Shown here: positions 1 through 64,000 of the stretch, piece by piece
How positions within the stretch are numbered: the first letter of the stretch is position 1
Layout of the letters: the number at the start of each line of letters is the position of its first letter
Origin: Candidatus Gottesmanbacteria bacterium
GTDB taxonomy: Bacteria > Patescibacteriota > Microgenomatia > JAMCYU01
Assembly (NCBI GenBank): GCA_043801155.1
Contig: JAZDMI010000028.1
Coordinates: 35,389 to 99,388, forward strand
Direction: 5' to 3'
Length of the DNA stretch: 64,000 bases
Notes under the pieces: generated by a model
The model's input: only the letters and a program-made list of their open reading frames with translations
What the model was told of the DNA's origin: nothing
Databases searched by the model: none
Position numbers and translations under genes: made by a program

Positions 1-627
1 GACGATAATAACTGTCAAGCCTATTTCTTGAGCCAACCGGGAAGCAATCGGATCGAAAGGCGCTGAAAGATTGGGACTCCATTTGTTGCCGACTATCTGG
101 CGATACTCATTCCAGTTTATTTTTTTAATCGGCCTGGCATTAGAATGTTTATGGGGATCTTTATCATAAACAGTCTCGATATTGGAAAGATTGATAAGTA
201 CCTTACTTTTATATCTTTGAGCCAGTAAAACCGCATCATAATCAGTTGACCAGCCCGGCTTCCAGCCGGCACCGATAACCACTGGCTGCGGTCCAAGCTT
301 ATATTCACGATCGTAATGAGTTACAAGCCGGGAGTTTGCAATATCTTTGAAAATTGTTCTTAGAAGATGAGCGTTCAAACGGGTGGCATGAATAGACAAC
401 CAGTCAAGTTCCACGGGCGGTATTTGCTTACCCAAAACAGTATCGGCGGCATCAGCATAATGTCTTGAGGTTCTTCCTCCCCCGCAAACAATAAAAAACC
501 GCTTGCCAGCGGTTATTTGTTTTCTTATGAATTCATTAAATCTCTTTAAGAATTCAGTATTAATCCCTCCGTTAGGGACAATTAATGAGCCGCCCAAAGA
601 CAAAATGACCGGTTCATCTTTACTCAT
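1..627 (-). CDS. pyrH: UMP kinase, archaeal/eukaryal type, amino-acid-kinase fold. Start ATG at 627; the C-terminus runs off the window edge.
   Basis: Own translation of the minus strand reads MSKDEPVILSLGGSLIVP...IVCGGGRTSRHYADAA...VVIGAGWKPGWSTDYDAVLLAQ. These match the glycine-rich motifs of the amino-acid-kinase family. The GGGRTSR pattern favours UMP kinase over isopentenyl phosphate kinase. The frame stays open to position 1. Confidence 0.7.
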   Translation of the reverse strand, partial: MSKDEPVILSLGGSLIVPNGGINTEFLKRFNEFIRKQITAGKRFFIVCGGGRTSRHYADAADTVLGKQIPPVELDWLSIHATRLNAHLLRTIFKDIANSRLVTHYDREYKLGPQPVVIGAGWKPGWSTDYDAVLLAQRYKSKVLINLSNIETVYDKDPHKHSNARPIKKINWNEYRQIVGNKWSPNLSAPFDPIASRLAQEIGLTVIIV

Positions 628-761
628 TTATTAAATAATGATTATACCCTAAGAAGGGGTAAATTGGCAAGTTTTTTCCTTATAGATAATTAAAATAAAA
701 GTCTATAATGATTATTTAGCAGATAAAGACAGCTAAAATTTGACATATAGAGTATAATTAT

Positions 762-995
762 ATGAGAGAGAGAAATATGACACCAGCAAAATTGGAAAGA
801 AGAATACCTAAACCATATGAACCGCTAGAGAATCAACCGGGAAAAACAGGTGATCTTTCCGGAAGACCAGATATTACTCTTAGTCAAGCAAAATTTAATA
901 TTGATGCAGAACATAGACTGCATATGGCTGATTTGGATGCGCGTGGAGAAACGAGTGATGGCGATAACGGTGAAGACACAGCAAATCATAGTTAA
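762..995 (+). CDS. hypothetical small acidic protein (77 aa)
   Basis: ORF from the six-frame track, sitting in the intergenic gap between divergent genes. No recognisable motif and a weak RBS. Confidence 0.3.
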   Translation: MRERNMTPAKLERRIPKPYEPLENQPGKTGDLSGRPDITLSQAKFNIDAEHRLHMADLDARGETSDGDNGEDTANHS

Positions 996-1070
996 CCCAC
1001 TTTACTTGTAAATCCTCTAGTTTTTTACTATAATCCCTTACACGAAAATAATTTTTGCCTGTCCTTCTAT

Positions 1071-3152
1071 ATGAATAAGGGCTTTCCTGGAGAATATGAA
1101 TTACCGCATAATTCCGAACGAAATAGTACCGGAGAGTATATTTTTAGACTCGATAATTATATTAGTAAAGCTCCAAGAATTATAGGTCTTCAAGAATTAC
1201 AAAAAGTCCAGCTTAAAGTCCCCGATCCTATTTTTATCATTGGTCATCAAGCATTTGAACGTTATAAAAAAAGCGGTTTAACAGGCCAATTATATAAAGA
1301 AGTTTTAAGTGCCTTTAGCCTAATTCGACAGGCCGATCCTAACCGAGGTTGCCATATTGGCCGAGGTTTTTTTATTCCGGGGATTGATAATCCTCCTGGT
1401 TTAAGAACATCAACTATCACCAACCCAGATATTTTTGTCGATAAAATTAAGGATTTTTATGAATTTGTACGTCAAAAAGGATACGATATTCCGGGCGCAG
1501 ATATTGCTCTTATAATTCATCCCTTTATAAATGCCGGGGATCCCTTAATGATTAAGGATCCTCCTCTTGAATTCCCCGGAGGGGTCATTTACTCTCCAAC
1601 TGATGGTAAAATAGAAATCCATTCAACCTTTGGGCCAGATGAATCATATCAAGGATTTCCCAAAGATACATACACAGTTAATCTGTTTGGTCAAAGAATT
1701 GAAATTACCAAACAAATTAGTCGAAAAAAAAGGACTCTGATTCCATCAGCTAAAGATCCCCTAGCCTACGATGAAATTGATATCCCCAAAGAATTTCAAT
1801 CAAGACAAGCCTTGCCTGACGAACAAATTCTTGAATTGGCAACAGCTTATTTAAAAGTATCTAATCATTATGGTCCTCGTCGAATGGAATTCTTAACTCA
1901 ACCGGATGGAATATATTTTAGAGAATGTCAGCCATTTAATATGAAAGCTAAAGATTTAATTCATCTTTCTTCAAAATCAGTTGAGGCTGAGGTTTTAGTT
2001 ATTAGAACAGCGTCTGATATTTCAAAAATTGATGCAAACACTAAACTCGTTCATTTACCCGAGGACCTTTTTCAACATCGACAAATTGGTATTTTTGCTG
2101 CTTGTGCTGCGACTATTCATCAATTAGCTCATGATTCGATAGTTCTTCCCCACGGTGATATTGTTACATCGCATATGCTCAGAAATTTTGCTGATCTTGG
2201 TATTACGGTTGTTTTTATTGGTAACAATCATCTTGAAAATGGTGAACGAATAAGGGTGTATCGAACTGATGGTAGAGTCGAATGGGAAAGAATTGAATCA
2301 ATTAATAAGCTATTCCTCTCTTTAAACGATAAAAAATTAGAGAATAGAATTGTCGGATCTAAGGCCTTAAATCTTTATTTATTAGCTGAAGCCGGATTGA
2401 TTACACCTCGAGGATATTGTTTAACTGCCGATGCCTTTGATAAATATATTTATAAGTTTAATTTAACATCAGCTATTGAAAAATTGGAAGGGTTAGAAGG
2501 AAAAAAGTTGAGTGTAGCTTTAAAACGGATTCGCGATAAAATCACTGGCGGAAAAATTAATCATAAGGATAAGGAATATATATTAAATGCTCTTAATGGT
2601 TTAAAGGTTAATAAATATTCAGTTCGTTCTTCGGCTAATGTTGAAGACCAAGAAGTGTCTTTCGCCGGACAATTCAGTAGCACCATTGGTATTCCCCAAG
2701 AACAGGTAATTTATGCAATTAAGCAAAGCTGGGCTTCAGTTTTTAATGAAGGATCAATACTTTATGCTCGGGGACTAAGAATTAGTCCATTAATGATTAA
2801 AATGGGTGTATTAACTCATGAAACTATTGAAGGAGAAAAAGCCGGTGTTATTTTTACCCGTCATCCGGAAACGGGCAATTTCGTTGTTTCCATATCTGAT
2901 AAAGCAGAAAATATTGTAGAAGGTCAAGCTTCACAATTTCAGCAAATAGAAATTGACAGAAAGACACGAATGATTTTGAAGCATCAATTACATACAAATA
3001 ACCGACAGCCAATTATGAATCAAGATGAAATACAGGAGCTATTTTCTATTGGTATGCTTATTGAACAAATATTTGGCAGGCCTCAAGACATTGAATGGGT
3101 AATTAATAAACAAACTGGCAAATTGGTCTGTCTTCAATCACGACCAGTTTAA
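1071..3152 (+). CDS. Predicted PEP-utilising-family dikinase or phosphotransferase with a permuted domain order: unknown N-terminal domain, then phosphohistidine swivel domain, then C-terminal PPDK_N ATP-grasp domain.
   Basis: Central motif GDIVTSHMLRNFADLGITVVFIGNN resembles the PEP-utilisers mobile-domain consensus GG.TSHAAIIARELGIPAVVG. C-terminal region SKALNLYLLAEAGLITPRGY...YSVRSSANVEDQEVSFAGQFSS resembles the PPDK_N nucleotide-binding domain of PEP synthase and rifampin phosphotransferase. Confidence 0.6.
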   Translation: MNKGFPGEYELPHNSERNSTGEYIFRLDNYISKAPRIIGLQELQKVQLKVPDPIFIIGHQAFERYKKSGLTGQLYKEVLSAFSLIRQADPNRGCHIGRGFFIPGIDNPPGLRTSTITNPDIFVDKIKDFYEFVRQKGYDIPGADIALIIHPFINAGDPLMIKDPPLEFPGGVIYSPTDGKIEIHSTFGPDESYQGFPKDTYTVNLFGQRIEITKQISRKKRTLIPSAKDPLAYDEIDIPKEFQSRQALPDEQILELATAYLKVSNHYGPRRMEFLTQPDGIYFRECQPFNMKAKDLIHLSSKSVEAEVLVIRTASDISKIDANTKLVHLPEDLFQHRQIGIFAACAATIHQLAHDSIVLPHGDIVTSHMLRNFADLGITVVFIGNNHLENGERIRVYRTDGRVEWERIESINKLFLSLNDKKLENRIVGSKALNLYLLAEAGLITPRGYCLTADAFDKYIYKFNLTSAIEKLEGLEGKKLSVALKRIRDKITGGKINHKDKEYILNALNGLKVNKYSVRSSANVEDQEVSFAGQFSSTIGIPQEQVIYAIKQSWASVFNEGSILYARGLRISPLMIKMGVLTHETIEGEKAGVIFTRHPETGNFVVSISDKAENIVEGQASQFQQIEIDRKTRMILKHQLHTNNRQPIMNQDEIQELFSIGMLIEQIFGRPQDIEWVINKQTGKLVCLQSRPV

Positions 3153-3159
3153 CTATTTT

Positions 3160-3210
3160 GGCAGGCGGGCCTGCCCGCAAAAGCCTGCGCTTTAGCGCTG
3201 GCAGGCGGGA
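3160..3210. repeat. GC-rich palindromic hairpin element overlapping the mutM stop codon. It contains the direct repeat GGCAGGCGGG twice and is related to the insert in the tRNA D-loop at 17246-17285.
   Basis: Inverted repeats GCCTGCGC-TTTA-GCGCTGGCAGGC. It aligns with 17246-17285 at about 26 of 36 positions (CCyGCAAAA..GCTTTAGC..GGCrGG). Confidence 0.45.
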
Positions 3211-4064
3211 CAATAAAATGTACCTCTTCCTCCAATGGTTATCCGTCTAATTATTCCGCCGTCATTTCGTAGACATTTCTCCCTTTCTCTTTGATAGACT
3301 TTAAAATGATTTTGATATTTTCCCGGCTCTGCTTCAACATTAATAAAGGCTTCGTCTCCACCGGTTGATCCCCCATATCTTAATCCCTCGTTGAGTACTT
3401 TTATTATTCCCTCCCTTAATTTCTTAATTTCTAAATTACCTAATTCCTTGGCTGGTTTATCCGGTCTAATCTTGGCTTCCCAAAGGGCATCGTTGGCATA
3501 GATATTCCCAACTCCGGCAATCTTTTCCTGATCCATCAAAACTAACTTTATCGACTTTGAAGTTTTACTAAAAATTTTCTGTAAATATTCTACGGTAAAC
3601 TCTTTGTCAAACGGTTCCGGCCCCAAATTCTGCAATTCTTTCGCTGTTCTTAATTCGCTATTCTTAATTATTTTTATCCATCCAAATTGCCTTGAATCAT
3701 TAAAAAACAGTCGTGATCCATTATCAAAGTAAAATATAATGTGTGTACTTTTAGCCGGTAATATATTCCCTCCCCCAAACGGTATCGGTGTGTTCAGTGT
3801 TACGTGTCCAGTGTTATGTTGATTTTCTACGAAGATCAACTGTCCTGTCATTTTTAAATGTATCAGTATATTTTCCCTATTATCCAGTTCAATTATGGTT
3901 ACTTTTCCTTTTCGTTTAACGTCTAATATTTCTGCTCCCTCAACGTCTTGAGGATTTCCTTTAAATTGTTTAGACAATAAAACCTCGATCTTTTTAATCG
4001 TTAATCCTTTGATTTTAGAAACGAGACCTCTTCTTATAGTTTCAACCTCTGGTAGTTCTGGCAT
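3192..4064 (-). CDS. mutM: formamidopyrimidine-DNA glycosylase (Fpg/MutM)
   Basis: N-terminus MPELPEVETIRRGL carries the catalytic Pro2 and Glu3. C-terminal zinc finger reads CPACQR. Confidence 0.9.
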   Translation of the reverse strand: MPELPEVETIRRGLVSKIKGLTIKKIEVLLSKQFKGNPQDVEGAEILDVKRKGKVTIIELDNRENILIHLKMTGQLIFVENQHNTGHVTLNTPIPFGGGNILPAKSTHIIFYFDNGSRLFFNDSRQFGWIKIIKNSELRTAKELQNLGPEPFDKEFTVEYLQKIFSKTSKSIKLVLMDQEKIAGVGNIYANDALWEAKIRPDKPAKELGNLEIKKLREGIIKVLNEGLRYGGSTGGDEAFINVEAEPGKYQNHFKVYQREREKCLRNDGGIIRRITIGGRGTFYCPACQR

Positions 4065-4073
4065 ACTCCTCCT

Positions 4074-5327
4074 TTACACTGAAAATTCTTTAGAATTTTT
4101 AGTGATTTTTTCTTCGATGAATTTTAACATATTATTTTTGAATTCATCTTTCCCAAACTTCTCTGCTTGTTGACGGCAATCATCTTCCTTAATATCTAAT
4201 CCGCCAGCTGACGGACTTAATTTTTCAATTGCCTCTATCAAACTCTCCACTGTCTGTTCATTATAAAAAACGCCAGTTTTATTTTCTATTACTGTTTCTA
4301 AATAGCCTCCACCACGAAAAGCAATCACCGGCCTGCCAGCTGCCTGCGCTTCAACCGGAGTGATACCAAAATCCTCATCTATAGCAGTACAAATTAGGGC
4401 CTTACAGTTTTTATAAATTTCGCTTAATTCGCTATCGCTTACCTGACCTAAAAATTTAATTGTCGGTCCGGAAATCGAACGTAAATATTTTTCTTGTGAG
4501 CCACTACCTACAATCCACAACTCTTCTTTTAGTTCATTACAGGCTTTAATTGTTAAATCAATGTTTTTGGCGGCCGCTAATCTAGAAACCACTAAGAAGT
4601 AAGATGCGGGGAGCCCGTTCAATTTTTGAGGAACGAAAGGAGTCCCGACTGAGTCGGGACGACTCCTCACGGGTTTTGTACCGAAAAAATTGCTAACGGG
4701 CGACTTCAGCATCTTACCAGCTTTAGAAAGGTAAACTGGGGGGTAAATTACCGTTGAATCTCTACGATAAAATTTCTTAATTCTTTCTTGGGTATTAATC
4801 GAATTAGCGATAAAATAGTCAACCCCGCCTGCAACGCCATGCGTAGCATTGCGGGCAGGTCTTTGTGCAGCGGTATAGTCGTATTGACGAAGCCAATGGG
4901 CTAAAATTTCTCCATAGATTCTTATGGGTAAAAATTTTTTCCATTCTCTGGCTGTTTGATAACCATAAAGCCATCTTGGCGGCGTATGACAATAGCAGAT
5001 ATGGACCGTCGGCGGCTTAGTAATGATACTTTTAGTGATGTACCAAGAGGCAGAAGAAATAACTAAATCAAAACTGCTGAAATCAAAACTTTCCCAGATT
5101 ATTGGCGTTAAAAACCGTAAGGGGCTAAATAAATTCTTCCACTGTAAAATCTGGTCAAATCCTGACGTAATTATTTTCTTTTGGGAAAAAGCCCGGCCGG
5201 CAGTTGAATCCTTATCACAAAAAGCCGTATAAATCGGCGCTTCGGGATATATTTCCGTCAGTGCTTCAAGTACCCTCTCGGCTCCACCGTATTCCTTTAA
5301 ATAATCATGAACTAGTGCGACTTTCAT
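4074..5327 (-). CDS. glycosyltransferase family 4 (GT-B fold)
   Basis: MKVALVHDYL..YGGAERV at the N-terminus and EDFGITPVEAQAAGRPVIAF near the C-terminus are typical of GT4 enzymes. It also contains an in-frame GC-rich palindromic insert at about 4625-4665. Confidence 0.85.
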   Translation of the reverse strand: MKVALVHDYLKEYGGAERVLEALTEIYPEAPIYTAFCDKDSTAGRAFSQKKIITSGFDQILQWKNLFSPLRFLTPIIWESFDFSSFDLVISSASWYITKSIITKPPTVHICYCHTPPRWLYGYQTAREWKKFLPIRIYGEILAHWLRQYDYTAAQRPARNATHGVAGGVDYFIANSINTQERIKKFYRRDSTVIYPPVYLSKAGKMLKSPVSNFFGTKPVRSRPDSVGTPFVPQKLNGLPASYFLVVSRLAAAKNIDLTIKACNELKEELWIVGSGSQEKYLRSISGPTIKFLGQVSDSELSEIYKNCKALICTAIDEDFGITPVEAQAAGRPVIAFRGGGYLETVIENKTGVFYNEQTVESLIEAIEKLSPSAGGLDIKEDDCRQQAEKFGKDEFKNNMLKFIEEKITKNSKEFSV

Positions 5328-5347
5328 AATTTATTATTCATTATTCA

Positions 5348-6400
5348 TTATTCTAATAAACTCATTTGTTCATCCTTTTTCTCATCCTCCGTCTTTTTAC
5401 TTATTACATCTTCCGGTTTTTTTGATAATCTGCCAATTAAGCTTTTAAACTCTAACTCCTCGAGGAATTTTATCACTTCTGGATTGCTAAAGTCGCCTAT
5501 CTGGCACTTTTTTAAATTGAGTTTTACCGAAACATTAGTAATAATCGTGGCTAATTGTTTACTTAACTTGGCATCTTGTTTACCCTTAATTAATCTATCT
5601 TTAATTATTTCATTCTGCAAAGCAGAAGTAGCGATCTTTGATCGCGTCTTTTTCAATTGTTCAATCTCTTTATAAAGTTTTTCTACTGTTCCGTATTGTG
5701 AAAGTAAATTAACCGCTGTTTTTGGTCCGATACCGGAAACACCCGAATAATTATCCGATTGATCACCGATTAAGGCCTTATAATCAGGAATCTGTGCTGG
5801 TCTAAGTCCGTATTTCTCAATAACTTTTTCTTCATCAAAAAGCGTTGCCTCGGTCAAACCACGAATTAACATATAAACTTTAGTGTGATTATCAACCAGT
5901 TGGAGCAAATCACGATCACCGGTAACAACAATAATTTCGAATTCAGAATTATGAATAGCGAATGGTGTACTAGTTTCTTTTTCTTTCTTAATTCTTAATT
6001 CGCTATTCGCCATTTCTGCCTGAAAGGCTAATGTACCTATGACATCATCTGCCTCATACCCTTCTTTTTCATAAATCGGGATACCCAAAGTCCTGACTAA
6101 TTCTTTAACTCGTTCAATTTGCCCCGACAGTTCATCAACCATTTTCGGCCTTTTGGCCTGATAACCAGCAAATAATTTTTTTCTAAAAGTCGGTTTGGGC
6201 AAATCAAAAGTAACCGCAAAACATGAAGGATTAAGTTCGTCTCTGACTTTCAAAAGCATCGAACAAAAACCATAGACAGCATTAACTAATTCACCCTTAG
6301 AAGTAGTTAGAGGAGGCATAGCATGATAAGCGCGGTGAAGAATAGCATTACCATCAATAATAATTAATCTTTGTTTATCCTGAGCTTGTCGAATAGACAT
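5348..6400 (-). CDS. 5'-3' exonuclease (stand-alone FEN/Pol I N-terminal domain-like)
   Basis: LIIIDGNAILHRAYHA and a helix-hairpin-helix region are present. There is no polymerase domain. Confidence 0.8.
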   Translation of the reverse strand: MSIRQAQDKQRLIIIDGNAILHRAYHAMPPLTTSKGELVNAVYGFCSMLLKVRDELNPSCFAVTFDLPKPTFRKKLFAGYQAKRPKMVDELSGQIERVKELVRTLGIPIYEKEGYEADDVIGTLAFQAEMANSELRIKKEKETSTPFAIHNSEFEIIVVTGDRDLLQLVDNHTKVYMLIRGLTEATLFDEEKVIEKYGLRPAQIPDYKALIGDQSDNYSGVSGIGPKTAVNLLSQYGTVEKLYKEIEQLKKTRSKIATSALQNEIIKDRLIKGKQDAKLSKQLATIITNVSVKLNLKKCQIGDFSNPEVIKFLEELEFKSLIGRLSKKPEDVISKKTEDEKKDEQMSLLE

Positions 6401-6463
6401 GAGGCTATTTTATCAAAAAAGGAATACTTGGACTTATTTTATCACAAAGTCCAGCAAAAGAAC

Positions 6464-8368
6464 CTAGGCTTTGATGATCGCGGGAGCTACTTTATTCTCT
6501 GTCATTAGTCTCTCAAACTCGTCACCCTCAATAGTTTCCTTTTTAACCAGTTCTTGGGCAACTAAGTCTAATCTATCTTTTGTCTTCTTTAAAACTTCCT
6601 GGGCTGTTTTATAAGCCTGAGTGATAAATTGGTTAATCTGGGCATCAATTTTACCGGCCATATCAGGTGAAACTTGCGTTGGCTCATACCACATTCTCCC
6701 GGTATCAGAAATATCACCTTGCGGCCCCAAGTTGACTGGCCCCAACTCGCTCATTCCATATTCAACCACCATTGTCCGGGCAATTTCGGTCGCTTTAGAA
6801 ATATCCGAAGCAGCTCCGGCGGTAAATTCCTTAAAAATCAGTTCCTCGGCTGCCCGTCCGCCTAAAAGACTGGCCATTTGTTCAATTAGATGTGATTTGG
6901 TTTCCGTATAACGATCTTTGGCTGGCGGAATAAGGGTAAATCCCAAAGCCAGTCCACGACTAACAATGGAAATCCGGTGAACCGGATCCATATGGGGTAG
7001 TTCATGAGTAACAATCGCATGTCCGGCTTCGTGATAGGCTGTCATTTTTTTATCTAAATCAGATTGTAATCGTTTTTTCTCTGGACCAAGCTTAACTTTA
7101 GTAGCTGCTTCTTCAATATCTTCCATATCAATCGCTCTTTTACCAATTCGAGCAGCCAGTATCGCTGACTCATTAAGCATATTTTCTAAATCAGCTCCGG
7201 AAAAGCCAACTGTTCGACGGGCAACTTTATCCCAATCAACTTCTTTAACAAATGGTTTACCGCGCATGTGGATTGATAGAATTGCTTTTCTGCCTTCAAT
7301 ATCCGGCATATCCAGAATTACCCGGCGGTCAAACCGACCTGGCCGCAGTAGTGCCGGATCAAGTAAATCTCCCCTATTGGTGGCAGCCACGACAATCACA
7401 TTTTCATTAGGAGTAAAACCGTCCATCTCGACTAAAATTTGGTTTAAGGTTTGTTCCCGTTCATCATGGCCACCCATGACGCCGACTGCCCTTACCCGAC
7501 CGATGGCGTCAATTTCATCGATAAAAATAATGGCCGGCGCGTTTTTTTTAGCCGTATTGAAAAGATCACGGACTCTTGAGGCTCCAACTCCAACTAACAT
7601 TTCCATGAATTCTGAACCGGCCATACTGAAAAAAGCCACACCCGCTTCTCCGGCGACAGCTCTAGCTAACAAGGTTTTACCCGTACCGGCCGGCCCAACT
7701 AATAAAACACCTTTGGGTGTACGGGCGCCTAGACTTCGATATTTACCGGGATGTTTTAAGAAGTCAACCACTTCTGATAATTCTTGTTTAGCTTCATCAA
7801 CTCCGGCAACATCGGCAAAGGTTATTTTAGGATTATCACGGTTAAAAAGTCTGGCTTTTGATTGGCCAAAAGAAAATAAAGTATCTTGCGCTCCCCGAGC
7901 TTGACGGAAAAGAAAAAAGAAAAACGCCACCATTAAAACCAAAGGCAAGACTGTTGACAAAATGTTAAACCAGACACCAGCCATACTCATATCCTTGATT
8001 TGAATCTCGGTTAAACCCGGATTAACACCAGACTTTTCTAAATCAGCAATTAATGAATCTTGAGGTTCTTTAAAAGAGACGTAGCTTTGCCCATTTTTAT
8101 AGGTAACCGTAAGTTTACTATCTTCGACAATGATTTGTTTGACTTTATTATTCTTAACGTCTTCAATTACTGTCGATAACGGTTTTTGCTCGGGATTTTT
8201 AACTCCTTGTTGGAAGGAAAGGAAGACTGATAGTCCGATAAGAAAGATAAAAAACCATAAAAAGACATTTTTGAGGTTAAAATTTATCCTATATTCAGCC
8301 ATTTTTCTAATTTGGCGGGGTTTTTGATTATTGTTTTCTTCCATTTGCGGAGTATTACCATTTTTCAT
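6464..8368 (-). CDS. ftsH: ATP-dependent zinc metalloprotease FtsH
   Basis: N-terminal transmembrane segments, Walker A motif GPAGTGKTLLARAVAGEA, and the zinc motif HEAGHA. Confidence 0.95.
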   Translation of the reverse strand: MKNGNTPQMEENNNQKPRQIRKMAEYRINFNLKNVFLWFFIFLIGLSVFLSFQQGVKNPEQKPLSTVIEDVKNNKVKQIIVEDSKLTVTYKNGQSYVSFKEPQDSLIADLEKSGVNPGLTEIQIKDMSMAGVWFNILSTVLPLVLMVAFFFFLFRQARGAQDTLFSFGQSKARLFNRDNPKITFADVAGVDEAKQELSEVVDFLKHPGKYRSLGARTPKGVLLVGPAGTGKTLLARAVAGEAGVAFFSMAGSEFMEMLVGVGASRVRDLFNTAKKNAPAIIFIDEIDAIGRVRAVGVMGGHDEREQTLNQILVEMDGFTPNENVIVVAATNRGDLLDPALLRPGRFDRRVILDMPDIEGRKAILSIHMRGKPFVKEVDWDKVARRTVGFSGADLENMLNESAILAARIGKRAIDMEDIEEAATKVKLGPEKKRLQSDLDKKMTAYHEAGHAIVTHELPHMDPVHRISIVSRGLALGFTLIPPAKDRYTETKSHLIEQMASLLGGRAAEELIFKEFTAGAASDISKATEIARTMVVEYGMSELGPVNLGPQGDISDTGRMWYEPTQVSPDMAGKIDAQINQFITQAYKTAQEVLKKTKDRLDLVAQELVKKETIEGDEFERLMTENKVAPAIIKA

Positions 8369-8427
8369 GAAAGAAGTATATCACAAATTTACACACTCGA
8401 CAATAAAAAAAGATGAAAAAAGAAGAA

Positions 8428-9408
8428 TTAGATTAACCCCATTTTTTGTTTAACTTCTTTTAAGGTTTCTTGGGCAATCTTTAAACAATATACTCGTCCT
8501 TCTTCTAGAATTTTCTCGACTATTTCAGGATGATCTTGATAATACTTTCTTTTCTCCTGAATCGGTTTCAGTTCCTTAAAAATCGCGTCGGCTAATTTAT
8601 CTTTTAATTCCTGGTACCTGATTCCTGTATCTTGATATCTTTTCTCGTATTCCGCTCGTTTCTCTTTTCCCTCAAATAATTCCACAAAAGTTAACAGAGC
8701 TGCTACTCCGCCCTCTTGGGGAATATTTTCACCCTTACCGATATCAGTCGGCGCTTTGGCCAATTTAGATTTTATAGTTTCCAAATCATCAGTTAAATTA
8801 ATGTAACTTCCTTCAATGCTCTTGCTCATCTTCCCCTCACCTAAAAGTGAAGGAACGTAACCAGCTTTAGTGGCAAAACGAGTAGGTTCTGGAAATGTCG
8901 AACCAAACGTTTGGTTAAATTTACGCGCAATTTCCCGGCTTACTTCAAGATGTGGTTCCTGATCATTTCCTACTGGTACCTTTTCACCTTTATAGACTAA
9001 TATATCTGCCGCCATTAAAACCGGATAGTAAAGAAGTCCCATATTAATATATTTCGGATGCAATTCCTTTTTCTCTTTATATGTTGGCAGGTCTTCCAAC
9101 CGGGATACAGGGTAGATGGTTCCTAATAAATAAGATAAAAGCACATGCTCCGGCACATATGACTGAATAGTCAGATGACATTTATTAATTGGTAAACCAG
9201 CGCCTAAATAATCTAAGACCACTTCATGGATATCTTGCTGCAATGTTTTCGGATTATAGGGCGTGGTAATCGTATGCAGATCAACCACCTGGAAAATGCA
9301 GTCATATTGACCGCCACTAACCAGTTCAATCATGCCTTTTATAGCACCCAAATAATTGCCTAAATGCAATCTTCCGGTTGCCCGGATACCAGCATAAACT
9401 CTTTTCAT
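8428..9408 (-). CDS. trpS: tryptophan--tRNA ligase
   Basis: HIGH-like motif GRLHLGNYLG and the KMSKS motif. A strong AAGGAGG Shine-Dalgarno precedes the start. Confidence 0.9.
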   Translation of the reverse strand: MKRVYAGIRATGRLHLGNYLGAIKGMIELVSGGQYDCIFQVVDLHTITTPYNPKTLQQDIHEVVLDYLGAGLPINKCHLTIQSYVPEHVLLSYLLGTIYPVSRLEDLPTYKEKKELHPKYINMGLLYYPVLMAADILVYKGEKVPVGNDQEPHLEVSREIARKFNQTFGSTFPEPTRFATKAGYVPSLLGEGKMSKSIEGSYINLTDDLETIKSKLAKAPTDIGKGENIPQEGGVAALLTFVELFEGKEKRAEYEKRYQDTGIRYQELKDKLADAIFKELKPIQEKRKYYQDHPEIVEKILEEGRVYCLKIAQETLKEVKQKMGLI

Positions 9409-9427
9409 ATTCCTCCTTATTATTGCA

Positions 9428-9613
9428 TTATTTCTTCAATGCTTCAACACTTCCCTGTAATCCAGAAGCTTGGCCTAAACCATTGTCTTTCTCTGTTTCC
9501 AAACCATGGGTACAGGGAACGACTGTTTCTTCCTCACCAAAAATATCTTTATCGATAAAGATAACATCTTTGCCGTCTTGTCGACATATTCTTTCAACTG
9601 TCATATCAATCAC
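9428..9613 (-). CDS. hypothetical small protein (61 aa)
   Basis: A strong Shine-Dalgarno AAGGAGGTGATTGAT precedes the ATG. The ORF is upstream of, and probably co-transcribed with, trpS. No family recognised. Confidence 0.45.
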   Translation of the reverse strand: MIDMTVERICRQDGKDVIFIDKDIFGEEETVVPCTHGLETEKDNGLGQASGLQGSVEALKK

Positions 9614-9691
9614 CTCCTTTATGGTGTAAAGCCGCTTAAAGCTTTACACCATGAACACTGAAAAATCGTTTAAATTTTTTAGTGTTTCCCA

Positions 9692-9730
9692 CTAAAAAAC
9701 TCGCTTTAAGCGAGTTTGGGTGTTTGTTCT
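9692..9730. terminator. Bidirectional rho-independent terminator-like hairpin, with a degenerate copy at about 9771-9800.
   Basis: ACTCGCT-TTA-AGCGAGT, with an A-run 5' and a T-run 3' (aaaaaACTCGCTTTAAGCGAGTttgggtgtttg). Confidence 0.5.
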
Positions 9731-10124
9731 TAAATTTACTTTATATTTCTCTTTCTAATTTAATAAACAGCACGATAAAACTCGCTTTTATGCGAAGTTA
9801 TACCAGTGCCAATTCTTAAGATCAGATAGAGTCATATTCTGTTTATTATTTTATATGAACAGCGTCAATCTGTCAAATTGTATTTTTAATGTTTTATCTT
9901 CAGTGCTTTTATCCTATCGTCAGAAGGTGGTTTTTTTTCCTCATCGGGTTGAGGAGCTACTTCTTCTCCTTCACAAAAGTCACCACCAATAAGAAATTGC
10001 CTACTAGGAAAAAGTACTTCTTTTACTCTGTGTAAAGCGGATAAAGTTATTTTTCTAATTTCTATACTAGCTACGGTCATAATTGGTTACGGCTAGAACC
10101 GTATAAAAGATAATATGATGTTAA

Positions 10125-10152
10125 GTGCTAGGGGTGGGAGTCGGACCCACGA
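10125..10152 (-). other. 3' segment of an outer tRNA-like gene (here called X): T-arm plus acceptor 3' strand
   Basis: Minus strand reads GTGGG-TCCGACT-CCCAC-CCCTAGC-A. CCCTAGC is the exact complement of GCTAGGG at 10524-10530. The organism-specific TCCGA T-loop is also seen in the tRNA at 17098. Confidence 0.4.
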
Positions 10153-10199
10153 CCTCGGACATAGACGCGGCGCTTCGCTAGCCGCTACTATTTGCTTTT

Positions 10200-10229
10200 G
10201 TGCCAATGAGAAGAGTCGAACTTCTGTCA
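10200..10229 (-). other. 3' segment of a middle tRNA-like gene (here called Y): T-arm plus acceptor 3' strand
   Basis: Minus strand reads AGAAG-TTCGACT-CTTCT-CATTGGC-A. CATTGGC is the exact complement of the GCCAATG 5' acceptor at 10418-10424. Confidence 0.4.
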
Positions 10230-10276
10230 ATCGCTTATAACTTTCTCCGCCTTCGGCGGAACGTTTTATCGGCAAG

Positions 10277-10348
10277 TGGCTACGGCTGGGATCGAACCAG
10301 CGACACATGGCTTATGATGCCACTGCTCTACCACTGAGCTACGCAGCC
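10277..10348 (-). tRNA. tRNA-Met (anticodon CAU; elongator or lysidine-Ile2 type), intact cloverleaf
   Basis: Minus strand reads GGCTGCG-TA-GCTCAGTGGTAGAGC-A-GTGGC-ATCATAA-GCCAT-GTGTC-GCTGG-TTCGATC-CCAGC-CGTAGCC-A. It is flanked by 14-16-bp inverted repeats at 10261-10274 and 10382-10397. Confidence 0.85.
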
Positions 10349-10397
10349 AAAAAAGTTAAATCGGATAAAAGTGCAAAGCACTTTGCCGATATGAAAC

Positions 10398-10424
10398 GAC
10401 CGCTCTGCCGTTGAGCTACATTGG
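10398..10424 (-). other. 5' segment of middle tRNA-like gene Y: acceptor 5' strand plus a complete D-arm
   Basis: Minus strand reads GCCAATG-TA-GCTC-AACGGCA-GAGC-G.. and then runs straight into the inverted-repeat helix. No anticodon arm follows. Confidence 0.4.
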
Positions 10425-10510
10425 CAAATAGGAAATCCTTGCTCCCTGCCCCGCCAATGCGACTCTTCGACGCGAAGCTGTAAGCTTCGGGAGAAGCGAG
10501 CATTTGTGGG

Positions 10511-10530
10511 GTGCCACTGAGCTACCCTAG
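10511..10530 (-). other. 5' segment of outer tRNA-like gene X: acceptor plus partial D-arm
   Basis: Minus strand reads GCTAGGG-TA-GCTC-AGTGGCA, then about 330 nt of inserted sequence before the matching 3' segment at 10125-10152. Confidence 0.4.
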
Positions 10531-10580
10531 CTTAGCCTCAATTTTAGCAGAAAAAAAGCAGGAAGTAAATTTATATAGAT

Positions 10581-11183
10581 CTATAGATTCGTGGCCGCTG
10601 GGGTTTTATTGCGGAATTTATCCTGAACGTATATTACTGTGATAGTAAAAACAATAATTAAAAATAGAGAGATACCGTAAACTGCTAATCGTTGGTTGAT
10701 TTGATAAACATAGCTGACCAATTGACTTAGAAGTGTTAGCATGTTAACCACCATTGCCAAGAAAAAAGCACCAGAAGTTAACTTATAAGATGGCTTGAAT
10801 TTCCCAAAAGAAACAAACAGGATCACGGCTAAAACAAACAAAGGAATATAGATAATTGTTTTAACTAATAAATCCTTTGTTTGATACGGCAGCACCTCTG
10901 CTTTTAAATAAGCATTATTAGCTTGCTCGTAGGTTGGATAAGAAACACCAAGGTATTGGTATTGGGACATGCCATTTGCTTGCAGATTATTATTGATTGC
11001 AAATACTGGTGTTTTTGGAGTCTCACCATATAAAGATTTGGTTAAATCACTAGCAATAAATTGAATAAAAACAATTAAGGAAATTCCCAAAAGGAAACTG
11101 ATAATAAGACTTACTCCGGAATATTGTGATTTCGTTACAGGAGTAGCATTAGATTGAGGCAAAGATTCTTCCATTAAATCCAT
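10581..11183 (-). CDS. hypothetical membrane protein (200 aa, multiple transmembrane segments)
   Basis: Hydrophobic segments. It sits between the tRNA-fMet-like repeat R2 and tRNA locus 1. Confidence 0.5.
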   Translation of the reverse strand: MDLMEESLPQSNATPVTKSQYSGVSLIISFLLGISLIVFIQFIASDLTKSLYGETPKTPVFAINNNLQANGMSQYQYLGVSYPTYEQANNAYLKAEVLPYQTKDLLVKTIIYIPLFVLAVILFVSFGKFKPSYKLTSGAFFLAMVVNMLTLLSQLVSYVYQINQRLAVYGISLFLIIVFTITVIYVQDKFRNKTPAATNL

Positions 11184-11232
11184 TAAATCATTTCCGCGTC
11201 TTACCTGTCAAGCCTTGGAAACCTAGGTTATT

Positions 11233-11262
11233 GGTTGCGGGAGTTGGAAGGAATACACACAT
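11233..11262. repeat. Direct repeat R2: partial copy of the tRNA-fMet 3' end (GTTGCGGGAGTTGGAAG) plus shared extension GGAATACACAC. Resembles an att-site or cassette boundary.
   Basis: Matches 13576-13592 (gttgcggggctgggag) and 11926-11952. Confidence 0.5.
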
Positions 11263-11266
11263 ATTT

Positions 11267-11845
11267 TTACCTTTTCAATTCGTCTAACCCCGATAATTTT
11301 TCTGAAGAATCTCGATATATCTGAGTATCAAATTTAATATTAGAAAATTTTCCTTTAAGATAAAATATTATATTTTTTAACGATCCTTTATCCCAATCAC
11401 TTATATAAATTTCTTCTTTGTGACCATCATTATGGTTGAATATTAACCATATTCGTACTATGGGTATAAATGTTTTTCCTGTAAACATTGGAACTACTTG
11501 TTGTCGGTATCCCACCAAATTAATATCCTTTAGATTAATAATTTTATCCTGAGAAGAGCCCAATACAGGTTTATAGTAATAATATAAGAACTGATCATCA
11601 ATTAAAATTTTATTTTTCTGTAATTGAATAAGTATTATTAAACCTGCGACAATCCAATAGATTGCTAATCCTCCTATAATAAAAATTAACACTTGCAGGG
11701 TTTCTTGAGATGGATATTCTTTATATAAATTAATCGCTTTTGGTAATAACCAAAATCCGAAAAGGATAGTAATAATAATCAACGAACTAACGAGAAGAAG
11801 TCTTCCAAATGAAAATAACGATGGTTTGAATTCAACCTTATTCAT
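11267..11845 (-). CDS. hypothetical membrane protein (192 aa, 2-3 transmembrane segments)
   Basis: Hydrophobic N-terminal half. Bounded by repeats R1 and R2. Confidence 0.5.
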   Translation of the reverse strand: MNKVEFKPSLFSFGRLLLVSSLIIITILFGFWLLPKAINLYKEYPSQETLQVLIFIIGGLAIYWIVAGLIILIQLQKNKILIDDQFLYYYYKPVLGSSQDKIINLKDINLVGYRQQVVPMFTGKTFIPIVRIWLIFNHNDGHKEEIYISDWDKGSLKNIIFYLKGKFSNIKFDTQIYRDSSEKLSGLDELKR

Positions 11846-11900
11846 ATGATCACTATACCAAATATGTAAATGAAATGAAAATAAATAAACAAATAGCGCC

Positions 11901-11952
11901 CTATTAGACGCTATTTTTATCTCGGTTGCGGGGGCTGGAAGAAATACGCACT
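11901..11952. repeat. Direct repeat R1: copy of the tRNA-fMet 3' end plus about 35 nt of its downstream flank. Resembles an att-site or cassette boundary.
   Basis: aaatagcgccctattagacgctatttttatctcGGTTGCGGGGGCTGGAAGaaatacgcac aligns with aaatagcgtcttatagcgctctaatttagatttGTTGCGGGGCTGGGAG at 13541-13592. Confidence 0.5.
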
Positions 11953-12003
11953 TACTTCCTGAGTTTTAAAATACAATTTTAGCCTTTTCTTGTAATTATA
12001 TTT

Positions 12004-13494
12004 TTAGTTAACATCATATTCGCTTACATCTTCAAGTATTACACTGTGTTCTTGGCTGTTAGGATCAAACCTAATTAAATCATTAATATCTTGTGAATTT
12101 CTGGTCATTCTAACATATGCCACTTGTGAACTTCTATTCCACATGGCGGTAAATACAGTCCCATAACTTAACTTCTTATTATTTTCTTCTTGCATTATAC
12201 CAAGTAGATTTATTCCAGACGTGGTTTTAGGCTTCAGAAAAACATATTCAGACACGTTAGTTTCTGAATTTTTTATTAAATACGACAACCACATTCCATT
12301 TGGAGACACAGAAGCGTTTGAGACGATTCCTTTATAACCTAAGATTTCCTGTTTTAATATATTATCTGAAGACCAAAGGCTAAATTTGAAATCATAATTA
12401 GGTCTGGTTTCCAAAACGTAGAACTGGTTATCACTAATCCATCCGACGTTATACGATTGACAGGTAACTGATATATCCAAAGGTAATTTTGTTAATTTTT
12501 TATTTGGAAACTCTAAAAGATAAGATTTATATCCCCAAGTATTAAAACATCCCCGAGCCGGAGTTGTAAATTGATAATATGCTATTGCTTTATTACCGTC
12601 GGGAGAAATAGTGACTCCACTCGGAATATTCCATTCCCCACCAGACCACTCTTCGCTTATGGGATCAGGAGTAAATTCCTTATCAAAACTTATAATACTA
12701 AAGTTACCACTTATATCCTCAACTAAAAAATGAATCTTGCTGTTCCAATCAAATGCAAGAACATTTTTGTCTCTTGCCCAGTTATATAAATCATATGACT
12801 GGGAATCTACAGATTTATTAACTAATTTATCTGCAATAGAAATCTCTCTATTGTTAACGAGGTCATAAATTTTTAAGTCATAAGATATTCCTGGAGGATT
12901 AAATGCAATCGAGTCGCCGCTATTTTTGACTTCCATTGGTTCATTTTTAACATCTTCTTTCCATTTCAATAATTTATTAATTGCATCTTTGCTTATTTCT
13001 AAATAAGCAATAATTCTACCATCTCCCGATATTCTCGGTTGGGTGAAAAAATCCTCATCCCACTTAGCATCAACATTATTACCTGTTAAGTAATGACGAG
13101 ATGTGTATTGAATTGGTGTGTGAGTTGTAATTTTAGTTTGATTATTTCCTTCAACAGAACTTGTCCAAACATCACCTCCCCGAATAAAAACTATATTTGA
13201 TGAATCTCTATTATTAACAACTCTGGCGCTGAATGCTTGTGGTTTAACTGGAGGTTTAACTAAAACGGTAGTATCTCTTTCTTTTAATATCTTAGGTGTT
13301 AATAGTCCAAAGCCAAATTTATATAAACAAAGTACTGTGCTAAGGAATACAAAAATGATTAAAAGTATGACCAATATAATTTTAAACTTGGAATTTTTTT
13401 TACTGTTATTTAAAGAAGAACTAGTTGGAGTTGTAATATTCAATTTATCTGATGCTGATAGAGAATTACTATCTACCTCCATTTTCATTTCCAT
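12004..13494 (-). CDS. Hypothetical secreted or anchored protein with an N-terminal transmembrane segment and TolB/PD40-like beta-propeller repeats.
   Basis: Repeated ..SPDGNKAIAY.. and ..SPNGMWLSY.. motifs and a WD-like periodicity after one transmembrane helix. Confidence 0.5.
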   Translation of the reverse strand: MEMKMEVDSNSLSASDKLNITTPTSSSLNNSKKNSKFKIILVILLIIFVFLSTVLCLYKFGFGLLTPKILKERDTTVLVKPPVKPQAFSARVVNNRDSSNIVFIRGGDVWTSSVEGNNQTKITTHTPIQYTSRHYLTGNNVDAKWDEDFFTQPRISGDGRIIAYLEISKDAINKLLKWKEDVKNEPMEVKNSGDSIAFNPPGISYDLKIYDLVNNREISIADKLVNKSVDSQSYDLYNWARDKNVLAFDWNSKIHFLVEDISGNFSIISFDKEFTPDPISEEWSGGEWNIPSGVTISPDGNKAIAYYQFTTPARGCFNTWGYKSYLLEFPNKKLTKLPLDISVTCQSYNVGWISDNQFYVLETRPNYDFKFSLWSSDNILKQEILGYKGIVSNASVSPNGMWLSYLIKNSETNVSEYVFLKPKTTSGINLLGIMQEENNKKLSYGTVFTAMWNRSSQVAYVRMTRNSQDINDLIRFDPNSQEHSVILEDVSEYDVN

Positions 13495-13575
13495 ATGATT
13501 TAAGTATCACATAACCCCAATAAAATATCAAAAAGAATACAAAATAGCGTCTTATAGCGCTCTAATTTAGATTTG

Positions 13576-13646
13576 TTGCGGGGCTGGGAGTCGCGCCCAG
13601 CCTAGGAGATTATGAGCCTCCTGTGCAACTCTACACTACCCCGCGA
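13576..13646 (-). tRNA. initiator tRNA-fMet (CAU)
   Basis: Minus strand reads CGCGGGG-TA-GTGT..GCAC-A-GGAGG-CTCATAA-TCTCC-TAGG-CTGGG-CGCGACT-CCCAG-CCCCGCA-AC. The C1:A72 mismatch and the CGCGGGG...CCCCGCAAC ends match bacterial initiator tRNAs such as E. coli tRNA-fMet. Confidence 0.8.
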
Positions 13647-13763
13647 TTCGTTAAAAGAACATAGGTATTATATAGAATTTGATGAGATTACACAAGAAAG
13701 ACATAATTATATGATCCTCATTTTAGAAAAATTTGTAGTAGGATTGAAGGCTTGAGGTTAAAT

Positions 13764-13931
13764 TTATTTAATTATTCCCATCCCCTTAGCTCGCTCTACG
13801 AGGCTCATTAATTGTTGTTGAAGGCTTTCAGCTTCTTCCTGACTTTTAGCATTTTTAAGTGCTTCCTGCACAGCATTAATTTGTTGGATTAGATTTTCTG
13901 CTTCTGGATTGCCACCCATTTCTGCATTCAT
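13764..13931 (-). CDS. possible small coiled-coil protein (55 aa) downstream of the ftsB-like gene
   Basis: Own translation MNAEMGGNPEAENLIQQINAVQEALKNAKSQEEAESLQQQLMSLVERAKGMGIIK. The Shine-Dalgarno is weak. Below the size cut-off of the ORF track. Confidence 0.3.
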   Translation of the reverse strand: MNAEMGGNPEAENLIQQINAVQEALKNAKSQEEAESLQQQLMSLVERAKGMGIIK

Positions 13932-13956
13932 AGATTGTTATTCTAACTTCTTTTCT

Positions 13957-14301
13957 TTAAAAAAACAAATTCCGCCATTTTTCCCAATTAGATAAATTTG
14001 CATCGTGTGCCCCACTTAGATCGATTACAGTATTTGGAGAAGGCATAATAACGACAATCTCTCCTTCTCTGGCTAATCCTAATTTTTCCCTGGCTGTTTT
14101 TTCCAGATAAGCCGGGCTTTCAACTTCAGCAAGCTTTTTTTTAAGATCTTTATTTTTATTCTGAAGCTCATTAACTTGGTTTTCGGTGTTTTTTATCCTA
14201 TCGCCTGCCTGCAAAATCTCTCTAATTGATCTAGTTAAATTGATAATTAAAAACAAACCGATAATTATAATTAGAAGGTTAATAATTTTCTTTTTAAACA
14301 T
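13957..14301 (-). CDS. septum formation initiator (FtsB/DivIC-like)
   Basis: N-terminal transmembrane segment, then a coiled coil NQVNELQNKNKDLKKKLAEVESPAYLEKTAREKLGLAREGE matching the FtsB/DivIC pattern. Confidence 0.6.
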   Translation of the reverse strand: MFKKKIINLLIIIIGLFLIINLTRSIREILQAGDRIKNTENQVNELQNKNKDLKKKLAEVESPAYLEKTAREKLGLAREGEIVVIMPSPNTVIDLSGAHDANLSNWEKWRNLFF

Positions 14302-14380
14302 AAGTTAGGGCAACGTATTATTAATTTAGTATTATCTATATTGACACATATCACTATGAATGATATTATGAGCTTTAATT

Positions 14381-15247
14381 ATGGCAACTCAAGCACTTGA
14401 TTTAATATCTACTAAACAGAAATTTGTTGAATACCTTCAGGGTCAACGCCGGGCCCAAGCTACTATTTTAGCATATCGAAAAGACATCGACCAGCTCGTT
14501 AGCTTCCTAACAGATATGGGTAAGCAGAATATTGATCAAATTGAGAAGATCGATTTGGAAAGCTTTCTCTCCAAGCTCGGGAAAGATGGTTATACGCCAA
14601 AATCACTTTCACGAAAGCTAAATTCGATTAAGACTTTTTATCGCTTTTTAAAATCATCAGGCTTAACTCAATTTGACCAGGCATCCGATATATCCCATCC
14701 TAAATATGAAATTAAACCGCCGAGAATATTGTCAAAAATGGAATATCGGGCTCTGCGGGATGCCTGCCGGGATGATATCAGAATTTCGGCCATTGTTGAG
14801 TTATTCTTACAAACTGGTTTACGAATTGGCGAGCTAGCTAGTTTACATCTTGAAGATATTAATAATAGTGAAATAACAATTAAGCCTTTTGAGTCACATG
14901 AAGGCCGAAATGTACCAATGAATAAGGCGGCCAAGGCAGCATTAGACCGATATCTTGAGGTTAGACCAAAAACCAAAGATTCTTCAATCTTTATTACTAA
15001 AACCGGGCGTCCACTACTTATACGAAATATCAGAACGGCAATTGACCGTTATTTTAAATTGGCTGGCATTGAGAAGGCTTGCGTTAATGATCTTCGGCAT
15101 ACATTTATTGCTCAACATTTAATGTCCGGCACGCCGCTAACGATTATTTCCAAACTCGCCGGCCACAAAAGGCTATCAACCACGGAAAAATATTTGGATT
15201 TAGTTAAGGATAAAGTCGAGGAAAACGTTAAGCTGGAAGAATTATAA
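14381..15247 (+). CDS. tyrosine site-specific recombinase, XerC/XerD-like
   Basis: N-terminal SAM-like domain. Catalytic residues are R in LRIGELASL, H-x-x-R in LRHTFIAQHL, and H..Y in GHKRLSTTEKYL. Confidence 0.85.
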   Translation: MATQALDLISTKQKFVEYLQGQRRAQATILAYRKDIDQLVSFLTDMGKQNIDQIEKIDLESFLSKLGKDGYTPKSLSRKLNSIKTFYRFLKSSGLTQFDQASDISHPKYEIKPPRILSKMEYRALRDACRDDIRISAIVELFLQTGLRIGELASLHLEDINNSEITIKPFESHEGRNVPMNKAAKAALDRYLEVRPKTKDSSIFITKTGRPLLIRNIRTAIDRYFKLAGIEKACVNDLRHTFIAQHLMSGTPLTIISKLAGHKRLSTTEKYLDLVKDKVEENVKLEEL

Positions 15248-15261
15248 AATATAATATAGAT

Positions 15262-15858
15262 ATGTCAGTAGATCCAGAAAGATTGGTACGAAAAGTAAAA
15301 GTAGCAACCGAACCACCTAAACAGGAAAAGGCTGCTCAATGGAAAATACCCATTGAGCATCAACCAAACCCAGAAGAACTAGAACTTACCGTTCAAAGAA
15401 GGATTTGGGAAGGCCTTAATCCTCGAAGAATATTACAAGTTATAAATGAAGGAGTTTTTGGTGGGAAAGGTGAAATCGAAGATGTCTATCTTACGACTGT
15501 TGATCTAAATTTCAGTATTAACTACAACACTTATGATCATAATCATTTTATAGGTTTACAATTCCCAAAGGGAACCGACCTATCAAGGACGGTTGGAAAT
15601 ATAGGTTTGGCTGTAGTAGCACATAGCATTTTAGTAATCGGAGGATATTGTCCTAAGGGTAATCGTTGTGTTAGAGTGCCTAGTCCGTGGGGAAAAGGGT
15701 ATGTAGATGAAGTCGAATTGGTTGGAAACGAATTCAAAAAATATTTAAATCCATCTGAACCAAATATTCAAGAACTATTAGAAGGTACTTTAGCCGAGGC
15801 TTCTAAAAACTCCTCTTACCAACCTCCTTCTTATGAACCACCAAATTATTTCGGATAA
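15262..15858 (+). CDS. hypothetical protein (198 aa)
   Basis: ORF immediately after the recombinase. No motif recognised. Confidence 0.45.
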   Translation: MSVDPERLVRKVKVATEPPKQEKAAQWKIPIEHQPNPEELELTVQRRIWEGLNPRRILQVINEGVFGGKGEIEDVYLTTVDLNFSINYNTYDHNHFIGLQFPKGTDLSRTVGNIGLAVVAHSILVIGGYCPKGNRCVRVPSPWGKGYVDEVELVGNEFKKYLNPSEPNIQELLEGTLAEASKNSSYQPPSYEPPNYFG

Positions 15859-15859
15859 G

Positions 15860-16387
15860 TTAAAGTATCTTTTCTAATATCCTCGCCTCTTGCACACTCC
15901 ATGGAGAATATTGCGTTGGATCCATTTTGATATTTTCTATTAATTCAATCCAGGGAATCCATTGCCAGTCAGCTACTTCTTCTGGATTGGGAGTAAAATT
16001 ATTATCATCTTCATAATCAACATAAGCAATAAAAATCGGACAGATTTCATTTTCGACAATTCCGCTTTTGTCTTTAAATCGATAGCGATAAGGTGAGGCT
16101 TCTTTAATTTCTCCGGTAAATCTTACATTCAGCTCGCTCTCAAGTCTTCGTCTGACGGCCTCCCCGATACTCTCACCCGGCATGGGATGTCCGCAAATCG
16201 TATTTGACCAAACACCGGGAAAAGTCTTTTTGGAAAAAGCTCTTTGTGTTAAGAGAAGTTCGTTTCTTGAATTAAAGAGGAAAAACGAAAATCCACGATG
16301 AAGAGGAGTATTTTTAGTATGGACAGTGGCTTTATCAGCCGTTCCTATCTCGCGATTTTTATCATCAACCAAAACAACCTTTTCCAT
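15860..16387 (-). CDS. idi: isopentenyl-diphosphate delta-isomerase, type 1 (Nudix fold)
   Basis: LHRGFSFFLFN..LLLTQRAFSKKTFPGVWSNTICGHPMPGES..RRRLESELNV and RFKDKSGIVENEICPIF match E. coli Idi ([51 protein letters not shown]). Confidence 0.85.
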   Translation of the reverse strand: MEKVVLVDDKNREIGTADKATVHTKNTPLHRGFSFFLFNSRNELLLTQRAFSKKTFPGVWSNTICGHPMPGESIGEAVRRRLESELNVRFTGEIKEASPYRYRFKDKSGIVENEICPIFIAYVDYEDDNNFTPNPEEVADWQWIPWIELIENIKMDPTQYSPWSVQEARILEKIL

Positions 16388-16432
16388 TCTGGAATTTTAA
16401 CATCTTGTATAAAATTGGACAAGATTTAAAAA

Positions 16433-16861
16433 TTAAATTCCTCTCCCTAAGTTTGTCCTAACTAGACTACAAAATTCCCTATATGTCTCAAAATCAATTT
16501 CGGGGACTAAGGGTTTGATATTATATTCAACTTGAGTAATGACGGGTACTTTTCTCCCTGGATGTATGAAATCATTTTGCCAGCTAGAATAGTATATCTT
16601 TTCTTCTCCAACTTTAACTGGCCCATTTTCATCAAATACTGGACAAGTTCTTAAGGCAGATACAAAGGCTTCGGAAAATTTTGCAGAGGTTTCATTTATT
16701 TGTCTAGGGTCTCTTTGCACAGTAATAAGACCAGTTCTTCTCCATACTTCTTCTAATATTTGATCACCTTGACATTCCTCCAAGGTTAAGCCATTCATTT
16801 TTTCCTCTATGCCTGGTTCTACCACGAATTGTTTTTTTAATGTTTCTTGGTCCATAACCAT
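16433..16861 (-). CDS. hypothetical protein (142 aa)
   Basis: ORF with a Shine-Dalgarno. No family recognised. Confidence 0.45.
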   Translation of the reverse strand: MVMDQETLKKQFVVEPGIEEKMNGLTLEECQGDQILEEVWRRTGLITVQRDPRQINETSAKFSEAFVSALRTCPVFDENGPVKVGEEKIYYSSWQNDFIHPGRKVPVITQVEYNIKPLVPEIDFETYREFCSLVRTNLGRGI

Positions 16862-17021
16862 ATGACTTATCTCCTTAAAGTAAAAAATCTCCTTAATGAA
16901 GATTTCGTAGTTGCGAATATTGGTGGAAAAGAAGAATCTACCGCCTTTATGGTGTAAAATCGTAAAAATTTTGCACCATTAATTCTACCTACAATATGTA
17001 TTATAGCACTAAATGCAAATT

Positions 17022-17063
17022 TGGTGGATCTGGAAGGAGTCGAACCATCTGCATCGACTTTAG
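17022..17063 (-). other. Orphan tRNA 3'-half-like segment: anticodon 3' strand, T-arm, and an acceptor 3' strand that includes an encoded CCA.
   Basis: Minus strand reads ..AGTCG-ATGCA-GATGG-TTCGACT-CCTTC-CAGATCC-A-CCA. AGTCG complements the CGACT anticodon stem of the 5' fragment at 17181-17217. The acceptor strand matches no 5' segment in the window. Confidence 0.3.
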
Positions 17064-17097
17064 CTTGTCAACAATTGACAAGCGCTTAAAATTTTTG

Positions 17098-17169
17098 TGG
17101 GCACACTTGGATTCGGACCAAGGACATCTACTTTATAAGAGTAGCGCTCTACCGCTGAGCTATGTGCCC
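17098..17169 (-). tRNA. tRNA-Ile (anticodon UAU), intact, flanked by 12-13-bp inverted repeats
   Basis: Minus strand reads GGGCACA-TA-GCTCAGCGGTAGAGC-G-CTACT-CTTATAA-AGTAG-ATGTC-CTTGG-TCCGAAT-CCAAG-TGTGCCC-A. Inverted repeats are cgcttaaaatttttg (17083-17097) and caaattttaagct (17172-17184). Confidence 0.75.
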
Positions 17170-17180
17170 TTCAAATTTTA

Positions 17181-17217
17181 AGCTAAGAGTCGCGTTCTAC
17201 CGGTGAACTACGGCTCC
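17181..17217 (-). pseudogene. 5' portion only of a tRNA (acceptor, D-arm and anticodon 5' strand ending CTTAGC). Either a split or intron-interrupted tRNA, or a pseudo-tRNA.
   Basis: Minus strand reads GGAGCCG-TA-GTTC-ACCGGTA-GAAC-G-CGACT-CTTAGC|, followed by helix-forming AGCTTAAAATTTG. Confidence 0.35.
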
Positions 17218-17226
17218 AAATTTATC

Positions 17227-17303
17227 AGCTAAGAATAGCGCTCTACCCGCCTGCAAAAACTGATGCTTTAGCATCTGCGGGCAGGCCGCTGAGCTACGAG
17301 CCC
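17227..17303 (-). pseudogene. 5' portion of a tRNA paralogous to tRNA-Ile (identical D-arm), interrupted by a 40-nt palindromic insertion at 17246-17285 in the D-loop.
   Basis: Minus strand reads GGGCTCG-TA-GCTCAGCGG-[CCTGCCCGCAGATGCTAAAGCATCAGTTTTTGCAGGCGGG]-TAGAGC-G-CTATT-CTTAGC|. No 3' half follows. Confidence 0.35.
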
Positions 17304-17317
17304 TGGAGGGAATTTTA

Positions 17318-19669
17318 TCATAGCCTGGCTCTTTGGGCAATTTCCGCTTCAACGAGTTCTCGGGGTTTTCCGTATTTCAAGGAAGACAGTCTTTTTATGG
17401 CCTCGGCAACTTTTTGATTAGCAGCTTTTCTCTCGGCAGCTATGTCACGGGTCATATCAACTGAAAAAGGAGGAACCGTTTCCATATTGACAATCGTACG
17501 AATAAAGGCATTATAACGGTCAACATTGATAAGATCCGCTTCAGAAAAGACCGGTTGAAACTCATGCTGGATGAAGTTGGCATCAGTAACTCCGACCCTA
17601 AAAGCAACCAGGGTACCAACGTTGCCAAAAACCGCGTTTTTAACTTCCTCTTCCATCTGACCAATAAACTGATTGGCAACGGTAATCGATAAATGATATT
17701 TTCTAGCTTCAGAAAGCATGGTGGCAAAATCAGGCGTAGCAAAATTTTGAAACTCATCAACATACAAAAAGAAGTCGCGTCGTTTCTCTTCAGCTACGTC
17801 AGTTCGCGACATGGCGGCCATTAAAATCTTCGGAACAATGATTGTTCCCAAAAAGCTGGTGTTTTCTTCTCCGATTTTGCCTTTGGCCAAATTGATCAAG
17901 ATTATTTTGCCCTCGTCCATGGCTTTTCTGAAATCAAAAGCTGTTTGCGATTGGCCGATAATGTTTCTGATAAGCTTATTGGTAACGAATCGGCCAAACT
18001 TGGAAACAATATAATCTAGTACTTCTGATTTATGGAAATCGGCTGTCTGAGCAATCTGATCCGTCCAATAACGGCGAACCATCGGATCAGTAACTTTCGG
18101 TAATAATTCCTGGACAAATGAGGAATCGGTCAAGGCCCGCACCACCTCAACAAAGGTGCTTCCCGGCTCTGCCATAACTGTCAAGATGGCATTTCTGATG
18201 GCATGTTCAAATCTTGGTCCGATGATACCGGTTTTATAAGGATCATAAAGCTTGTACATCAAACCAACAATTGAAGTTGTCACCATATGTTGTTGCTGCT
18301 CGGTATAAGCCTCAATCATATTAAGACCCATGGGTCGATCGGTATTTGAAGGATCAAAATAGATAACGTCTTCTGCCCTTTCCGGTGGAATCATGGGCAG
18401 GATTTTATCAATGGTATCGTGGGGATCAATAAAACAAATTCCCTCACCGTTTCTGATATCCTGCAATATCATTGAACTTAAAAGCTCTGATTTGCCGACA
18501 CCGGTTTTACCAATAACATAAACATGGCGGCTGCGATCCTCTTTGCCAATATAGATCGGTCTTTTAATCCCCCGATAAACGCTGTTACCTAAAAATAGGC
18601 CTGCGGTAGCAATTTGTTGGGGTGCCGGTGCCCGTTTGGCATTAAGCCAGAAAATATGAGGAGTTTCTACCTGTTTATTGGGAAAATGAAAAATCGTGGC
18701 CAACTCTTCACTATTTAAAACTGAGGTTTTGGCAAAAAACGGCGGATTAAATAATGGAAGATAACGATAAATGAAATCAACCATGAATAGTCTTTTAAAA
18801 ACAAGCTTGGCCTTTTTAAAACCATTTAGATCAGAGGAAAATTGTTCAAAGGCACCTACCAGATTTTGTAAATGAGCCTTGGCGGATTCTTCTGTATTTG
18901 AAGAAACAACAATTCTGATCGAGGTCTGAAAACCCGGCTTGCTGCATTTTTGATCAACCATTTCTAAAACCTTAGGGTCAACCGTATACTTAGCCTTTTC
19001 CGGATCGGATTCTCTCCTCTTAACTTTACCGATATAACCGCGGCCGGTGTCCCGCCATTTATTTTTCGCCGGAGAAATCATTATTTGGATAACTGCTCCT
19101 TCTCCCTCCCCCATTTTAGCCAAACCAGAAGTAATTAAAGATAAGGGGTCGGTTGGCAGGTCTTTATAGATTTTTATAGGGAAATAGTTAATATTTTTTA
19201 GTTTTAAAGAGGCAAAAGCGACTTTGCCATTCTCCGAGAAAATATTATATTCATCAATTTCTTTAATTTCGGCTCCGGGATAAGCACCATTGATTTGCTT
19301 TTCCACCAGGTCTTTATAATTTTTATGACAGTAAACATAAAAACGGATATCCTCTTTTTTACCGACGATTTCAAAAGAGACTTGTTCTTCAGTTTTTAAA
19401 AATGAGAAAAAACCGGATTTTTTTAGGGAATAAAGGCTGCTGGCCATCTGCTCGGCAGCATCAATCTTAATCTCATTATCCCGAGGAAGAGCTACTTGTA
19501 AAAGCACAGAATTTAAAGATTTTTCTTCACGATGGCGATATTTCCACAGTAGAAAAATATAATAGACTACCAAGATTAATCCGGCCAAAGCTAGAATAGC
19601 CACGGTCATACTTAGGATAAAGACTTCGGCTCGATAAATTAAATCACTAAACAGTGCGCTTGGATCCAT
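17318..19669 (-). CDS. Membrane-anchored P-loop ATPase of the FtsK/HerA/TraG-TraD (type IV coupling protein-like) superfamily.
   Basis: N-terminal transmembrane segment. Walker A HVYVIGKTGVGKSELL, Walker B FFLYVDEFQNF, and an ARKYHLSITVANQ motif typical of TraD/VirD4/DUF87-type ATPases. Confidence 0.55.
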   Translation of the reverse strand: MDPSALFSDLIYRAEVFILSMTVAILALAGLILVVYYIFLLWKYRHREEKSLNSVLLQVALPRDNEIKIDAAEQMASSLYSLKKSGFFSFLKTEEQVSFEIVGKKEDIRFYVYCHKNYKDLVEKQINGAYPGAEIKEIDEYNIFSENGKVAFASLKLKNINYFPIKIYKDLPTDPLSLITSGLAKMGEGEGAVIQIMISPAKNKWRDTGRGYIGKVKRRESDPEKAKYTVDPKVLEMVDQKCSKPGFQTSIRIVVSSNTEESAKAHLQNLVGAFEQFSSDLNGFKKAKLVFKRLFMVDFIYRYLPLFNPPFFAKTSVLNSEELATIFHFPNKQVETPHIFWLNAKRAPAPQQIATAGLFLGNSVYRGIKRPIYIGKEDRSRHVYVIGKTGVGKSELLSSMILQDIRNGEGICFIDPHDTIDKILPMIPPERAEDVIYFDPSNTDRPMGLNMIEAYTEQQQHMVTTSIVGLMYKLYDPYKTGIIGPRFEHAIRNAILTVMAEPGSTFVEVVRALTDSSFVQELLPKVTDPMVRRYWTDQIAQTADFHKSEVLDYIVSKFGRFVTNKLIRNIIGQSQTAFDFRKAMDEGKIILINLAKGKIGEENTSFLGTIIVPKILMAAMSRTDVAEEKRRDFFLYVDEFQNFATPDFATMLSEARKYHLSITVANQFIGQMEEEVKNAVFGNVGTLVAFRVGVTDANFIQHEFQPVFSEADLINVDRYNAFIRTIVNMETVPPFSVDMTRDIAAERKAANQKVAEAIKRLSSLKYGKPRELVEAEIAQRARL

Positions 19670-19764
19670 ATTCTTATTATATATGATTACATATCAGACA
19701 ATGTGGAGTGAAAAAATTCATCACTGCTAGCCCAAGTATTTTTCGTGCCGACCTCAGCAAAACG

Positions 19765-20265
19765 TCATTTAAATACAACCCTAATAATTCTGCCATGAAC
19801 TTTTTTTAATCGAATATGTACTTTCTTAAGTTGTCTTATACACCACTCCACTAGCCATCGCAAACTCGTGATGACCGGTGCCGTTGTTGCGGTTACAATT
19901 TTATCATCGTTTATAGGTAAATTAGCGGTAATTGGAGTAACTGGTTGATTAATATCACTTGGAACCACACCCATTTTTTGGACTGGTTCTGATATCTCCA
20001 CTTGTTCTTTTTTTACTTCGATACCAGCTTCTTTTACTTCAGGTGCCAGCTCCATTTCTTTTCTTAATTCCTCTAAGGCTGTTTCGTCTTGTTGGGCAAA
20101 AATTTCTTTTTCCTTTGCGCCAATGCTTGTCCCCTGAGGTTTTGCTGCTGATGGAACAGGCATATCGGGAGGTAACATCTGTGGTATTGGATTGTTGCTT
20201 GTCTGGTTGGTTTTATCGATGACCTTTGTTTTTTTTGATGTATTAGGCAGTTTAACCATACCCAA
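19765..20265 (-). CDS. hypothetical protein (166 aa)
   Basis: ORF only. No motif recognised. Confidence 0.4.
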   Translation of the reverse strand: MGMVKLPNTSKKTKVIDKTNQTSNNPIPQMLPPDMPVPSAAKPQGTSIGAKEKEIFAQQDETALEELRKEMELAPEVKEAGIEVKKEQVEISEPVQKMGVVPSDINQPVTPITANLPINDDKIVTATTAPVITSLRWLVEWCIRQLKKVHIRLKKVHGRIIRVVFK

Positions 20266-20274
20266 ATTCTAACA

Positions 20275-21141
20275 CTAGCCCAGGTATTTCTCAACTAATT
20301 TTACTTCCCCCAAAATCTCTTGCTCAGTAACCTCAGCTGAATGTTCAAGGATTAATATCGGCATCGGTGCTAACTTTTTTATTCCCTTAAACATTTTGTC
20401 CAAATTAAGTATTCCCTGCCCCAAAACCCGATGGTCATGTAATTTTTGATTAACATCATCAATATGCATTTCAATAATTCTTGGGCCAAAATCAAAGAAT
20501 TTATAACAATCGTCTTTATGAACAATATATCCATGGCCAAAATCAAAAAGAAAATTCAGATCAGGGAATTCATTTAAAAAATTCTCAAATTCAGAGAAAT
20601 TAGTTAGCGTTGTTGACGTACCTTCCCAACCAATAATATTTTCTAAAGCAACTTTAAGATGATTTTCTTTGGCTTTAATAAGCATCAAGCCTAAAAATTC
20701 TTTCATATTATTCAAAGCCTTTGGTTGAGGAATTTTATCAACCGACACAAATTCTTTAAAACCACCCCATTGCTTAGATATGCCTTTATAGGTAAAGGTC
20801 GAATTTAAGCCGGTATGAAAACTAATAATTCTGCTATTTAAAATCTTAGCCGCCTTAAAAATTGCATCAATAACCTGCTGGTTTTCATTAGATAATCCTT
20901 GGGCAGAGTTGGAAAAAAAATTACCAAGAACCGGCGGAAAGAAACAATGCTGGGTAAAAGTAGCATCAGGAAAATCGTGACGGATATTATTAATAGTTGC
21001 AAAAAGATTACCTTCAAGGCTATGATTTGCTCCCAGTTCAATTAAACGAAAGCCCAATTCGTATGCTCTTTTTACTGAATCGTAAATAGAAAATCCTCTA
21101 GCGCTGAAGTAAGACGTGGAAAGACCTAAGTTTTGCAGCAT
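20275..21141 (-). CDS. xylose-isomerase-like TIM-barrel protein (sugar-phosphate isomerase/epimerase family)
   Basis: GFRLIELGANH..HTGL..LALENI..FDFGHGYI pattern of the AP-endonuclease-2/xylose-isomerase TIM-barrel family. It overlaps the upstream ORF by 44 nt, so the true start may lie downstream. Confidence 0.5.
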   Translation of the reverse strand: MLQNLGLSTSYFSARGFSIYDSVKRAYELGFRLIELGANHSLEGNLFATINNIRHDFPDATFTQHCFFPPVLGNFFSNSAQGLSNENQQVIDAIFKAAKILNSRIISFHTGLNSTFTYKGISKQWGGFKEFVSVDKIPQPKALNNMKEFLGLMLIKAKENHLKVALENIIGWEGTSTTLTNFSEFENFLNEFPDLNFLFDFGHGYIVHKDDCYKFFDFGPRIIEMHIDDVNQKLHDHRVLGQGILNLDKMFKGIKKLAPMPILILEHSAEVTEQEILGEVKLVEKYLG

Positions 21142-21631
21142 ACAAAGATTTTACCACTTCTACGATGCCAAATGAAACCGGCACGAAGAATAGATTACCC
21201 AATAAATTCAATTTCAAGAAAGGTATCCCCATAATATAGGCTTCTATTAAACCGCCAAGTGTCCTTGGATACATGCCCCAACTGTCCAGCGCCCAAACGC
21301 CGAAGTTTGTCCACAGGAAGAAAAAGACACTGGCAAAAATACCAGCGCCCGCTGCTCGTATGATTTTCCCTTTTAGGTTACCTAAGTAACCCAAACAACC
21401 TACGACTAAATAAGCACTCCAGGTAAAAAGAAAAATATTGGTATTACCAATTATTGTGTCAGACAAAACCATAATCGCAAAAGGAACTAAAATTGCGTAT
21501 TTTTTACCTAAATATGCTCCGGCTAAAAGAGAAGCCGCGGTTACAAATTCAATATTCGGAGCAATATGGCCGACAGTTCGTAGAATTATGGCGATTGATA
21601 TTAATATAGCAGCAAAAATAATTTTTTTCAT
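21098..21631 (-). CDS. Small polytopic membrane protein (177 aa), ECF-transporter S-component or BtuM-like.
   Basis: About 6 predicted transmembrane helices and a conserved Cys in VVGCLGY. It lies in a B12-riboswitch-controlled operon. Confidence 0.45.
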   Translation of the reverse strand: MKKIIFAAILISIAIILRTVGHIAPNIEFVTAASLLAGAYLGKKYAILVPFAIMVLSDTIIGNTNIFLFTWSAYLVVGCLGYLGNLKGKIIRAAGAGIFASVFFFLWTNFGVWALDSWGMYPRTLGGLIEAYIMGIPFLKLNLLGNLFFVPVSFGIVEVVKSLYAAKLRSFHVLLQR

Positions 21632-21676
21632 CTTAGTTATTCTCCTTTTGGATATTAACTGATATTAATAATAATT

Positions 21677-23011
21677 TCAAGTCCCTTTTGCCAGCCAAAA
21701 TTTTAAAGCAATTAAAATCAAAATCCCTCCAGGAATTATTAACCATATTTTTTTAGAATTTGACTTTTGATTTTCTTCTACTTGATTCTTTTCCTTCGTT
21801 TGACTACTTACAGTTGCTTCTCCTAGAACTTGGGGGGTTGGACTAGGATAAGTATAAATAATTTGTGGTGATGGACTAGGCACCGATGACGACGTCGGTG
21901 TTGATGATGATGAAGGACTCGGCGACGGATCAGCAGACGGAGTTGGGGTCGGTGTAGGACTGGGTGAGGGACTTGGCGTGGAAGTCGGACTGGGGGTTGG
22001 AGTTGGGGTCGGCGTAGGACTGGGTGAGGGTTCGACTGACGGAGTGGGCGATGGACTTGCAGACGGTGTAAAAATATTCAATATCCAACTTTTACCTAAA
22101 AGGGCAATAATAGATTGAGCCGTTGTGGTTGTGTCTTCGCCGCTCCAGGTTAAAAAACCTCCATCTGTCTGTTGATTAGTAATAAGCCAGTTTCTGGCAT
22201 TAATGGCTTGGTCAGAATTTCCCAGTCCTAAAACATTTAAAGCCATCAGTCCCCAAGAAGTCGTATCGCTATCGCTAGTCCCCGACCAGCCGGGAAATCC
22301 ACCATCAGCATTTTGATGAACTAAAAGATAATCTCTAGCTAGCAAGATGGCATTGTCCAAACCATCGTTAGTTAAATCATTGTCTTTAGCTGCTTGTAAT
22401 GATTGTATGGCCGCGGCTGTCATGTCAATGGTCGTTCCGCAATAAGCACAAGTCGTATCCGGCGACCAGCTAAAACCACCATCAGATGCCTGATGAGTAA
22501 TAATAAAATTAAGAGTGTCTTTCTTAACTTGTAAATCAGAACTAACCCCACAACTAATTAAGGCTAAAAGTCCGAAGAAATCTTCATTAAGCGAAGTTAT
22601 ATCGCCAATTTGCTGGTTATTGTAAAAACTTTCTAATTTTTGTACGTAATTTACCCCATTAAAATTTGTCGGGTCATCACCTATTGCCACAATGGCCAAA
22701 ATTCTTGATTCCCAATCAGTGGCCGAACTATTATCCCCAGGTTTATCGTTTAAAAGAAAATCCCGTAAAGAAGATGAGTTAGTCGAAATTTTTACATCTG
22801 CCGGATTGATATTATTAGCCATAAAAGCGATGGCTGACCATTGGGAAGGACTGGAAAAACCATTAGTAATTTTTCCGGTTGCATCCTGCTTAGATTTTAA
22901 AAAGTTAAGACCATTATCAATAACTGCGTCTGCCAGGGCAATTCTAACAGTTAAAAAAAATAAAATAGCAATTAATAGAACAGTTTTTTTCATGAGCCTA
23001 AATATTTCCAT
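21677..23011 (-). CDS. Cell-surface protein. Signal peptide, then alpha/alpha-toroid repeats (prenyltransferase/squalene-cyclase-like QxxDGGF/W), a Pro/Ser/Thr-rich linker, and a C-terminal transmembrane anchor.
   Basis: Repeats [19 protein letters not shown] and [10 protein letters not shown]. Linker [31 protein letters not shown].... C-terminal [24 protein letters not shown]. Confidence 0.6.
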
Positions 23012-23592
23012 TCAATCTTGTCGCCATTATTAGCTTTAATATAACTGCATCCCTGGGCCGGAGACACACTATTGATCGTATAAGTCCACCAAACAGAATT
23101 TTCCTTACCAATTCCATTAATCTGATAGACAGCAAAGCTACCCAAAGAATTATTGAATTGCATATTAAGACTATCAATCTTCCCCTGTTCTTTGGCTTTA
23201 GTTAATACATCACACTGATTATTTCCCTGGTCAATATTGACTGTAAAGCTTGAACCGCCATTAATTGACAGATTAATTTGTAACGGCTGACTAGCTGGTG
23301 GAGGATTAGCCATGGGACTAGCTTCGGGAGATGGCGAGTTGGAATTCGCCGGTACATTAGAACTCTCAACTAATGGAGTCGGATTAGGACTGGAAATTTG
23401 AACAACCAGAGATGAAGTTACAACTGCAGATATAGATGGTGAATTCTTTGGTTTAGCAGATGGTTCTTCTTTTATCTGGACTCCGGATACTTGACTATTA
23501 TTTTTCTTTTTAACTTCGGGATAAAGAGAAAAAGCAATTAAGCCAAGTCCAATAATAAAAATAATTAAAGCGATTAGTCGTTTTTTATTCAT
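22990..23592 (-). CDS. DUF4430-like protein (transcobalamin-like C-terminal beta-domain), with N-terminal transmembrane segment and S/P-rich linker.
   Basis: C-terminal ..[33 protein letters not shown] matches the DUF4430 pattern W.Y.vNg...G...y.l.dGD.I.W.Y. It is the first gene after the B12 riboswitch. Confidence 0.55.
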
Positions 23593-23595
23593 AAC

Positions 23596-23778
23596 CTTCT
23601 CGTTTTCCCCTCGAGAAGGTTATCATCGGCCACTAAAAAAGACCCTTGCTCGAGAGATTCCTTAAGACGGTTCCTGACTTTGGTTCGCCGTAGCTTAATG
23701 CGAAGGCGACCTTTTACAGTTGCGGCACAGTCCCAGATTCTCACTGGGTTCCCGTAACCTTAAGGACCAATTTAAAAA
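23596..23778 (-). ncRNA. Cobalamin (AdoCbl) riboswitch, with an expression platform that sequesters the Shine-Dalgarno of the 22990-23592 gene.
   Basis: Minus strand reads CCTTAAGG(P1)..ACGGGAACCCAGTGAGAATCTGGGACTGTGCCGCAACTGTAAAAGG...AAGTCAGGAACC(B12 box)..CTTAAGG(P1'). Then CCTTCTCG-AGGGGAAAA-CGAGAAGG pairs over the GAGAAGG Shine-Dalgarno just before the ATG at 23592. Confidence 0.75.
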
Positions 23779-23812
23779 TAACAATCTTTAACCTTTTTGT
23801 CAATCCTTAATT

Positions 23813-24133
23813 TCAATAATCCATTCTTCCAATCTTATGAGCTCTTCTTGATAATCTTTGGGCTTTCCTACGGTTACCAGCCTTTAGTTCTAATTTTGCT
23901 TTTTCTTCAAAAGCTCCCATCATCATGGCTGCCTTATAATCTCCTGATATTCCATGATCTACCCCTGGATACTTAGAAGCTTTTATGTAAACAGCTGTTC
24001 CCACACGATCTCCTATTTCCGAAAACTTCCACGCTGTATTCCAAGCTTCTACCCCACCTGCTCCTTCTATAAAACAAATCTCATGTCCTTTAGCAAATTG
24101 ATTAATTATATCTCTAACTCTTTCATGACTCAT
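23813..24133 (-). CDS. hypothetical small protein (106 aa), paralog of the ORF at 24199-24561
   Basis: Strong AAAGGAGG Shine-Dalgarno. Shares VEAWNTAW..GD..TA and a basic helical C-terminus with its neighbour. Locally higher GC. Confidence 0.5.
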   Translation of the reverse strand: MSHERVRDIINQFAKGHEICFIEGAGGVEAWNTAWKFSEIGDRVGTAVYIKASKYPGVDHGISGDYKAAMMMGAFEEKAKLELKAGNRRKAQRLSRRAHKIGRMDY

Positions 24134-24198
24134 ATTTCTCGCCTCCTTTGGACAGTAAATTTTGTCAATAAACTATTTTTAAGCTATAAATCCGAGAT

Positions 24199-24561
24199 CT
24201 AAATCATCCTTGATATTTCTTCTGCTCTGGTAGAAAGAAATGTTGCTTTTGCAGCATCTCTTCTTTTCCGTGCTTTCTCTGCGGCTTTATGAAAGGCTTC
24301 CGACAGTATTACGGCTCTCGGATCGGGTAGCGGTTCCTCCCTAACTGGGGGTACTTCTACTACTTGCAAAAAAGCCGCTGTCCGAGTTAAGTCACCTTCT
24401 CTAGCATATGATCGAGCTAAATCCCACGCAGATAATCCATGAGCATTATGGGATACCAAATTTCTAGCATATCCCTCATGATCCATATTATACTGAGTCG
24501 TTAAACCCTCAATTACCTGGGCAATTGTCTCTGTTGACGAATCAACTGTTTCGCGTGGCAT
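24199..24561 (-). CDS. hypothetical small protein (120 aa), paralog of the ORF at 23813-24133
   Basis: The 5' leader is a near-duplicate of its neighbour's (CAAATTTTCTGTTCAAAGGAGGAGAAAAATATG versus CAAAATTTACTGTCCAAAGGAGGCGAGAAATATG). Confidence 0.5.
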   Translation of the reverse strand: MPRETVDSSTETIAQVIEGLTTQYNMDHEGYARNLVSHNAHGLSAWDLARSYAREGDLTRTAAFLQVVEVPPVREEPLPDPRAVILSEAFHKAAEKARKRRDAAKATFLSTRAEEISRMI

Positions 24562-24621
24562 ATTTTTCTCCTCCTTTGAACAGAAAATTTGCTTTGATTG
24601 TAATTAACCTATCTATGAAAA

Positions 24622-25143
24622 TCAATAATCAATTCCTTTTTTTGCTTTTCCGTTTTTTTTAAATGGGTGTTTGATTTCTTTGAATTCGGTTACCAGGTCA
24701 GCTACTTCGACAAGCTCAGTATGAGCCCACCGACCGGTTAAGACTAAATCCACGCCTTTTTCTTTTGCAATCATAATTAATTCCAAAACTTTATTTACTT
24801 TTATCAATCCGAATTTTAAAGCTACATTTATCTCGTCCAAAACAATGATGTCGAATAGTGAATTATAAATAGCAGATAGCGAATAATCAAACCCCTTTTT
24901 TGCTTCTAAATAATCTATTTCTCGGAGGTGTTTTAGGTCAACGAGTTCTTTTGTCCCAAATCTTTTAATTCTTAACTCATAATTCATAATTCTTAATTCA
25001 TTTAACACTTTTACCTCTCCACTGATTCTTTTTTTTAGGAATTGAACTATAAGAACCCTCTTCCCCCACCCCACTGACCGCAAGATCAGTCCCAATGCAG
25101 CCGTGGTTTTCCCCTTTCCATTCCCGGTATAAACAATAATCAT
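24622..25143 (-). CDS. cobA: cob(I)yrinic acid a,c-diamide / corrinoid adenosyltransferase (CobA/BtuR/CobO type)
   Basis: P-loop VYTGNGKGKTTAALG, VQFLK, LDEIN, and the C-terminal LVLTGR..ADLVTEFKEIKH characteristic of the CobA family. Confidence 0.85.
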   Translation of the reverse strand: MIIVYTGNGKGKTTAALGLILRSVGWGKRVLIVQFLKKRISGEVKVLNELRIMNYELRIKRFGTKELVDLKHLREIDYLEAKKGFDYSLSAIYNSLFDIIVLDEINVALKFGLIKVNKVLELIMIAKEKGVDLVLTGRWAHTELVEVADLVTEFKEIKHPFKKNGKAKKGIDY

Positions 25144-25874
25144 ATTCCCCTAACCTCTGTTTTTGGTATAAATTTTCTTAGTTCTGGTAAAACTTTATCA
25201 TAAAAACTTTTAGGATACGGTTTTATTTTCTCAAAACTAGAATCCAAGCATTTATCCGGCCGAAAATTTTGTAAAAACCACTTGAATTTAGGGTTTAGGG
25301 TCGAGGGTTTAGGGTATAGTGAATTTAACTCTTGAGCCATCGCAATAAGATCTTCCTTTATATGAAGTGTCGGTACAACTGTAGTTCGTAGTTCAAAAGG
25401 CATTTCGTTTTTTACCAAAATATTTATTATCTTTTTAACTGTACCCTTTACCCTATACCCTATATCCTTCCCAATATATTTGTAATATTTATAAAATGGT
25501 CCCTTGTAATCTACTGCTATATAATCCACTAATCCATTCTTTATTAGCTCTTCTACCATTCCTGGATTGGTTCCATTAGTATCAAGCTTTACCAGATATT
25601 TCATATCTTTAATCTTGGCAATAAATTCTGGTAAGTCGTTTTGGATTGTTGGTTCGCCGCCGGTAATAACGACTCCCTCAAGCTTCCCTGCTCTGCTTTT
25701 TAGGAACTTAAATATTTCTTCTTCGTCAATGTTTGGTAGTTTATCATTGTCTATTACTAAGTCTGGATTTTGACAAAAGGGACAACGGAAATTGCATCCG
25801 GAAGTGAAAATAATACCAGCAATCTTACCTGGGTAATCCAGAAGGGTGGTTTTTTGCAGACCCCGAATGTTCAT
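25140..25874 (-). CDS. nrdG: anaerobic ribonucleoside-triphosphate reductase activating protein (radical SAM)
   Basis: GCNFRCPFCQNP CxxxCxxC radical-SAM motif of NrdG/PflA-type activases. It overlaps the cobA start by 4 nt, which indicates operon coupling. Confidence 0.85.
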   Translation of the reverse strand: MNIRGLQKTTLLDYPGKIAGIIFTSGCNFRCPFCQNPDLVIDNDKLPNIDEEEIFKFLKSRAGKLEGVVITGGEPTIQNDLPEFIAKIKDMKYLVKLDTNGTNPGMVEELIKNGLVDYIAVDYKGPFYKYYKYIGKDIGYRVKGTVKKIINILVKNEMPFELRTTVVPTLHIKEDLIAMAQELNSLYPKPSTLNPKFKWFLQNFRPDKCLDSSFEKIKPYPKSFYDKVLPELRKFIPKTEVRGI

Positions 25875-25898
25875 AGGATAGTTATAATTAACTATAAA

Positions 25899-28040
25899 TT
25901 ATTGTAGGGGCAGACTTTCTTTTAGTTGTAATTGTTTATTGTATGTTTTCCGATCTTTAAATTCTGTTTGTTTCCCGGCATTCCATTGGACAATTGGCCG
26001 AAGATACCCAACCACTCTGGACCATACTTCGCATGTTTTTCCGCATTCTGGACAATTTTTTTGTTCACCTTTAAGATATCCATGCGTCGGACATACGCTA
26101 AACGTTGGTGTTAACGTATAATACGGTAAATGATATGTCTTAGCTATTTTTTTAACTAATGCTTTAACTGCCTCTTTGTCAACCATGCTTTCCCCTAAAA
26201 ATCCGTGTAACACCGTTCCGCCGGTATATTTAGTTTGCAATTCGTCCTGCAAATCAAGTGCCTGGAAAATGTCATCGGTAAAATTAACCGGCAGATGGGT
26301 TGAATTAGTATAATAAGGTTCAGCGTGATCGGTTTTAATTTCTTCTTCATTCGCACAAATTATTTCCGGATAATTTTTCTTATCCAGTTTGGCTAAATTG
26401 TAAGCGGTCCCCTCAGCTGGCGTGGCCTCAAGATTAAACATTTGATCAGTTTCCTTTTGATAGATTAAGATTTTCGTTCGCATAAAATCCATAACGTCAA
26501 TAGCAAAGGCTTTCCCCTCCTCTTCGCCAATACTCTTACCTATAAAATTAACTAAGGATTCATTCATGCCAATAAGGCCAATAGTATTGAAATGATTTTT
26601 CCAATATTCACCAAAGCGGTCTTTAATGGCGGCTAAATAAACTTTAGAATACGGATAAAGCCCTTCTTCAGTAAACTTTTCCACAATGGCTCGCTTAAGC
26701 AGTAATGCTTCTTTAGCCATATCCATAAGATGTGATAATTTTTCAAAATAATCCTTTTTAGTTTTGGATAAAAATCCCAGCCGGGGAAGGTTTATCGTTA
26801 CTACTCCGAGACTACCGGTTAACGGATTGGAGCCAAACAGCCCACCCCCCCGCTTAACTAACTCCCGATTGTCTAAACGCAACCGACAACACATACTTCG
26901 GGCATCTTCGGGCTTCATGTCCGAATTAATAAAATTAGAAAAGTATGGAATCCCGTATTTCCGCGTCATTTCCCAAATACCATCAAAGTCCGGATTATCC
27001 CAAGTGAAATCCTTGGTGATATTATAAGTGGGAATCGGGAAGGTAAATACCCTGCCTTTAGCATCTCCCTCAAGCATGACCTCGGCGTAGGCTTTATTAA
27101 AAAGACTGACTTCTTTTTGAAAATCGGTATAACTTTTATTTTGTGGTTTACCACCAATCATCACCGGCTCTTTTTCTAAAAATTTAGGAACGACCAGATC
27201 TAAAGTTATATTGGTAAAGGGAGTCTGAAAACCAACCCGGGTCGGAACGTTCATATTGAAAACAAATTCTTGTAGGGCTTGTTTAATTTCTGGATACGAT
27301 AATTTATCATAGGCAATAAAAGGAGCCAGCAAAGTATCGAAATTAGAAACAGCTACGGCTCCGGCAATTTCTCCCTGCAGAGTATAAAAGAAGTTAACTA
27401 ACTGACCCAATGCTGTGCGAAAATGTTTTGGCGGCCGGCATTCAATCTTTCCCGGTACTCCGCCGAACCCGCGGAAGAGCAGATCCCGAAGATCCCAACC
27501 ACAACAATAAGCAGCCAACATTTGTAGGTTATGAATATGGAGATCACCGTTAATATGAGCTTGTCTAATTTGCGGAGGATAGATTTTATTTAACCAGTAA
27601 TTGGCGGAAATTTCCGAGGCAACATGATTATTTAAACCCTGAAGAGAATAGGCCATGTTACTATTTTCTCTAACGCGCCAATCAAGTTTTGAAAGATAAT
27701 TACCAACTAATTCATCAGAATCAATTAATGAGTATATATCGCGGGTTCGTCGTTTTAATTCACGGTACAAAATATATGCCCGCGCTACATTATAATGGCC
27801 ATGATGCATTAATACTTCTTCGACAATATTTTGAATTTCTTCAACTTGAGGAATAAGCTTACCATCATAACGGATCTCAAGCTTTTCAATTACTTTGTCG
27901 GCTAAATATTTAACTCTTTCGCCGTCTTTTTCACCAATAGCTTGGAAGGCTTTTTCTAAAGCCTTAATAATCCTTTGAGGATTAAATCTAACCAACCTGC
28001 CGTTACGTTTTTGAATTTTAGTCACGGTTATTTTTATCAT
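25899..28040 (-). CDS. nrdD: anaerobic (class III) ribonucleoside-triphosphate reductase
   Basis: N-terminal ATP-cone, a C-terminal zinc ribbon CPTHG..CPECG, and the glycyl-radical region SRVVGYLRP. Confidence 0.9.
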   Translation of the reverse strand: MIKITVTKIQKRNGRLVRFNPQRIIKALEKAFQAIGEKDGERVKYLADKVIEKLEIRYDGKLIPQVEEIQNIVEEVLMHHGHYNVARAYILYRELKRRTRDIYSLIDSDELVGNYLSKLDWRVRENSNMAYSLQGLNNHVASEISANYWLNKIYPPQIRQAHINGDLHIHNLQMLAAYCCGWDLRDLLFRGFGGVPGKIECRPPKHFRTALGQLVNFFYTLQGEIAGAVAVSNFDTLLAPFIAYDKLSYPEIKQALQEFVFNMNVPTRVGFQTPFTNITLDLVVPKFLEKEPVMIGGKPQNKSYTDFQKEVSLFNKAYAEVMLEGDAKGRVFTFPIPTYNITKDFTWDNPDFDGIWEMTRKYGIPYFSNFINSDMKPEDARSMCCRLRLDNRELVKRGGGLFGSNPLTGSLGVVTINLPRLGFLSKTKKDYFEKLSHLMDMAKEALLLKRAIVEKFTEEGLYPYSKVYLAAIKDRFGEYWKNHFNTIGLIGMNESLVNFIGKSIGEEEGKAFAIDVMDFMRTKILIYQKETDQMFNLEATPAEGTAYNLAKLDKKNYPEIICANEEEIKTDHAEPYYTNSTHLPVNFTDDIFQALDLQDELQTKYTGGTVLHGFLGESMVDKEAVKALVKKIAKTYHLPYYTLTPTFSVCPTHGYLKGEQKNCPECGKTCEVWSRVVGYLRPIVQWNAGKQTEFKDRKTYNKQLQLKESLPLQ

Positions 28041-28483
28041 GTTAGTTTCTCAATTGTTTCTTCAAAGTCTGATAAATCTTCAAAATCAAGATAGACGCTG
28101 GCGTATCTTAGATAAGCAACCTTGTCAATTTTTTTTAATTTTTTTAAAACCATATTGCCAATTGTTTTTGAGGGAATCTCGGTTGATTCTTTACCTCGCA
28201 GTTCTTTCTCAATGTCATCAACTAAACTCTCAATTAGATCAATACTAACAGGTCTTTTCTCACAAGCTTTTATAATACCGATACGCAGTTTTTCTCTAGA
28301 AAATGATTCCCGACGCCCATCTTTTTTAATTACTAGAAGCGGTATATTCTCTACCCTCTCATAAGTTGTAAACCGCTTCTGGCATTGAATACATTCTCTG
28401 CGCCTGCGTGTCACTGCCAACTCTTCGCTTTCTCTAGTTTCAACTACCTCTGTTTCCTGACTTTCACAATATGGACACTTCAT
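28037..28483 (-). CDS. nrdR: transcriptional repressor NrdR
   Basis: MKCPYCESQETEVVETRE...RRRECIQCQKRFTTYERVE zinc ribbon followed by an ATP-cone. Confidence 0.9.
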   Translation of the reverse strand: MKCPYCESQETEVVETRESEELAVTRRRRECIQCQKRFTTYERVENIPLLVIKKDGRRESFSREKLRIGIIKACEKRPVSIDLIESLVDDIEKELRGKESTEIPSKTIGNMVLKKLKKIDKVAYLRYASVYLDFEDLSDFEETIEKLT

Positions 28484-28552
28484 CGTTCATTACCTCGCTC
28501 TTCAATGCTTGCACTGTAAAACCGTCAAAGTTTTACAGTGTGAAAACAAAAA

Positions 28553-28568
28553 ACACTATATCTAGTGT
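28553..28568. promoter_or_regulatory. NrdR box upstream of nrdR-nrdD-nrdG
   Basis: ACACTATATCTAGTGT matches the palindromic NrdR-box consensus acaCwAtATaTwGtgt. It lies about 70 nt upstream of the nrdR start. Confidence 0.6.
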
Positions 28569-28807
28569 TCTTAACCATAGTAGTACCCTATATGGGGGAT
28601 GTCAACTAGGCAGTTTAATATCAAAATATATCAAGTAAAAAATTAGCCACGAAAGTACTTCCACTTAATATAACTTAATTTTTATGGGATAAAAATGAAT
28701 ACAGAAATTATGGTATTAGAAAGTGCTGAAGAATTTTTTTATTCAAAAATAAAGGATTATCATCTCTATATCTCTAACCCCTGATACCTAATCTTTAAAC
28801 CCTTAGT

Positions 28808-29575
28808 CTATCCAGTTAACCATCCCCCATCAACATAAAAGGTGGCCCCGGTACAATAGTCTGATTCATCACTGGCCAAAAAAACGGCCATCGCGCCTAT
28901 ATCTTGGGGCCGTCCGATTCTGCCTTTAGGAATTCTCATAAGCATCGCTTGTAAGGCTTGTTTATCCATTAAAGACACCTTAGCCATATCAGTATCAATT
29001 GCACCTGGGGCAATAGCATTGACATTAATTTTGTGTTTCCCCAACTCCAACGCCATTGCTTCAGTCATAGCAATAACCCCTCCTTTGGAAGCACAATAAT
29101 GAGCAATACTGGGAAAACTAATGCCTACCTGACCGGAAGCAATTGAAGCAATATTAATAATTTTTCCTCCGCTTCCCTGTTTTACTATCTGATTAGCCAC
29201 TGCTTGTGCTACTAAAAACTGTCCTTTAAGATTAACGGAAATTATTTTATCCCATGTTTCTTCTTTCATCTCTAAAAACGGTTCATAAGACAAGATTCCA
29301 GCATTATTAACAAGGATATCAATCTTACCTAATTTAGCGATAATTTGTTGAATCATAAATTCAACATCTTTCTTTTGCGAAACATCAGCTCTGATCGTTA
29401 GGCTTTGTCTACCTAACAGTTTTATTTCTTGGGTAACTTTTTCTGCTTCCGGTTCTGAAGATATATAGTTAACAACCACATCTGCTCCGGATTGAGCTAA
29501 CGCCAAAGAGATTCCCCGGCCAATACCTCTTGAGGCACCGGTTACTAAAGCAACTTTTCCTGAAAGATTAAACAT
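28808..29575 (-). CDS. short-chain dehydrogenase/reductase (3-oxoacyl-ACP reductase FabG-like)
   Basis: LSGKVALVTGASRGIGRGISLALA Rossmann motif, catalytic YCASKGGV, and an NNAG segment. Confidence 0.8.
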   Translation of the reverse strand: MFNLSGKVALVTGASRGIGRGISLALAQSGADVVVNYISSEPEAEKVTQEIKLLGRQSLTIRADVSQKKDVEFMIQQIIAKLGKIDILVNNAGILSYEPFLEMKEETWDKIISVNLKGQFLVAQAVANQIVKQGSGGKIINIASIASGQVGISFPSIAHYCASKGGVIAMTEAMALELGKHKINVNAIAPGAIDTDMAKVSLMDKQALQAMLMRIPKGRIGRPQDIGAMAVFLASDESDYCTGATFYVDGGWLTG

Positions 29576-29581
29576 TTTTTG

Positions 29582-30142
29582 TTACCTTTTAAGGTTTAAA
29601 ACTTTTTGATATTGTTTTTGGGCAACTGATAATAAATTCTCAAAATCAGGTTTCGTCGTTCCGGATACTTTTGACGATAATTCAATCAGCATCTCGATAT
29701 GCTTTTGCGATGCTTTCTCAAGATTGTCTAATTGGCTATTGACATTTTTCCCTTGTTTTTTTGTCTGTTCTGACTCGGTAACTGCCCGTTCAAAATAGTT
29801 TTCTCCTTTGGAAATTGTTGTAATTCCCAAACTAACTTTAGTTCCATCAATTAGCATTTTGCCAGCCGCAATGCGTTTATCAGACATAAGTAATAAAAAT
29901 TCGATTCTTTTGACAGGATCTTTGATTATTAAGTCGAGAATTTTATCACGAAGCATTTTAAGAGAATATAATGGGTGGTCTGGTAAAATCCCCGGATAAG
30001 GCATAGGATAATCAACCGGTTGAATAATTGATACTACTGGTGCTGGGGTTAATCGTGGGGTTATGGCTGAGGTAGATGTGGCAACTACAAAAGGTAATAA
30101 GAAAATAAAAATAAAAGCAAAACCGAAGGTCGGTTTTTTCAT
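29582..30142 (-). CDS. hypothetical secreted protein (signal peptide, 186 aa)
   Basis: N-terminal hydrophobic signal peptide. No motif recognised. Confidence 0.45.
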   Translation of the reverse strand: MKKPTFGFAFIFIFLLPFVVATSTSAITPRLTPAPVVSIIQPVDYPMPYPGILPDHPLYSLKMLRDKILDLIIKDPVKRIEFLLLMSDKRIAAGKMLIDGTKVSLGITTISKGENYFERAVTESEQTKKQGKNVNSQLDNLEKASQKHIEMLIELSSKVSGTTKPDFENLLSVAQKQYQKVLNLKR

Positions 30143-30218
30143 GAGTTAATAACTATTATATACAAAATGTCAATCCAAATGCTACAATGAAATTGTTATG
30201 GGTTAAAAGAAATGGGTT

Positions 30219-32180
30219 ATGAGTATATTAAAAAAAATTATGAGAAGATTTTTGATCATTACTCTATTTTTAATAACTACTCAATTACTTATCCCGCAAC
30301 TAGCGGGAGTAGCGATCTTTGATCGCGTCCATTTATTGATTTCTTCTCCGGTCGTGGCCGCCACTAAAGATTACTCTTTCCCGCAAATTAATATTGATAT
30401 TACCGTAAATCCCGATTCTTCATTTAATGTTAGCGAGGATCGGACTGTTTCTTTTACCGGCTCATTTTCCGAACTTCATTGGGAATTTCCCAATAAATCA
30501 GGATACGGATCTTACCAAGACTTCCAGGTTTTTGAAGGTGCTATCCCCTATACCCTAAACCCTATACCCTCTTCTGACCGTCCACCTAATACCTATTACT
30601 TTACCCAAAGCAGTCAAAGCAATTATGTACAACTCTACTACCGGGCAACTGACGAGACCAGAACGTTTACTCTAAAATATAAAGTCGTCGGCGGTATTAA
30701 GAAATATCAAGATGTTGGAGAACTTTATTGGCAGGTTATTGGCGATAAATGGGAAAAATCCGCTGGCAATGTAAATATTACTGTCCATTTACCAACCAAT
30801 CCGTCAGTTGGCGGAGGCCAAATTTATGTCTGGGGCCACGGACCTTTATCTGGCCAGGCAAAAATTATTGATCATGAAACGGCACAATTTACCGTTCCTT
30901 CTTTACCCTCTAAAACATTTATTGAAATAAGAACACTTTTTCCAACCAATCTAATTACTGGTCAAACAATAGCAGAGAATGCTTTACCTCGGATTCAAAA
31001 AGAAGAACAGGGTTTTCAAAATGAAACAAAAACTAAGGGGTTTTTTATCTTTATTCTTCCTTTTATCGGAGTTGCTATTGTTTTGGGCTGGTTAATAATT
31101 ATGTTTTATGTCTGGCAAAAATATGGCAAAGAATATACACCAGTATCTATTCCAGCCTATGTTAAAGAACCGCCGTCAAAATTAGCACCGGCTTTGGTAG
31201 AACTATTAGTTAGCCAGTTAAACATTATTTCTACGAATTCATTTTCGGCGGTAATCTTAGATTTAGCTAGACGTCATTTCTTAAAAATTAAGGAAGAACA
31301 AATTGTAAAATCAGGATTTTTTGGCGCTAATATTTCTTATAAATACCAGTTAGTTTTAGATAAAGAAGACTTCCCAGACGATAATTCTCTTATGGATTTT
31401 GAAAAATCACTTTTAGATCTTCTTTTTAATCAAGTTGCCTCTAGTGCCAGTCCTGATTTTAATAATAAAAGTCTTTATCTTGATGATTTTAAAAAATATG
31501 GAAAGTCGAATCCGCTAATTATGAAAAATTGGTTTGAAAAGTGGAAAGATATGATCAAAGAACACGGCAAACAGATGGGATTTTTAGAGACTCCGGCAAT
31601 AAAATTTATTAGCTTTTTCCCACTCATTACAGTCTTAGTTTTCGCCTTCTCGTTAACTTTAATTTGTATTAGCTGGCAAACTTTACCCCAAACAATTTAT
31701 GGGTTTTTAATTCAGGAAACTTATATAACTTTAGGAATTGCTTTATTTGGTGGATGGCTAATTTATAGTTTTGTTAAAAATGCTTCTCAACGCTGGTCCT
31801 TCCATTATTCTCAAGAGGCTTATAAATGGCTAGCTTTTAAAAACTTTTTAAAGGATTTCTCCCATTTCCCTGAAGAGGTTCCCCATGCTTTAATTATTTG
31901 GGAAGAATATTTAGTCTATGGTACGGCTTTAGGTATAGCTTCTTTGGTTATTAAATATCTTTCGCCGATTCTTTTAGCCAATAATGTTAATGCCTCATGG
32001 TATATCACCAGCGGAAGCAGTCCAGGTAATATTTCTACATCTGGATTTTCTACATCTTTTGCCAACAGCCTTAATAGTCTAAACAGCGCCTTTACTTCAT
32101 CTTTCTCTTCCGGTTCAGGTGGTGGTTTTTCTGGTGGTGGTGGCGGAGGCGGCGGTGGAGGCGGAGGAGGGGCCAGCTGA
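30219..32180 (+). CDS. DUF2207-like membrane protein with a glycine-rich C-terminus
   Basis: Signal peptide, a large extracellular domain, several transmembrane segments, and a C-terminal SGSGGGFSGGGGGGGGGGGGGAS tail typical of DUF2207 proteins. Confidence 0.6.
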   Translation: MSILKKIMRRFLIITLFLITTQLLIPQLAGVAIFDRVHLLISSPVVAATKDYSFPQINIDITVNPDSSFNVSEDRTVSFTGSFSELHWEFPNKSGYGSYQDFQVFEGAIPYTLNPIPSSDRPPNTYYFTQSSQSNYVQLYYRATDETRTFTLKYKVVGGIKKYQDVGELYWQVIGDKWEKSAGNVNITVHLPTNPSVGGGQIYVWGHGPLSGQAKIIDHETAQFTVPSLPSKTFIEIRTLFPTNLITGQTIAENALPRIQKEEQGFQNETKTKGFFIFILPFIGVAIVLGWLIIMFYVWQKYGKEYTPVSIPAYVKEPPSKLAPALVELLVSQLNIISTNSFSAVILDLARRHFLKIKEEQIVKSGFFGANISYKYQLVLDKEDFPDDNSLMDFEKSLLDLLFNQVASSASPDFNNKSLYLDDFKKYGKSNPLIMKNWFEKWKDMIKEHGKQMGFLETPAIKFISFFPLITVLVFAFSLTLICISWQTLPQTIYGFLIQETYITLGIALFGGWLIYSFVKNASQRWSFHYSQEAYKWLAFKNFLKDFSHFPEEVPHALIIWEEYLVYGTALGIASLVIKYLSPILLANNVNASWYITSGSSPGNISTSGFSTSFANSLNSLNSAFTSSFSSGSGGGFSGGGGGGGGGGGGGAS

Positions 32181-32217
32181 CATTGACAAACTACTATCTA
32201 AGCTTTAATCTTAGATT

Positions 32218-32466
32218 ATGACCCATAAATATTTAAACCGTCGTTTTTTACCAATAATTATTTTTATCATCATCCTTCTTTTAACCATTCCTCTTCTTAT
32301 TTGGGGCGTTTCCCAAAGACAGGAACTGCGCAACAAAGCTGCCGGTGAGGATATTTTTCCTTATACTGACTTAAATAATGATGGCGTCATTAATAATGTT
32401 GATTTAAGAATTTATCTTGAAAAATATAGTTCGCCTAGTCCAAAAGATTCTCCATTAAATCCTTAA
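32218..32466 (+). CDS. small membrane-anchored protein with a dockerin-like Ca-binding repeat
   Basis: DLNNDGVINNVDLRIY resembles the dockerin/EF-hand-like loop DxNxDGxVNxxD, after an N-terminal transmembrane segment. Confidence 0.4.
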   Translation: MTHKYLNRRFLPIIIFIIILLLTIPLLIWGVSQRQELRNKAAGEDIFPYTDLNNDGVINNVDLRIYLEKYSSPSPKDSPLNP

Positions 32467-32467
32467 T

Positions 32468-33007
32468 ATGATCAGTCTTTTGAATTTATTTGTTGTCTCA
32501 GCTGCATCAGCAGCGATGTCCTTTAGCCAACCGCCGGTAAATGTCCCTGTCGGCCAGGAATTTAAGGTGGCTGTTCTTGCCTCATCAGGAGGGACACAAA
32601 CCCTAGGAACTGATGCTGTAATAACCTATGATCCGAAGATGTTAACGGTGACTAAAATTTCCCGAGGTAGTCTTTACGCTCTCTATCCGCCAAATCTTGA
32701 AGATATTGATAATGTTCTTGGAAAGGCTAAATTTTCCGGTACGTCTAACACCATAAGCCCGCAAATTATTGATGGTATTTTAGGCTGGATATACTTTCGG
32801 GGCAAAAAAATTGGTGATACCCAAATTAGTATTGATTGGCGACCAGGCAGTACCAATGATTCAAATATCGTTCCTCTTACTGGTGAGATTGATCTTTTAA
32901 CCGTAGAACCAGCTAAAATTAGTGTCAATTTTGTCGAGGCAACCACAACCCAAGGGTTCTTTAATTTTATTCATCGTCTCCTAACGCTTGAGTTTTTGAA
33001 TATTTAA
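32468..33007 (+). CDS. secreted protein, possibly cohesin-like beta-sandwich
   Basis: Signal peptide, then VPVGQEFKVAVLASSGG..TDAVITYDPKMLTV, which matches the cohesin-domain pattern. It starts 1 nt after the previous stop codon, in a different frame. Confidence 0.35.
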   Translation: MISLLNLFVVSAASAAMSFSQPPVNVPVGQEFKVAVLASSGGTQTLGTDAVITYDPKMLTVTKISRGSLYALYPPNLEDIDNVLGKAKFSGTSNTISPQIIDGILGWIYFRGKKIGDTQISIDWRPGSTNDSNIVPLTGEIDLLTVEPAKISVNFVEATTTQGFFNFIHRLLTLEFLNI

Positions 33008-33008
33008 C

Positions 33009-34184
33009 TCATCGCAACTTGAAAAAAATTAATCCAAACGCAGCTATCAACGAAAGAATCGCGTCAAAATAAAAAGCCGTGGCCGGATTAAATGCCTGCC
33101 ATAACCAACCGGCGATTAATGAAGCTGGCAATAATGTACCCCCAATTACTAAATTATAAATTCCAAAGGCAGTCCCCCGCTTGGCCGGACCGACTAAGTC
33201 AGCTATCAGGGCTTTGGCTACTCCTTCGGCTAACCCCATATAAATACCATAAGTAAAGAAAAGAACAATGATTACTGAAAGAGAATTTACCTGACTAAAA
33301 CCAAAGTACGATATGCTATAGATTAACCACCCAAAAAATAGGAGTTTTTTTCGGCCGATTCGATCGGACAAATTTCCGGCTGGAACAGAAATTATGGCAG
33401 CCATAAAGTTAAGCAGGGCTAGAAGGAAAAATATTACAGCCAATGACACACCAATATTTTGCGCCCGCAGTACTAAAAACCCATCTGAAGAATTCGCTAA
33501 TGAGAAAATAAAAGTTAAAATTAAAAAATGATAATATTTTGGACTTAATTTTTCTTCAAGATTAATTCTATTTGAAATTTCGATACTTTTTTCTTCTTTA
33601 ACGAAAAAAACTATGGCGATAATCGCTAAAATTAATGGAATTACGGCTAAAAGTACAATTTTAGTAAATGTTGACTCCTGCAAACGGGCAATATTTCCCT
33701 GGGATAAGATAACAATAATTCCGGCTACAACCAGACCAAAAACAGCACCGGCATCATCAAAAGCCCGATTCAAACTAAAAGATCGGCCTTTTTCTTTTTC
33801 ATCCGAGGAAGCAGCGATTAAGGCATCGCGGGGAGCACCATTAATTCCCTTGCCGGATCGATCCAAGAATCTAACAATCAGTACTTGTCCCCAACTGGTC
33901 GCCCAAAATAGAAAAATTACTGCTGATCGGATTATTTGCCCAAAGAGAACCAACGCTTTTCTTTTTTTAAATTTATCTGATAACCAGCCGGATATTGGTT
34001 GAAAAATTTGTGGCGTCGCCTCGGCCACCCCCTCTACCAATCCGACGATATCAGTTTTAACTCCTAAGACATTCGTCAAAAATAAAGGAATAGTTCGCTT
34101 GATTGTTTCTCCGCCAATATCATTCAAGAAGGAAACTAATGAAAGAATAAAAACGTTGCTGGGGAAACCTAAGATTTTTTTCAT
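33009..34184 (-). CDS. MFS transporter
   Basis: 12 predicted transmembrane segments and the N-terminal LSLVSFLNDIGGETIKRTIPLFL motif region. Confidence 0.8.
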   Translation of the reverse strand: MKKILGFPSNVFILSLVSFLNDIGGETIKRTIPLFLTNVLGVKTDIVGLVEGVAEATPQIFQPISGWLSDKFKKRKALVLFGQIIRSAVIFLFWATSWGQVLIVRFLDRSGKGINGAPRDALIAASSDEKEKGRSFSLNRAFDDAGAVFGLVVAGIIVILSQGNIARLQESTFTKIVLLAVIPLILAIIAIVFFVKEEKSIEISNRINLEEKLSPKYYHFLILTFIFSLANSSDGFLVLRAQNIGVSLAVIFFLLALLNFMAAIISVPAGNLSDRIGRKKLLFFGWLIYSISYFGFSQVNSLSVIIVLFFTYGIYMGLAEGVAKALIADLVGPAKRGTAFGIYNLVIGGTLLPASLIAGWLWQAFNPATAFYFDAILSLIAAFGLIFFKLR

Positions 34185-34352
34185 TTAATGAGATAAATTT
34201 AAAAAAGTTTAGAGGGGATGCTGTGTCACAATTTTTGATATCCCCACACTTATGCTTCTTTCCTTTATTTTAAAAAAACTCCGTGCTAGTGCGTAAGACA
34301 TTAATTTACTTAAAACAATGTGGGGTGAAAAAATTCGTGACCAGCAGCCCTG

Positions 34353-34940
34353 CTAGCTACTATGATTATAATATCCGAGGGCTTGAAGCACAATATCGAG
34401 GGTTTCCTGGGGACTATGAGAGTAAGTATTGATGACCAGATCATAATATTTATTATCCCAAAAATCAGTTATCGGAACCCGGTAAATCCTTACCCACTTT
34501 TCTAGATTTTTATCTTCTCTGTCTTTGATTAAATTCTTGGCGTCTTCCACTTTCATCATATCCCGATTTACAATCCGATCAATACGCAGCGCATCATCAC
34601 AAATAAGTAAGATTTTAAGTACGTGTTTTAAACCCCTCATATTCCAACCGGCAATCCATGATTCAACACAATAATGGCCACCGCTTTCCAACTTTTCTCT
34701 CATGGCCACATCAATTTCGTGGTCGACTTCATCCCCATAAACTGTGGCATAGTGGTGTTTTACATCTTTAGGGTCATGAAGATTATGATCTATCGCATAT
34801 TGTCTTGACCATTCGCCGCCGGAGAAAAATTCAAAGCCCAAAGGAGTAAGTGCTGTTTTAAGGTTATTAAACAGTGTGGTTCTACCAACACCTGGTTTGC
34901 CGGAGATAGCCACCGATTGATACTTAAGCTTCTTCTCCAT
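34353..34940 (-). CDS. P-loop nucleotide-kinase-like protein (archaeal-type cytidylate-kinase family, Cytidylate_kin2/AAA_18-like)
   Basis: VAISGKPGVGRTTLFNNL Walker A, then ..FFSGGEWSRQYA.., resembling the archaeal CMP-kinase N-terminus. Confidence 0.45.
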   Translation of the reverse strand: MEKKLKYQSVAISGKPGVGRTTLFNNLKTALTPLGFEFFSGGEWSRQYAIDHNLHDPKDVKHHYATVYGDEVDHEIDVAMREKLESGGHYCVESWIAGWNMRGLKHVLKILLICDDALRIDRIVNRDMMKVEDAKNLIKDREDKNLEKWVRIYRVPITDFWDNKYYDLVINTYSHSPQETLDIVLQALGYYNHSS

Positions 34941-35052
34941 GAAGAAATACTACATTAACTTTTTAAAAATTACAACTATTAATTGGCATTCCCCTTTTTA
35001 ACTGATATAAACCTTCTTAATCCCGCCCAAAGAGGACGGGTTTTTATTAAAA

Positions 35053-35847
35053 ATGACTCCCTTAGTCGAACAAAGAGTATTTTCTGTTAAAGATATAAGT
35101 TTCTATAACGAAAAAACTCATCTCCATACTTTTACTGGTCAAGATAAAGAAGGAAGATCTACCCAGGAACGTTATTTGGTAATGGGACAATTAGTGGCAG
35201 AATCTCTTGTCAGATCATTAGCACTGGAAGTTGAAAAAAGCGGGTTTTCTCCAGATGTTATTATCGGTGTTACCCGAGGAGGGTTTGATCCTGGCCGAAA
35301 AATGGCTGATTATCTAAATGACCTACAGATAGTCGTGATAACCTTAGCTTCTGGCTATAATCCTGATCATACCAGAGTTCCCCCAGTTTTTATTCAAAAA
35401 TTACCTTCGTTGCTTCAGACAGAAAAAAAACTTAAGAAACTTAGAAAACTTAATTCACATCAAGGGATTAAAAGAGTCTTAGTTGTTGAAGAAATTATTG
35501 ATCAGGGAGATAGTGTGAAAAAAATCAACCAACATATTGAAAGAAAATGGCATTTATCTCGAACCCAACGCCAAATTAGATATGCAACTCTGGTTGCCAG
35601 AGACGCTGGTTTAAAAACCGGCTTAGTTGATTATTACAAGCTGAAAACTGAAAATTGGGTGATCTTCCCATGGGAAAGAAGAGAGTCATTTAAAAAACTG
35701 TTTAAGATCTGGAAAGCATACAAAAATCCTTTACCAGATAGCTGTATTAAGGAAAGGTTTACAGAATTAGGTTACTCAAAAAAAGATATTGATTGGTTTG
35801 GAAAAGACTTATTCCGCCCCTCAAGATCCCCGATTAAATCGGGGTGA
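35053..35847 (+). CDS. phosphoribosyltransferase-domain protein
   Basis: VLVVEEIIDQGDSVKK resembles the type I PRTase PRPP-binding motif (VLVVDDVLDTGGT). Confidence 0.55.
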   Translation: MTPLVEQRVFSVKDISFYNEKTHLHTFTGQDKEGRSTQERYLVMGQLVAESLVRSLALEVEKSGFSPDVIIGVTRGGFDPGRKMADYLNDLQIVVITLASGYNPDHTRVPPVFIQKLPSLLQTEKKLKKLRKLNSHQGIKRVLVVEEIIDQGDSVKKINQHIERKWHLSRTQRQIRYATLVARDAGLKTGLVDYYKLKTENWVIFPWERRESFKKLFKIWKAYKNPLPDSCIKERFTELGYSKKDIDWFGKDLFRPSRSPIKSG

Positions 35848-35873
35848 ATCGAGGTAAGGAAAAAGACAGAATA

Positions 35874-37364
35874 TTATTCTGGCTTATTTAATACCACTGG
35901 TTTAAATCGGGTCATTGCCTCAAGCGTATATTTAACACCCTGAACTCCGACGCCACTGCCTTTAATGCCTAAAAAGGGAAAGTGATCCGGACCTCGTTGC
36001 GGTTTGGAATTAATCTGGACTGTCCCTACATTTATTCTTTGAGCTAATTTTATGGCTGTTCCTTCATCTTTAGTAAAAATACAAGCTTGTAAACCATATA
36101 ATGAGTCATTAATAATTTTTACTGCCTCATTAATATTACTTACGGAAATTAACGAAACTACCGGCCCAAAAGTTTCGATTTTAACAATTTCCCAGTAAGA
36201 TTTAACTCCATCAAGAATTGTTGGTTCGTAATATAAGCCTCGGCGACGGCCACCGCGAACAATTTCTGCTCCGGCAACCTTGGCTTTAATAATACGGTTC
36301 TCAACTATTTCGACAGCGTCTTTACTGATAAGCGGTCCAACCATTTTAGTGGTTTTTTCTCGTGGATCTCCTAGTTTAACCAATTTTTCTAATTCGTCTA
36401 ATAACATTGGTTTAAGTTTATCAAGTACTTCCCTTTGGGCTAAAACATATTTTATGGCCGTACAACGCTGTCCGGAGAAGGAATATGCACCTTTAATAAT
36501 TTCCTTAGCCGTTAAATCTAAATCAGCATCGGGTAAAACTATGGCTGGGTTATTACCTCCACACTCGAAAAGCAAAGGAATCATGCCTGCTTTACGAGCT
36601 ATCTTTTCCCCAACTAAACTTGAACCGGTAAAAGAAATCATTGATACCCGCGGATGAGTAACTAAATAATCGCCAATTTCTGCTCCGGTTCCGGTTACGG
36701 TATTTAATATCCCCGGCGGTAAACCGGCTTTACGGAAAACCTCAACCAAGTGAAGAGCGCTTAAAGAACCATAAGTTGCCGGTTTAAGGACCACGGCGTT
36801 ACCGGTAATTAATGCCGGAGCAATTTTTGAGGCCGATAAATTAACCGGATAATTAAAAGGTGAAATTGATAAAACTACACCAACAGGTACCCGGGAAATA
36901 ACTGCCTGTTTACCTTTTTCGTAACCGGGGAAGGAATCAGAATCTAAAGTTTCACCCTGGAGACTTCTGCCGGCTTCAGCAAAATAATCAATTAAGTCAG
37001 CCGTTCTGATAATTTCGTCTTCTGCTTCGGCAATATTTTTTCCAATTTCCAAAATTAATAGATTAGATAGATATTCTTTATGCTCTTTTAACCAATCAGC
37101 TGCCAGATGAAGAATCCGGGCACGTTTTTCTAGAGGAGTTTTTTGCCAAATCTGTTGGGCCCAAAAAGCTGCTTCCATCGCCTCATCAATTTCCGCCTGG
37201 TTTAGGCTTTGGATCTTGCCAACGATCTCATCAGTGACTGGGGAAAAGATATCAACCGTTTTACCGCTTTTGCTGGTTAACCATTCACCATCACAAAAAT
37301 ATTTATATATCGGGGGTCCGCCAGCTGGCGGATTGGTATAAATCTCTTCAAAAAAATTAGGCAT
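35874..37364 (-). CDS. NAD(P)-dependent aldehyde dehydrogenase (GapN-like non-phosphorylating family is possible)
   Basis: FTGSSLVGEKIA, the catalytic Glu region LFECGGNNP, and catalytic Cys GQRCTA. Confidence 0.85.
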   Translation of the reverse strand: MPNFFEEIYTNPPAGGPPIYKYFCDGEWLTSKSGKTVDIFSPVTDEIVGKIQSLNQAEIDEAMEAAFWAQQIWQKTPLEKRARILHLAADWLKEHKEYLSNLLILEIGKNIAEAEDEIIRTADLIDYFAEAGRSLQGETLDSDSFPGYEKGKQAVISRVPVGVVLSISPFNYPVNLSASKIAPALITGNAVVLKPATYGSLSALHLVEVFRKAGLPPGILNTVTGTGAEIGDYLVTHPRVSMISFTGSSLVGEKIARKAGMIPLLFECGGNNPAIVLPDADLDLTAKEIIKGAYSFSGQRCTAIKYVLAQREVLDKLKPMLLDELEKLVKLGDPREKTTKMVGPLISKDAVEIVENRIIKAKVAGAEIVRGGRRRGLYYEPTILDGVKSYWEIVKIETFGPVVSLISVSNINEAVKIINDSLYGLQACIFTKDEGTAIKLAQRINVGTVQINSKPQRGPDHFPFLGIKGSGVGVQGVKYTLEAMTRFKPVVLNKPE

Positions 37365-37489
37365 TAATTAAATAATACCACAATTATTAAAAAAATATAG
37401 AGTTATTTTTTCTTCTTGTGTTTTGCACATGTTTTGCACATAAAATTTTCCTCCTATAATTTATCATAACACAATTTTGGTATATAATA

Positions 37490-39811
37490 TTGCCAATGAA
37501 AAAGAAAAGAACTAAGAAATCTTTGCTTCGCTCACGAAAGTCCATTAAGTTTCTTACTTGGTGGCATAGTTTATCGACCAGAAAAAAAGACATTATTGGT
37601 TTAGGTCTTATCTTTTCCTTTTTCTTATTTGTCTTTTATGTTTTTATTTTAAAGGATCTTCCCCTACCCACATCATTAGCTAGTCGGGATATTCTCCAAA
37701 CAACGCAAATCTTAGACCGAAACGGCAAATTACTTTTTAATATTTATACTGACCAGGATCGAACTATTGTAAATTTAAGTGAAGTTCCTTTACAACTCCG
37801 ACAGGCAACAATTGCTATTGAGGATAAGGATTTTTACAAACATGGCAGTATTGCTTTTGAAGGGATTATTAGGGCGCTCCGGGAAATTGTTATTCATCGT
37901 CAACTCCAGGGAGGTTCAACCATTACCCAACAATTAGTTAAGTCCGCCCTTTTAACACCGGAACGAACGATTCAGCGAAAAATCAAAGAGGCAATTTTAT
38001 CTTTTTTTGTCGATAAGATTTATACCAAAGACCAAATACTAGAAATGTATTTGAATCAAGTTTCTTATGGTGGAACAGCTTGGGGTGTTGAAGCAGCTTC
38101 AAATAAGTATTTTGGTAAACTAGTTAAGGATTTAAATCTAGCTGAATGTTCGCTCCTGGCTGGTCTACCAGCTGCTCCCACATACTATTCTCCTTATGGG
38201 GCTCACCCGGAATTAGCCAAGCAAAGACAAGCAGAGGTACTGCGCCGAATGGCTGAAGATGGTTACATTTCTTCCTCTGATATTCAACAAGCAAAAAACT
38301 ATAAATTAACTTATAAACCACAGGCCGGAATTAAAGCTCCGCATTTTGTTATGTATGTTAAAGATCAGTTGGTTAAAAAATACGGCGAAAAGTTAGTTGA
38401 ACAAGGAGGTTTAAAGGTAATTACCACCCTTGATTTAGATATCCAAGAATTTGCCCAAAATACGGTCGCTACTGAAGTTGCCAGTTTAAAAGAACTTAAG
38501 GTCGGCAACGGGGCGGCGTTAGTTACCCGCCCGCCAACCGGAGAGATTTTGGCAATGGTAGGCTCTAAAGATTATTTCGGAGCGGAAGCGGAGAAAGTAG
38601 CGTCTAGCGCCAGCGACGCGTCTTTTGATGAAACCTTCCAGGGTAATTTTAATGTCACTATTGCTCATCGTCAACCAGGTTCATCGATCAAACCAATTAA
38701 TTATGCAGTCGGTTTAGCCAGCGGTAAAATTACACCAGCTTCCCTTATTTTAGACATTCCAACTTGTTTTTCTGTTTTGGGCCAATCTCTTTATTGCCCG
38801 CAAAATTATGATGGACAGTTTCATGGAGCGGTACAAATGCGTTTTGCTTTAGGTAATTCCTATAATATCCCGGCGGTTAAAACACTGGCTCTAAACGGTG
38901 TTGATCAAATGATTGCTACCGCGTCGGCTATGGGTATTACAACTTTCAAGGACCCATCACGCTATGGTTTGTCACTCACTTTAGGCGGTGGTGAAGTAAT
39001 GATGACTGATATGGCAACTGCTTTTGGCGTTTTTGCTAATACCGGTATTAAAAAAGACTTAGTATCTATCCTAAAAGTTGAAGATAATCAAAAAAAGGTG
39101 CTTGAAGAATATCAAAATCCAAATTGGCAAAAGGACCTTAAAGATCTCTCCTACCCTTCGGTTTTACAAATTGACGGGCCAAGAGTATTATCAACTGAAG
39201 TCAGTTTTCTAATTTCTCATATACTCCTTGACCAAAATGCCAGATCGGCAGCCTTTGGACAAAGTTATTTACCTATTTCCGGTAAAGCTGTTTCTGTTAA
39301 AACAGGTACCACTGATGATAAGCGTGATAACTGGACGATTGGTTTTACTCCCAATTTCTTAGTCGCTACCTGGGTTGGCAATAACAATAACCAACCGATG
39401 AATCAATGGTTAACCTCGGGCGTTACCGGTGCAGCTCCCATGTGGAATAAGATTATGACCTATATTTTGAAAAATGAACCTGATTTATGGCCCAAAAAAC
39501 CTGAAGGCGTCGTCGGAGCGACTATTTGTTCTCTATCCGGTAAATTGCCTGGTGATTCAAATTGTCCTACCCGTTTTGAATATTTTATCAATGGAACTGT
39601 ACCGCAAGAAACAGAAAATTTAAAAAGACAAATTTTAGTAGAAAAAGGTACTGACCGGCAGGCAATTTTTATGCAAAACCCTACCCAACCGCCGATGCCA
39701 ACTGATAATTTTGAAATGAAAGAAAAACAGGTACTCTCTGACTGGTTTACTCCAGAATATTGTCTCGATTGTCCCCACGGCGGCGACAGACCAGTGATTG
39801 TCAAACCATAA
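37490..39811 (+). CDS. penicillin-binding protein 1A (bifunctional transglycosylase and transpeptidase)
   Basis: GT51 motifs EDKDFYKHGS and QGGSTITQQLVKS, and the transpeptidase SSIKP (SxxK) and KTGTT motifs. Confidence 0.9.
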   Translation: MPMKKKRTKKSLLRSRKSIKFLTWWHSLSTRKKDIIGLGLIFSFFLFVFYVFILKDLPLPTSLASRDILQTTQILDRNGKLLFNIYTDQDRTIVNLSEVPLQLRQATIAIEDKDFYKHGSIAFEGIIRALREIVIHRQLQGGSTITQQLVKSALLTPERTIQRKIKEAILSFFVDKIYTKDQILEMYLNQVSYGGTAWGVEAASNKYFGKLVKDLNLAECSLLAGLPAAPTYYSPYGAHPELAKQRQAEVLRRMAEDGYISSSDIQQAKNYKLTYKPQAGIKAPHFVMYVKDQLVKKYGEKLVEQGGLKVITTLDLDIQEFAQNTVATEVASLKELKVGNGAALVTRPPTGEILAMVGSKDYFGAEAEKVASSASDASFDETFQGNFNVTIAHRQPGSSIKPINYAVGLASGKITPASLILDIPTCFSVLGQSLYCPQNYDGQFHGAVQMRFALGNSYNIPAVKTLALNGVDQMIATASAMGITTFKDPSRYGLSLTLGGGEVMMTDMATAFGVFANTGIKKDLVSILKVEDNQKKVLEEYQNPNWQKDLKDLSYPSVLQIDGPRVLSTEVSFLISHILLDQNARSAAFGQSYLPISGKAVSVKTGTTDDKRDNWTIGFTPNFLVATWVGNNNNQPMNQWLTSGVTGAAPMWNKIMTYILKNEPDLWPKKPEGVVGATICSLSGKLPGDSNCPTRFEYFINGTVPQETENLKRQILVEKGTDRQAIFMQNPTQPPMPTDNFEMKEKQVLSDWFTPEYCLDCPHGGDRPVIVKP

Positions 39812-39887
39812 AAAATTATTTTTCTTCACCCTGAGTTTACCGAAGGGTCTTCACAAAGCCAAAAACTTGTGCTAATATGCTTGCGTC

Positions 39888-42212
39888 ATGCCCAGAAAGA
39901 CGAAAATGAAGCGTCAATTACAAGATAAACCTCTTGATTTAATACTCGATAGCATCTTTATTCCTCTTATTTTTATTGCCGTTATCTTAATCAAAATTGG
40001 CAATATCCCGAGATTAATTTTAAGAATTTTGTTTCAATTTTTATTATGGTTTGGCAACTTAAATTTAAAAATATTTACCAAAATAGCTGCCTCGGTAGTT
40101 TATCTATTTCATCATCTTAAAATAAAACAGCCCCATATAAAATTGCCTTCTTTACCAAAGATTAAATTACCAAAATATACAATTCAAAAACCAACTTTAC
40201 CATCAATTATTATCCCCCCATTACCGTCTGTTTATCTTCCCGAAATCCCCTTCCCGACATTATCTCTTAAGATACGCTGGTTTATTATTGGTGTTTTTTT
40301 TACGTTAATTTTTATTTTTTTACCTTTCCAAATTTGGTCTTGGTTATCGCAACTACCCAATCCCCAGTTGTTAACTAATAGAGAGATTCCGCTTACCAGT
40401 AAAATTTTTGACCGTCATGGTACCCTACTTTATGAAATTTATACTGACCAAAATCGTACACCGGTTACTCTCGCTAATATTCCTCAAGATTTAATCAAGG
40501 CAACCATTGCCATTGAAGATAAGCAATTTTATAATCACCCGGGATTTTCTTTACGGGGTATTCTGCGGGCCGCTAAAGAAACTATTGTTAATAAAAGACT
40601 TCAGGGTGGATCAACTATTACCCAACAACTTGTAAGAAGTGCCCTCTTAACTCCTCAACCAACCTTAGAAAGAAAAATCAAAGAAATACTTTTGTCATTT
40701 TGGGCAGAAAGACTTTTTACTAAAGAGCAAATTCTCGAAATGTATTTTAATCAAGTTCCTTACGGTGGCACCAGCTGGGGAATTGAGGCCACTACAGAAA
40801 CATATTTTGGTAAATCGGTTAAGAATCTTTCCTTAGCCGAAGCGTCATTTTTGGCAGCACTACCGGCTTCTCCCAGTGTTTATTCTCCCTTTGGCACTCA
40901 TCCGGAACAGGGTTTGGCTCGGCAAAAAGAGGTTTTAAGGCTTATGCGGGAGCAAGGCTATATATCCAATGAGCAGGAAATTATGGCTCTAAACCAAAAA
41001 CTGGTTTTTCTCCCAGCTAAAACTAATATTAAGGCGCCGCATTTTGTTATGTATATCAAGGATCTATTGGAGAAAAAATATGGGACGCGAAAAGTCGCCC
41101 AGGGAGGTTTACAGGTTATTACCAGTTTAGACCTTTCAATCCAGGAAATGGCTCAAAAGATTGTTACTGATGAAATTACTAATTTGTCTTCGCTTAATGT
41201 TGGCGACGGAGCTGCCTTAATAACCGATCCAAAGTCCGGCCAAATTTTGGCTATGGTCGGCTCCAAAGATTATTTTGATCTTGATGCTGGCGGTAATGTT
41301 AATATAACTTTATCTCTTCAACAACCTGGTTCATCGATTAAGGTCGTTAACTATACCTTGGCCTTAGAAAAAGGCCTGACAGCAGCTAGTATATTAGATG
41401 ATTCACCAATAGCCTTTCAGGTGGCCAGCCAGCCAAATTATATCCCGGTTAATTATGACGGTAAATTCCATGGAAAAGTTACTTTACGGCAAGCATTGGC
41501 TAGTTCTTTTAATATTCCTGCCGTTAAAGTTTTGGCTAGTTTAGGGGTAGAAAATATGATTAATCAAGGACGGTTAATGGGCATTACTACCTGGCGGGAC
41601 ATTGACCGTTATGGTTTATCTTTAACCTTAGGCGGTGGTGATGTAACCATGCTGGATATGGCCAAGGTTTACGGAGTATTAGCTGATCAAGGAAAGAGAC
41701 AAGATATAACACCCATTTTAAAAATTACCGATTATAAAAATCAAATCTTAGAACAAGCATCACCCCAGGATGAGAATGCAGTCGTTAACCCGGGGGTGGC
41801 TTTTATCTTAGCTAATATCTTAAGCGATGATAACGCCAGGAGTGCTGCTTTTGGAACAAATTCACTCCTTAACATTCCCGGAAAATCCGTATCCGTTAAA
41901 ACCGGAACTAGTAATGACCTCCGTGATAATTGGGCGATTGGTTTTACACCATCATATGTGGTAACTACGTGGGTTGGTAATATCGATAACAGTCCGATGG
42001 GAAGGATTGCTTCGGGAATAACTGGAGCCACTCCAATCTGGCACAATATTATGGTTAATTTGCTAAAAGATAAGCCGAATGAACCAATATTGCCCCCAGA
42101 AAATGTTGTCAGAATTGATGCTTGTGGCCGAAGCGAATATTTCTTAAAAGGAACAGAAAAAAATATTAGTTGTGCACCACCACCTACTCCATCCCCCAGC
42201 CCGGTTCAATAA
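39888..42212 (+). CDS. penicillin-binding protein 1A paralog with an extended Pro-rich N-terminus
   Basis: EDKQFYNHPG, QGGSTITQQLVRS, SSIKV and KTGTS motifs. It lies in tandem with the preceding PBP1A gene. Confidence 0.9.
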   Translation: MPRKTKMKRQLQDKPLDLILDSIFIPLIFIAVILIKIGNIPRLILRILFQFLLWFGNLNLKIFTKIAASVVYLFHHLKIKQPHIKLPSLPKIKLPKYTIQKPTLPSIIIPPLPSVYLPEIPFPTLSLKIRWFIIGVFFTLIFIFLPFQIWSWLSQLPNPQLLTNREIPLTSKIFDRHGTLLYEIYTDQNRTPVTLANIPQDLIKATIAIEDKQFYNHPGFSLRGILRAAKETIVNKRLQGGSTITQQLVRSALLTPQPTLERKIKEILLSFWAERLFTKEQILEMYFNQVPYGGTSWGIEATTETYFGKSVKNLSLAEASFLAALPASPSVYSPFGTHPEQGLARQKEVLRLMREQGYISNEQEIMALNQKLVFLPAKTNIKAPHFVMYIKDLLEKKYGTRKVAQGGLQVITSLDLSIQEMAQKIVTDEITNLSSLNVGDGAALITDPKSGQILAMVGSKDYFDLDAGGNVNITLSLQQPGSSIKVVNYTLALEKGLTAASILDDSPIAFQVASQPNYIPVNYDGKFHGKVTLRQALASSFNIPAVKVLASLGVENMINQGRLMGITTWRDIDRYGLSLTLGGGDVTMLDMAKVYGVLADQGKRQDITPILKITDYKNQILEQASPQDENAVVNPGVAFILANILSDDNARSAAFGTNSLLNIPGKSVSVKTGTSNDLRDNWAIGFTPSYVVTTWVGNIDNSPMGRIASGITGATPIWHNIMVNLLKDKPNEPILPPENVVRIDACGRSEYFLKGTEKNISCAPPPTPSPSPVQ

Positions 42213-42224
42213 ATTTCCGCTATA

Positions 42225-42713
42225 TTATGTATACCGATCGGCGACTTTTGATGCGCAATAAGAATCTGGTTTTATTTGAACTTTGAACCCTGAACCTCTG
42301 ATCATGCCGACAATTTCGTTGATCATTTCTTTCGTCGGACCATATTCACCAATATCAACATGGATTTCAACATCAAAACGACTGATACCATCATTACGGG
42401 TAGCTTCTAGAAATTCATCCGCCAATGCCAGGGATAGCGTTGCTTCTTGATATATACGTTGCCGCAGGACGTAAGTCTTGTTTTCAATTTTCCTTTGCCA
42501 AAAGTAAATTCCCCCCCGTCCGATTCGATGGACAACAATTGCCGAGACAAAATCTGTCTGGCCGGTGTTTTTTCCTTGAGAATCTGAACCAATCACCAGT
42601 TGATATTTTTGTTCTGGTTCTCCCGCCATAAACTCAAGAATTCTCCTTCTGACACCTTCAAGATCCAAAACACCACAGGTTGGACTATTAAAAAACTTAC
42701 CATCTTTGCTCAT
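42225..42713 (-). CDS. hypothetical protein, possibly YkuK/DUF458 (RNase-H-like) family
   Basis: LVIGSDSQ...SAIVVHRIGRGGIYF pattern. Confidence 0.35.
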   Translation of the reverse strand: MSKDGKFFNSPTCGVLDLEGVRRRILEFMAGEPEQKYQLVIGSDSQGKNTGQTDFVSAIVVHRIGRGGIYFWQRKIENKTYVLRQRIYQEATLSLALADEFLEATRNDGISRFDVEIHVDIGEYGPTKEMINEIVGMIRGSGFKVQIKPDSYCASKVADRYT

Positions 42714-42778
42714 AAAAAACTTCTCTTCGAAGGTGGCGCTATTTTATCATTTTTGAGGCTAAAAAAAAAGCTTTACAA

Positions 42779-42808
42779 AATCTTCCGTCAATTGACGGAA
42801 GATTTTTT
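42779..42808. terminator. bidirectional rho-independent terminator
   Basis: CTTCCGTCAATTGACGGAAG perfect hairpin, flanked by A-run and T-run (aaaaTCTTCCGTCAATTGACGGAAGAtttttt). Confidence 0.55.
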
Positions 42809-42838
42809 CATAACAAATTGAGTATTAAAATGTTAATA

Positions 42839-43000
42839 TCAGACGCTCATGACTTTTTCTTGTGCTTCCCAATCAGTAATATCCATCTGATGCATATCCT
42901 TTACATGTTTTTTAATCATGTCTTTAACTTCATCTTCATTGTGACTTCTAACCATAAAGCCATCATTACACATTGCTTGTTTTAGACCATCTTTCATCAT
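42839..43000 (-). CDS. small protein (53 aa), DUF1059-like predicted metal-binding protein
   Basis: Own translation MMKDGLKQAMCNDGFMVRSHNEDEVKDMIKKHVKDMHQMDITDWEAQEKVMSV. Strong Shine-Dalgarno AAGGAGGTGAATAAT. Below the size cut-off of the ORF track. Confidence 0.5.
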   Translation of the reverse strand: MMKDGLKQAMCNDGFMVRSHNEDEVKDMIKKHVKDMHQMDITDWEAQEKVMSV

Positions 43001-43039
43001 ATATTATTCACCTCCTTTTTATTCAGAGAAAAGCTCTGC

Positions 43040-43456
43040 TTATTTAACAATGATTTCTCCTGTTTGGCTTGGCTGTAAGTGGTTGTGATAACCATAAGTT
43101 CCTGGCTTATCAAAAATTAAAGTGACGGAATTCCCATCCTCGACAATCCCCAGATTTAATGGTGGATATAATAAATGGGTTGGGTGATTATTGGAATTAA
43201 TCGATATGGCCTGACCACTAGTATTACTCCAGGTCACCTTACTTCCACTTTTAATATTTACCGTCCCCGGACTAAAGCCATCAGCAGTAGCTTTGACTAT
43301 CACCTGACTGGCGTTATTACTGGTTAGAGAAGAACCGAACGGATTAATTCGCTGGTTGTTTGCTTGGATATATCCAGATTGTTTACCTAAAATATACCAC
43401 ATAGCTAAACCAACAATGATTATGGCGAATATACCTATAATAACTTTGGTATTCAT
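43040..43456 (-). CDS. membrane-anchored cupredoxin-fold protein (the Cys ligand appears to be missing)
   Basis: N-terminal transmembrane segment, then the beta-sandwich segment GSKVTWSN..DKPGTYGYHNHLQPSQTGEI, which resembles the plastocyanin-like CxxHxxxM region but has HNH and no Cys. Confidence 0.45.
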   Translation of the reverse strand: MNTKVIIGIFAIIIVGLAMWYILGKQSGYIQANNQRINPFGSSLTSNNASQVIVKATADGFSPGTVNIKSGSKVTWSNTSGQAISINSNNHPTHLLYPPLNLGIVEDGNSVTLIFDKPGTYGYHNHLQPSQTGEIIVK

Positions 43457-43555
43457 ATTTTAAATCTCCTTTCTAAAAGATTTAATGATTTGTATTTTTT
43501 CATAGTCTTACAATATAATAAATGTGATAATGATGCTGTAATATAGATTACATAT

Positions 43556-44239
43556 ATGGATAACACGCTCAATGACAAATTAGAGAATTTTTTTTCCCAA
43601 TTTAAACAAGTTACTTTTAGCAAAGGTGAAATAATTATCCGTCCCGACAATACGCCTCAAGGCGTATATTTTATTAAGGAAGGTTATGCCCGGATGTATT
43701 CAACTTTTGCCGACGGCCGGGAATTAACTTTGAATATATTTAAACCGAGGACCTACTTTTCCATGATGTGGGCCTTGGCTGACATTGCCAATACTTATTA
43801 TTTCCAGGCCCATACGCGAGTTATCGTGCAAAAAGCACCCCAAGGTCAGGTTAAAGAATTTTTACAGGCTAATCCTGATATTCTTTTTAATCTGACTAAA
43901 CGGATTCTGGTTGGTCTTGATGGAATTTTAACCAATATTGAATATCTGCTGTCCGGCCAGGCCGCTCATCGGGTAATGGCGGCTTTGTTTCTCTCGGCTA
44001 AACGTTTTGGCCAGCCAAAAGAAAATAACGAAGTCATTATTAATTTGCCACTAACCCATCAGGATATTGCCAATTTGGCCGGACTGACCCGGGAAACAAC
44101 CAGTATTGAAATGGGTAAGTTAACCAAGAAAAAACTTATTTCTTATAACAAGCGATTAATAATTATTAATGATATTGCCAAACTAGAAGCGGAAATCATT
44201 ATTTATAAGAATGACCATTCCCTTCCCTATACTCTTTAA
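43556..44239 (+). CDS. Crp/Fnr-family transcriptional regulator
   Basis: cNMP-binding beta-barrel FSKGEIIIRPDNTPQGVYFIKEGYARMY and a C-terminal helix-turn-helix THQDIANLAGLTRETTSIEMGKL. Confidence 0.8.
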   Translation: MDNTLNDKLENFFSQFKQVTFSKGEIIIRPDNTPQGVYFIKEGYARMYSTFADGRELTLNIFKPRTYFSMMWALADIANTYYFQAHTRVIVQKAPQGQVKEFLQANPDILFNLTKRILVGLDGILTNIEYLLSGQAAHRVMAALFLSAKRFGQPKENNEVIINLPLTHQDIANLAGLTRETTSIEMGKLTKKKLISYNKRLIIINDIAKLEAEIIIYKNDHSLPYTL

Positions 44240-44241
44240 TT

Positions 44242-45027
44242 ATGAACTTTTTACAAGCCGCCATTTTAGGCATAGTCGAGGGTTTAACCGAATATTTACC
44301 GATTTCTTCAACCTTTCATTTAATTTGGACTGCTAAACTTCTAAGGATAACGCAAACAGATTTTCAAAAAACCTTTGAAATCATCATCCAATCTGGAGCG
44401 ATAATGGCTGTTTTAGTTCTCTATCTAAAAACCATACTTCGGGATTTTAATTTAATTAAAAAGCTAGTTGTGTCGTTTTTCCCGACCGCCATTATTGGTC
44501 TAATCTTATATAAAGTTATTAAAAACGTCTTTTTTGAGAGTTTTTTTGTTCAGATTGCTATTTTTGCTTTAGTCGGGCTTTTATTTATTGTCCTAGAAAA
44601 AATCTGGGCTAAAAAACAATTTTTTAGATTAGCCAATCAAATAAGTTATCCCGAGGCTCTGATGATAGGATTAGCTCAAGCCTTGGCTGTTTTTCCCGGG
44701 GTTTCTCGAGCCGGAGCGGTTATTTTAAGTTTAATGTTTTTGGGTGTTAAAAGGGATGAAGCGGCTAAATACTCATTCTTATTGGCTGTTCCCACCCTGC
44801 TTTCTGCTTCTGCCCTGGATTTAGTTAAATCCAGATCAATTCTTCTGCAACAAGCAAACAACATTCCTTTATTATTGGTTGGATTTATGGCGTCATTTGT
44901 GAGTGCTTTAATCGTGGTTAGGTGGTTTATTAATTATCTGCAAAACAATAAGCTATCTTCTTTTGGATGGTATCGACTTATAGTGGTCACCATTCTTATT
45001 GGCCTTTTGATAAGTAACTTAATATAG
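44242..45027 (+). CDS. uppP: undecaprenyl-diphosphatase
   Basis: MNFLQAAILGIVEGLTEYLPISSTFHL and SRAGAV motifs of the BacA/UppP family. Confidence 0.9.
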   Translation: MNFLQAAILGIVEGLTEYLPISSTFHLIWTAKLLRITQTDFQKTFEIIIQSGAIMAVLVLYLKTILRDFNLIKKLVVSFFPTAIIGLILYKVIKNVFFESFFVQIAIFALVGLLFIVLEKIWAKKQFFRLANQISYPEALMIGLAQALAVFPGVSRAGAVILSLMFLGVKRDEAAKYSFLLAVPTLLSASALDLVKSRSILLQQANNIPLLLVGFMASFVSALIVVRWFINYLQNNKLSSFGWYRLIVVTILIGLLISNLI

Positions 45028-45066
45028 AAATAAATTTCGTTCATTTCTATTGAGAACTTGGATATC

Positions 45067-45840
45067 TTAAACATTAGCTTGCTTGGTCGCTTTGATCACT
45101 AATCTAGTATGAGGATATTGCATGTATCTTGCATATTCTGACGGATCGATATCTTTTGCCTCCGGCGGTAAATTTAATTCCTCAAGCGCCTCCAGCTTAA
45201 AACCAGTATTTTCTACTGCTTTGGTAAAATCTTCCAGCCTGCGGTAATAATTTGGGCCATCTCCACCCCAAGGAAAATGGACAGTAAAGACGCCAGGTTC
45301 TTTTAACCCGCTGGTTGCCTGCATTTTGTCCGGATGAGTAGTGATAAAGAAAAAAGTGCCTCCCGGTTTTAACCATTTATAAGTATTCTCCATCGCTTTG
45401 GTTAATTGCTCGGGATCCAGGAATTCTAAAACCATATTAGAAATTGCTAAATCGAATTTTTCTTGGGGTAACTTTACTTGAGTGATATCTCCGGTGATAA
45501 AAGTAGCTTCGGGAATATTTTTTCTGGCAATTTCGGCTTGATCCGGGCTTATTTCCACGCCGGTAAAACTTTTTGCCGGTATTCCTTTACTCATCAAAAA
45601 TTGTTCAACTCGGCCGCTGGCACATCCTAAATCTAATATTTTCAGTTCCTTTTGATGATAAAATTCTGTTAAGTGGCGGTCATAAGCTGGAATACCTAAG
45701 GTTACCCACCAAACTAATTGGGGGGCTTGATCAGCAAATGGTTTGGCCTCGCGGTCATAAAGCTTACCCATGTCACCCAATTGTTTATCATTGGCGTTTT
45801 CTGTCATTGTCATATCTGCTCCTTTGCTCTTTTTAATCAT
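45067..45840 (-). CDS. class I SAM-dependent methyltransferase
   Basis: ILDLGCASGRV motif I and a DxxxxN...VLEF motif region. Confidence 0.8.
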   Translation of the reverse strand: MIKKSKGADMTMTENANDKQLGDMGKLYDREAKPFADQAPQLVWWVTLGIPAYDRHLTEFYHQKELKILDLGCASGRVEQFLMSKGIPAKSFTGVEISPDQAEIARKNIPEATFITGDITQVKLPQEKFDLAISNMVLEFLDPEQLTKAMENTYKWLKPGGTFFFITTHPDKMQATSGLKEPGVFTVHFPWGGDGPNYYRRLEDFTKAVENTGFKLEALEELNLPPEAKDIDPSEYARYMQYPHTRLVIKATKQANV

Positions 45841-45965
45841 TTTCGTGATGGTAATGTTATCTTACAAATCAACTGGTGTCAATTAATTAGTTTTAACTAT
45901 AAAAAGGCTCAAGAAGTGGGATGGTTTTGACTAATTCGCCAGCTACTGTATAATTTCGATAGATT

Positions 45966-46712
45966 ATGAGTGAACTAAATCCTGAATACGAAGATCAATT
46001 AATAGAAAATAAGCGACTTGCCAGTTGGGAACGTGAACAAATGATGGAGAATTATTTACCATATAATTTCTACGGAAGAAGTTATGGAGATTATGAAAAC
46101 TCAATTGGACTCTCTACAGGCCTAATCGGTACATTTATTGATGGCTTACCTTCAGAAAGGAGATTCGCTTTAGACGTAGGAGCAGATACAAGTGCATTAA
46201 GAAAAGTAAATATTGCCGGAGTTGCTATAGGATTATTTGACCCTCGAAGTTATCAAAGAAGAAATCTTGTAGATGATGATCTAAAAGCAAATCGACATAT
46301 GATTGTAGCTGATGTTTTAAGTTCTTTAACCTGGATAGAACTTGAATCCAAGATGCAAAAGTTTGGATTTGCCGAAGGATTCCCTCTGGTTACCATGGTA
46401 CCCGAATGTGGTTTGCGTCAGCTGACTCAAAATCCCCGTATCCATTTTGACCTTCTGAACAGACTTTGGTCAGTACTAAATCCATTACAAGGTCTAATGG
46501 TTGTTGAACTGGAAGAAAAAGCAGTCCTATCACCATCAGACAATTCAAATTTATTTAAACTACCAATTTTTGAGATAATAAAACAAAATAAGTGGAATAG
46601 CGTACTAAAAGAACATGGTATAGATGGACAACTGGTCAAGGGTGGTTTTATTTTAGAACGCTCACGTCAATCTCCTGACACTCTTCCCAGCATCCCAAAT
46701 TTGACAAGATAG
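45966..46712 (+). CDS. hypothetical protein (248 aa)
   Basis: ORF only. Confidence 0.45.
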   Translation: MSELNPEYEDQLIENKRLASWEREQMMENYLPYNFYGRSYGDYENSIGLSTGLIGTFIDGLPSERRFALDVGADTSALRKVNIAGVAIGLFDPRSYQRRNLVDDDLKANRHMIVADVLSSLTWIELESKMQKFGFAEGFPLVTMVPECGLRQLTQNPRIHFDLLNRLWSVLNPLQGLMVVELEEKAVLSPSDNSNLFKLPIFEIIKQNKWNSVLKEHGIDGQLVKGGFILERSRQSPDTLPSIPNLTR

Positions 46713-46778
46713 TCTATTTTTTTGTAAGTAAAAGGGGTTCAATTGTTGCTCCCCCTCTTGGACCGACGTCAGAATCTA

Positions 46779-47147
46779 TTATTTTACATGTGTACCAATT
46801 TTTCGCCAACCAACAATCAGGGGTAAAACAAAAGTTAGAATATAATATAAATAGACATCTAATTTATAATATCCGTCGGCTGGCTTGAATAGTTTAACTA
46901 ACAATAAGTAATCAAGAATTATAGCAATAAAAGTCCAAGCAACTGCAATTTTAAAAAAGTTAACCAATGAACCACTTTCTACCTTTTTAAATAAAACAAA
47001 AAGCGTAATAATTGTGCCTATTGGCATAATGACCCAGCCGATTATTGATGAAGGAACAAACGGAAATAATATTATGCCCAAGGTATAACCAATGAGCCAT
47101 AAAAGGAATCCCCAACCGACTGCATCCCTAAATAATTGTTTTGTCAT
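46779..47147 (-). CDS. hypothetical membrane protein (122 aa, 4 transmembrane segments)
   Basis: Hydrophobic helices. Confidence 0.5.
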   Translation of the reverse strand: MTKQLFRDAVGWGFLLWLIGYTLGIILFPFVPSSIIGWVIMPIGTIITLFVLFKKVESGSLVNFFKIAVAWTFIAIILDYLLLVKLFKPADGYYKLDVYLYYILTFVLPLIVGWRKIGTHVK

Positions 47148-47162
47148 AATTCTGAATCAGCA

Positions 47163-47996
47163 TTATCGCGGAATAGTTCCCATTGATTTTTGCAGGGAAA
47201 TACTAGCTATAAGAAGTGAAAGTCTATTGGAAGTATCCTTTCTTTGTGCGTGAGGTAAGGCTTGCAAGGCTCTTTCCATAACTGGATACCATGACGGATC
47301 GCTACTTAAAGATATTGCCCAGTATTTAAATAAATGGGCTGCGTCTTCAATGTCTTTAGGTCTTCTTCTATGAGGAAACCAGTCGGAAAGTTTCTGGACA
47401 AACAAAATCGCTGGATGGACTGTCGCAACAGTGTGCGGATTGCCGTGTTCGTCTCCGAACTTAACCTGATAGGCAGTATCTATTAAGAACTGCCTGTCAA
47501 GATACATACCAACCCAATATTTTTGCGGGGTAACCGTATCAACTCCAAGTTTTCGGTAATCTGGTGACGGATCTAAACTAACTATATCTAAATCATGATG
47601 GTGGCGTTTAAAACCGGTAATCAACTCAATGGCTACTCCCGATGTTAATAGGTACCGCATATTCCCTTTATTATCAACTTGTGGAAGCCTGGCTATGAAT
47701 TCTAATAACCCATTGATGTCTCCCTTGACTAACTCAACCTCTGGAAATATATTTATTATTTCCGGCTTCTTGGGAAGAAAATTGATTATATTATCTAAGT
47801 TATTTTTATTAATTTGCGGTAATATCTTTTCCCACAAACTATGTTCATTAATTTGATTAAACAGTATCTTCTTATCCTTTATAATAGGAATATCCAAAAG
47901 AGGCTTTTTGTTAAAAAAATTTAATTCATTATCTTTGAACTTAGAAATAATTATTTTGGGGTTTAACTTTTCTGTGAAAAGATCATCTTCTCCCAT
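47163..47996 (-). CDS. hypothetical protein, possibly nucleotidyltransferase-fold
   Basis: GVAIELITGF..HHHDLDIVSLD resembles the Pol-beta-like nucleotidyltransferase G[SG]...DhDh signature. Confidence 0.3.
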   Translation of the reverse strand: MGEDDLFTEKLNPKIIISKFKDNELNFFNKKPLLDIPIIKDKKILFNQINEHSLWEKILPQINKNNLDNIINFLPKKPEIINIFPEVELVKGDINGLLEFIARLPQVDNKGNMRYLLTSGVAIELITGFKRHHHDLDIVSLDPSPDYRKLGVDTVTPQKYWVGMYLDRQFLIDTAYQVKFGDEHGNPHTVATVHPAILFVQKLSDWFPHRRRPKDIEDAAHLFKYWAISLSSDPSWYPVMERALQALPHAQRKDTSNRLSLLIASISLQKSMGTIPR

Positions 47997-48236
47997 AAAG
48001 CGTATTATATCAAAAAAGAAAAAATCAGAAGATTTCTCTCAAGAAGGCTTCCCGGTCTTAATTCGATTATTAAGCTACTTAACCTGATTTTATCAAAACA
48101 TATCCGATCAATCAAAGTATAAAACCCCAAATCAAGGTGTCCTAATTACATGAAAAATTTATTTGCTCGCTCTCTGGGACGACCCGTGATAGTTAATCTA
48201 ACCATTTTTGAATGACTAACTATTCTTTCTAATCTT

Positions 48237-48821
48237 TTACGTTACTATTTTTGTCGTACTTAACTGCTCAAGCTTGGCGATAAGTTCTTCATTTGTATAG
48301 ACAGAAGTATCAATTTGTTTATTTTCAAAGATTCTTAATCCCTCAATCATTCTGCGGGCAAAGACTGCTTCCTTGGTTCTCAAATTTCTTATCCTTATTT
48401 CATTATCTTCAAAGGTTCTGGAAATGATAACCAGCTGCGAAAAGAAAAGCGTCCTATTGATAAAGACGTTTGAAATGTCTTTAATATCAACGCTGTGTAC
48501 TTCGGAAGAAAGAAAATGGCGGGTTATTATGGTAATTCTCCCCTCTTCGATATTAATGGTGTCGGGAAATAAGTCAAATGGTAGCGCATGCGAGGATATA
48601 CTTAGTAAAATCCTATTAGATTTTCTGACCAAATCGGTTACGGTTCGATTGTCCCTCCTTTTATGCTGATCAGCCGAACGAACATCTTCTTCTATTGCCT
48701 TGTCTTGAGAAGAAAGTTTATCCTGCCTTTTATCCATTAAATCATCTACTTCGTGCTGTGTGTAAAGCTTTTCTGACCACACAGTCACGTTCTCCTTTTG
48801 ATTATTTGTTTTAGTATCCAT
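48237..48821 (-). CDS. hypothetical protein (194 aa)
   Basis: ORF only. Confidence 0.45.
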   Translation of the reverse strand: MDTKTNNQKENVTVWSEKLYTQHEVDDLMDKRQDKLSSQDKAIEEDVRSADQHKRRDNRTVTDLVRKSNRILLSISSHALPFDLFPDTINIEEGRITIITRHFLSSEVHSVDIKDISNVFINRTLFFSQLVIISRTFEDNEIRIRNLRTKEAVFARRMIEGLRIFENKQIDTSVYTNEELIAKLEQLSTTKIVT

Positions 48822-48839
48822 ATTTAATTTAATTAATTA

Positions 48840-48983
48840 TTATTTGATTATCCCCAGCCCGAGAAGTCCGACAATGATTAAGTAGGCTGCTATCAGATAG
48901 TTAAGAAATTTCGGAAAAATAAGAATCAATATCCCGAAAAGTAATGATGCCAAAGGACTTAAACTTGTAAAAGATAAGCTCAT
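48840..48983 (-). CDS. small membrane protein (47 aa)
   Basis: Own translation MSLSFTSLSPLASLLFGILILIFPKFLNYLIAAYLIIVGLLGLGIIK. Strong Shine-Dalgarno AAGGAGGTGACAACAT. Confidence 0.5.
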   Translation of the reverse strand: MSLSFTSLSPLASLLFGILILIFPKFLNYLIAAYLIIVGLLGLGIIK

Positions 48984-49013
48984 ATGTTGTCACCTCCTTA
49001 ATTAATAATATTT

Positions 49014-49160
49014 TTATATACTTACGCCTAGAAATCGGGCGACTAAGACAATAATCGCGATTACAAGCAATAGATGAATTAGCTCTCCACCAACATGAAG
49101 AGAAAATCCCCCCAACCAGGCAATCACTAGCACTATTATAATAATGTCTAATAAGCTCAT
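49014..49160 (-). CDS. Lmo0937-family small membrane protein (48 aa)
   Basis: Own translation MSLLDIIIIVLVIAWLGGFSLHVGGELIHLLLVIAIIVLVARFLGVSI. Strong Shine-Dalgarno AAGGAGGTGAGAAAT. Confidence 0.55.
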   Translation of the reverse strand: MSLLDIIIIVLVIAWLGGFSLHVGGELIHLLLVIAIIVLVARFLGVSI

Positions 49161-49190
49161 ATTTCTCACCTCCTTACTTTATTCCAAGTC

Positions 49191-49604
49191 TTACTCCGTT
49201 TTCTGTTGTTCACCGGAGAGTATCCGTAGTAGTTTTACAATTCCCCAAGCCAAAACAGCGTACACTATAATTGCGACCAGTGTTGATGGCTCAAGAACTG
49301 AAGTTGTTTCTACACCTTGGGCAAACCCCCTCCGGAATATTCCTTCAAATGGTAAGATAAAAACTCCGGTTAAACCGTAGATTAATCCCACAAAAGCGCT
49401 TGAGATACTCGCTCCCGTTAACTTAAGAATAAGACGGAAAGCTAAGAGTATTTCCAGTACTCCAAAGAAGAAATAGACTAAATATTCAACCGTCTGAGAA
49501 CTAGTGGCTGTACTTTTAACTGAAATGTCTTTAGTTGTGGTATTCACCACCGGATTGATATTATTTCCTTGTGTAGTTATTGTTTCTTTTGAAATTTCTG
49601 CCAT
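49191..49604 (-). CDS. YggT-family membrane protein
   Basis: YLVYFFFGVLEILLAFRLILKL and a second hydrophobic repeat. Strong Shine-Dalgarno. Confidence 0.55.
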   Translation of the reverse strand: MAEISKETITTQGNNINPVVNTTTKDISVKSTATSSQTVEYLVYFFFGVLEILLAFRLILKLTGASISSAFVGLIYGLTGVFILPFEGIFRRGFAQGVETTSVLEPSTLVAIIVYAVLAWGIVKLLRILSGEQQKTE

Positions 49605-49664
49605 ATTTTTCCACCTCCTTTCAATAAATTAATTTATTTTTATCCTAAACCCGCCCTGTAACCG

Positions 49665-49877
49665 TTATTTAGGTTGTACTATATTCACGTTTACTTTATC
49701 GGGTAATACTACCTGGGTGGCCGGAATGCTTACCTGAACTGGCCCTATCCGCCTTGTTGCCGGAATAACAAAATACATTAGTACAGCGACAAATCCAACA
49801 AGCACGATAATCCCGATCAGAAAACCATACCCTTTCGCTTCTGCTGGAGGAGCTTGACTATTTACAATTGTTGTCAT
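49665..49877 (-). CDS. small membrane protein (70 aa), paralog of the ORF at 50397-50618
   Basis: MTTIVNSQAPP..GFLIGIIVLVGFVAVLMYFVIPA. The leader at 49878-49990 is a near-duplicate of the one at 50619-50720. Confidence 0.55.
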   Translation of the reverse strand: MTTIVNSQAPPAEAKGYGFLIGIIVLVGFVAVLMYFVIPATRRIGPVQVSIPATQVVLPDKVNVNIVQPK

Positions 49878-50038
49878 ATATTTTTCACCGCCTTTATTAT
49901 TATTAAATTATTAATGTTTTTTATACCCCATTTTTGGTAATTTGAGTTTAAGGATCAAAATCCTTCCTGATTGCCACTTTCCTGATTATCGCCTCTTTAG
50001 CTAAGGGAGGATATGGTACCTTACCTTATTATTTGTTT

Positions 50039-50290
50039 TTAACCTTTTCGTAACATCCGGCCACCATAAATAACGACAACTGCACCAATCACGGCAACAA
50101 CAAGACTATAAATGTTGAATCCCGTAACACCTGATTGACCAACTAATCCCATGAGAAAACCACCTACCACAGCTCCAACTACACCCATAATTATGTCCGT
50201 TATTGTACCTTGATTAGAATCGGTTTTCATAATGATCGATGCAATCCATCCTGCCAGTGCTCCAAAAATTATCCAAAGTACTATACCCAT
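50039..50290 (-). CDS. GlsB/YeaQ/YmgE-family stress-response membrane protein
   Basis: MGIVLWIIFGALAGWIASIIM...GVVGAVVGGFLMGLVG signature. Confidence 0.8.
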   Translation of the reverse strand: MGIVLWIIFGALAGWIASIIMKTDSNQGTITDIIMGVVGAVVGGFLMGLVGQSGVTGFNIYSLVVAVIGAVVVIYGGRMLRKG

Positions 50291-50396
50291 ATTTTTTCAC
50301 CTCCTTTAATTAATAAATTTAGTTTTCTTCCTAAGCCTGCCATTTAGTTACTTTTTTATATTACTGTCTAACAATAGGTTTATAATCTGTTTTCGA

Positions 50397-50618
50397 TTAC
50401 TTCGGTTGAGTCACATTCACGTCTATCTTGCTTGGCACATTGACCTGTGGTGCCGGAACGTTCACCTGAACTGCCCCCATGTTTCTTATTGCCGGAATAG
50501 CGAAATATAATAGTACCGCTACAAATCCTATAAGGACTATGATACCGATGAGAAAACCAAACCCTCCTGTATCTTGTGTGGGAGCCTGGGGAGCTGGATT
50601 ATTTACAACTGTTGTCAT
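50397..50618 (-). CDS. small membrane protein (73 aa), paralog of the ORF at 49665-49877
   Basis: MTTVVNNPAPQ..GFLIGIIVLIGFVAVLLYFAIPA. Confidence 0.55.
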   Translation of the reverse strand: MTTVVNNPAPQAPTQDTGGFGFLIGIIVLIGFVAVLLYFAIPAIRNMGAVQVNVPAPQVNVPSKIDVNVTQPK

Positions 50619-50689
50619 ATATTTTTCACCTCCTTCATTATTTTTAAATTATTAATGTTTTTTTATACCCAGACTTTGGTAATTTGAGT

Positions 50690-50875
50690 TTAAGGATTAA
50701 AATCCTCTCTAATTTCAGGTTTCCTCATGACTATTTCTTCGGGTAAATATTTAGCTAAAGCTCTTTCTGCTAGAGCGGTTAAGGTTATTCCCTCAACAAT
50801 AGCTTGTGCCCTGGCGTGTGTTAATAGGTTCGGATTAATAAAGAGTGTCACCCGTTGTTTGCTATTAGTTGCCAT
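50690..50875 (-). CDS. possible ribbon-helix-helix DNA-binding protein (61 aa)
   Basis: KQRVTLFINPNLLTHARAQAIVEGITLTALAERALAKYL has the beta-strand-then-two-helices pattern of CopG/Arc/antitoxin-like proteins. No toxin partner is seen. It overlaps the conserved leader of the 50397-50618 gene by about 30 nt. Confidence 0.35.
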   Translation of the reverse strand: MATNSKQRVTLFINPNLLTHARAQAIVEGITLTALAERALAKYLPEEIVMRKPEIREDFNP

Positions 50876-50963
50876 ACTTCATATACTACCACAAGTTGTA
50901 GTAGTTGTCAAGTAACATTATATTAGGTTAAGGACTTGTCTGTTTTGATGATATAATTGTTTT

Positions 50964-51308
50964 ATGGATCAAGCATTAACTTGTCCCAAGTGTCAAAATA
51001 GTATTGATATCACAGATTTTTTCTGCGGAGTTTGTGGCTATAAGTTAAAAGAAGAACTACTTTCGACGTCATTTTTAAAACAGCTATCAATCTATTTAAT
51101 TAGTTTCCTTCTGCCCCCTTTTGGACTTATCCCTGCCCTAAAATACCTTCGGCAAGACGAGAGTCAAGCAAAATGGGTTGGTATAATTGCTATTATTCTC
51201 ACCCTAATCTCGGCAATAATTTCCATTTGGCTCTTGCAAAATTTTATGGACACATTCAATAAAGTCATGGATAGTCAATTGGGTACCTACGAAAATCTTC
51301 CTTTCTAA
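50964..51308 (+). CDS. membrane protein with an N-terminal zinc-ribbon
   Basis: CPKCQNSIDITDFFCGVCGY, followed by two transmembrane helices. Confidence 0.5.
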   Translation: MDQALTCPKCQNSIDITDFFCGVCGYKLKEELLSTSFLKQLSIYLISFLLPPFGLIPALKYLRQDESQAKWVGIIAIILTLISAIISIWLLQNFMDTFNKVMDSQLGTYENLPF

Positions 51309-51432
51309 ACTCATTGGAGCATTCATGTGGTTTACTAAAAATGTAAATTCCGAGGTATATGATTTTTTTAAATGGGCTCGCTCGATGGGTCTTCTTCGCT
51401 AAAGCTACGAAAGACGGCACGACGATTCCAGA

Positions 51433-51714
51433 TCAATTTTTATGGGAAGATAGGTGTTTATTGGAGATACGGATCTCGCTATGGACGTGATAAAGAGCCA
51501 CAAGAATAGCAAGGGATAAATACACATTCCATATTGGGAGATCGTAGTATGTTGCACATGGGCTGTTTGAAATCGGCGAAACTAACCCACAAACAAAACT
51601 ATAAAGTATCCTGTCAAAATTAAACAGATCAATAATGGCAACCACAAAGAAAAGGATAAGAAAGATGAAGAACAAACTATGATAACGTAATACACCTAAA
51701 AATTTCATATACAT
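51433..51714 (-). CDS. hypothetical membrane protein (93 aa)
   Basis: Hydrophobic ORF. Confidence 0.4.
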   Translation of the reverse strand: MYMKFLGVLRYHSLFFIFLILFFVVAIIDLFNFDRILYSFVCGLVSPISNSPCATYYDLPIWNVYLSLAILVALYHVHSEIRISNKHLSSHKN

Positions 51715-51842
51715 TAATCATATGTATTTTTTTTAAAAAATGCAAGTAGTGAAGCAAAGTAGCAAACACGTAGGCTTTATTTGGTTGTTTGCTTCCCTAG
51801 TATACAAACTTCGAGATTGGTTTGTTTTAAATTCAACAGATC

Positions 51843-52217
51843 TTATCGTAGAGTTAAACTTATCCAAAAATAGAACGCTCCAATTAGAAAGATAATAAAT
51901 CCCCAAAATGTTTGCCTGCCTTTGAATATTTGGGCTATCTTATTTACACGATCGGGAAAGGTAATTTTTTCAATTCCTTTTAATAAGGTCGTCCATCCTA
52001 GAATGGTAATTGCCACCCTCCAGTCGGCAGTCCAAATATTATGAAGGGTAACTGTAATTAATCCTAAAAGAAATGTGATATACCCCGTGGAAACGGTGAT
52101 AGTCTTATCTTCCGTATATTCTATTACCCTACCCAATAACTTTGCCAGGACGGAACCCAACCCAAGGATTATAAACAAACTTCCCCAAAACCTGGCCAGA
52201 TAAATTGAAATTTCCAT
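51843..52217 (-). CDS. hypothetical membrane protein (124 aa)
   Basis: Hydrophobic ORF. Confidence 0.45.
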   Translation of the reverse strand: MEISIYLARFWGSLFIILGLGSVLAKLLGRVIEYTEDKTITVSTGYITFLLGLITVTLHNIWTADWRVAITILGWTTLLKGIEKITFPDRVNKIAQIFKGRQTFWGFIIFLIGAFYFWISLTLR

Positions 52218-52274
52218 ATTTTAATTATACTATATTCGCCGGATGGGACGATTTTCGGACTACGAACTAATTTT

Positions 52275-52979
52275 CTAACCGATATTAGTCTGATTTGATG
52301 ATTTTAGTACCACTGGACTATTGTTCAAATCATTGAATTTATAAATCAAATCATGCAATTTTCTTTTTAAAATTAGTATCGTCAAGGATAGTCCAGCAAA
52401 GAAGTAAAAAATAAATATAACTGGATACATATCTTTCTGATTCCAGAATTTTAGCAAAGCCATAATGTGCAGAATAGTCAGAATAGCAAACGGAGCCTTA
52501 AGGGGAATTCTTATTTTTATAATAATCTCTGCTATCTTTAACAGAATAAATATAACTATTGACCAGAAAGAAAAAAATTTCACCACGTCTTCTATTCCCA
52601 TATCAAATGTACCGCGACCGTTTATACCAAGAGTAGGGGTATTAGCGATAAACCAAATCAGAATTTTTTCTGCCCCTATTCCGATAACCACCATAAATGC
52701 TACCGTTGTAACCTCTAAGATAAGGAATACATAAAAAGGAGCCGTGATAAAAGTAAGAAAACTATCAAATAGATTAAATAGAATGACAGGAAGGGTTTTC
52801 CCCATAATTCCAGTATAGCATAAGAGAAGTAGCGCTATAACACTCCATCTTTTTCCTAGCTCGAGAATCGTAACTCTAATATAAGAACCTTTCGCTTCGC
52901 TCAAGAACCTTGCTGCTTCGCAGTAACCACACAATTGTCTTGTACTTGTGGTGAGCTTGCCGAAAACAGGTCTTGACAA
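52275..52979 (-). CDS. Hypothetical membrane protein. The annotated N-terminus probably belongs to a repeat element, and the true start is likely near 52805 (internal Met, MGKTLPV).
   Basis: Its first 58 or so codons are encoded by repeat family A (52859-52945), which is intergenic at its other two copies. Confidence 0.45.
   Translation of the reverse strand: MSRPVFGKLTTSTRQLCGYCEAARFLSEAKGSYIRVTILELGKRWSVIALLLLCYTGIMGKTLPVILFNLFDSFLTFITAPFYVFLILEVTTVAFMVVIGIGAEKILIWFIANTPTLGINGRGTFDMGIEDVVKFFSFWSIVIFILLKIAEIIIKIRIPLKAPFAILTILHIMALLKFWNQKDMYPVIFIFYFFAGLSLTILILKRKLHDLIYKFNDLNNSPVVLKSSNQTNIG
52859..52945. repeat. Repeat family A, copy 1: core GCTCGAGAATCGTAACTCTAATAT plus about 60 nt of extended similarity to copy 3.
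   Basis: Exact 24-nt core shared with 55040-55063 and 57615-57638. The extension aagaacctttcgcttcgc..aaccttgctgcttcgcagtaacca matches 57639-57700. Confidence 0.6.
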
Positions 52980-53009
52980 AGATGGTCCTGTTCTTCTATC
53001 CTATAGAAG

Positions 53010-54488
53010 ATGAAGGCCCTCTTTAAAATCTTCTTTGTTCTCTTAACCATTGGTGTAATTTATTTAATCTCACGCTCTCCAGCGATAACCATAAAAGAAA
53101 CATTGGCTTATAATAAGCCAAACTTTGTCTTCATCCTCACCGATGACCTGGATTTAAGCGGGCTACAATATATGCCCAAAATCAAAGCTCTCATTGCAGA
53201 TGCCGGCATTACCTTTTCTAATTTTTTTATTAGCAATTCTCTCTGCTGTCCTTCGCGCTCTTCTATTTTAAGAGGCCAATATGGTCATAATACCAAAGTT
53301 ATGCATAATATCGGGCCAGAGGGCGGCTTCCAGCGCTTTCATACCGAAGGTAATGAGAATTCAACCGTAGCTACCTGGCTTAAGGCGGCGGGTTACAGGA
53401 CGGGCATTTTCGGAAAGTATCTTAACGGTTATCCCAATCGTGATTTCAACATATCTCCAACATACATTCCCCCCGGATGGGACCAGTGGTTTGTCCCAAT
53501 CATCGACACTGCTTATAACAGCTACAAATATATCATGAACCAAAACGGCCTCTTAGTCTATTACGGCAGTGGTCCTTCCGCTTACATAACCGATGTTATT
53601 TCTAATAAAGCGACTAATTTTATAAAAACAACTCAAACTGGTAAACCGTTCTTTGCGTATATTACTACCTACGCCCCCCATTCTCCATCGAACCCGGCAC
53701 CACGACATGTTAACATGACTTTCAACCCCATGCCTGTCCCTCCCACCCCGCCATCCTTTAATGAGGCTGATGTCAGTGATAAACCAATTGAGCTTCAACG
53801 AATCCTTCTGCCAGACGAGACGATCGCCACCGGAAGCGCTTATTACTTGAAAAAGATTCGTTCACTCCAAGCGATTGATGATCTGGTTGAAGCAGTGATT
53901 AACGCCCTCACCGCAAAAGGTGTTCTGAACAATACCTATGTAATCTTTACCTCCGATAATGGTTTTCATCTGGGCATTCATCGTTTAATTCAGGGAAAAA
54001 CAACTGCTTATGAGGAGGATATTCGTGTACCGTTTGTTGTTCGCGGCCCCGGGCTTACTCCCTGCAGCGTCAGGGATGATTTCGTTGGTAACATTGACCT
54101 GGCCCCGACCTTTGCACAACTGGCAGGAGTCACGATTCCTGATTGGGTCGATGGCCGCTCATTTGTTACTCCTTCCACCCGCAAGGCTTACCTTTTAGAG
54201 CATGGTAATCCTCCAAAGAGTATACCCGATTATGACACTGATTTAGAAAAATATGCCCAAGGAATCATTCCGGCTTATGCAGGTCTTCGGACGACTGATT
54301 GGATGTACACGGAATATGTCACCGGCTCTAAAGAACTTTATAATTTGGTTAATGACCCGTATGAACTGGAGAATAAAGCCAACCAAGCAGAGTATGCGGA
54401 TATCCAAAATCGCTTAGCCACAAAGTTGTCAGAGCTTTCCACTTGCGCTGGCTCTTCCTGCCGCACCGCCGAGGATACTCCTTTCTAA
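53010..54488 (+). CDS. sulfatase (formylglycine-dependent arylsulfatase family)
   Basis: Signal peptide. Sulfatase signature SLCCPSRSSILRGQYGHNT (C-x-P-x-R) and a downstream GKYLNGY region. Confidence 0.85.
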   Translation: MKALFKIFFVLLTIGVIYLISRSPAITIKETLAYNKPNFVFILTDDLDLSGLQYMPKIKALIADAGITFSNFFISNSLCCPSRSSILRGQYGHNTKVMHNIGPEGGFQRFHTEGNENSTVATWLKAAGYRTGIFGKYLNGYPNRDFNISPTYIPPGWDQWFVPIIDTAYNSYKYIMNQNGLLVYYGSGPSAYITDVISNKATNFIKTTQTGKPFFAYITTYAPHSPSNPAPRHVNMTFNPMPVPPTPPSFNEADVSDKPIELQRILLPDETIATGSAYYLKKIRSLQAIDDLVEAVINALTAKGVLNNTYVIFTSDNGFHLGIHRLIQGKTTAYEEDIRVPFVVRGPGLTPCSVRDDFVGNIDLAPTFAQLAGVTIPDWVDGRSFVTPSTRKAYLLEHGNPPKSIPDYDTDLEKYAQGIIPAYAGLRTTDWMYTEYVTGSKELYNLVNDPYELENKANQAEYADIQNRLATKLSELSTCAGSSCRTAEDTPF

Positions 54489-54698
54489 CTAGAACTTCTT
54501 CAAAAAAAACTTTTTGGTAAAAAGAGAAAGCCTATTTATATGTTCTGATAATCTTATTTTTAAATTATCAGTAATTCCAACATAGAAAGTTTTTCCATCG
54601 CAAAGAAGCATGTAAATATACCAAGTCTTACCTTTATACATAAATGTGGCTTGCGCTGAGCTTTTCGAAGTGCTCCACCTCGTGGACGACCTTAAAAC

Positions 54699-54968
54699 CT
54701 ATTTCTTCCAGTTTGTAACTCGTTGATTTATCTTAAAGACTACTAACGATACAATAAAATAGATTATTAAAGAAAAAACTAGCATTAGAAAAAACAAACC
54801 AATGGTATTTGTCTCTCTTAAAGAAAAAAGTAACACTTCTATTGGCTTATACCATGTCACGTATTGTCCTCCGTTATATTGCTCTCTAAATAATGGAAGA
54901 TAGAGAATAATAACTGTAATTAGGACATTAAGTAATTTAGGTTTTAAAAAACTAAAATTAACTCGCAT
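54699..54968 (-). CDS. hypothetical small membrane protein (89 aa)
   Basis: Two hydrophobic helices. Confidence 0.4.
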   Translation of the reverse strand: MRVNFSFLKPKLLNVLITVIILYLPLFREQYNGGQYVTWYKPIEVLLFSLRETNTIGLFFLMLVFSLIIYFIVSLVVFKINQRVTNWKK

Positions 54969-55039
54969 TTACCATTATTATACATCGGAGGTTCTACTGT
55001 CCTACTAGGGGTCTCCCAAAAACGAGGCTAAAATGTCTG

Positions 55040-55063
55040 GCTCGAGAATCGTAACTCTAATAT
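55040..55063. repeat. Repeat family A, copy 2 (core only)
   Basis: GCTCGAGAATCGTAACTCTAATAT, exact. Confidence 0.6.
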
Positions 55064-55230
55064 AACCACAAAACTAACATGTATTTTAAAAATTTTGAAG
55101 ATTTCCACCTTATCCTACAACTCAGAGATAAGATCGACAAAGTAAAACCTGTTATAGTAATAACACCTTAAAAACTCTTGTATTTCCTACTTCTTAATAG
55201 TACATTAAATACATAGTAAGAAAATAATCT

Positions 55231-56487
55231 ATGCGTCCAAAAAAGAAATACTCTAAACTCTTCTGGATCTTCACGATTGGTATATGTGTAATTTTATCTG
55301 GGTTAGCATTTTTAGGATTTTCCATAAGTAAACAATTTGATGATGCAGTAGCTAGTATTCAGTCTAATTTAGTAGATGCGGCAAATGCCAAGATTGTGGG
55401 AGATTTAGTTCGAAGAGGAACGCAGATTAAAGGGGAAACGATGGAAACAGTCGAAGCTAAAGCGATGACTTCTGCTAAAAATTTATCCGAAGTTTCAGTG
55501 CCTGATGACCTGAAGAATTATCAAGCAGTTGCCTCAATCTGGTCTATCAGGATAGCGGCAGCAGCCAGTCAATCAAACGGTTGGGTGAATTTGAAAAATC
55601 AGCCTGACCCTTTCCCTTTAGTTATTAGTGATATTAAAGCCTCAAATCTATTAAAACCAATACTAAAAAATATTTCTGATCTGAAAACAGAGGGATCAAC
55701 AGCGATTCAAAACAAAGACCGCGATGCCATGCGCCAAATTGCCGCCAAACTAATAGTCCAGAACCATTTTCTTAACGCTATTTTGCATTCCCAAGAAGAA
55801 GAAAAAACTACCCTGATCCCTTTTGCCTTAGCGGCTGGTTCAACACTGCAATCAATACCTGATGTTAAGGGAGTTGATGTTACTTGTTCAATTTGTGATT
55901 ACCCTGATGCTTATAAAGTTCATTGGACAGATGCCTTAAAAAAACAATATGGTTGTGACAGCAGGTGTCATAAACAAAATCAACCCGTCCAAGAAGAAGT
56001 AAAATATTCAGAATCTTTATCTTCCTATAGTTATAGCGATAGCAAGCGAGTTGTTTGCACAAACACTAATAAAAGCGGTTCGTTTTGCGTGGAAAAAGCT
56101 GCCCAGGTAACTAATGAACTTATTGACGCCGCTATTGGTTTTACTGAAGGCAGCAGAAATTTTACAGTAGAGCAATGGAATGGCGCGGTTGCTTATGCCA
56201 CAGGTGAAGTAGGAACGCCACCCAGCTGGCCATCAGCAGAAGGCGGGCATAAAGAAGGTGGCATGGGAACTATCAATCAAGGAGATCCGAACCAACCTCA
56301 ACAAAATACCAATTCAAGAAGTTCCCAGTGTGAATTTTACAACAAAGATTGTCCATCTATAATTAATACTCAAAGGCTTGCATGCGCATTGGGAAGTTTG
56401 GGTGATGAAGATAAGAAAACCTATTGTGATAGTATAACTTGTGCAAGTATGTATCAGAATTGCTTAAATGGTAAGGAACCTTATTAG
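55231..56487 (+). CDS. hypothetical secreted Cys-rich protein (418 aa)
   Basis: N-terminal transmembrane segment or signal peptide, and many Cys in the C-terminal half. Confidence 0.45.
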   Translation: MRPKKKYSKLFWIFTIGICVILSGLAFLGFSISKQFDDAVASIQSNLVDAANAKIVGDLVRRGTQIKGETMETVEAKAMTSAKNLSEVSVPDDLKNYQAVASIWSIRIAAAASQSNGWVNLKNQPDPFPLVISDIKASNLLKPILKNISDLKTEGSTAIQNKDRDAMRQIAAKLIVQNHFLNAILHSQEEEKTTLIPFALAAGSTLQSIPDVKGVDVTCSICDYPDAYKVHWTDALKKQYGCDSRCHKQNQPVQEEVKYSESLSSYSYSDSKRVVCTNTNKSGSFCVEKAAQVTNELIDAAIGFTEGSRNFTVEQWNGAVAYATGEVGTPPSWPSAEGGHKEGGMGTINQGDPNQPQQNTNSRSSQCEFYNKDCPSIINTQRLACALGSLGDEDKKTYCDSITCASMYQNCLNGKEPY

Positions 56488-56570
56488 ATTTGGTAAATAA
56501 AAAATCTGACTTTAAAATTGAAACGGCTCTTTTTTAGCTACGGTTTTAATAAATTTAGTTAGAATATCAC

Positions 56571-56672
56571 ATTATTTGCTCGCTTCGTGGGACGATTTTC
56601 GAACTACTGACTGGTTAGAGATTATAGAACATCCAGAGCTAATTCAACGAACCGATAAGTTACTTACTTCTT
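56571..56672 (+). repeat. Repeat family B copy. It encodes the conserved C-terminal peptide ..YLLASWDDFRTTDWLEIIEHPELIQRTDKLLTS* with no start codon.
   Basis: Nucleotide and peptide similarity to 58870-58980, 62484-62609 and 63095-63190. Confidence 0.5.
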
Positions 56673-56763
56673 AAAATCCTAGAAGATCTTAGATTTGTTC
56701 TGCTTCTGCTCGTGTTTTTGTCTTAATCGAGCTGGTCTTGGGTCAACTTGCATGAAACAAAAG

Positions 56764-57522
56764 TTAACCTTTAACTTCAAAAAAGAGGATAGCAATGCCA
56801 AGAATAAAAGCCAGTGCACCAACGATTCTAGCGATCTTTTCTTTTGATTTGCTTTTTTTTAAAGCCATTGGGCCTAAATATCCACCGATTGCCGCACCTA
56901 TCGGTAGAATATAAATAAGGGGTGAATTTGGCCATTTATTGATCCAAACCCATACGGCAAAGCTAGCTAGACAAATTGGCACTTCGGCAAAATCAGTGAC
57001 GACAATTGAATTTTTGCTTTCTCTTCCGACGACAATTTGTCCTGTTGACATTAATGGTCCGTAGCCTCCACCGGAAACAGCTTTGTTAAATGCGCTTATT
57101 ATGCTTAGAATAACCATTTTCCCCCAGCTAAAGGAAAATGATATTTTTAGCAAAACACTTCCTCCCATTATTAAACATAAAATACCGATATAATTTTTCA
57201 GCCATATTCTAGAAATCATGCTTGCCCCGATAAACGCACCAATTAAGGTGGCCACTATACCTAAGGATGCAATAAGCAAAGTTATTTTAAAATCTTCAGA
57301 ATCTTTTTTGAAAATTAATGCATTTTTTAATTTATTATGCCGCCAAGAAGCAATAGCGCCTCCAACCGCTTGAGAAATAAGTATCGAAGGAATAACTAGT
57401 TTTGGATCATAACCAGCAATTATTAATACTGGGGATAGAATTGTTCCATACATCATGCCCAAGTAGCTGTCGATAAATTCGCAGCCAATAGTGATGATTA
57501 GAATTAATAAAACAATGGTCAT
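56764..57522 (-). CDS. TauE/SafE-family (DUF81) membrane transporter
   Basis: Two-repeat polytopic membrane protein with Gly-rich helices (..ISQAVGGAIASW.., ..GAAIGGYLGP..). Confidence 0.6.
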   Translation of the reverse strand: MTIVLLILIITIGCEFIDSYLGMMYGTILSPVLIIAGYDPKLVIPSILISQAVGGAIASWRHNKLKNALIFKKDSEDFKITLLIASLGIVATLIGAFIGASMISRIWLKNYIGILCLIMGGSVLLKISFSFSWGKMVILSIISAFNKAVSGGGYGPLMSTGQIVVGRESKNSIVVTDFAEVPICLASFAVWVWINKWPNSPLIYILPIGAAIGGYLGPMALKKSKSKEKIARIVGALAFILGIAILFFEVKG

Positions 57523-57614
57523 TTTTTGATGATCGTGTATATTATGATATAAAAATCATTCCGAAAACAGTATCAAAATCTTAATAGAATCTAGTAGGCT
57601 TTCTAAAAAATATA

Positions 57615-57715
57615 GCTCGAGAATCGTAACTCTAATATCAAGAACTTTTCTCCGCCAGCTGGTGGATCAAAAACCTTGTTGCTTCGCAATAAGCAAAGCT
57701 TTTACTTCGTAATAA
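57615..57715. repeat. Repeat family A, copy 3: core plus extension. It also contains CCGTAGCTTTAGCGAAGG, which is inverted at 51391-51407.
   Basis: GCTCGAGAATCGTAACTCTAATAT is exact, and the extension matches copy 1. Confidence 0.6.
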
Positions 57716-57843
57716 CCACTCAATTAGTTTGTATTACTTGCCCTTCCGTAGCTTTAGCGAAGGAGGATCAAGGCTTTCTCTGACTTTAGGCTTGTTCAGC
57801 AAATTCGGGAAGAGATAGAGAAAGTGAAACCTTGTATAGTTAT

Positions 57844-58869
57844 TTAAGGAAGCGTCTCGGTAATTAACTCTCCCGACGGTTTATACACCGTTCTAAATTT
57901 ACCGGTTTCATCTGCATCAAGACAATATGCCGTATCGGTCGGACAAGGTTCTTTAAATCCACTTAATTTTCTGTAGCTAAATCCGCCAGAGCTAATTTTT
58001 ACATCACCAACCATTCCTAAAAACTTTTCTTTACCCGTATCAGTATTTATTATTAGTATTCCTTCTTTTAACGAATAGGGGGAGCAATTAAAACAAAGGC
58101 CGAGCGACAAAACAAGATATTTATCTTCAACTTGTAATATGTCAGCTGCTCCTGCAAACCCATCAACGGTATATTTGTTGGATTCCTTTGTTAATTTGTT
58201 TGACCATACTTCTTTATTAGTTACATTTTGTAGGTCTATTTTGTATATTTTATTTACATAATTTGGTTCAGGAACCCCAAGGTCTAACATAAGAGAAACA
58301 TAGATTGCATCATTGCCATTACGCATAGCACTAACCGCCAATCCTATCAAATTGGGAAAGTCGGTTGCAATCATTCTCGGATTTTGTAGCTTTCTAAAAT
58401 CATAGGGATTTGAGTATCCAAGCGATTTAGTTCCTACTGCAGCCATAGCGCCAGTATATGGACCCGACTCAACTTTTACGCCTCCAGTGCCTGAGCCTCC
58501 CTGGTTTGCATGACTATTGGTATAAAAAATAACTTCTTTATCCTCATATGTGCCTAAATACAAACTATTTTCCTTCGGCACATTACTTGTATTTTGTGTT
58601 GGAATTACAGAAACAGAAGTAGGGGAAGGTTTTAGTGATTGTATCTTTTGTTCATTGGTATAGTTTTTTCTATTAGAATAAATTAAAAACCAAGCTGTAG
58701 ATAACAACCAGAGAAAAAAAACTGCAAAAAAGCCAATTTTCCAATAACTAAGAGACGATTTAATTTTTACATCAGGAGATTCTGATTGCAGGTTTGAACC
58801 GGCAGAATCACCAATTGGATTAACTTCGTTCATATTTTTATTATACCAATTTGGTATATTAAGTGCCAA
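57844..58869 (-). CDS. hypothetical membrane-anchored or secreted protein (341 aa)
   Basis: N-terminal transmembrane segment. No motif recognised. Confidence 0.45.
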   Translation of the reverse strand: MALNIPNWYNKNMNEVNPIGDSAGSNLQSESPDVKIKSSLSYWKIGFFAVFFLWLLSTAWFLIYSNRKNYTNEQKIQSLKPSPTSVSVIPTQNTSNVPKENSLYLGTYEDKEVIFYTNSHANQGGSGTGGVKVESGPYTGAMAAVGTKSLGYSNPYDFRKLQNPRMIATDFPNLIGLAVSAMRNGNDAIYVSLMLDLGVPEPNYVNKIYKIDLQNVTNKEVWSNKLTKESNKYTVDGFAGAADILQVEDKYLVLSLGLCFNCSPYSLKEGILIINTDTGKEKFLGMVGDVKISSGGFSYRKLSGFKEPCPTDTAYCLDADETGKFRTVYKPSGELITETLP

Positions 58870-58980
58870 CTGGCTCGCACGATGGTATGATTATCGGAAA
58901 ACAGACTGGTCTTCCGAACTGGAATATCCTGAGTTTACGACAAAAGAGGTAAAGAGGTTTCTATCTTCTAACTACTCTTA
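58870..58980 (+). repeat. Repeat family B copy encoding ..LARWYDYRKTDWSSELEYPEFTTKEVKRFLSSNYS*. It overlaps the 3' end of the P-type ATPase gene on the opposite strand.
   Basis: Similar to 63095-63190 at about 80 percent nucleotide identity. Confidence 0.5.
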
Positions 58981-61393
58981 GATGATAAACAAACTTAAAT
59001 GTCTCCACCACAAAAAACATAAAAATTGATAGACCTATTGCAATCAACCAATAAGCAGGGTTAAGACTGCTTAATCCAAAAAATTGTCTTAAGGAAGGAA
59101 GGGAAAATGGTAAAACTTGTAATCCAAACCCAGCAATAACTGCCACGATTAGCCAGCGATTTTCAAAAAGATGATTTTTCCAGAAAGGGGTCATGAGCGC
59201 TCTTACTGAAAAGACATAAACAAGCGAATTTAAGCCTAGCATCATAAATGCCACAGACCGAGCTGTTACAAGATCGTTGGACACTTTATAGACAACAATA
59301 AAAGAAGTTAAGGTTATCAAACCAGCTATTAAGCTCACAAGCCCTATTAAAGTAGACATCCATTTATTTACCAAGCGTTCACCAGGAAGACGAGGTTTTT
59401 CCTTCATAATGTCAACCCTTTTAGGATCAATTGTCAACGCAAGATCAGGAAATCCATCAGAGACGAGATTCACCCATAAAATTTGCATGGCGGTTATAGG
59501 TAAGGGTAAACCAAGAACAATGCCACCTAAAATGACGACTATCTCTGCAAAAGCGTCACACATAAGATATAAGATAATTTTTCTGATATTCTCAAACATT
59601 GCTCTTCCTTCTTCAATTGCTCCCACTATCGTAGAAAAATTAGAATCAAGAAGCACTAAATCAGCAGACTCCTTGGCAACATCAGTGGCTTCCCCCACAG
59701 CAATACCGATATCTGCCTCATGTAAGGCTGGAGCATCGTTAACACCATCACCCATCATGGCTACTATTTCGCCCCTTTTCTTTAACGCCTCGACGATTGC
59801 TAGCTTTTGATCTGGTGTGGTTTTGGCAAATAAACGGATAATATTTACTTTTCGAGCCAACTCTTCCGCCGAGAGAGCTTCCAGTTCATCACCTGTAATA
59901 ACCTCTTTACTAGAAAGAGAAATACCCAGTTCAGATAAAACGAACTCTGAGGTTTTTGAATAGTCACCAGTAATAACTACTGTGCGGATACCAGCACCCA
60001 TCGCTTGTTCAAGAGCATCTTTGACCCCAACACGGACTGGATCAGAAAAAGCCAACATACCAACCCAAGTAAGCCCACCTTTCCCATCAGAAGCATCTAA
60101 GTCCTGTTTGTCGCTTAATACATCTTTTCGAGCAAATCCAATAAGCCTCTTTCCTTGTTTGGTGAGATTATCGATAATTGAAAAAACTTCCTTTTTCTCC
60201 TTCTCTGATAAGGTTGTCCATTGAAGCAATAGGTCTGGCGCTCCGTTTACATAAAGCCTATTACCACTATCTGACCATTTATGAAGGCTACAGAAAAACC
60301 TCTCCTTAGAAGAAAAAGGTATACTGTCAAGTCTTTGGTGTTCAGAAACGAAATCACTGATAATTGTTCTTCCCCACTCAAAAGCAGCAATGACAATTGG
60401 ATCGTCTAAATCGTTTGCCAAAAGCACCTGTTCCGCCAAATCTTTTTTCTTTCCGATAGTATCAACTACAGTCATTTTCCCTTGAGTTAAGGTTCCTGTC
60501 TTATCAACACAAATAACGGTTACTCCTCCCAAAGTTTCAGCTGCAGCAAGTTTTCTCACCAAACCACGACGCTTTAGAATCTTTTGCATGCCAATAGCTA
60601 ATACAACCGTTAGCGAAACGATCAACCCCTCTGGAATACTGGACACGGCTAAAGCTACAGAAGTGATGAACATGTCCATAACACTGAATCGATAAAGAAT
60701 ACCGATCACAAACACAAGGGTAGTTAATACACCAACTACCACAACTAATTGCCGACTAAACCCCTTAAGTTGCCTCTGAAGGGGAGTATCCTCTTCCGCT
60801 TCTTGTATTTGCAGTGCTATTGCCCCCATTTTAGTATTTGCCCCCGTGCTTTCGACCAACATGACAGCTTGTCCAGCAGAAATCGTCGTTCCCATAAAAA
60901 CTGAGTCACTTTGTATTTTTTTAACAGACACGCTCTCCCCAGTAAGCATAGATTCGTCGAGATAGAGACGGTTCGCATAAGTCAATTTGCCGTCAGCAGG
61001 AACTTTTACCCCTTGACTCAAGATCACAATGTCTCCTGGAACAATTTGTGAAGTTTCAATAGATGCCCGTTTCCCATTCCGAACAACAGTTATCTGATTG
61101 GTAACATAGTGCTTTAAGGCATGCAGGGCATTAGTGGCTTTTCTTTCTTGAATAAATCCCAAGGCAGTGTTAACCACTACGGCTAAAAAGATAATCGTTG
61201 TATCGGGAAGATGTCCAATAATCAGAGTCACTAATCCAGCCAAAAGCAGGACATAAACTAAAGGATTTTTAAGTTGTTGGACAATAAGGAAAAAATGGTT
61301 AGGAGGAGGTTTTTCAGGTAAAACATTCAGACCATATTGTTGCTGTCTTCTTGTTGCCTCTTCCTTTGATAATCCTTGTTCATTTGGAAACAT
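58961..61393 (-). CDS. cation-transporting P-type ATPase (Ca2+/Mg2+-type, P2 subfamily-like)
   Basis: Phosphorylation motif ICVDKTGTLT, GDGVNDAPAL, a TGES-like actuator region, and 10 transmembrane helices. Confidence 0.9.
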   Translation of the reverse strand: MFPNEQGLSKEEATRRQQQYGLNVLPEKPPPNHFFLIVQQLKNPLVYVLLLAGLVTLIIGHLPDTTIIFLAVVVNTALGFIQERKATNALHALKHYVTNQITVVRNGKRASIETSQIVPGDIVILSQGVKVPADGKLTYANRLYLDESMLTGESVSVKKIQSDSVFMGTTISAGQAVMLVESTGANTKMGAIALQIQEAEEDTPLQRQLKGFSRQLVVVVGVLTTLVFVIGILYRFSVMDMFITSVALAVSSIPEGLIVSLTVVLAIGMQKILKRRGLVRKLAAAETLGGVTVICVDKTGTLTQGKMTVVDTIGKKKDLAEQVLLANDLDDPIVIAAFEWGRTIISDFVSEHQRLDSIPFSSKERFFCSLHKWSDSGNRLYVNGAPDLLLQWTTLSEKEKKEVFSIIDNLTKQGKRLIGFARKDVLSDKQDLDASDGKGGLTWVGMLAFSDPVRVGVKDALEQAMGAGIRTVVITGDYSKTSEFVLSELGISLSSKEVITGDELEALSAEELARKVNIIRLFAKTTPDQKLAIVEALKKRGEIVAMMGDGVNDAPALHEADIGIAVGEATDVAKESADLVLLDSNFSTIVGAIEEGRAMFENIRKIILYLMCDAFAEIVVILGGIVLGLPLPITAMQILWVNLVSDGFPDLALTIDPKRVDIMKEKPRLPGERLVNKWMSTLIGLVSLIAGLITLTSFIVVYKVSNDLVTARSVAFMMLGLNSLVYVFSVRALMTPFWKNHLFENRWLIVAVIAGFGLQVLPFSLPSLRQFFGLSSLNPAYWLIAIGLSIFMFFVVETFKFVYHLRVVRR

Positions 61394-61523
61394 AATAATT
61401 CCTTAAGGTTTTATAAACACTGAATGGTTTTTCATATTTGGTATTTTCAGTATACGATATTTTAAGCACAAATATAAAACTTCTAGTGGTCATTACCTAA
61501 GCAAATTTATTATAATGTGATAT

Positions 61524-62462
61524 ATGATCTGGTTATTGTATTTTTGTGTCGGCGTCATTGTTCTTTTACTTTCTACCCATGCCCTGGTTAAACTAACCGA
61601 AAGGCTATCATCAGATTTGCGAATCTCCCCACTAATTATCGGGACAACTGTCGTAGCCCTGGGGACATCACTACCCGAACTTACCGTTTCATTGATTGCT
61701 TCAACAAGGCACGATCTTGGACTGGCACTTGGCAATATCATTGGTTCAAATATCGTCAACATCTTTATGGTGCTGCCCGTAGGCATTCTAATCGGGAAAC
61801 TGAGGATTGGATCAACAAAAACGCAGAGAAACGCTTTACTTCTCTTGGGTGCTACAGTCCTATTTGTTGCCCTACGAATACTTCATTTGCCTGATTTATT
61901 TTCTGGTTTACTTCTAATCGCATTAGCGCTTTTTTTTACGATTGGTGAATATCAACTAGGTGTCTTCGGAAGAACCCACGAAGACGCAAAAGCATTCAAA
62001 AAACATACAAACGGAAGACTAACCTTTGGAGGGATAGCATCCATTATATTCGCTGTTGCGGGGATCATTTTGGGAGGGATTTTGGTAGTTAGCTCGGTTG
62101 AAAACATATCTATAATAACCGATTATTCTACTACAATTCTCGGACTGTCTTTGACTGCCATTGTTACTTCTTTGCCTGAGTTGCTAACCACCATTTTTGC
62201 TCAGAAGGAACACCAAGAAAAAATTACCGTTGGTAATATAATCGGGAGCAATATGTACAATCTCTTATTTATCGGGGGTGTAATAACTCTTTTCTCTCCC
62301 CCAATGATGGTTCCGTTTAGGAACTTTATGTGGTTGATTGCTGCCACTTTATGTTTTGTCTTCATTCTGCGCCGTTTTAGCGGTAAACCTGTCCCCAAAG
62401 GTGTTGGGTTATTACTACTACTCTCCCTGATCGTCTACCTGCTATCGCTAGTTTATATGTAA
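61524..62462 (+). CDS. CaCA-family cation/Ca2+ exchanger (YrbG-like)
   Basis: Two alpha-repeats, GTSLPELTVSLIA and GLSLTAIVTSLPELLTTIFA. Confidence 0.8.
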   Translation: MIWLLYFCVGVIVLLLSTHALVKLTERLSSDLRISPLIIGTTVVALGTSLPELTVSLIASTRHDLGLALGNIIGSNIVNIFMVLPVGILIGKLRIGSTKTQRNALLLLGATVLFVALRILHLPDLFSGLLLIALALFFTIGEYQLGVFGRTHEDAKAFKKHTNGRLTFGGIASIIFAVAGIILGGILVVSSVENISIITDYSTTILGLSLTAIVTSLPELLTTIFAQKEHQEKITVGNIIGSNMYNLLFIGGVITLFSPPMMVPFRNFMWLIAATLCFVFILRRFSGKPVPKGVGLLLLLSLIVYLLSLVYM

Positions 62463-62483
62463 CAACTTATTAAAGAACATTAG

Positions 62484-62624
62484 ATGCTTGATAATTATCT
62501 CATTCACTACTTCAGACGGAACTTGGAAAAATGGTCACAATTTCGGACAACTGACTGGGCAAATTACCTGGAATACCCAAGGTTCACCGCAAAACAAACA
62601 CAGCAATTATTAAACATTCACTAA
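62484..62624 (+). repeat. Repeat family B copy with an intact mini-ORF MLDNYLIHYFRRNLEKWSQFRTTDWANYLEYPRFTAKQTQQLLNIH* (46 aa)
   Basis: The ATG at 62484 follows an in-frame TAG. The peptide is conserved with the other B copies. Confidence 0.45.
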
Positions 62625-62630
62625 TAAAGC

Positions 62631-63038
62631 CTAAATTAACCCCTCCCAGGGTGGAAGTTCATAATTGCCAGCTGGTTCTGTCCTGACACTTTTCTCACTA
62701 CCAGTTCTCCTAATAAAAATCACATCGAGCATACCATCTTGTTTGAGCTTGAAGGCAGCCTCTCCGATATTTATCTCTGTCTGCTCAGGAAAATAATCAG
62801 AAGATATTGTTCTTGCAGTTCTTGCTATCTCAATTGCTCCGCAACATGATTCGCGAGACCATAAACGTTTAGGAGTTTTTTCGAAAAGCTCATGAAGAAA
62901 ATTTAGAAAAGAATTTGCTGTTTTAGAATCTAATCCTTCTAGGGATATAAACGGGCGAACTTGCCCAAAGGTTAGAGGTTTTCTTTGCCTTGTCTCCAGG
63001 GCCCCTAGACTCTTCTCGCTTTCCAAACCCTGAGCCAT
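62631..63038 (-). CDS. hypothetical protein (135 aa)
   Basis: ORF only. Confidence 0.45.
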   Translation of the reverse strand: MAQGLESEKSLGALETRQRKPLTFGQVRPFISLEGLDSKTANSFLNFLHELFEKTPKRLWSRESCCGAIEIARTARTISSDYFPEQTEINIGEAAFKLKQDGMLDVIFIRRTGSEKSVRTEPAGNYELPPWEGLI

Positions 63039-63094
63039 AAACAGAGTATAACAACACTGTGTTCATATTTCAAGCTATAGGACTTATGCTCGCA

Positions 63095-63196
63095 CGATGG
63101 TATGATTATAGAACAATTGACTGGGCAAATGAGCTTGAATACCCAGAATTTACAACGAAGGAAGTTCAGAGATTCCTAACAAATTAAAACTGTGTG
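63095..63196 (+). repeat. Repeat family B copy with the mini-ORF MLARWYDYRTIDWANELEYPEFTTKEVQRFLTN* (33 aa)
   Basis: Starts at an ATG. The peptide is conserved with the copy at 58870-58980. Confidence 0.45.
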
Positions 63197-63203
63197 CAAT
63201 AAT

Positions 63204-63971
63204 CTACCAGAATCTCCATCCTTTTAAAGCTCTTTCATAAACTCGATAGGGTTTAGCACCAATAAACACTTTACCGTTGATAAAAATGGTCGGTGTCCCA
63301 TAGATGTGGGTTTTTTGAAGTTCATTCATCTGGTTATCAACTGCATCACGAGTAGAGGGATCAGCTATACACTCTCTGATATCAGAAAGATTATAACCAA
63401 CATTTGAGGCGAATTTCTCGATATTGTCAATGTTACCAATATCGTTTTTATCGGCAGCGAATATCTTGTCATTAAGCTGCCAAAACTTATCCTTATCTTG
63501 TTTGTAGGCACAATAACCAAATTCAGACAAGAAATTAGTCTGGTCTTTAACTGGAAAATGGGCAAAGATAAAACTCACTTTGTTATTTTTAACCAACTTT
63601 TGAATCAATGGATAAGCCTTGCGGGTGTAATCACAGCTATAGCAACCAATAAAAACAATCTTATCTTTGGCGTCGTCACCCTTTGTAGGGAAAAGGCTAA
63701 GGTCAACATTATTGAGGATCAAATCTTTTTCTGTCGGCTTCTCTAGATTACATTGAGTAGCAACTTGAGAGACTTTATTGTTCTCGCCCGCAGGATCAAA
63801 GGCACAAAAACCGCTTTGGTTCAATCCGTTACAACTGCCATAGAGATAATAGTTGTAGGCGCCTTTCACCGTAAAAAAGGTGCTTCCAACCGTCAGAATG
63901 ACAAAAATCCAAGAAATAATCTCAAAATGTTTATTAAAAATACGGGCAGCAATTACAGAACGGTTTAACAA
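63204..63971 (-). CDS. DsbA-like thiol:disulfide oxidoreductase with an N-terminal transmembrane anchor. A TTG start is likely.
   Basis: CxxC motif GCYSCDY in a thioredoxin-fold context and the C-terminal GTPTIFINGK motif. The first in-frame start after the upstream stop is TTG at 63969-63971. Confidence 0.6.
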   Translation of the reverse strand: MLNRSVIAARIFNKHFEIISWIFVILTVGSTFFTVKGAYNYYLYGSCNGLNQSGFCAFDPAGENNKVSQVATQCNLEKPTEKDLILNNVDLSLFPTKGDDAKDKIVFIGCYSCDYTRKAYPLIQKLVKNNKVSFIFAHFPVKDQTNFLSEFGYCAYKQDKDKFWQLNDKIFAADKNDIGNIDNIEKFASNVGYNLSDIRECIADPSTRDAVDNQMNELQKTHIYGTPTIFINGKVFIGAKPYRVYERALKGWRFW

Positions 63972-64000
63972 CCTTCCGATAACCTTGCCTTTAATTTTCT

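Follow-up and report, generated by a model that had tools for sequence, protein, structure and literature searches.

A predicted phosphohistidine-relay protein with two ATP-grasp domains in Candidatus Gottesmanbacteria and other Patescibacteria

Can the acceptor domain of a phosphohistidine dikinase itself be a rebuilt ATP-grasp? To our knowledge, the characterised swivel-histidine dikinases all combine a single ATP-grasp with an acceptor domain of a different, unrelated kind. This domain is a TIM barrel in PEP synthase (PEPS) and pyruvate phosphate dikinase (PPDK), and it is helical in rifampin phosphotransferase (RPH), HpeH and glucan, water dikinase (GWD). The question is raised by a gene in a 64,000-nucleotide stretch of DNA (the window) from a Candidatus Gottesmanbacteria MAG, the product of which (P0001) carries the NCBI name "PEP/pyruvate-binding domain-containing protein". 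The original prediction, made from the sequence, described a permuted PEP-utilising-family dikinase in which an N-terminal domain of unknown fold precedes a central His swivel domain and a C-terminal ATP-grasp, possibly an antibiotic or small-molecule phosphotransferase. Translation confirms a genuine ORF (Table 1), and the sequence still predicts a phospho-relay enzyme of the PEP-utilising family that has its phosphohistidine swivel in the centre and a PPDK_N ATP-grasp at the C-terminus, and that lacks a TIM barrel. The fold and the permutation have to be read differently, and the substrate class probably does too, as described below.

Table 1. Positions in the window of the dikinase-like gene, its domains and its upstream features
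Feature	Positions	Strand	Evidence or remark
Archaeal-type UMP kinase (PyrH), divergently transcribed, truncated by window edge	1..627	-	TIGR02076 154 bits, 209-aa fragment
Promoter-like site TTGTAA-17-TATAAT	1006..1034	+	~37 nt upstream of ATG; weak, no commoner than in shuffled sequence
Complete ORF, 693 aa, ATG to stop	1071..3152	+	Two-ATP-grasp, phosphohistidine-swivel dikinase-like protein (P0001)
Divergent PPDK_N-type ATP-grasp, aa ~21-299	1131..1967	+	Pfam, hhalign, PEPS profile; proposed acceptor domain
Phosphohistidine swivel domain, aa ~303-412, PEP-utilizers-like, T366-S367-H368	1977..2306	+	hhalign, PEPS alignment
H368 codon, predicted phospho-carrier histidine	2172..2174	+	39/39 invariance; aligned to PEPS catalytic His
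Canonical PPDK_N ATP-grasp, aa ~420-693	2328..3149	+	Pfam E 1.5e-54; proposed ATP site

The C-terminal ATP-grasp was found by Pfam where it had been predicted (PF01326, aa 427-692), and its 186 bits against a cut-off of 27 place it far beyond chance. It carries the canonical ATP-site residues K431 (2361-2363), R519, S537, D673, E675, Q689 and R691, including the catalytic Lys, Arg, Asp-x-Glu and Gln-x-Arg of PPDK_N grasps in the dikinase superfamily. In an alignment of 39 family members at 21-39% identity, on which all conservation counts here are based, these residues are kept in at least 36: K431 is present in every member, R519 in 38, D673 in 36, and E675, Q689 and R691 in 37 each. K431, R519, S537 and E675 align with Lys22, Arg117, Thr136 and Glu297 of RPH-Lm, and for these residues mutagenesis and structural work have demonstrated a role in placing the ATP phosphates and Mg (PMC4844700). 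Matches to PEPS and RPH ATP-grasp structures reach E 1e-20 in sequence searches, and Foldseek matches RPH 5hv3 at E 1.5e-18. Because the domain resembles those of PEPS and RPH more than that of PPDK (TIGR01418, 140 bits; TIGR01828, 22 bits), it is assigned to the water-dikinase type. All PEPS, PPDK and RPH equivalog scores of the 693-aa protein lie far below the respective cut-offs, the best match being TIGR01418 for PEPS (140 bits vs. an equivalog cut-off of 740), with 120 vs. 999 for NF041857 (RPH) and 22.5 vs. 843 for TIGR01828 (PPDK). Run on the whole protein, Pfam and NCBIfam detected the C-terminal grasp alone, with no CBM or other Pfam domain.

The central phosphohistidine motif also stood up to a translation check, with nucleotides 2154-2213 encoding exactly GDIVTSHMLRNFADLGITVV, H368 included. 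Of the two Pfam models expected from the original prediction, PPDK_N was called and PF00391 (PEP-utilizers) was missed, both on the whole protein and on the isolated middle region; one relative, P0088, scores 22.1 bits against the PF00391 cut-off of 23.1. An HMM of the middle domain alone did not reach canonical PEPS proteins, and hhalign was required. Using it, 57 family mid-regions matched canonical His domains at 94% probability (E 1.5e-7), with H368 placed on the catalytic TSH histidine. H368 occurs in all 39 relatives, and T366 in 32, with Ser in 4 more. Thus the profile comparisons (hhalign and the PEPS alignment described below) identify a mobile phosphohistidine domain with the conserved catalytic His of the dikinase superfamily.

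The original prediction was right that ~300 aa precede the His domain, but the fold is a recognisable one: by homology, this region is a PPDK_N-type ATP-grasp, although a divergent one. In isolation it scores 34.4 bits against PPDK_N (Pfam cut-off 27), and hhalign aligns it with the C-domain of the same protein over 226 columns (97.4% probability, E 9.2e-12). The duplication is visible to profile methods only, as BLASTP of the N-half against the C-half returned no match. A TIM-barrel N-domain is ruled out, since the N-domain matches PPDK_N and Pfam found no PF02896 (PEP-utilizers_C) on the 693-aa protein. The AlphaFold2 model computed from the 39-sequence alignment has pLDDT 90.8 and pTM 0.69 (it supersedes a poor model, pLDDT 68, made from three sequences). 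In this confident model the two grasps have an identical order of secondary-structure elements, and the best Foldseek matches are the ATP-grasp enzymes RPH, HpeI, PEPS and PPDK.

A profile of the N-grasp plus His module aligns with PEP synthase 8a8e over aa 123-462 in a single stretch (E 5.7e-21) that includes GGRTSH and passes unbroken through GGRTSHAAIVSRELG. Since both domains line up in order with the canonical N-terminal region of PEP synthase, there is no permutation in the protein; duplication, or the recruitment of another grasp, was preferred to permutation of a PEPS ancestor. As judged from these alignments, the protein is a PEPS-like [ATP-grasp -> swivel His] module in which the ATP-grasp is duplicated, with the second, canonical grasp occupying the position of the PEPS TIM barrel. 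It shares with PEP synthase (PpsA; PDB 8a8e, 9dae, 2ols) the T-x-H catalytic motif, a PEPS-type C-grasp (TIGR01418) and, presumably, the chemistry ATP -> AMP + Pi + His~P. Unlike PEP synthase, it lacks the PEP-utilizers_C TIM barrel, has remodelled catalytic residues in its N-terminal grasp and carries a second, canonical ATP-grasp after the His domain. The placement of His before a C-terminal ATP-grasp is not itself new, because the order acceptor, His, ATP-binding domain is already known from glucan water dikinase (PMC13553574) and from the HpeH-HpeI gene pair (PMC12167813). We found no description of a PPDK_N-His-PPDK_N architecture in a literature search.

It is the site of the N-grasp that departs from the canonical pattern. 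Besides D199, its remodelled and conserved site comprises six residues: R36 (34/39), R98 (33/39), K219 (1725-1727; 39/39), R271 (1881-1883; 38/39), E273 (1887-1889; 39/39) and E285 (1923-1925; 39/39). Of the six canonical catalytic positions, R98 and E273 are unchanged, R36 and E285 are conservative replacements for Lys and Gln, and the other two are altered, with Asp replaced by R271 and the Arg equivalent to R691 of the C-domain giving way to position 287, which varies among the 39 members. The adenine/hinge strand also differs, reading HPFI in the N-grasp and QEMI/HETI in the C-grasp. Because the replaced positions are near-invariant among members that share only 21-39% identity, the remodelling appears to be the signature of a working site rather than of decay.

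The protein belongs to a family of ~90 clusters at 50% identity, mostly from Patescibacteria, which is a rare, undescribed relative of PEP synthase. Many relatives are split forms of ~360-420 aa, in which the N-grasp always accompanies the His domain. A split paralogue at one locus (L005) consists of a 370-aa N-grasp+His protein and a 288-aa ATP-grasp, the genes of which overlap by ATGA. There are also order-swapped fusions (P0040, P0103) and bridging proteins, in which a Pfam-positive PPDK_N is followed by a family-type His region. Because fusions occur in both orders and the modules can be split into two genes, the predicted system is a two-module dikinase, comparable in this to HpeHI/PpsAB but built on another acceptor fold. 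The likeness to HpeHI, PpsAB (phenylphosphate synthase), CreHI and their fused homologue RPH (PDB 9goj, 5hv1) extends to the division into [acceptor + swivel His] and [ATP-grasp], to split and fused versions, to the closest ATP-grasp structures and, in the split systems, to the gene order, with acceptor-His first and ATP-grasp second (PMC12167813). In contrast, their acceptor is a helical RIF-binding-like fold, whereas profiles and the whole-protein AlphaFold2 model place a paralogous ATP-grasp here; the residue two before the His is Thr here and Met there; and their genes lie in aromatic catabolism or resistance contexts rather than among CPR housekeeping and nucleotide genes.

We propose that the protein is an ATP-dependent phosphohistidine-relay enzyme of the "water dikinase" type with three domains. 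The C-grasp would bind MgATP, (pyro)phosphorylate H368 on the swivel domain and release AMP (and Pi), a role assigned to it because its catalytic residues are fully conserved. The His domain would then swing to the N-terminal domain, where the N-grasp would hold the acceptor and receive the phosphoryl group. The N-grasp would thus be a paralogous ATP-grasp with a remodelled nucleotide/Mg site, in which R98 and E273 are kept, R36, R271 and E285 stand in for Lys, Asp and Gln, K219 is invariant and no Arg corresponds to R691. In evolutionary terms, the N-grasp and His domain would represent the canonical N-terminal module of PEP synthase, with the second grasp taking the place of the TIM barrel. 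We put the probability of the whole explanation, a relay to an anionic, probably nucleotide-like acceptor in the N-grasp, at about 0.6. The relay mechanism at the level of domains is very probable. That the N-grasp is the acceptor site is favoured on balance, with the donor and acceptor roles read from residue conservation. The chemistry of the N-site, together with the recurrence of nucleotide-metabolism genes nearby, suggests an acceptor that is most likely small, anionic, Mg-binding and nucleotide-like, such as a pyrimidine NMP or NDP, or else a phosphorylated precursor related to these. Its identity as a nucleotide or nucleotide precursor is tentative, at clearly less than even odds, and the specific picture of a phosphohistidine-relay nucleotide kinase of CPR/Patescibacteria, in which the remodelled grasp (pyro)phosphorylates a pyrimidine NMP/NDP or nucleotide precursor, is more doubtful.

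Gene context calls for caution, as CPR genomes pack their genes densely and hold many housekeeping genes. In our own plain tally across 11 non-redundant loci, 15 of 114 called neighbours are nucleotide-metabolism genes. PyrH adjoins the dikinase gene in the window and at two related loci (L001, L024), is one gene away at L008, and at L017 is co-directional with it, after a 5'-nucleotidase-like gene (the L001 and L017 orthologues score above the TIGR02076 cut-off). At L013 the gene (DK) lies in a PyrC-DK ... PyrD-PyrK-PyrE-PyrF-Tmk cluster in which CarAB and PyrB are not visible. Elsewhere the neighbours include PyrC and PyrE (L016), a DHOD-like gene directly after the split paralogue (L005), a PRTase immediately upstream (L014), an overlapping operon of BtpA, a RibA-like GTP cyclohydrolase II, a 143-aa protein and the dikinase (L026), and a weak CMP-kinase-like gene and an RNR upstream (L023). 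Such recurrent neighbours hint at a nucleotide-like substrate. The genes behind this signal are of mixed kinds (PyrH, pyr genes, purine-type PRTase, RibA-like, RNR), and four loci have no nucleotide genes (L015, L019, L021, L022). In the subfamily of the window, the dikinase gene sits on its own strand in a vertically inherited housekeeping block, CarbKin-RecF-like-(PyrH)-DK-(Fpg)-GT4-Exo-FtsH-TrpRS, so the PyrH adjacency there counts as a single observation. The GT4 glycosyltransferase is a conserved neighbour encoded on the opposite strand. No conserved partner gene was seen across the dikinase loci; a small ORF lying upstream, at 762-995, was rejected as a candidate partner because it is not conserved.

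The antibiotic or small-molecule substrate suggested originally is disfavoured by the acceptor-site chemistry and the gene contexts. The N-domain would in that case bind an uncharged or aromatic molecule, as in RPH or HpeHI, PpsAB and CreHI, and it is true that the nearest solved structures are the RPH and HpeI ATP-grasp domains (by Foldseek and sequence) and that HpeHI and RPH share the two-module logic and the split/fused variation (PMC12167813). However, the acceptor domain here is an alpha/beta ATP-grasp rather than the helical RIF-binding-like domain of RPH/HpeH, and its invariant Arg/Lys and two metal-type Glu residues suit an anionic, Mg-bound ligand, not a hydrophobic aromatic. The Thr at His-2 is that of PEPS/PPDK, whereas the RPH/HpeH group has Met (PMC12167813), and the gene is vertically inherited in a CPR housekeeping block, not found in catabolic or resistance clusters. 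We therefore regard phosphotransfer to such a small molecule, xenobiotic or antibiotic as improbable. Hardly more probable is that the N-grasp is a non-catalytic pseudo-enzyme (a scaffold, dimerisation domain or allosteric nucleotide sensor), with the phosphoryl group of H368 passing to a separate protein or to another subunit's substrate in the style of Enzyme I and HPr. Several canonical catalytic residues are indeed replaced (D to R, Q to E, Arg lost), and the domain scores just 34 bits against PPDK_N. Nevertheless, the near-invariance of the replaced positions and of K219 argues against a pseudo-enzyme, as do the split forms, which keep the N-grasp with the His domain just as acceptor domains are kept in HpeH, and the lack of a conserved partner gene across loci.

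A sharper version of our main hypothesis is that both grasps bind nucleotides and perform the same half-reaction on different ones, making the enzyme a reversible nucleotide:nucleotide (pyro)phosphotransferase, e.g., ATP + NMP <-> AMP + NTP via His~PP, or an NTP/NDP exchanger like nucleoside-diphosphate kinase. One carrier His is flanked by two homologous nucleotide-type domains; the N-site keeps net charge and functional groups, with D/Q/R of the C-domain becoming R/E/A; and pyrimidine NMP kinases adjoin in independent clades (PyrH and a weak Cmk-like gene). Succinyl-CoA synthetase may offer a precedent: there a phosphohistidine shuttles between two sites, one being a nucleotide-binding ATP-grasp in which an NDP takes the phosphoryl group from His~P. 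Its ATP-grasp domains are among the weak Foldseek matches, but the analogy is mechanistic only, as its His carrier is an unrelated alpha-subunit loop, the PEP-utilizers swivel is absent and its grasp is of another subfamily. Against the two-nucleotide scheme, the hinge-strand difference says nothing definite about the base, and loss of the R691-equivalent Arg may mean that the N-site no longer handles a gamma-phosphate; we consider the scheme unlikely. A GWD-like enzyme acting on a glucan polymer, or a CPS-like enzyme with two ATP-grasps making acyl or carbamoyl phosphate for pyrimidine synthesis, is very improbable. The linear order of acceptor, His and ATP domain is that of GWD (PMC13553574), GT4 is conserved nearby, and the L013 pyr cluster is without visible CarAB and PyrB. 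However, the resemblance to plant and algal GWD1/PWD is one of domain order only: those are eukaryotic, plastidial proteins of ~1,400 aa with a polymer substrate, two CBM45 modules and an all-helical central glucan-binding domain, whereas Pfam and AlphaFold2 give neither a carbohydrate-binding module nor a helical central domain here. GT4 is part of the housekeeping block on the opposite strand, the target of PPDK_N-type grasps is a histidine and not a carboxylate, and neither L013 nor L016 has a glutaminase or ATCase partner.

If the relay reading is correct, a duplicated ATP-grasp with a rebuilt, conserved site would serve as the acceptor domain, a new rewiring of the modular dikinase machine in a compact, rare family found mainly in ultra-small CPR bacteria, a group in which nucleotide metabolism is little understood. 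Should the acceptor be a nucleotide, the family would provide a new way of phosphorylating nucleotides enzymatically and a testable candidate for a CPR metabolic gap, and as a nucleotide kinase it would contribute an NDK-like or NMP->NTP step to nucleotide triphosphate synthesis, through a mechanism that is not known to operate there; our literature search on missing Ndk in CPR bacteria returned nothing relevant. If the acceptor is something else, the family would still be a clean system for the conversion of an ATP site into an acceptor site.

It should be noted that word-indexed homology searches yielded very few relatives, and those used here came from an exhaustive search of representative sequences. 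A related-locus search from a family alignment gave no viral loci, and four genome and three metagenome loci only. Names were almost absent from cluster look-ups for family members, whose sole annotation is "PEP/pyruvate-binding domain-containing protein" or "hypothetical".

The dikinase-like gene is a single long open reading frame (693 aa), and an identical sequence is listed at NCBI as a "PEP/pyruvate-binding domain-containing protein" from a 107-kb contig of a Candidatus Gottesmanbacteria MAG. With the whole protein as query, Pfam reports the PPDK_N ATP-grasp at aa 427–692 (E 1.5e-54) and no other domain. The top NCBIfam models are those for PEP synthase (PEPS) and rifampin phosphotransferase (RPH); the match is confined to the C-terminal third, every cut-off is missed by far, and by these models the C-terminal grasp (C-grasp) is of PEPS/RPH type, not PPDK type. 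The reading frame, the His-motif peptide and the C-terminal PPDK_N of the original prediction are thus confirmed, as is its placement in the dikinase superfamily. Its account of the architecture (a permuted dikinase with an N-terminal domain of unknown fold) did not survive.

Searched alone, aa 1–299 reach 34.4 bits against PF01326 (cut-off 27), in a match to the C-terminal lobe of that model. The family N-domain aligns domain-wide with its own C-domain (hhalign, 97.4% probability, E 9.2e-12, 226 columns), and a profile of the N-domain plus His domain matches the PEPS structure 8a8e in one stretch (profile 51–360 to PEPS 123–462, E 5.7e-21) as well as the ATP-grasp of the RPH structure 5hv6 (E 9e-16). 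In an AlphaFold model built with 39 sequences (pLDDT 90.8, pTM 0.69), strands and helices follow one another in the same order in aa 24–288 and aa 415–692, and Foldseek against the PDB returns RPH, HpeI, PEPS and PPDK first, then generic ATP-grasp enzymes. The N-terminal domain is a second ATP-grasp (N-grasp). In residues 1–412 an ATP-grasp precedes the His domain, as is canonical for PEPS, and a second, canonical ATP-grasp takes the place of the PEPS/PPDK TIM barrel, so there is no permutation. BLASTP of one half against the other finds no match, which is why the duplication was overlooked by the original prediction and by annotators.

PF00391 draws no Pfam call, whether the query is the whole protein or the isolated middle region; a split relative (P0088) comes close, with 22.1 bits against a cut-off of 23.1. 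Despite this silence, alignment evidence identifies the middle region as a swivel His domain, as originally predicted. The mid-regions of 57 family members match canonical His domains (hhalign, 94% probability, E 1.5e-7, 89 columns), with T366-S367-H368 falling on the catalytic T-S-H, and the profile runs unbroken through "GGRTSHAAIVSRELG" of 8a8e. H368 is kept in 3/3 close homologues and is invariant in 39 diverse members, in which the His-2 position is Thr (T366) in 32 and Ser in 4 more.

The two grasps were compared at positions set by the hhalign register, with conservation counted by column in 39 sequences. The C-grasp retains the complete canonical set (K431 in 39 of 39, R519 in 38, D673 in 36, and E675, Q689 and R691 in 37 each). 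Aligned to 5hv6, K431, R519, S537 and E675 correspond to Lys22, Arg117, Thr136 and Glu297 of RPH-Lm, which position the ATP phosphates and Mg2+ according to structure and mutagenesis (PMC4844700). The N-grasp has R36 (34/39, Lys in 3), R98 (33/39), R271 in place of Asp (38/39), E273 (39/39) and E285 in place of Gln (39/39); Arg is lost at position 287 (Ala, Leu, Thr or Gln instead). K219, G110 and G188 are also invariant, and D199, G170 and G171 nearly so. In effect, one carboxylate and one guanidinium appear to have been exchanged. Because both metal-type Glu residues and the Arg residues that bind phosphate stay fixed among relatives only 21%–39% identical to the query, the N-site seems rebuilt, not decayed.

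A word-indexed homology search found only two full-length relatives; the N+His profile, run exhaustively, recovered 140 proteins at E ≤ 1e-3, of which 73 reach E ≤ 1e-10. The enzyme family is real, well conserved and rare. Its members include fused proteins of 620–720 aa with the same domain order as the window protein has, naturally split versions of about 360–420 aa (N-grasp+His only) and reverse-order fusions (P0040, P0103) with PPDK_N at aa ~20–300 followed by N-grasp+His. At one locus (L005), a split paralogue adjoins a fused gene (P0002). The most distant matches are canonical PEPS-like proteins, several with a Pfam-positive PPDK_N followed directly by a region matching this family's His domain. 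Given the fused, split and reverse-order forms, we interpret the system as a dikinase of two modules, [acceptor-grasp + His] and [ATP-grasp], that are either fused, in both orders, or encoded separately. Order-swapped fusions (canonical PPDK_N first) are P0040, P0103, P0093 and P0119.

Where a source is named, it is a Gottesmanbacteria or "Patescibacteria group" MAG; no viral copies were found when searched for. One contig (CAYMYO010000016.1) is labelled "uncultured Gammaproteobacteria," and is probably mis-binned or misclassified, because its synteny (dikinase-GT4-Exo-FtsH-TrpRS) is that of Patescibacteria loci. Archaeal-looking neighbors of P0040 (TrmB, ATPase_2/MCM winged-helix) raise the possibility that DPANN-type archaea also have the family. 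The contig of the split protein P0029 (L017) carries, in addition, a gene (2294–4777, −) for a canonical RPH/PEPS-like protein of 827 aa with PPDK_N and PEP-utilizers domains, so the family coexists with classical dikinases. In another Gottesmanbacteria MAG (L010), the orthologue (7938–10110, +) is frameshifted near residue 235, either a pseudogene or an assembly error, and the contig begins with a further, partial paralogue (1–740, −).

With ATP-grasp and His domains, the protein belongs to the PEP-utilizing dikinase superfamily. Lacking a TIM barrel and scoring below the equivalog cut-offs, it is neither PEPS nor PPDK; nor is it GWD (glucan water dikinase), and if a helical acceptor domain is taken to define the RPH/HpeHI group, it falls outside that group too. 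Its mode of action would resemble that of HpeHI, PpsAB and CreHI, which are two-component dikinases (PMC12167813), and its linear domain order is shared with GWD (PMC13553574). We found no account of a PPDK_N-His-PPDK_N architecture in the literature searched.

Homology shows a canonical ATP site, a swivel domain that carries the catalytic His, and another domain of grasp fold whose site is remodeled but conserved. The protein is probably a swivel-histidine dikinase with a duplicated, re-engineered ATP-grasp as acceptor domain. We infer that MgATP in the C-grasp would (pyro)phosphorylate H368, releasing AMP and Pi; the His domain would then swing to the N-grasp and hand the phosphoryl group to an anionic, Mg-associated ligand bound there. 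Rival readings are a symmetric nucleotide:nucleotide transferase, a pseudo-grasp scaffold with a trans-acceptor (disfavored by the fixed residues of the N-site), a kinase of small molecules or antibiotics, and a glucan-like or CPS-like role. More speculatively, the acceptor of the proposed dikinase could be a nucleotide or nucleotide precursor; there is a precedent in succinyl-CoA synthetase, where His~P phosphorylates an NDP bound in an ATP-grasp.

The window gene stands alone on the + strand between a divergent UMP kinase (PyrH) gene and a convergent Fpg gene. In its own subfamily, the block CarbKin-RecF-like-(PyrH)-dikinase-(Fpg)-GT4-5'3'Exo-FtsH-TrpRS is vertically inherited, and PyrH adjacency within it was counted as one observation; loci from other clades were taken as independent. 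Among these, the order is 5'-nucleotidase-like gene, PyrH, split dikinase, in one direction (L017); PyrC, dikinase, then PyrD, PyrK, PyrE-like PRTase, PyrF and thymidylate kinase (L013); and PyrC and PyrE nearby (L016). A dihydroorotate-dehydrogenase-like TIM-barrel ORF lies 4 nt after the split pair of L005 (1–753, −; NF005741, 43 bits, weak). Directly upstream are a purine-type PRTase (L014) or a weakly CMP-kinase-like gene, with ribonucleotide reductase farther upstream (L023); RdgB/Ham1 is two genes off in L011. An overlapping operon (L026:5915–10070, +) runs BtpA/SgcQ-family, RibA-like GTP cyclohydrolase II, 143 aa, dikinase; the RibA-like protein has an ~80-aa N-terminal extension. Four inspected loci had no nucleotide-metabolism neighbors. 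Such genes make up 15/114 called neighbors (11 non-redundant loci; a manual tally), above the few percent typical of bacterial genomes, and thus the signal, although heterogeneous, is suggestive. A connection between the family and CPR nucleotide metabolism is plausible.

Features of the window and of one related locus (L005)
Feature	Position	Strand	Basis or remark
UMP kinase, archaeal type, cut by window edge	1–627	−	TIGR02076 154 bits vs 42 bits for bacterial PyrH model
77-aa ORF between PyrH and dikinase-like gene	762–995	+	no Pfam match
Promoter-like site	1006–1034	+	such matches no commoner than in shuffled sequence
Dikinase-like ORF, 693 aa	1071–3152	+	single long ORF at that place
His-motif peptide of the original prediction	2154–2213	+	translation
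H368 codon	2172–2174	+	translation
Fpg	3192–4064	−	convergent
Tyrosine recombinase	14381–15247	+	Phage_integrase
TraG/VirD4-like coupling protein	17318–19669	−	DUF87/TraG-D_C/T4SS-DNA_transf
444-aa protein, weak prenyltransferase/squalene-hopene-cyclase alpha-alpha-toroid repeats	21677–23011	−	
NrdD, anaerobic ribonucleoside-triphosphate reductase with ATP-cone	25899–28040	−	PF13597, E 4e-199
Two tandem class A penicillin-binding proteins, ~773 aa each	37490–39811, 39888–42212	+	Transgly + Transpeptidase
N-grasp+His gene, 370 aa, motif GSTTTGHTAIIFREAGH	within L005:758–2733	−	stop overlaps (ATGA) start of 288-aa PPDK_N gene

The 77-aa ORF is not conserved in syntenic loci and is probably not a gene. 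The UMP kinase is of archaeal type in a bacterial (CPR) genome. The organism encodes NrdD and so reduces NTPs and needs an NTP supply. The tyrosine recombinase and the TraG/VirD4-like protein are encoded <5 kb apart, and may belong to an integrated mobile element. The alpha-alpha-toroid repeat protein is unusual for a CPR genome.

Follow-up and report, generated by a model that had tools for sequence, protein, structure and literature searches.

Small gene units bounded by partly tRNA-like sites at an initiator tRNA gene of a Candidatus Gottesmanbacteria bacterium point to an integron-like gene-capture system

The initiator tRNA gene, its repeats and the neighbouring genes

In the window, the whole 64-kb stretch of DNA that was analysed, ARAGORN identified an initiator tRNA-Met(CAT) gene on the minus strand at 13575-13645. 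The gene carries the initiator signature C1/A72 and has an unusual T loop, CGCGACT; the Rfam tRNA model missed it, even at E<=10. It is kept in the relatives L001-L004 and L009, with compensatory changes in the T stem (CTGGG/CCCAG vs CCGGG/CCCGG). With its 3' acceptor strand (...CCCCGCAAC) the gene forms the first boundary, or anchor site, of an array with the order tRNA - [496-aa cassette + R1] - [192-aa cassette + R2] - 200-aa gene, R1 and R2 being two repeats described below. The GC content of the array segment was 28-34%, compared to 35-47% in the flanks. Alongside the array, tRNA genes nested inside tRNA genes were observed at 10125-10531, and also in L009 at 12216-12404.

The left end of the first cassette is a weak hairpin with a T-rich tail just 3' of the tRNA (13541-13568, minus strand; repeat families D8 and I3). 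This hairpin is related to the one 3' of R1, and such hairpins were found directly 3' of all native initiator tRNAs in the relatives. A promoter-like site (13531-13503) precedes the gene of a 496-aa protein (12004-13494, minus strand) that is membrane-anchored at its N terminus and gave faint Tricorn_N/PD40-like beta-propeller matches; only two non-self homologues of it were found among the 5.8 billion proteins searched. The right end is R1 (11924-11960, minus strand), a full-length boundary site GGAAGTAAGTGCGTATTTCTT-CCAGC-CCCCGCAAC detected by profile and pattern search. The second cassette starts with a terminator-like hairpin of 11 pairs with a T-rich tail (11891-11917, minus strand; intrinsic-terminator-like by scan), followed by a promoter-like site with an extended -10 (11881-11852) and the gene of a 192-aa predicted membrane protein without a Pfam family (11267-11845, minus strand). 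It ends at R2 (11232-11260, minus strand), a degenerate boundary site GTGTGTATTCCTT-CCAAC-TCCCGCAAC detected by pattern and by a partial profile match, which starts 7-15 nt past the stop codon of the 192-aa gene. The promoter-like and terminator-like signals of both cassettes come from consensus scans only.

R2 also lies upstream of the gene of a 200-aa predicted membrane protein (10581-11183, minus strand). A profile search of the window found no distal site for this gene, which could be the cargo of a third cassette or else belong to the flank. The layout of the three minus-strand ORFs was as an earlier reading of the sequence alone (the sequence-only reading) had described it. That reading counted three cassettes; as the window holds only two repeats, only two segments are bounded at both ends.

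The recurrence of the 3' end of the initiator tRNA at R1 and R2, proposed by the same reading with coordinates correct within 1-2 nt, was borne out. The pattern GGTTGCGGGGGCTGGAAG matched exactly at 11924-11941 and with 2 mismatches at 11233-11250; these 2 matches compare with 0.03 expected, and none of 100 shuffles reached 2. Compared with the tRNA (GTTGCGGGGCTGGGAG), R1 has an additional G and one or two substitutions. The two repeats were also said to share an extension that has no counterpart in the tRNA, and TGGAAGRAATACRCAC indeed occurred mismatch-free only at 11245-11260 and 11936-11951, within a broader similarity of 34 nt at 82% (repeat family D3). That R1 copies about 35 nt of the downstream flank of the tRNA is true in a loose sense only, through the 27-nt hairpin regions at 11891-11917 and 13542-13568, whose direct alignment gives 70% identity and whose complementarity is 85% (D8, I3). 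Nor are the sites plain copies of the tRNA: only about 9-14 nt are tRNA-like (C-C-C-C-G-C-A-A-C and the T-stem strand), and the remainder is conserved non-tRNA sequence.

On the other side, 736 nt from the 5' end of the tRNA and in line with the 0.7 kb first estimated, lies a gene for a Xer-like tyrosine recombinase of 288 aa (14381-15247, plus strand; Pfam Phage_integrase and SAM-like). Between anchor and recombinase are a 55-aa ORF and the backbone gene of a DivIC/FtsB-like septum protein (13957-14301, minus strand; Pfam DivIC, E=5.5e-16). The latter is syntenic in 13 of the 14 relatives, weakly in L001 and L002, and unmatched in L012, whose fetched locus starts only ~1.2 kb upstream of xerC. 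The Xer-like gene is itself conserved backbone, with 55-68% identity in the 14 relatives, with or without an array. Against NCBIfam the protein scored 168 for XerC (cut-off 335) and 155 for XerA (cut-off 220), and missed all curated cut-offs, XerD included; it is thus no textbook member of any of the three. The integron integrase model TIGR02249 gave 70 bits against a cut-off of 265 and covered only residues 14-195, and PRK15417 gave 25 against 435.

A family of boundary sites in related contigs

R1 and R2 belong to a widespread family of sites, AARTAGGTTCTGATTTCTT-NNANN-CCCCGCAAC, of which R1 is a full and R2 a degenerate member. The family was detected by one metagenome scan with the pattern TTCTGATTTCTT-N5-CCCCGC, which gave 79 matches at 78 loci. 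Since this pattern fixed 19 bases, their apparent conservation is in part a product of the search itself. Conserved though not required for detection were an A at -8, GG at -7/-6 and a central A in N5 (57 of 60 sites). Furthermore, AAC, which lay outside the search pattern, comes next in 54 of the 79 matches, where about 1 in 64 was expected. The five positions adjoining the core vary. In a subset of sites the block AAATCTGGTATAAATA is conserved ~45 nt upstream, a terminator-like hairpin follows most copies, and lineage-specific sub-types (long forms) exist. The dyad symmetry or conserved hairpin usual in core sites of tyrosine recombinases or in integron attC was not seen in the site. A profile built from 60 external instances recovered R1 at full length (model positions 2-38, E=4.9e-8) and part of R2 (positions 21-39, E=0.04), and found nothing else in the 64-kb window. 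Searches of viral, phage and plasmid collections did not turn up the motif.

At least 20 contigs have one to three copies of the site 3' of an initiator tRNA in the same orientation, or sites in arrays. The initiator tRNA is followed by one to three co-oriented sites in L038/L092, L041/L059/L099/L064, L071, L069/L075, L043 and L093; arrays of sites alone were seen in L079, L057, L055, L045, L047, L040, L081, L070, L053, L065 and L005. The sites are spaced 0.3-1.8 kb apart. Most of the units between them contain a single ORF, 95-390 aa long and pointing either way (about half of the cargo ORFs lie on the opposite strand), and some are empty. Cargo proteins include Fic, NUDIX, nucleotidyltransferase, GIY-YIG, methyltransferase and phosphatase types and many unknowns, and no recombinase was found among the cargo of the array units.

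Comparison with relatives, which the sequence-only reading had asked for, showed that the 496-, 192- and 200-aa genes have no homologue in the syntenic loci of any of the 14 relatives. In four of these (L006, L003, L014 and L010) the two tRNA-Met genes are adjacent, a compact "empty" arrangement. Invariant, syntenic repeats without empty sites, which the same reading had named as evidence against mobility, are clearly not what the relatives contain. The full site is missing in 12 of the 14 species-level relatives, L008 retaining only a truncated half-site, so that the system is patchy.

The rare homologues of the window genes elsewhere are flanked by sites of the family, but have other neighbours and stand in another order. 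The homologue of the 192-aa protein (78%) in L023/L024 is preceded by a site and hairpin like those upstream in the window and followed by a site right past its stop codon; beyond the site that ends this unit, the DNA is unrelated. In L025 the homologue of the 200-aa protein (73%) lies directly 3' of the tRNA, with a copy of the tRNA 3' end on its upstream side and, downstream, a full site followed by a Fic cassette. The homologue of the 496-aa protein (69%) in L016 is associated with a degenerate site (E=3e-4) and has no tRNA in its context; the ATTTCTT part of R1 is kept downstream of the 496-aa homologues in L016 and L017. The contigs L037 and L045 share 422 nt of 100% identity that end at ...CCCCGC, past which the two are unrelated, and L023 likewise diverges right after CCCCGC.

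Proposed cassette exchange at the initiator tRNA and alternative explanations

The sites and shuffled cassettes in dozens of related metagenome contigs point to an undescribed integron-like gene-capture system. We consider it fairly probable that the segment in the window is a short array of mobile, site-specific, integron-like or CIME-like single-gene cassettes, with the 3' end of the initiator tRNA as its anchor. Of the two readings first offered, attL/attR scars of tandem integrations and an integron-like array keyed to a tRNA fragment, the comparative data support the second.

A cassette would begin just past one core, between ...CCCCGC and AAC..., and extend to the following core. Its parts, from left to right, would be AAC with a terminator-like hairpin, a promoter-like site, usually one cargo gene, and an end site of ~35 bp, AARTAGGTTCTGATTTCTT-NNANN-CCCCGC. 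A site-specific recombinase acting in trans would exchange DNA inside the CCCCGC(AAC) core or where it ends. The acceptor 3' strand of the tRNA has this core in common with every cassette site, so an inserted circular cassette would regenerate the last bases of the tRNA, and because each cassette brings AAC and a terminator the tRNA would stay intact. Older cassettes would be pushed outward, and cassettes could be excised, lost and reshuffled. We infer the role of the sites in recombination, the position of the crossover and the circular intermediate.

Which enzyme would do this is a separate matter. The neighbouring Xer-like recombinase may be the cassette integrase, in a Xer-exploiting system like IMEX/pdif; this is compatible with the cassette array, and we regard it as possible though rather doubtful. 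Its gene was the only tyrosine recombinase gene found in the window and in all array loci: searches with tblastn and a profile of 30 Xer orthologues over ~0.7 Mb of loci returned the backbone Xer gene only. The sequence-only reading's remark that the cassettes carry no integrase of their own therefore held for every cassette, within the ~10 kb searched per locus. In at least 15 loci, 0.4-3 kb separate the gene from sites; it is divergent from the array as intI is in an integron, and encodes a protein below the curated cut-offs of XerC, XerD and XerA. Against this role, relatives that lack the site altogether have the gene as well, in synteny and at the same degree of divergence, so that its closeness to the array may be no more than a consequence of a conserved tRNA-ftsB-xer backbone. 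Moreover, inspection of the frequency table of the site showed no 11-6-11 dif-like dyad, the array sites are direct repeats, unlike the inverted pairs of pdif modules, and a candidate enzyme could sit elsewhere in the genome, beyond the ~10 kb examined per locus. A further step would be to regard the arrays of Patescibacteria (CPR) as a true functional analogue of the integron, with an initiator-tRNA insertion site, ~35-bp tRNA-restoring sites and a recruited Xer-like integrase, which we put forward tentatively and think rather unlikely. If true, these bacteria would have a dedicated gene-capture platform that uses the essential initiator-tRNA gene, and the tRNA-within-tRNA nests would be a second product of that tRNA-directed recombination.

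It is unlikely, in our judgement, that the units are decayed remnants of integrase-carrying islands, which would have accreted in tandem at the tRNA 3' end and later lost their integrases, leaving immobile att-flanked CIME-like relics. Direct repeats of a tRNA 3' end around low-GC, strain-specific inserts are the classic signature of island accretion and decay, and precedents are documented both for accretion, island decay and its products, the CIMEs (PMC5704250), and for tandem partial-tRNA arrays (tycheposon preprint, 10.1101/2020.12.28.424599). R2 and the sites in L016 and L008 are also visibly degenerate. However, ~60 site-bearing loci with ~40 bounded units contained no integrase, no integrase fragment and no element larger than 3.6 kb, whereas some intact parents would be expected to survive if islands had decayed independently. 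Among contigs with Xer orthologues of only 50-67% identity, the non-tRNA part of the site remains conserved, which argues for present selection on the site. Finally, the units typically hold one gene, some being empty, and single units recur in other arrays with their boundaries at the core.

Least probable, and in our view very improbable, is that the site is a regulatory or RNA element (for example a small RNA gene or a promoter/terminator module, ending in a tRNA-like 3' tail) spread by duplication, with the genes between brought in by unrelated processes: the upstream block in some copies resembles an extended -10 promoter and most copies are followed by a terminator-like hairpin, but aligned copies showed no conserved secondary structure or covariation (RNAalifold, 16 and 11 sites, 0 to -1.1 kcal/mol, no pair changed on both sides), Rfam gave no match, and this explanation does not account for the direct orientation of copies in tRNA-started arrays, the exact end of contig identity at the core, or the occurrence of one site on unrelated cargo in either orientation.

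Comparison with known systems

tRNA islands and CIMEs resemble the cassette array in that they lie at a tRNA 3' end and regenerate the tRNA. Here too, direct partial-tRNA repeats stand between successive inserts with an intact tRNA at one end, and the inserts are variable, with empty sites in L006, L003, L014 and L010. CIMEs are also att-flanked units without integration genes (PMC5704250). However, they are decayed ICEs or IMEs of many kb traceable to an integrase-bearing parent, whereas the units here measure 0.3-1.8 kb, and no integrase-bearing parent with the same att was found in ~60 loci (~10 kb per locus); collections of viruses, phages and plasmids lacked the site as well. Across divergent genomes, unlike in CIMEs, the element-side arm of the site is strongly conserved.

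The tycheposons of Prochlorococcus are likewise tRNA-anchored variable islands in streamlined genomes and have partial tRNA copies between elements, more scattered in the islands (10.1101/2020.12.28.424599). They are kb-long, and each brings a tyrosine or serine recombinase of its own together with replication genes, hallmark genes that were not found in the units here. Their att is a simple tRNA segment of ~40 nt, whereas the site described here joins 9-14 tRNA-like nt to a conserved non-tRNA arm.

IMEX elements and the pdif modules of Acinetobacter plasmids are small and carry cargo without a recombinase of their own. They are thought to be moved by the housekeeping Xer recombinase; here a host Xer-like gene is present and adjoins the array, as a candidate only, its product being under every curated cut-off. 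A dif-type site is an imperfect palindrome of 28 bp, with arms of 11 bp on each side of a 6-bp centre (11-6-11), and the sites on either side of a pdif module are inverted. Compared with this general layout, no 11-6-11 dyad was seen in the frequency table, in which only the outer 7-8 nt of the site (GGTTCTG ... CGCAACC) are weakly inverted, 13-15 nt apart.

Integrons resemble the array in organization, with several differences. Integron cassettes are promoterless, co-oriented and expressed from a common Pc, and IntI has an integron-specific extra domain. Here the cargo lies in either orientation with its own promoter-like and terminator-like signals, and the neighbouring recombinase falls short of the IntI model (70 bits vs 265). 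In place of attI, the 3' end of an essential tRNA gene serves as the anchor. What is conserved in the site, unlike in attC, is sequence rather than structure; R''/R' (RYYYAAC/GTTRRRY) boxes and a conserved hairpin are lacking, and on direct reading its core CCCCGCAAC / GTTGCGGGG does not fit GTTRRRY. As in integrons, however, small and mostly single-ORF units without their own recombinase are arranged in arrays, with a recombination-type site at one end of each unit and a fixed anchor beside a tyrosine-recombinase gene that is divergent from the array. The cargo consists mainly of unknown proteins and toxin-type genes (here Fic and nucleotidyltransferase), genomes differ in the order and content of their cassettes, and the site sub-types are lineage-specific, much as the repeats of superintegrons are.

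The initiator tRNA and its insert

ARAGORN called a tRNA-Met(CAT) at 13575-13645 on the minus strand, which carries the C1/A72 signature of an initiator. As this tRNA recurs in the related loci L001-L004 and L009 with compensatory changes in the T stem, we took it to be a working gene. Its T loop is CGCGACT and not TTCRANY, which explains why the Rfam tRNA model failed to match it, also at E<=10. In this lineage the T loop of the initiator tRNA is without the canonical TTC, reading YGCGAYT or CGCAACT (window 13575-13645; L001-L004, L009, L038, L041, L069, L071, L093), and the D stem has 3 bp; the tRNA is conserved, with compensatory changes in its stems.

Downstream of the initiator tRNA three ORFs of 496, 192 and 200 aa follow on the minus strand; on its other side lie a 55-aa ORF, a DivIC/FtsB gene and the gene of a 288-aa tyrosine recombinase. 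The sequence-only reading had claimed that copies of the tRNA 3' end precede the minus-strand genes, and this was confirmed for R1 (11924-11941, between the 496-aa and 192-aa ORFs) and R2 (11233-11250, between the 192-aa and 200-aa ORFs), the repeat pattern being matched twice in the window against 0.03 expected. R1 is GGTTGCGGGGGCTGGAAG and R2 is the same with two mismatches; their minus-strand sequences are ...CTTCCAGCCCCCGCAACC and ...CTTCCAACTCCCGCAACC. They run from the 3' strand of the T stem through the initiator acceptor strand CCCCGCA and the discriminator A to C(C). The extension that the same reading had described as shared by R1 and R2 and foreign to the tRNA was also found, with about 15 nt common to both. 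A terminator-like hairpin of 11 pairs and then a promoter-like site were detected downstream of R1. Neither a search of the full window at Rfam gathering thresholds nor one of 9800-14400 at E<=10 matched the repeats, and exact-sequence look-ups with the 192-aa and FtsB proteins of the window returned no record.

Fourteen species-level genomes, from Gottesmanbacteria and other Microgenomates, had orthologues of the Xer-like recombinase with 55-68% identity. The order in all 14 was FtsH-like gene, TrpRS, tRNA-Met gene(s), ftsB, xer, tRNA-Ile(TAT) and a large conserved gene, with the exception that L012 had no detectable ftsB match, possibly since the fetched locus starts only about 1.2 kb upstream of xer. 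The comparison of relatives for presence or absence, proposed with the initial claim, was in agreement with it: no homologue of the three window genes was found in the 14 syntenic loci. Four of the relatives (L006, L003, L014, L010) have the elongator tRNA-Met gene next to that of the initiator; in the window the two are separated by 3.2 kb of lower GC content (28-34%), which we therefore concluded to be an insert. The Xer-like gene was found with or without the insert.

A second variable spot lies between the 3' end of xer and tRNA-Ile(TAT) (window 15248-17096; L009 12130-12210). This interval is almost empty in L003 and L006; the window has three genes here, encoding a NUDIX protein and unknown proteins of 198 and 142 aa. 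The interval in L009 contains a 1.3-kb insert ending in a second copy of the final 27 xer codons; such duplicated 3' codons are a signature of insertion into the 3' end of the gene. The related Gottesmanbacteria loci L001 (7250-8437) and L002 (7680-7868) are colinear apart from an inversion that affects nothing but the 77-nt initiator tRNA gene, and a 1.1-kb radical-SAM-like gene unique to L001 abuts the tRNA 3' end, its far end being without a family site.

Just distal to the 200-aa gene, at 10531-10125 on the minus strand, three tRNA genes are nested like Russian dolls. The innermost, an intact tRNA-Met(CAT) (10348-10276, minus), sits in the anticodon loop, at about position 37/38, of a second tRNA-Met(CAT) (halves 10425-10390 and 10235-10200, minus). 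The outermost gene, which is tRNA-Arg(CCT)-like (10531-10428 and 10160-10125, minus), holds this second tRNA in its anticodon loop, and its D loop contains a highly structured insert of about 65 nt (10447-10513, minus; CACCCC...GGGGCA) in which there are two internal hairpins. Splicing in silico gave clean cloverleaves for both outer tRNAs; ARAGORN in intron mode did not call the interrupted tRNAs. The nest junctions are marked by the short direct repeats CTAT and T(C/T)ATA. In L009 (12216-12404) a tRNA-Ile(TAT) was found within a tRNA-Ile(TAT), the inner gene lying between the 9-bp inverted repeats CAGTAAAAT/ATTTTACTG. These nests may be inactivating insertions bringing a replacement tRNA, or an unknown kind of intron; no description of tRNA-in-tRNA nests was found in the literature searched. 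Elsewhere in the window a cobalamin riboswitch (23648-23778, minus) scored 40.7 bits against a gathering score of 31.5.

Boundary sites and the probable exchange of units

Locus L005 carries two copies of a site, ATAATAGGTTC(T/G)(G/A)ATTTCTT-N5-CCCCGCAAC, with a Fic gene in between, and the same site accompanies the few homologues of the window cargo genes. In the loci of the 192-aa homologue (L023 and L024) a site lies upstream and is followed by the same hairpin as after R1, and a second site comes directly after the stop codon. The 200-aa homologue (L025) is preceded by the initiator tRNA 3' end, then come a site and a Fic gene. The 496-aa homologue (L016) resides in an unrelated neighbourhood without any tRNA and has a degenerate site 55 nt past its stop codon.

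A metagenome scan with TTCTGATTTCTT-N5-CCCCGC resulted in 78 loci. AAC came next in 54 of the 79 matches, though it was outside the search pattern, and the matches that continued with AAC were nearly all on low-GC contigs; other positions outside the pattern were conserved too, among them an upstream AARTAGG and the central A of N5. R1 was recovered at full length (E=4.9e-8) and R2 partially (E=0.04) by a profile of 60 distinct external copies, which detected no further place in the window.

The homology between the window and L023 starts right after the core, comprising hairpin, promoter region and ORF, and stops at the next core, the sequences outside being unrelated. L037 and L045, contigs from different samples, are 100% identical over 422 nt up to ...TTCTGATTTCTTCCAATCCCCGC and unrelated from there on, and both L023 and contig L047 leave the family consensus immediately past CCCCGC. 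We therefore placed the unit boundary between CCCCGC and AAC. Every unit starts with AAC, which a terminator hairpin often accompanies, so that in the proposed mechanism a unit placed first in the array would both complete the tRNA and terminate it. This would also explain why the R1 flank resembles the tRNA flank and the native terminators of the relatives.

With relaxed site matching we found arrays of 1-3 sites after the initiator tRNA, all in the same orientation. The site spacing was 1046, 419 and 1525 nt in L038/L092, and 933, 448 and 312-388 nt in L041/L059/L099/L064; the same tRNA-then-sites arrangement was seen in L071, L069/L075, L043 and L093. A dozen more contigs had arrays of sites alone, and in L036/L077 the site and the tRNA have opposite orientations. 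Units bounded by sites measured 0.3-1.8 kb, with one of 3.5 kb, and usually consisted of one ORF on either strand, some being empty. Among the cargo were Fic, NUDIX, nucleotidyltransferase, GIY-YIG, methyltransferase and 2-phosphosulfolactate-phosphatase-like proteins, and many without a family; membrane and secreted proteins and toxin-type genes were included. No recombinase or transposase was found among the cassette cargo.

Additionally, some of the sites have a further conserved block, AAATCTGGTATAAATA, about 45-70 nt upstream, which is like an extended -10 promoter; the next 28 nt or so are variable. In a different subset TATATTGAAGCAAACTGAGGCYGAYAC is the shared sequence (loci of the upstream-block subsets: L044, L048, L057, L060, L065, L071, L094, L095, L046, L036, L050, L069). 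The blocks may be lineage-specific sub-types of the site or promoters into the next unit. A 38-nt tandem unit (GAGCGAAGCGACGCAGTCCTGAGCTTGTCGAAGGGCAA) directly after the site core showed copy-number polymorphism (L099 3784-3859 versus L041 4488), and related '...CTGAGCG.AGTCGAAGGG' sequences stand beside cores or tRNA ends in L025, L023, L054, L060, L062 and L014.

Other origins of the site and the candidate enzyme

A dif site or replication terminus is unlikely here, as GC skew and gene orientation are without a switch across 6-20 kb; on inspection the array site showed no clear likeness to dif. The reading of the sites as decayed complete tRNA pseudogenes, split tRNA halves or 3' exons was dropped. 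In 35 of 37 contexts the 260 nt upstream contained no complementary 5' acceptor strand, and a pseudogene or half is also contradicted by the T-arm-position region, which cannot pair, and by several site copies following one intact tRNA. A structured RNA or attC-like hairpin was rejected, since neither a consensus secondary structure nor covariation was seen among the aligned copies; they had no Rfam match, and the site is unlike an integron attC. An attP origin from phages or plasmids was rejected on database scans: IMG/VR viral contigs gave 5 hits only, random-looking and in coding-like sequence without the TTCTG arm, INPHARED phages one weak Salmonella-phage match only, the site itself not being found, and PLSDB plasmids no site match.

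Neither tblastn nor a profile of the Xer orthologues detected a second recombinase in the window and all fetched loci, where the sole tyrosine recombinase is the Xer-like backbone gene (window 14381-15247, plus strand). In at least 15 loci this gene and sites are 0.4-3 kb apart, a proximity that is confounded by the conserved tRNA-ftsB-xer linkage. The protein had about equal, sub-cut-off scores against XerC, XerD and archaeal XerA, and was far below the integron integrase model. When all ORFs near arrays were clustered, the recurrent families were of the backbone only (FtsB, Xer, TrpRS, a GIY-YIG protein and an HTH protein by the elongator tRNA), and none of them tracked the arrays. The Xer-like protein is a possible candidate for the enzyme of the cassette arrays.

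In 8 loci (L066 5059-5987, L065, L059, L053, L046, L091, L058, L100) the gene immediately preceding the elongator tRNA-Met encodes a recurring protein of some 228 aa. It has an N-terminal HTH of the resolvase/transposase type and, recognised only by eye, a LAGLIDADG-like 'LYWAEG' stretch in its C-terminal part. The L066 copy of the gene is followed by a 21-nt duplicate of the tRNA 5' end and then by the complete tRNA.

Significance and relation to known systems

In CPR/Patescibacteria, whose tiny genomes contain few recognised mobile elements, the way in which genes are acquired is poorly understood. Recurrent cassette arrays anchored at the initiator tRNA would give this large group a definite means of gaining and losing genes, and would extend integron-like systems beyond IntI and structured attC sites. 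The site of about 35 bp is well defined and can be searched for in any assembly; the family flags variable islets in metagenome-assembled genomes and may be an explanation for contig breaks near initiator tRNA genes. It also raises a biochemical question that can be tested directly, namely by which recombinase AGGTTCTGATTTCTT-N5-CCCCGCAAC and the acceptor end of the tRNA are recognised.

No published description of such arrays in CPR was found in the open-access literature. With integrons and strings of cis-mobilizable elements the arrays have in common recombinase-less units, a fixed anchor and shuffling. However, they fall short of the tests that define either: they contain neither an IntI nor structured attC sites, and an integrase-bearing parent element was not found in the fetched loci. 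Tycheposons are similar in having a tRNA anchor in a streamlined genome (10.1101/2020.12.28.424599), but their hallmark genes are missing from the array. We file the arrays as a site-specific cassette system outside every named family.

Follow-up and report, generated by a model that had tools for sequence, protein, structure and literature searches.

Layout of the operon and its leader

The stretch of DNA analysed here, referred to as the window, comprises 64 kb of a contig from Candidatus Gottesmanbacteria, a member of the Patescibacteria/CPR. Its minus strand carries a riboswitch-led operon of four genes, encoding in order a DUF4430 protein (g1), a toroid protein (g2), a DUF6580 protein (g3) and a TIM-barrel protein (g4), with a cobA gene nearby (Table 1). 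The stop codon of g1 overlaps the start codon of g2 in an ATGA at 22993–22990, which sets the length of g2 at 438 aa, the same as the NCBI call P0001; g2 and g3 are separated by 45 nt, with an AAGGAG Shine–Dalgarno sequence ahead of g3, and the last two genes, g3 and g4, share 44 nt.

Table 1. Coordinates of the operon, its leader elements and cobA within the window.
Feature	Position	Strand	Description
g1	22990-23592	(-)	200 aa; DUF4430
g2	21677-22993	(-)	438 aa (longest ORF, to 23011, 444 aa); toroid surface protein
g3	21098-21631	(-)	177 aa; DUF6580 polytopic membrane protein
g4	20275-21141	(-)	288 aa; AP_endonuc_2/xylose-isomerase-like TIM barrel
cobA	24622-25143	(-)	CobA_CobO_BtuR; upstream of operon, same strand
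Promoter-like site	23775-23803	(-)	consensus scan
Cobalamin riboswitch aptamer	23648-23778	(-)	RF00174
Small CGAGCA-loop hairpin	23642-23656	(-)	directly 3' of P1
Shine–Dalgarno sequestor hairpin	23591-23623	(-)	12 bp; MFE and centroid folds

A first-pass annotation had proposed an AdoCbl riboswitch ahead of a four-gene minus-strand operon of overlapping or near-overlapping genes. The operon is as described, and an Rfam cmscan of the whole window returned a single riboswitch, a significant match to the full cobalamin model RF00174 (model positions 1–189, 40.7 bits, E 7.9e-07, against a gathering score of 31.5), while selectivity for AdoCbl is not readable from sequence. The B12 box AAGTCAGGAACC (23680–23669), the conserved string CCGCAACTGTAA and the P1 strand CCTTAAGG (23765–23758), all quoted in that annotation, are present, the P1 partner strand being 23666–23660. 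The aptamer is a short form, in which 17 nt take the place of 53 in the Rfam consensus; a second model, derived from the RF01689 aptamers of relatives, also matches 23711–23753 at 27.3 bits. A sigma-70-like promoter (TTGACA, 17-nt spacer, TATTTT and an extended TG; 10/12 matches, by consensus only) is placed such that transcription from it would begin near the 5' terminus of P1.

Between the aptamer and g1, positions 23623–23612 pair with 23602–23591 in a hairpin that the minimum-free-energy fold and the centroid fold both contain. Inside it lie the Shine–Dalgarno sequence AGAAGG (23600–23595) and the A and U of the g1 AUG (23592–23590). The sequestration suggested earlier is retained, with a stem of 12 bp, not 8. 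Folding of the expression platform gives -22.4 kcal/mol (z -2.35). No U-tract follows the sequestor hairpin in the window; in the related loci L036, L024 and L032 a U-run comes after the corresponding hairpin, which is thus terminator-like there. The small hairpin next to P1 is a candidate regulatory element of the P13/L13 type, and a hairpin with a CGAGCR loop is found at the same position in L016, L012, L036, L032, L046, L029, L024 and L006. Its 5' half can instead pair with the 5' arm of the sequestor, giving an anti-sequestor fold of -17.0 kcal/mol.

The riboswitch is conserved among relatives. A riboswitch model built from these relatives gave 52 matches in 941 kb, all on the strand of the module. 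In at least 46 of 81 related loci a match lies directly upstream, 0–213 nt from where the module's first gene starts; for 13 of these the assignment was confirmed by curated Rfam models, viz. the three clan members RF00174, RF01482 and RF01689.

Two surface proteins and the eukaryotic B12 carriers

The product of g1 matches Pfam DUF4430 (PF14478) at 38.1 bits (cutoff 23.8) and, judged by hydropathy and composition, has an N-terminal membrane anchor at residues 6–24, its one transmembrane segment, followed by a Ser/Pro-rich stalk of ~75 aa and the DUF4430/SLBB domain at ~105–200. Transcobalamin, intrinsic factor and haptocorrin have a beta-domain homologous to this one, and beta-domains of these three carriers make up the top nine PDB matches of the g1-family profile. 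The g2 protein scores over cutoff with both Prenyltrans (33.9 bits) and SQHop_cyclase_C (26.2 bits), and consists of a signal peptide, a barrel (~residues 21–305), a Pro/Ser/Thr stalk of ~85 aa, a QVLGE motif, a C-terminal transmembrane anchor and a basic tail. Both domain assignments agree with the first-pass annotation, as do the g2 linker and C-terminal anchor. The toroid is modelled as a confident (alpha/alpha)6 barrel, the same fold as the alpha half of the carriers. Its proposed identity as that half holds at the level of fold and not of sequence: the nearest sequences are squalene-hopene/terpene cyclase repeats (1gsz, E 1e-24), and comparison with the transcobalamin alpha-domain gave zero sequence matches, which counts against the interpretation favoured here. 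No match to Pfam Cobalamin_bind was found.

Natural fusions provide independent support for the suggestion that the two adjacent genes encode the halves of one carrier. In a survey of 84 related Patescibacteria loci with toroid genes, the toroid is fused to DUF4430 in 44, comprising 31 fusions in the transcobalamin order (toroid then DUF4430, with a linker of ~13 aa) and 13 in the reverse order. The remaining 40 (39 plus L036) have the toroid only, nearly all with a DUF4430 gene alongside. Overall, 78 of the 84 loci combine the toroid with a DUF4430 gene or domain. The toroid match of L036 is split in two pieces. The protein database contains at least 455 clusters of fusions in the transcobalamin order, and the fusion-family profile matches the isolated transcobalamin beta-domain 5no0 (E 6.6e-6). 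The fused relatives have a transcobalamin-like two-domain architecture: when one of them (P0121) was compared with the PDB by Foldseek, the best 15 matches were all transcobalamin, intrinsic factor or haptocorrin, covering both domains over 420–440 columns (E 3.5e-12 to 7.5e-10), compared with E 9e-7 or weaker for prenyltransferases. The modelled domains are not docked the way those of holo-transcobalamin are, and fusion loci usually also carry a second, free DUF4430 gene. A carrier of two chains is biochemically feasible, since intrinsic factor cleaved into the fragments IF30 and IF20 keeps tight Cbl binding and cubilin recognition (reviewed in PMC6257451).

The window proteins share with transcobalamin, intrinsic factor and haptocorrin a homologous beta-domain and an (alpha/alpha)6 alpha half, and the fused relatives also share the alpha-then-beta order. 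Unlike the eukaryotic carriers, which are soluble, they are separate polypeptides tethered to the membrane on stalks, and would deliver to a membrane transporter and not to an endocytic receptor.

This idea has precedents in print. Burroughs, Balaji, Iyer and Aravind (2007, Biol Direct 2:4; PMC1796856) described fusions, N- or C-terminal, of secreted bacterial SLBB (i.e. DUF4430) domains to a toroid, in many cases from operons with another SLBB paralogue, and placed them in B12 non-producers as predicted B12 scavengers. Fusions in either order and a second DUF4430 paralogue are found in the Patescibacteria too, and B12 scavenging is a prediction in both cases. The 2007 proteins came from Firmicutes and archaea and had CbiO/CbiQ neighbours, whereas here the host is a patescibacterium and the partner is DUF6580; also unlike the 2007 description, the window has one gene for each of the two domains, and riboswitch control is documented. 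The nrdJ–cbrS–cbrT–pduO clusters and the separate alpha- and beta-like proteins of L. sakei discussed below have likewise been published. The module reads as a credible kit for scavenging B12, though one with precedents.

The membrane protein, the TIM barrel and B12 use

The g3 protein, expected from the first-pass annotation to be a small ECF-S- or BtuM-like membrane protein, matches Pfam DUF6580 (PF20221) at E 6e-38, a family found after the toroid gene in 39 of the 84 loci. The sole PDB match of the g3-family profile is CbrT (6fnp_A, E 0.0043, near full length), and PF20221 is also found on some CbrT homologues. The BtuM likeness was not upheld, the BtuM structure being absent from the profile's PDB matches even at E up to 10; the S-component likeness survives in the relationship to CbrT, with the Pfam ECF_trnsprt match (E 0.0028) under cutoff. 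g3 is a distant CbrT relative and the presumed corrinoid translocator. BtuM, a B12 transporter of Proteobacteria, is solitary and S-component-like. It is a polytopic membrane protein of small size that has a cobalt-ligating Cys, is under B12 riboswitch control and is encoded beside an adenosyltransferase without an adjacent ECF module. The resemblance of g3 to BtuM is one of function only.

ECF-CbrT is an experimentally proven B12 transporter of which CbrT is the B12-specific S-component (PMC5997447). In Lactobacillus it belongs to an nrdJ–cbrS–cbrT–pduO cluster (Rodionov 2009, as cited in Santos et al. 2018, eLife, PMC5997447; PDB 6FNP), and the L. helveticus cluster checked here reads NrdJ–DUF4430–CbrT–PduO. 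The patescibacterial module likewise has DUF4430 (cbrS) followed by a small S-component-type protein, g1 being CbrS-like, and in relatives is flanked by NrdJ and an adenosyltransferase; the Levybacteria locus L002 mirrors the cluster, with the order NrdR–NrdJ–DUF4430–toroid–DUF6580–PduO. It differs from the Lactobacillus cluster in the extra toroid gene between the cbrS-like and cbrT-like genes, in riboswitch control, and in having as g3 a DUF6580 protein that does not pass ECF_trnsprt, in genomes for which an ECF module is not known. The window itself also differs in its NrdD/NrdG class III reductase and CobA-type adenosyltransferase.

The cobA gene was correctly recognised at the outset (CobA_CobO_BtuR, PF02572, E 2e-53), and scores slightly under cutoff with TIGR00708 (152.5 against 167.75 bits). 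B12-dependent enzyme genes were absent from the window, whose ribonucleotide reductase, NrdD/NrdG, is of class III and independent of B12, and this counts against the interpretation. Many relatives' loci adjoin B12-dependent NrdJ and an adenosyltransferase, the latter PduO-type in 15 loci and CobA-type in L046. These neighbours and the conserved riboswitches corroborate both the control by B12 and its use.

The TIM-barrel gene that had been counted as the fourth member is indeed in the operon (AP_endonuc_2/xylose-isomerase-like, E 2e-17) but is not conserved in the module, with a counterpart in just 1 of the 84 loci. The g4 protein is a cytoplasmic metal-dependent barrel, with conserved His/Asp/Glu metal ligands and no transmembrane segment, whose closest PDB entry is MJ1311 (E 2.6e-18). 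It belongs to the same AP_endonuc_2 TIM-barrel superfamily as CbiR, a cobamide-remodelling phosphodiesterase (Mok et al. 2020, mBio, PMC7733943), and lies beside cobamide genes, as most cbiR genes do (PMC7733943). CbiR is the closest named NCBIfam for 20 of 27 g4-family members, always under cutoff, and g4 itself scores 21 bits against a cutoff of 105. A homologue (37% identical) follows DUF6580 in L088/L089; other homologues lie among sugar-nucleotide genes, and most homologues have no B12 link. CobS, CobT and CobU, needed to rebuild a cobamide, were not seen in the window. We regard g4 as a co-transcribed, lineage-specific accessory, distantly CbiR-like.

Proposed mechanism and competing readings

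Considered together, these genes probably form a B12 (corrinoid) scavenging operon that is switched off by B12 itself, and the surface B12-capture module originally envisaged is largely supported. We infer the following sequence of events. At low cobalamin the leader would fold so as to free the g1 Shine–Dalgarno sequence and AUG, and translationally coupled g1–g4 would be made. Anchored at the N- and C-terminus, respectively, g1 and g2 would sit on the outer side of the membrane, carried by Pro/Ser/Thr stalks that are long and flexible, where the beta-grasp domain of g1 and the face of the g2 toroid may clamp one corrinoid as a heterodimer, as the eukaryotic carriers' alpha- and beta-domains do. 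The corrinoid would be passed to g3 and across the membrane by a presumed energised step, to be adenosylated inside the cell by CobA; g4 might process the imported corrinoid, or be unrelated. Under plentiful cobalamin the aptamer would be bound and the 12-bp hairpin would shut the ribosome-binding site and start codon, stopping synthesis.

How transport is energised is the point on which the strongest competing reading turns. With otherwise the same machinery, g3 may be a group-II ECF S-component that docks on a shared, unlinked EcfA/A'/T module and not a solitary, BtuM-style transporter, a reading to which we give somewhat less than an even chance. CbrT is its only solved relative, and solitary L. 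delbrueckii CbrT is inactive and supports no growth without its shared, unlinked ECF module (PMC5997447), a result which also counts against our preferred scheme; the L. helveticus cluster likewise has no ECF genes nearby. Set against this, a search for EcfA/EcfT-like genes found no energising module in the window or beside the module in relatives, including ±8 kb in L001 and L002, the ~940 kb of flanks hold just 6 ABC-like ORFs, none adjoining the module, and the ECF_trnsprt score of g3 is sub-threshold.

It is unlikely that g1 alone binds B12 and that the toroid has some other surface job, such as cell-wall or host-cell docking or binding another ligand, with no clamp. The Lactobacillus clusters do manage with DUF4430 and CbrT and no toroid, an archaeal locus pairs just DUF4430 with DUF6580, and the free DUF4430 paralogues, the terpene cyclase-like toroid sequence and the modelled domains' lack of holo-transcobalamin-like docking would all suit such an arrangement. 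However, fusion in both orders with very short linkers in over half of the loci, near-universal adjacency under the same riboswitch, and Foldseek matches of the fused form that are exclusively B12 carriers across both domains argue for the two-part carrier.

Improbable to a greater degree is that the module ligand is another tetrapyrrole, e.g. heme, or just incomplete corrinoids such as cobinamide. The L. sakei operon lsa1836–1840 is ECF-like and encodes a transcobalamin beta-like (Lsa1839) and an alpha-like (Lsa1840) protein, i.e. two adjacent separate halves next to an S-component as in the window, for which the authors argue a heme substrate (bioRxiv 10.1101/864751), again to the detriment of the B12 reading. 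Cobinamide is also carried by ECF-CbrT (PMC5997447), and the CbiR-like g4 hints at corrinoid processing. Unlike the module described here, the L. sakei operon has its own ATPase and T components, and the paper describes no cobalamin riboswitch, NrdJ or adenosyltransferase context (bioRxiv 10.1101/864751). Against either ligand, three Rfam classes of cobalamin riboswitch precede the module across dozens of lineages, and the genes that recur beside it encode AdoCbl-dependent NrdJ and corrinoid adenosyltransferases; no heme-related genes were seen nearby.

That g2 is an enzyme of the class II terpene cyclase or prenyltransferase type, acting on envelope lipids and merely sharing an operon with B12 genes, is very improbable, given that it consists of one toroid only and is exported to a tethered position outside the membrane, that the window protein carries NED in place of the family's conserved NDD, which does not fit DxDD, the proton-donor motif of class II cyclases, that it scores far under the trusted cutoffs of the enzyme families (e.g. 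37.9 against 851 bits), and that the fusion partner of the toroid is a B12-carrier domain.

The operon and its two carrier-like halves

Four genes on the minus strand lie 3' of the riboswitch (g1 to g4; see table), and ORF calling combined with Pfam and NCBIfam analysis recovered them as the operon that the first-pass annotation had described, with the domain families claimed for it. The stop codon of g1 and the start codon of g2 are joined in an ATGA overlap, and g2 is therefore 438 aa long; this 438-aa protein is identical to one Candidatus Gottesmanbacteria protein. An AAGGAG Shine-Dalgarno sequence precedes g3, which overlaps g4 by 44 nt. Hydropathy gives g1 a single N-terminal anchor followed by about 75 Ser/Pro-rich residues, g2 a signal peptide, a Pro/Ser/Thr region some 85 aa long, a C-terminal transmembrane segment and a basic tail, g3 several hydrophobic segments and g4 none. 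After a conserved (E/Q)(V/I)LG motif, present in g2 and at the C-termini of most of its homologues (proteins P0002-P0096), come 25-45 variable residues, then a hydrophobic helix and lastly a basic tail; the whole looks like a lineage-specific sorting or anchoring signal of Patescibacteria.

Features of the module and its surroundings, in window positions or, where an L number is given, in positions of that related locus
Feature	Position	Strand	Description
g1	22990-23592	-	200 aa; DUF4430 (PF14478), 38.1 bits against a cutoff of 23.8
g2	21677-23011	-	longest ORF; Prenyltrans and SQHop_cyclase_C alpha/alpha-toroid repeats
g3	21098-21631	-	177 aa; DUF6580, E 6e-38; ECF_trnsprt match sub-threshold
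g4	20275-21141	-	288 aa; AP_endonuc_2/xylose-isomerase-like TIM barrel
g2 C-terminal motif region	~21680-21830	-	(E/Q)(V/I)LG
Cobalamin riboswitch	23648-23778	-	RF00174
B12 box	23680-23669		AAGTCAGGAACC
Sequestering hairpin	23623-23612 with 23602-23591		12 bp
Small ORFs	23813-24133; 24199-24561	-	106 and 120 aa
nrdR, nrdD, nrdG, cobA	24622-28483	-	nrdD class III (PF13597, E 4e-199)
TraG-like block	17318-20265	-
TraG-like block, relatives	L002 11800-14190; L006 7908-10743; L088 1337-4142
Second riboswitch-like element	L027 7131-7206; L028 8375-8448; L020 2457-2534		3' of PduO gene
DUF4430 and DUF6580 genes	L085/L086 5337-6657		archaeal contig
DUF3800-II RNA	L004 5761-5827
Penicillin-binding protein genes	37490-42212	+	tandem, class A; 773 and 774 aa

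The first reading had taken g1 and g2 for a bacterial transcobalamin split over two adjacent genes. For the beta half, the PF14478 match spans g1 residues 135-197 and clears its gathering score, and a profile of stand-alone g1 homologues (A8), searched against all PDB sequences, gave as its best nine matches only C-terminal (beta) domains of the eukaryotic carriers, led by haptocorrin (E 4.3e-4), an isolated transcobalamin beta-domain (6.9e-3) and intrinsic factor (0.01), with more transcobalamins behind them; the profile of the fusion family (A6) matched the isolated transcobalamin beta-domain 5no0 at E 6.6e-6. With all nine top matches in this one carrier domain, g1 is homologous to it. The alpha half, g2, shows the (alpha/alpha)6 barrel fold of the toroid proposed for it, but does not share the sequence family of the carriers' alpha-domain: the Pfam scan returned no Cobalamin_bind match for the window proteins, and PDB sequence and profile searches returned no transcobalamin alpha-domain match for the toroid, whose best PDB match was squalene-hopene cyclase (E 1e-24). 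Class II terpene cyclases carry the catalytic motif DxDD. A role for g2 as such a cyclase or as a prenyltransferase is very unlikely, the NCBIfam scores being 21-38 bits against cutoffs of 322-851, the conserved motif of the family NDD (NED in the window) and the protein exported and tethered.

Considering the question of whether the two halves belong together, we regard the comparative genomics as decisive. Scanning GTDB species representatives for a pattern yielded 80 loci, almost all from Patescibacteria, and the ORFs called in these and in three earlier loci were searched with iterated HMMs. A DUF4430 domain occurs together with a toroid in 78 of the 84 loci; the toroid is encoded by a stand-alone gene in 39, in nearly all of which a DUF4430 gene lies directly upstream, as in the window (one further locus, L036, has a toroid-only gene, with the toroid match in two pieces). 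Fusions in the transcobalamin order, toroid-DUF4430, are found in 31 of the 84 loci, the two domains being joined by about 13 residues, and DUF4430-toroid fusions in 13. The transcobalamin-order fusion accounts for at least 455 clusters in the protein database. Modelled in full length (AF2), one relative with the transcobalamin-order fusion, P0121, matched the carriers best in Foldseek. The eukaryotic carriers are single chains in the order alpha-linker-beta, whereas the window has two genes in the order beta then alpha; intrinsic factor cleaved into the fragments IF30 and IF20 still binds Cbl tightly and keeps its recognition by cubilin (reviewed in PMC6257451), and by analogy two separate chains could work here, as is known for intrinsic factor. 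We regard the observation as confirmed and its interpretation as supported with corrections: the beta homology, the toroid fold, and the adjacency and fusions speak for a split transcobalamin, but the alpha half falls outside the carrier sequence family.

The idea itself is sound but already published, as a computational prediction. Burroughs et al. 2007 (PMC1796856), who defined the SLBB superfamily, reported fusions of bacterial transcobalamin-like SLBB domains with toroids, the two arranged either way round, and with second paralogues in the operon, CbiO/CbiQ neighbours and hosts that do not produce B12, and predicted for the toroid and SLBB combination both B12 scavenging and lateral transfer to animals. 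An ECF operon of L. sakei encodes separate transcobalamin alpha-like (Lsa1840) and beta-like (Lsa1839) proteins, for which heme uptake has been argued (bioRxiv 10.1101/864751). New here are the abundant occurrence in Patescibacteria, the tethering of both halves on stalks and the lack of a linked ECF module, together with the recognition of DUF6580 as a CbrT relative and systematic riboswitch control through three aptamer classes. The literature searched contained no paper on DUF6580, and none that treats B12 uptake or cobalamin riboswitches of Patescibacteria. We know of no bacterial counterpart of transcobalamin that has been characterised biochemically, and found none in that literature. 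If the tethered pair truly clamps B12, it would be a tractable and abundant counterpart of this kind, and a natural two-chain version for the study of ligand-induced carrier assembly; it would also explain the cofactor source for the class II ribonucleotide reductases of ultra-small, B12-auxotrophic Patescibacteria, give functions to DUF4430 and DUF6580, both of them uncharacterised domains, and supply sequences with which to test a bacterial origin of the animal B12 carriers.

The cobalamin riboswitch and its conservation

An Rfam scan of the whole window found a single riboswitch, RF00174 (Cobalamin; clan CL00101), matched over the full length of the model at 40.7 bits against a curated gathering score of 31.5 (E 7.9e-07); the covariance model agrees with the riboswitch called in the first reading, and the strings quoted for it all occur in the sequence. 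The AUG of g1 stands 56 nt beyond the end of the aptamer, so that the riboswitch lies in the g1 5' leader, and the long peripheral insertion of the consensus is missing (17 nt versus 53). The sequence also matches a sigma-70-like promoter (TTGACA, 17 nt, TATTTT, TG-extended), which stops a few bases short of P1. Two elements make up the expression platform: a small hairpin whose loop is CGAGCA, a feature kept in relatives, and a hairpin covering both the Shine-Dalgarno sequence and the AUG, with no U-tract behind it; the Shine-Dalgarno-sequestering hairpin claimed earlier does exist, but its length is 12 bp rather than 8. Three related loci (L036, L024 and L032) have a U-run behind the equivalent hairpin. 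Translational control is thus plausible in the window, and transcriptional attenuation in some relatives. The segment just 3' of P1 can pair instead with the 5' arm of the sequestor (-17.0 versus -22.4 kcal/mol), and this alternative is a candidate for the ON state. For a kissing loop between UGCCG of the aptamer and the conserved CGAGCR loop no convincing pairing was found: the two form at most a 4-bp pairing with a bulged A, and both loops are invariant, which leaves no covariation to support it.

Control by B12 is a conserved property of the module. At the Rfam gathering threshold, RF01689 precedes the first module gene in L005, L006, L010 and L016, and among 12 Parcubacteria-type loci scanned Rfam found, in the same place, RF01482 in five, RF01689 in two and RF00174 in two. 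Our own covariance model, built from four of these riboswitches, gave 52 matches in 941 kb, all on the module strand, and in 46 of the 81 related loci 0-213 nt separate the end of the match from the first gene of the module; the curated Rfam matches fall together with even its weak matches. Three loci, L001-L003, have no riboswitch at the Rfam gathering threshold, and the matches of our model there are weak (23.7 and 20.6 bits) and correctly placed.

A second cobalamin-riboswitch-like element was seen 3' of the PduO gene in three loci (24-41 bits, own model). The gene that follows it in L027 and L028 encodes a conserved protein, about 550 aa long, that has CxxC...CxxC at its C-terminus and no Pfam match; this may be a further part of the B12 regulon or an enzyme that substitutes for a B12-dependent one.

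The membrane protein and the TIM barrel

The membrane protein g3 had been likened to BtuM. The PDB contains a BtuM structure, and a DUF6580 profile made from the proteins of the loci returned no BtuM match there at E up to 10; its sole match was 6fnp_A (E 0.0043), a distant relationship covering 146 of the 174 profile positions. This chain is CbrT, the S-component of the experimentally characterised B12 transporter ECF-CbrT (PMC5997447). PF20221, the Pfam model of DUF6580, is present in the CbrT homologues P0319, P0321, P0355 and P0358, and g3 scores 18.1 bits against ECF_trnsprt (PF12822), under the gathering score of 30.7. With CbrT as the only match, g3 is CbrT-like, and a BtuM-like identity was rejected.

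Santos et al. (PMC5997447) placed CbrT in an nrdJ-cbrS-cbrT-pduO cluster and showed experimentally that it transports B12 and cobinamide, the L. delbrueckii protein requiring the ECF module. The cbrS product of L. helveticus is a 132-aa DUF4430 protein, and the Levybacteria locus L002, with the order NrdR-NrdJ-DUF4430-toroid-DUF6580-PduO, corresponds to this cluster plus an inserted toroid gene. Contexts of this type were found in L002, L006, L011, L027, L028 and L032, and within +/-6 kb of the module there are class II reductases in 16 loci and PduO-type adenosyltransferases in 15; the window differs in having CobA and NrdD/NrdG instead of PduO and NrdJ. No ECF ATPase or T genes were found in the window, nor adjoining any module in the flanks of the related loci. 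We give rather low credence to the further proposal that Patescibacteria, which cannot make B12, have a self-contained, ECF-ATPase-free corrinoid machine, in which a stalk-tethered one- or two-chain transcobalamin would deliver B12 directly to a solitary, CbrT-derived DUF6580 protein, and that this very widespread, riboswitch-controlled family, with hundreds of fused forms, may also be the bacterial stock of the animal carriers in place of the Firmicutes proposed in 2007.

An archaeal contig (L085/L086) has adjacent DUF4430 and DUF6580 genes without a toroid, next to MCM and a GatB/GatE-like gene, and the two-gene core therefore reaches beyond bacteria.

Of the 84 loci surveyed, only one contains the TIM-barrel gene g4. 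Its family is a rare one: 1.84 billion proteins include 39 representatives with E 1e-10 or better. Among 27 members, 20 have CbiR (NF041277), a cobamide-remodelling phosphodiesterase (PMC7733943), as their nearest named family, though always far under the cutoff; g4 was rejected as a true CbiR, at 21 bits against an equivalog cutoff of 105, and even the best family member (E 1.7e-10) stays below it. Among solved structures the uncharacterised MJ1311 comes nearest, and the invariant residues of the family, E35, E43, H65, H109, E167, D200, H203, H226 and E266, include putative metal-ligand His/Asp/Glu. A 37%-identical homologue stands behind DUF6580 in the same synteny in L088/L089, and three others (P0362, P0364 and P0367) lie among unrelated or sugar-nucleotide genes, not adjacent to B12 genes. 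The linkage of g4 to B12 is inconsistent across its homologues, and a role in corrinoid processing is conceivable, if doubtful.

An apparent reductase exchange and the wider neighbourhood

Upstream of the module and on the same strand, the window has cobA, nrdG, nrdD and nrdR where the relatives have nrdR-nrdJ, and otherwise keeps their conserved neighbourhood of DUF5667, NrdR, reductase, module, TraG-like gene, NUDIX and integrase. The reductase of the window is the B12-independent class III NrdD/NrdG, whereas nrdJ of the relatives is class II and B12-dependent, and no B12-dependent enzyme is encoded within the 64-kb window. This lineage seems to have swapped a B12-dependent for a B12-independent reductase while keeping the B12 uptake module and an adenosyltransferase; that cobA, the riboswitch and the intact module were retained suggests a continued use of B12 elsewhere in the genome.

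The two small ORFs that separate cobA from the promoter of the riboswitch are paralogous (E about 1e-7); neither Pfam nor NCBIfam has a match for them, and none of the 83 related loci contains a homologue. On the 3' side of the module, several Microgenomates have a TraG/VirD4-like ATPase gene (783 aa; DUF87/TraG-D_C) preceded by a small ORF of 159-166 aa; a tRNA, a NUDIX gene and a tyrosine integrase follow, and the order of the block is conserved between genera. In L004, a DUF3800-II RNA match (Rfam, 68.1 bits against a gathering score of 43.2) lies about 2.5 kb 3' of the B12 module. Elsewhere in the window, the tandem penicillin-binding protein genes each encode a transglycosylase and a transpeptidase domain.
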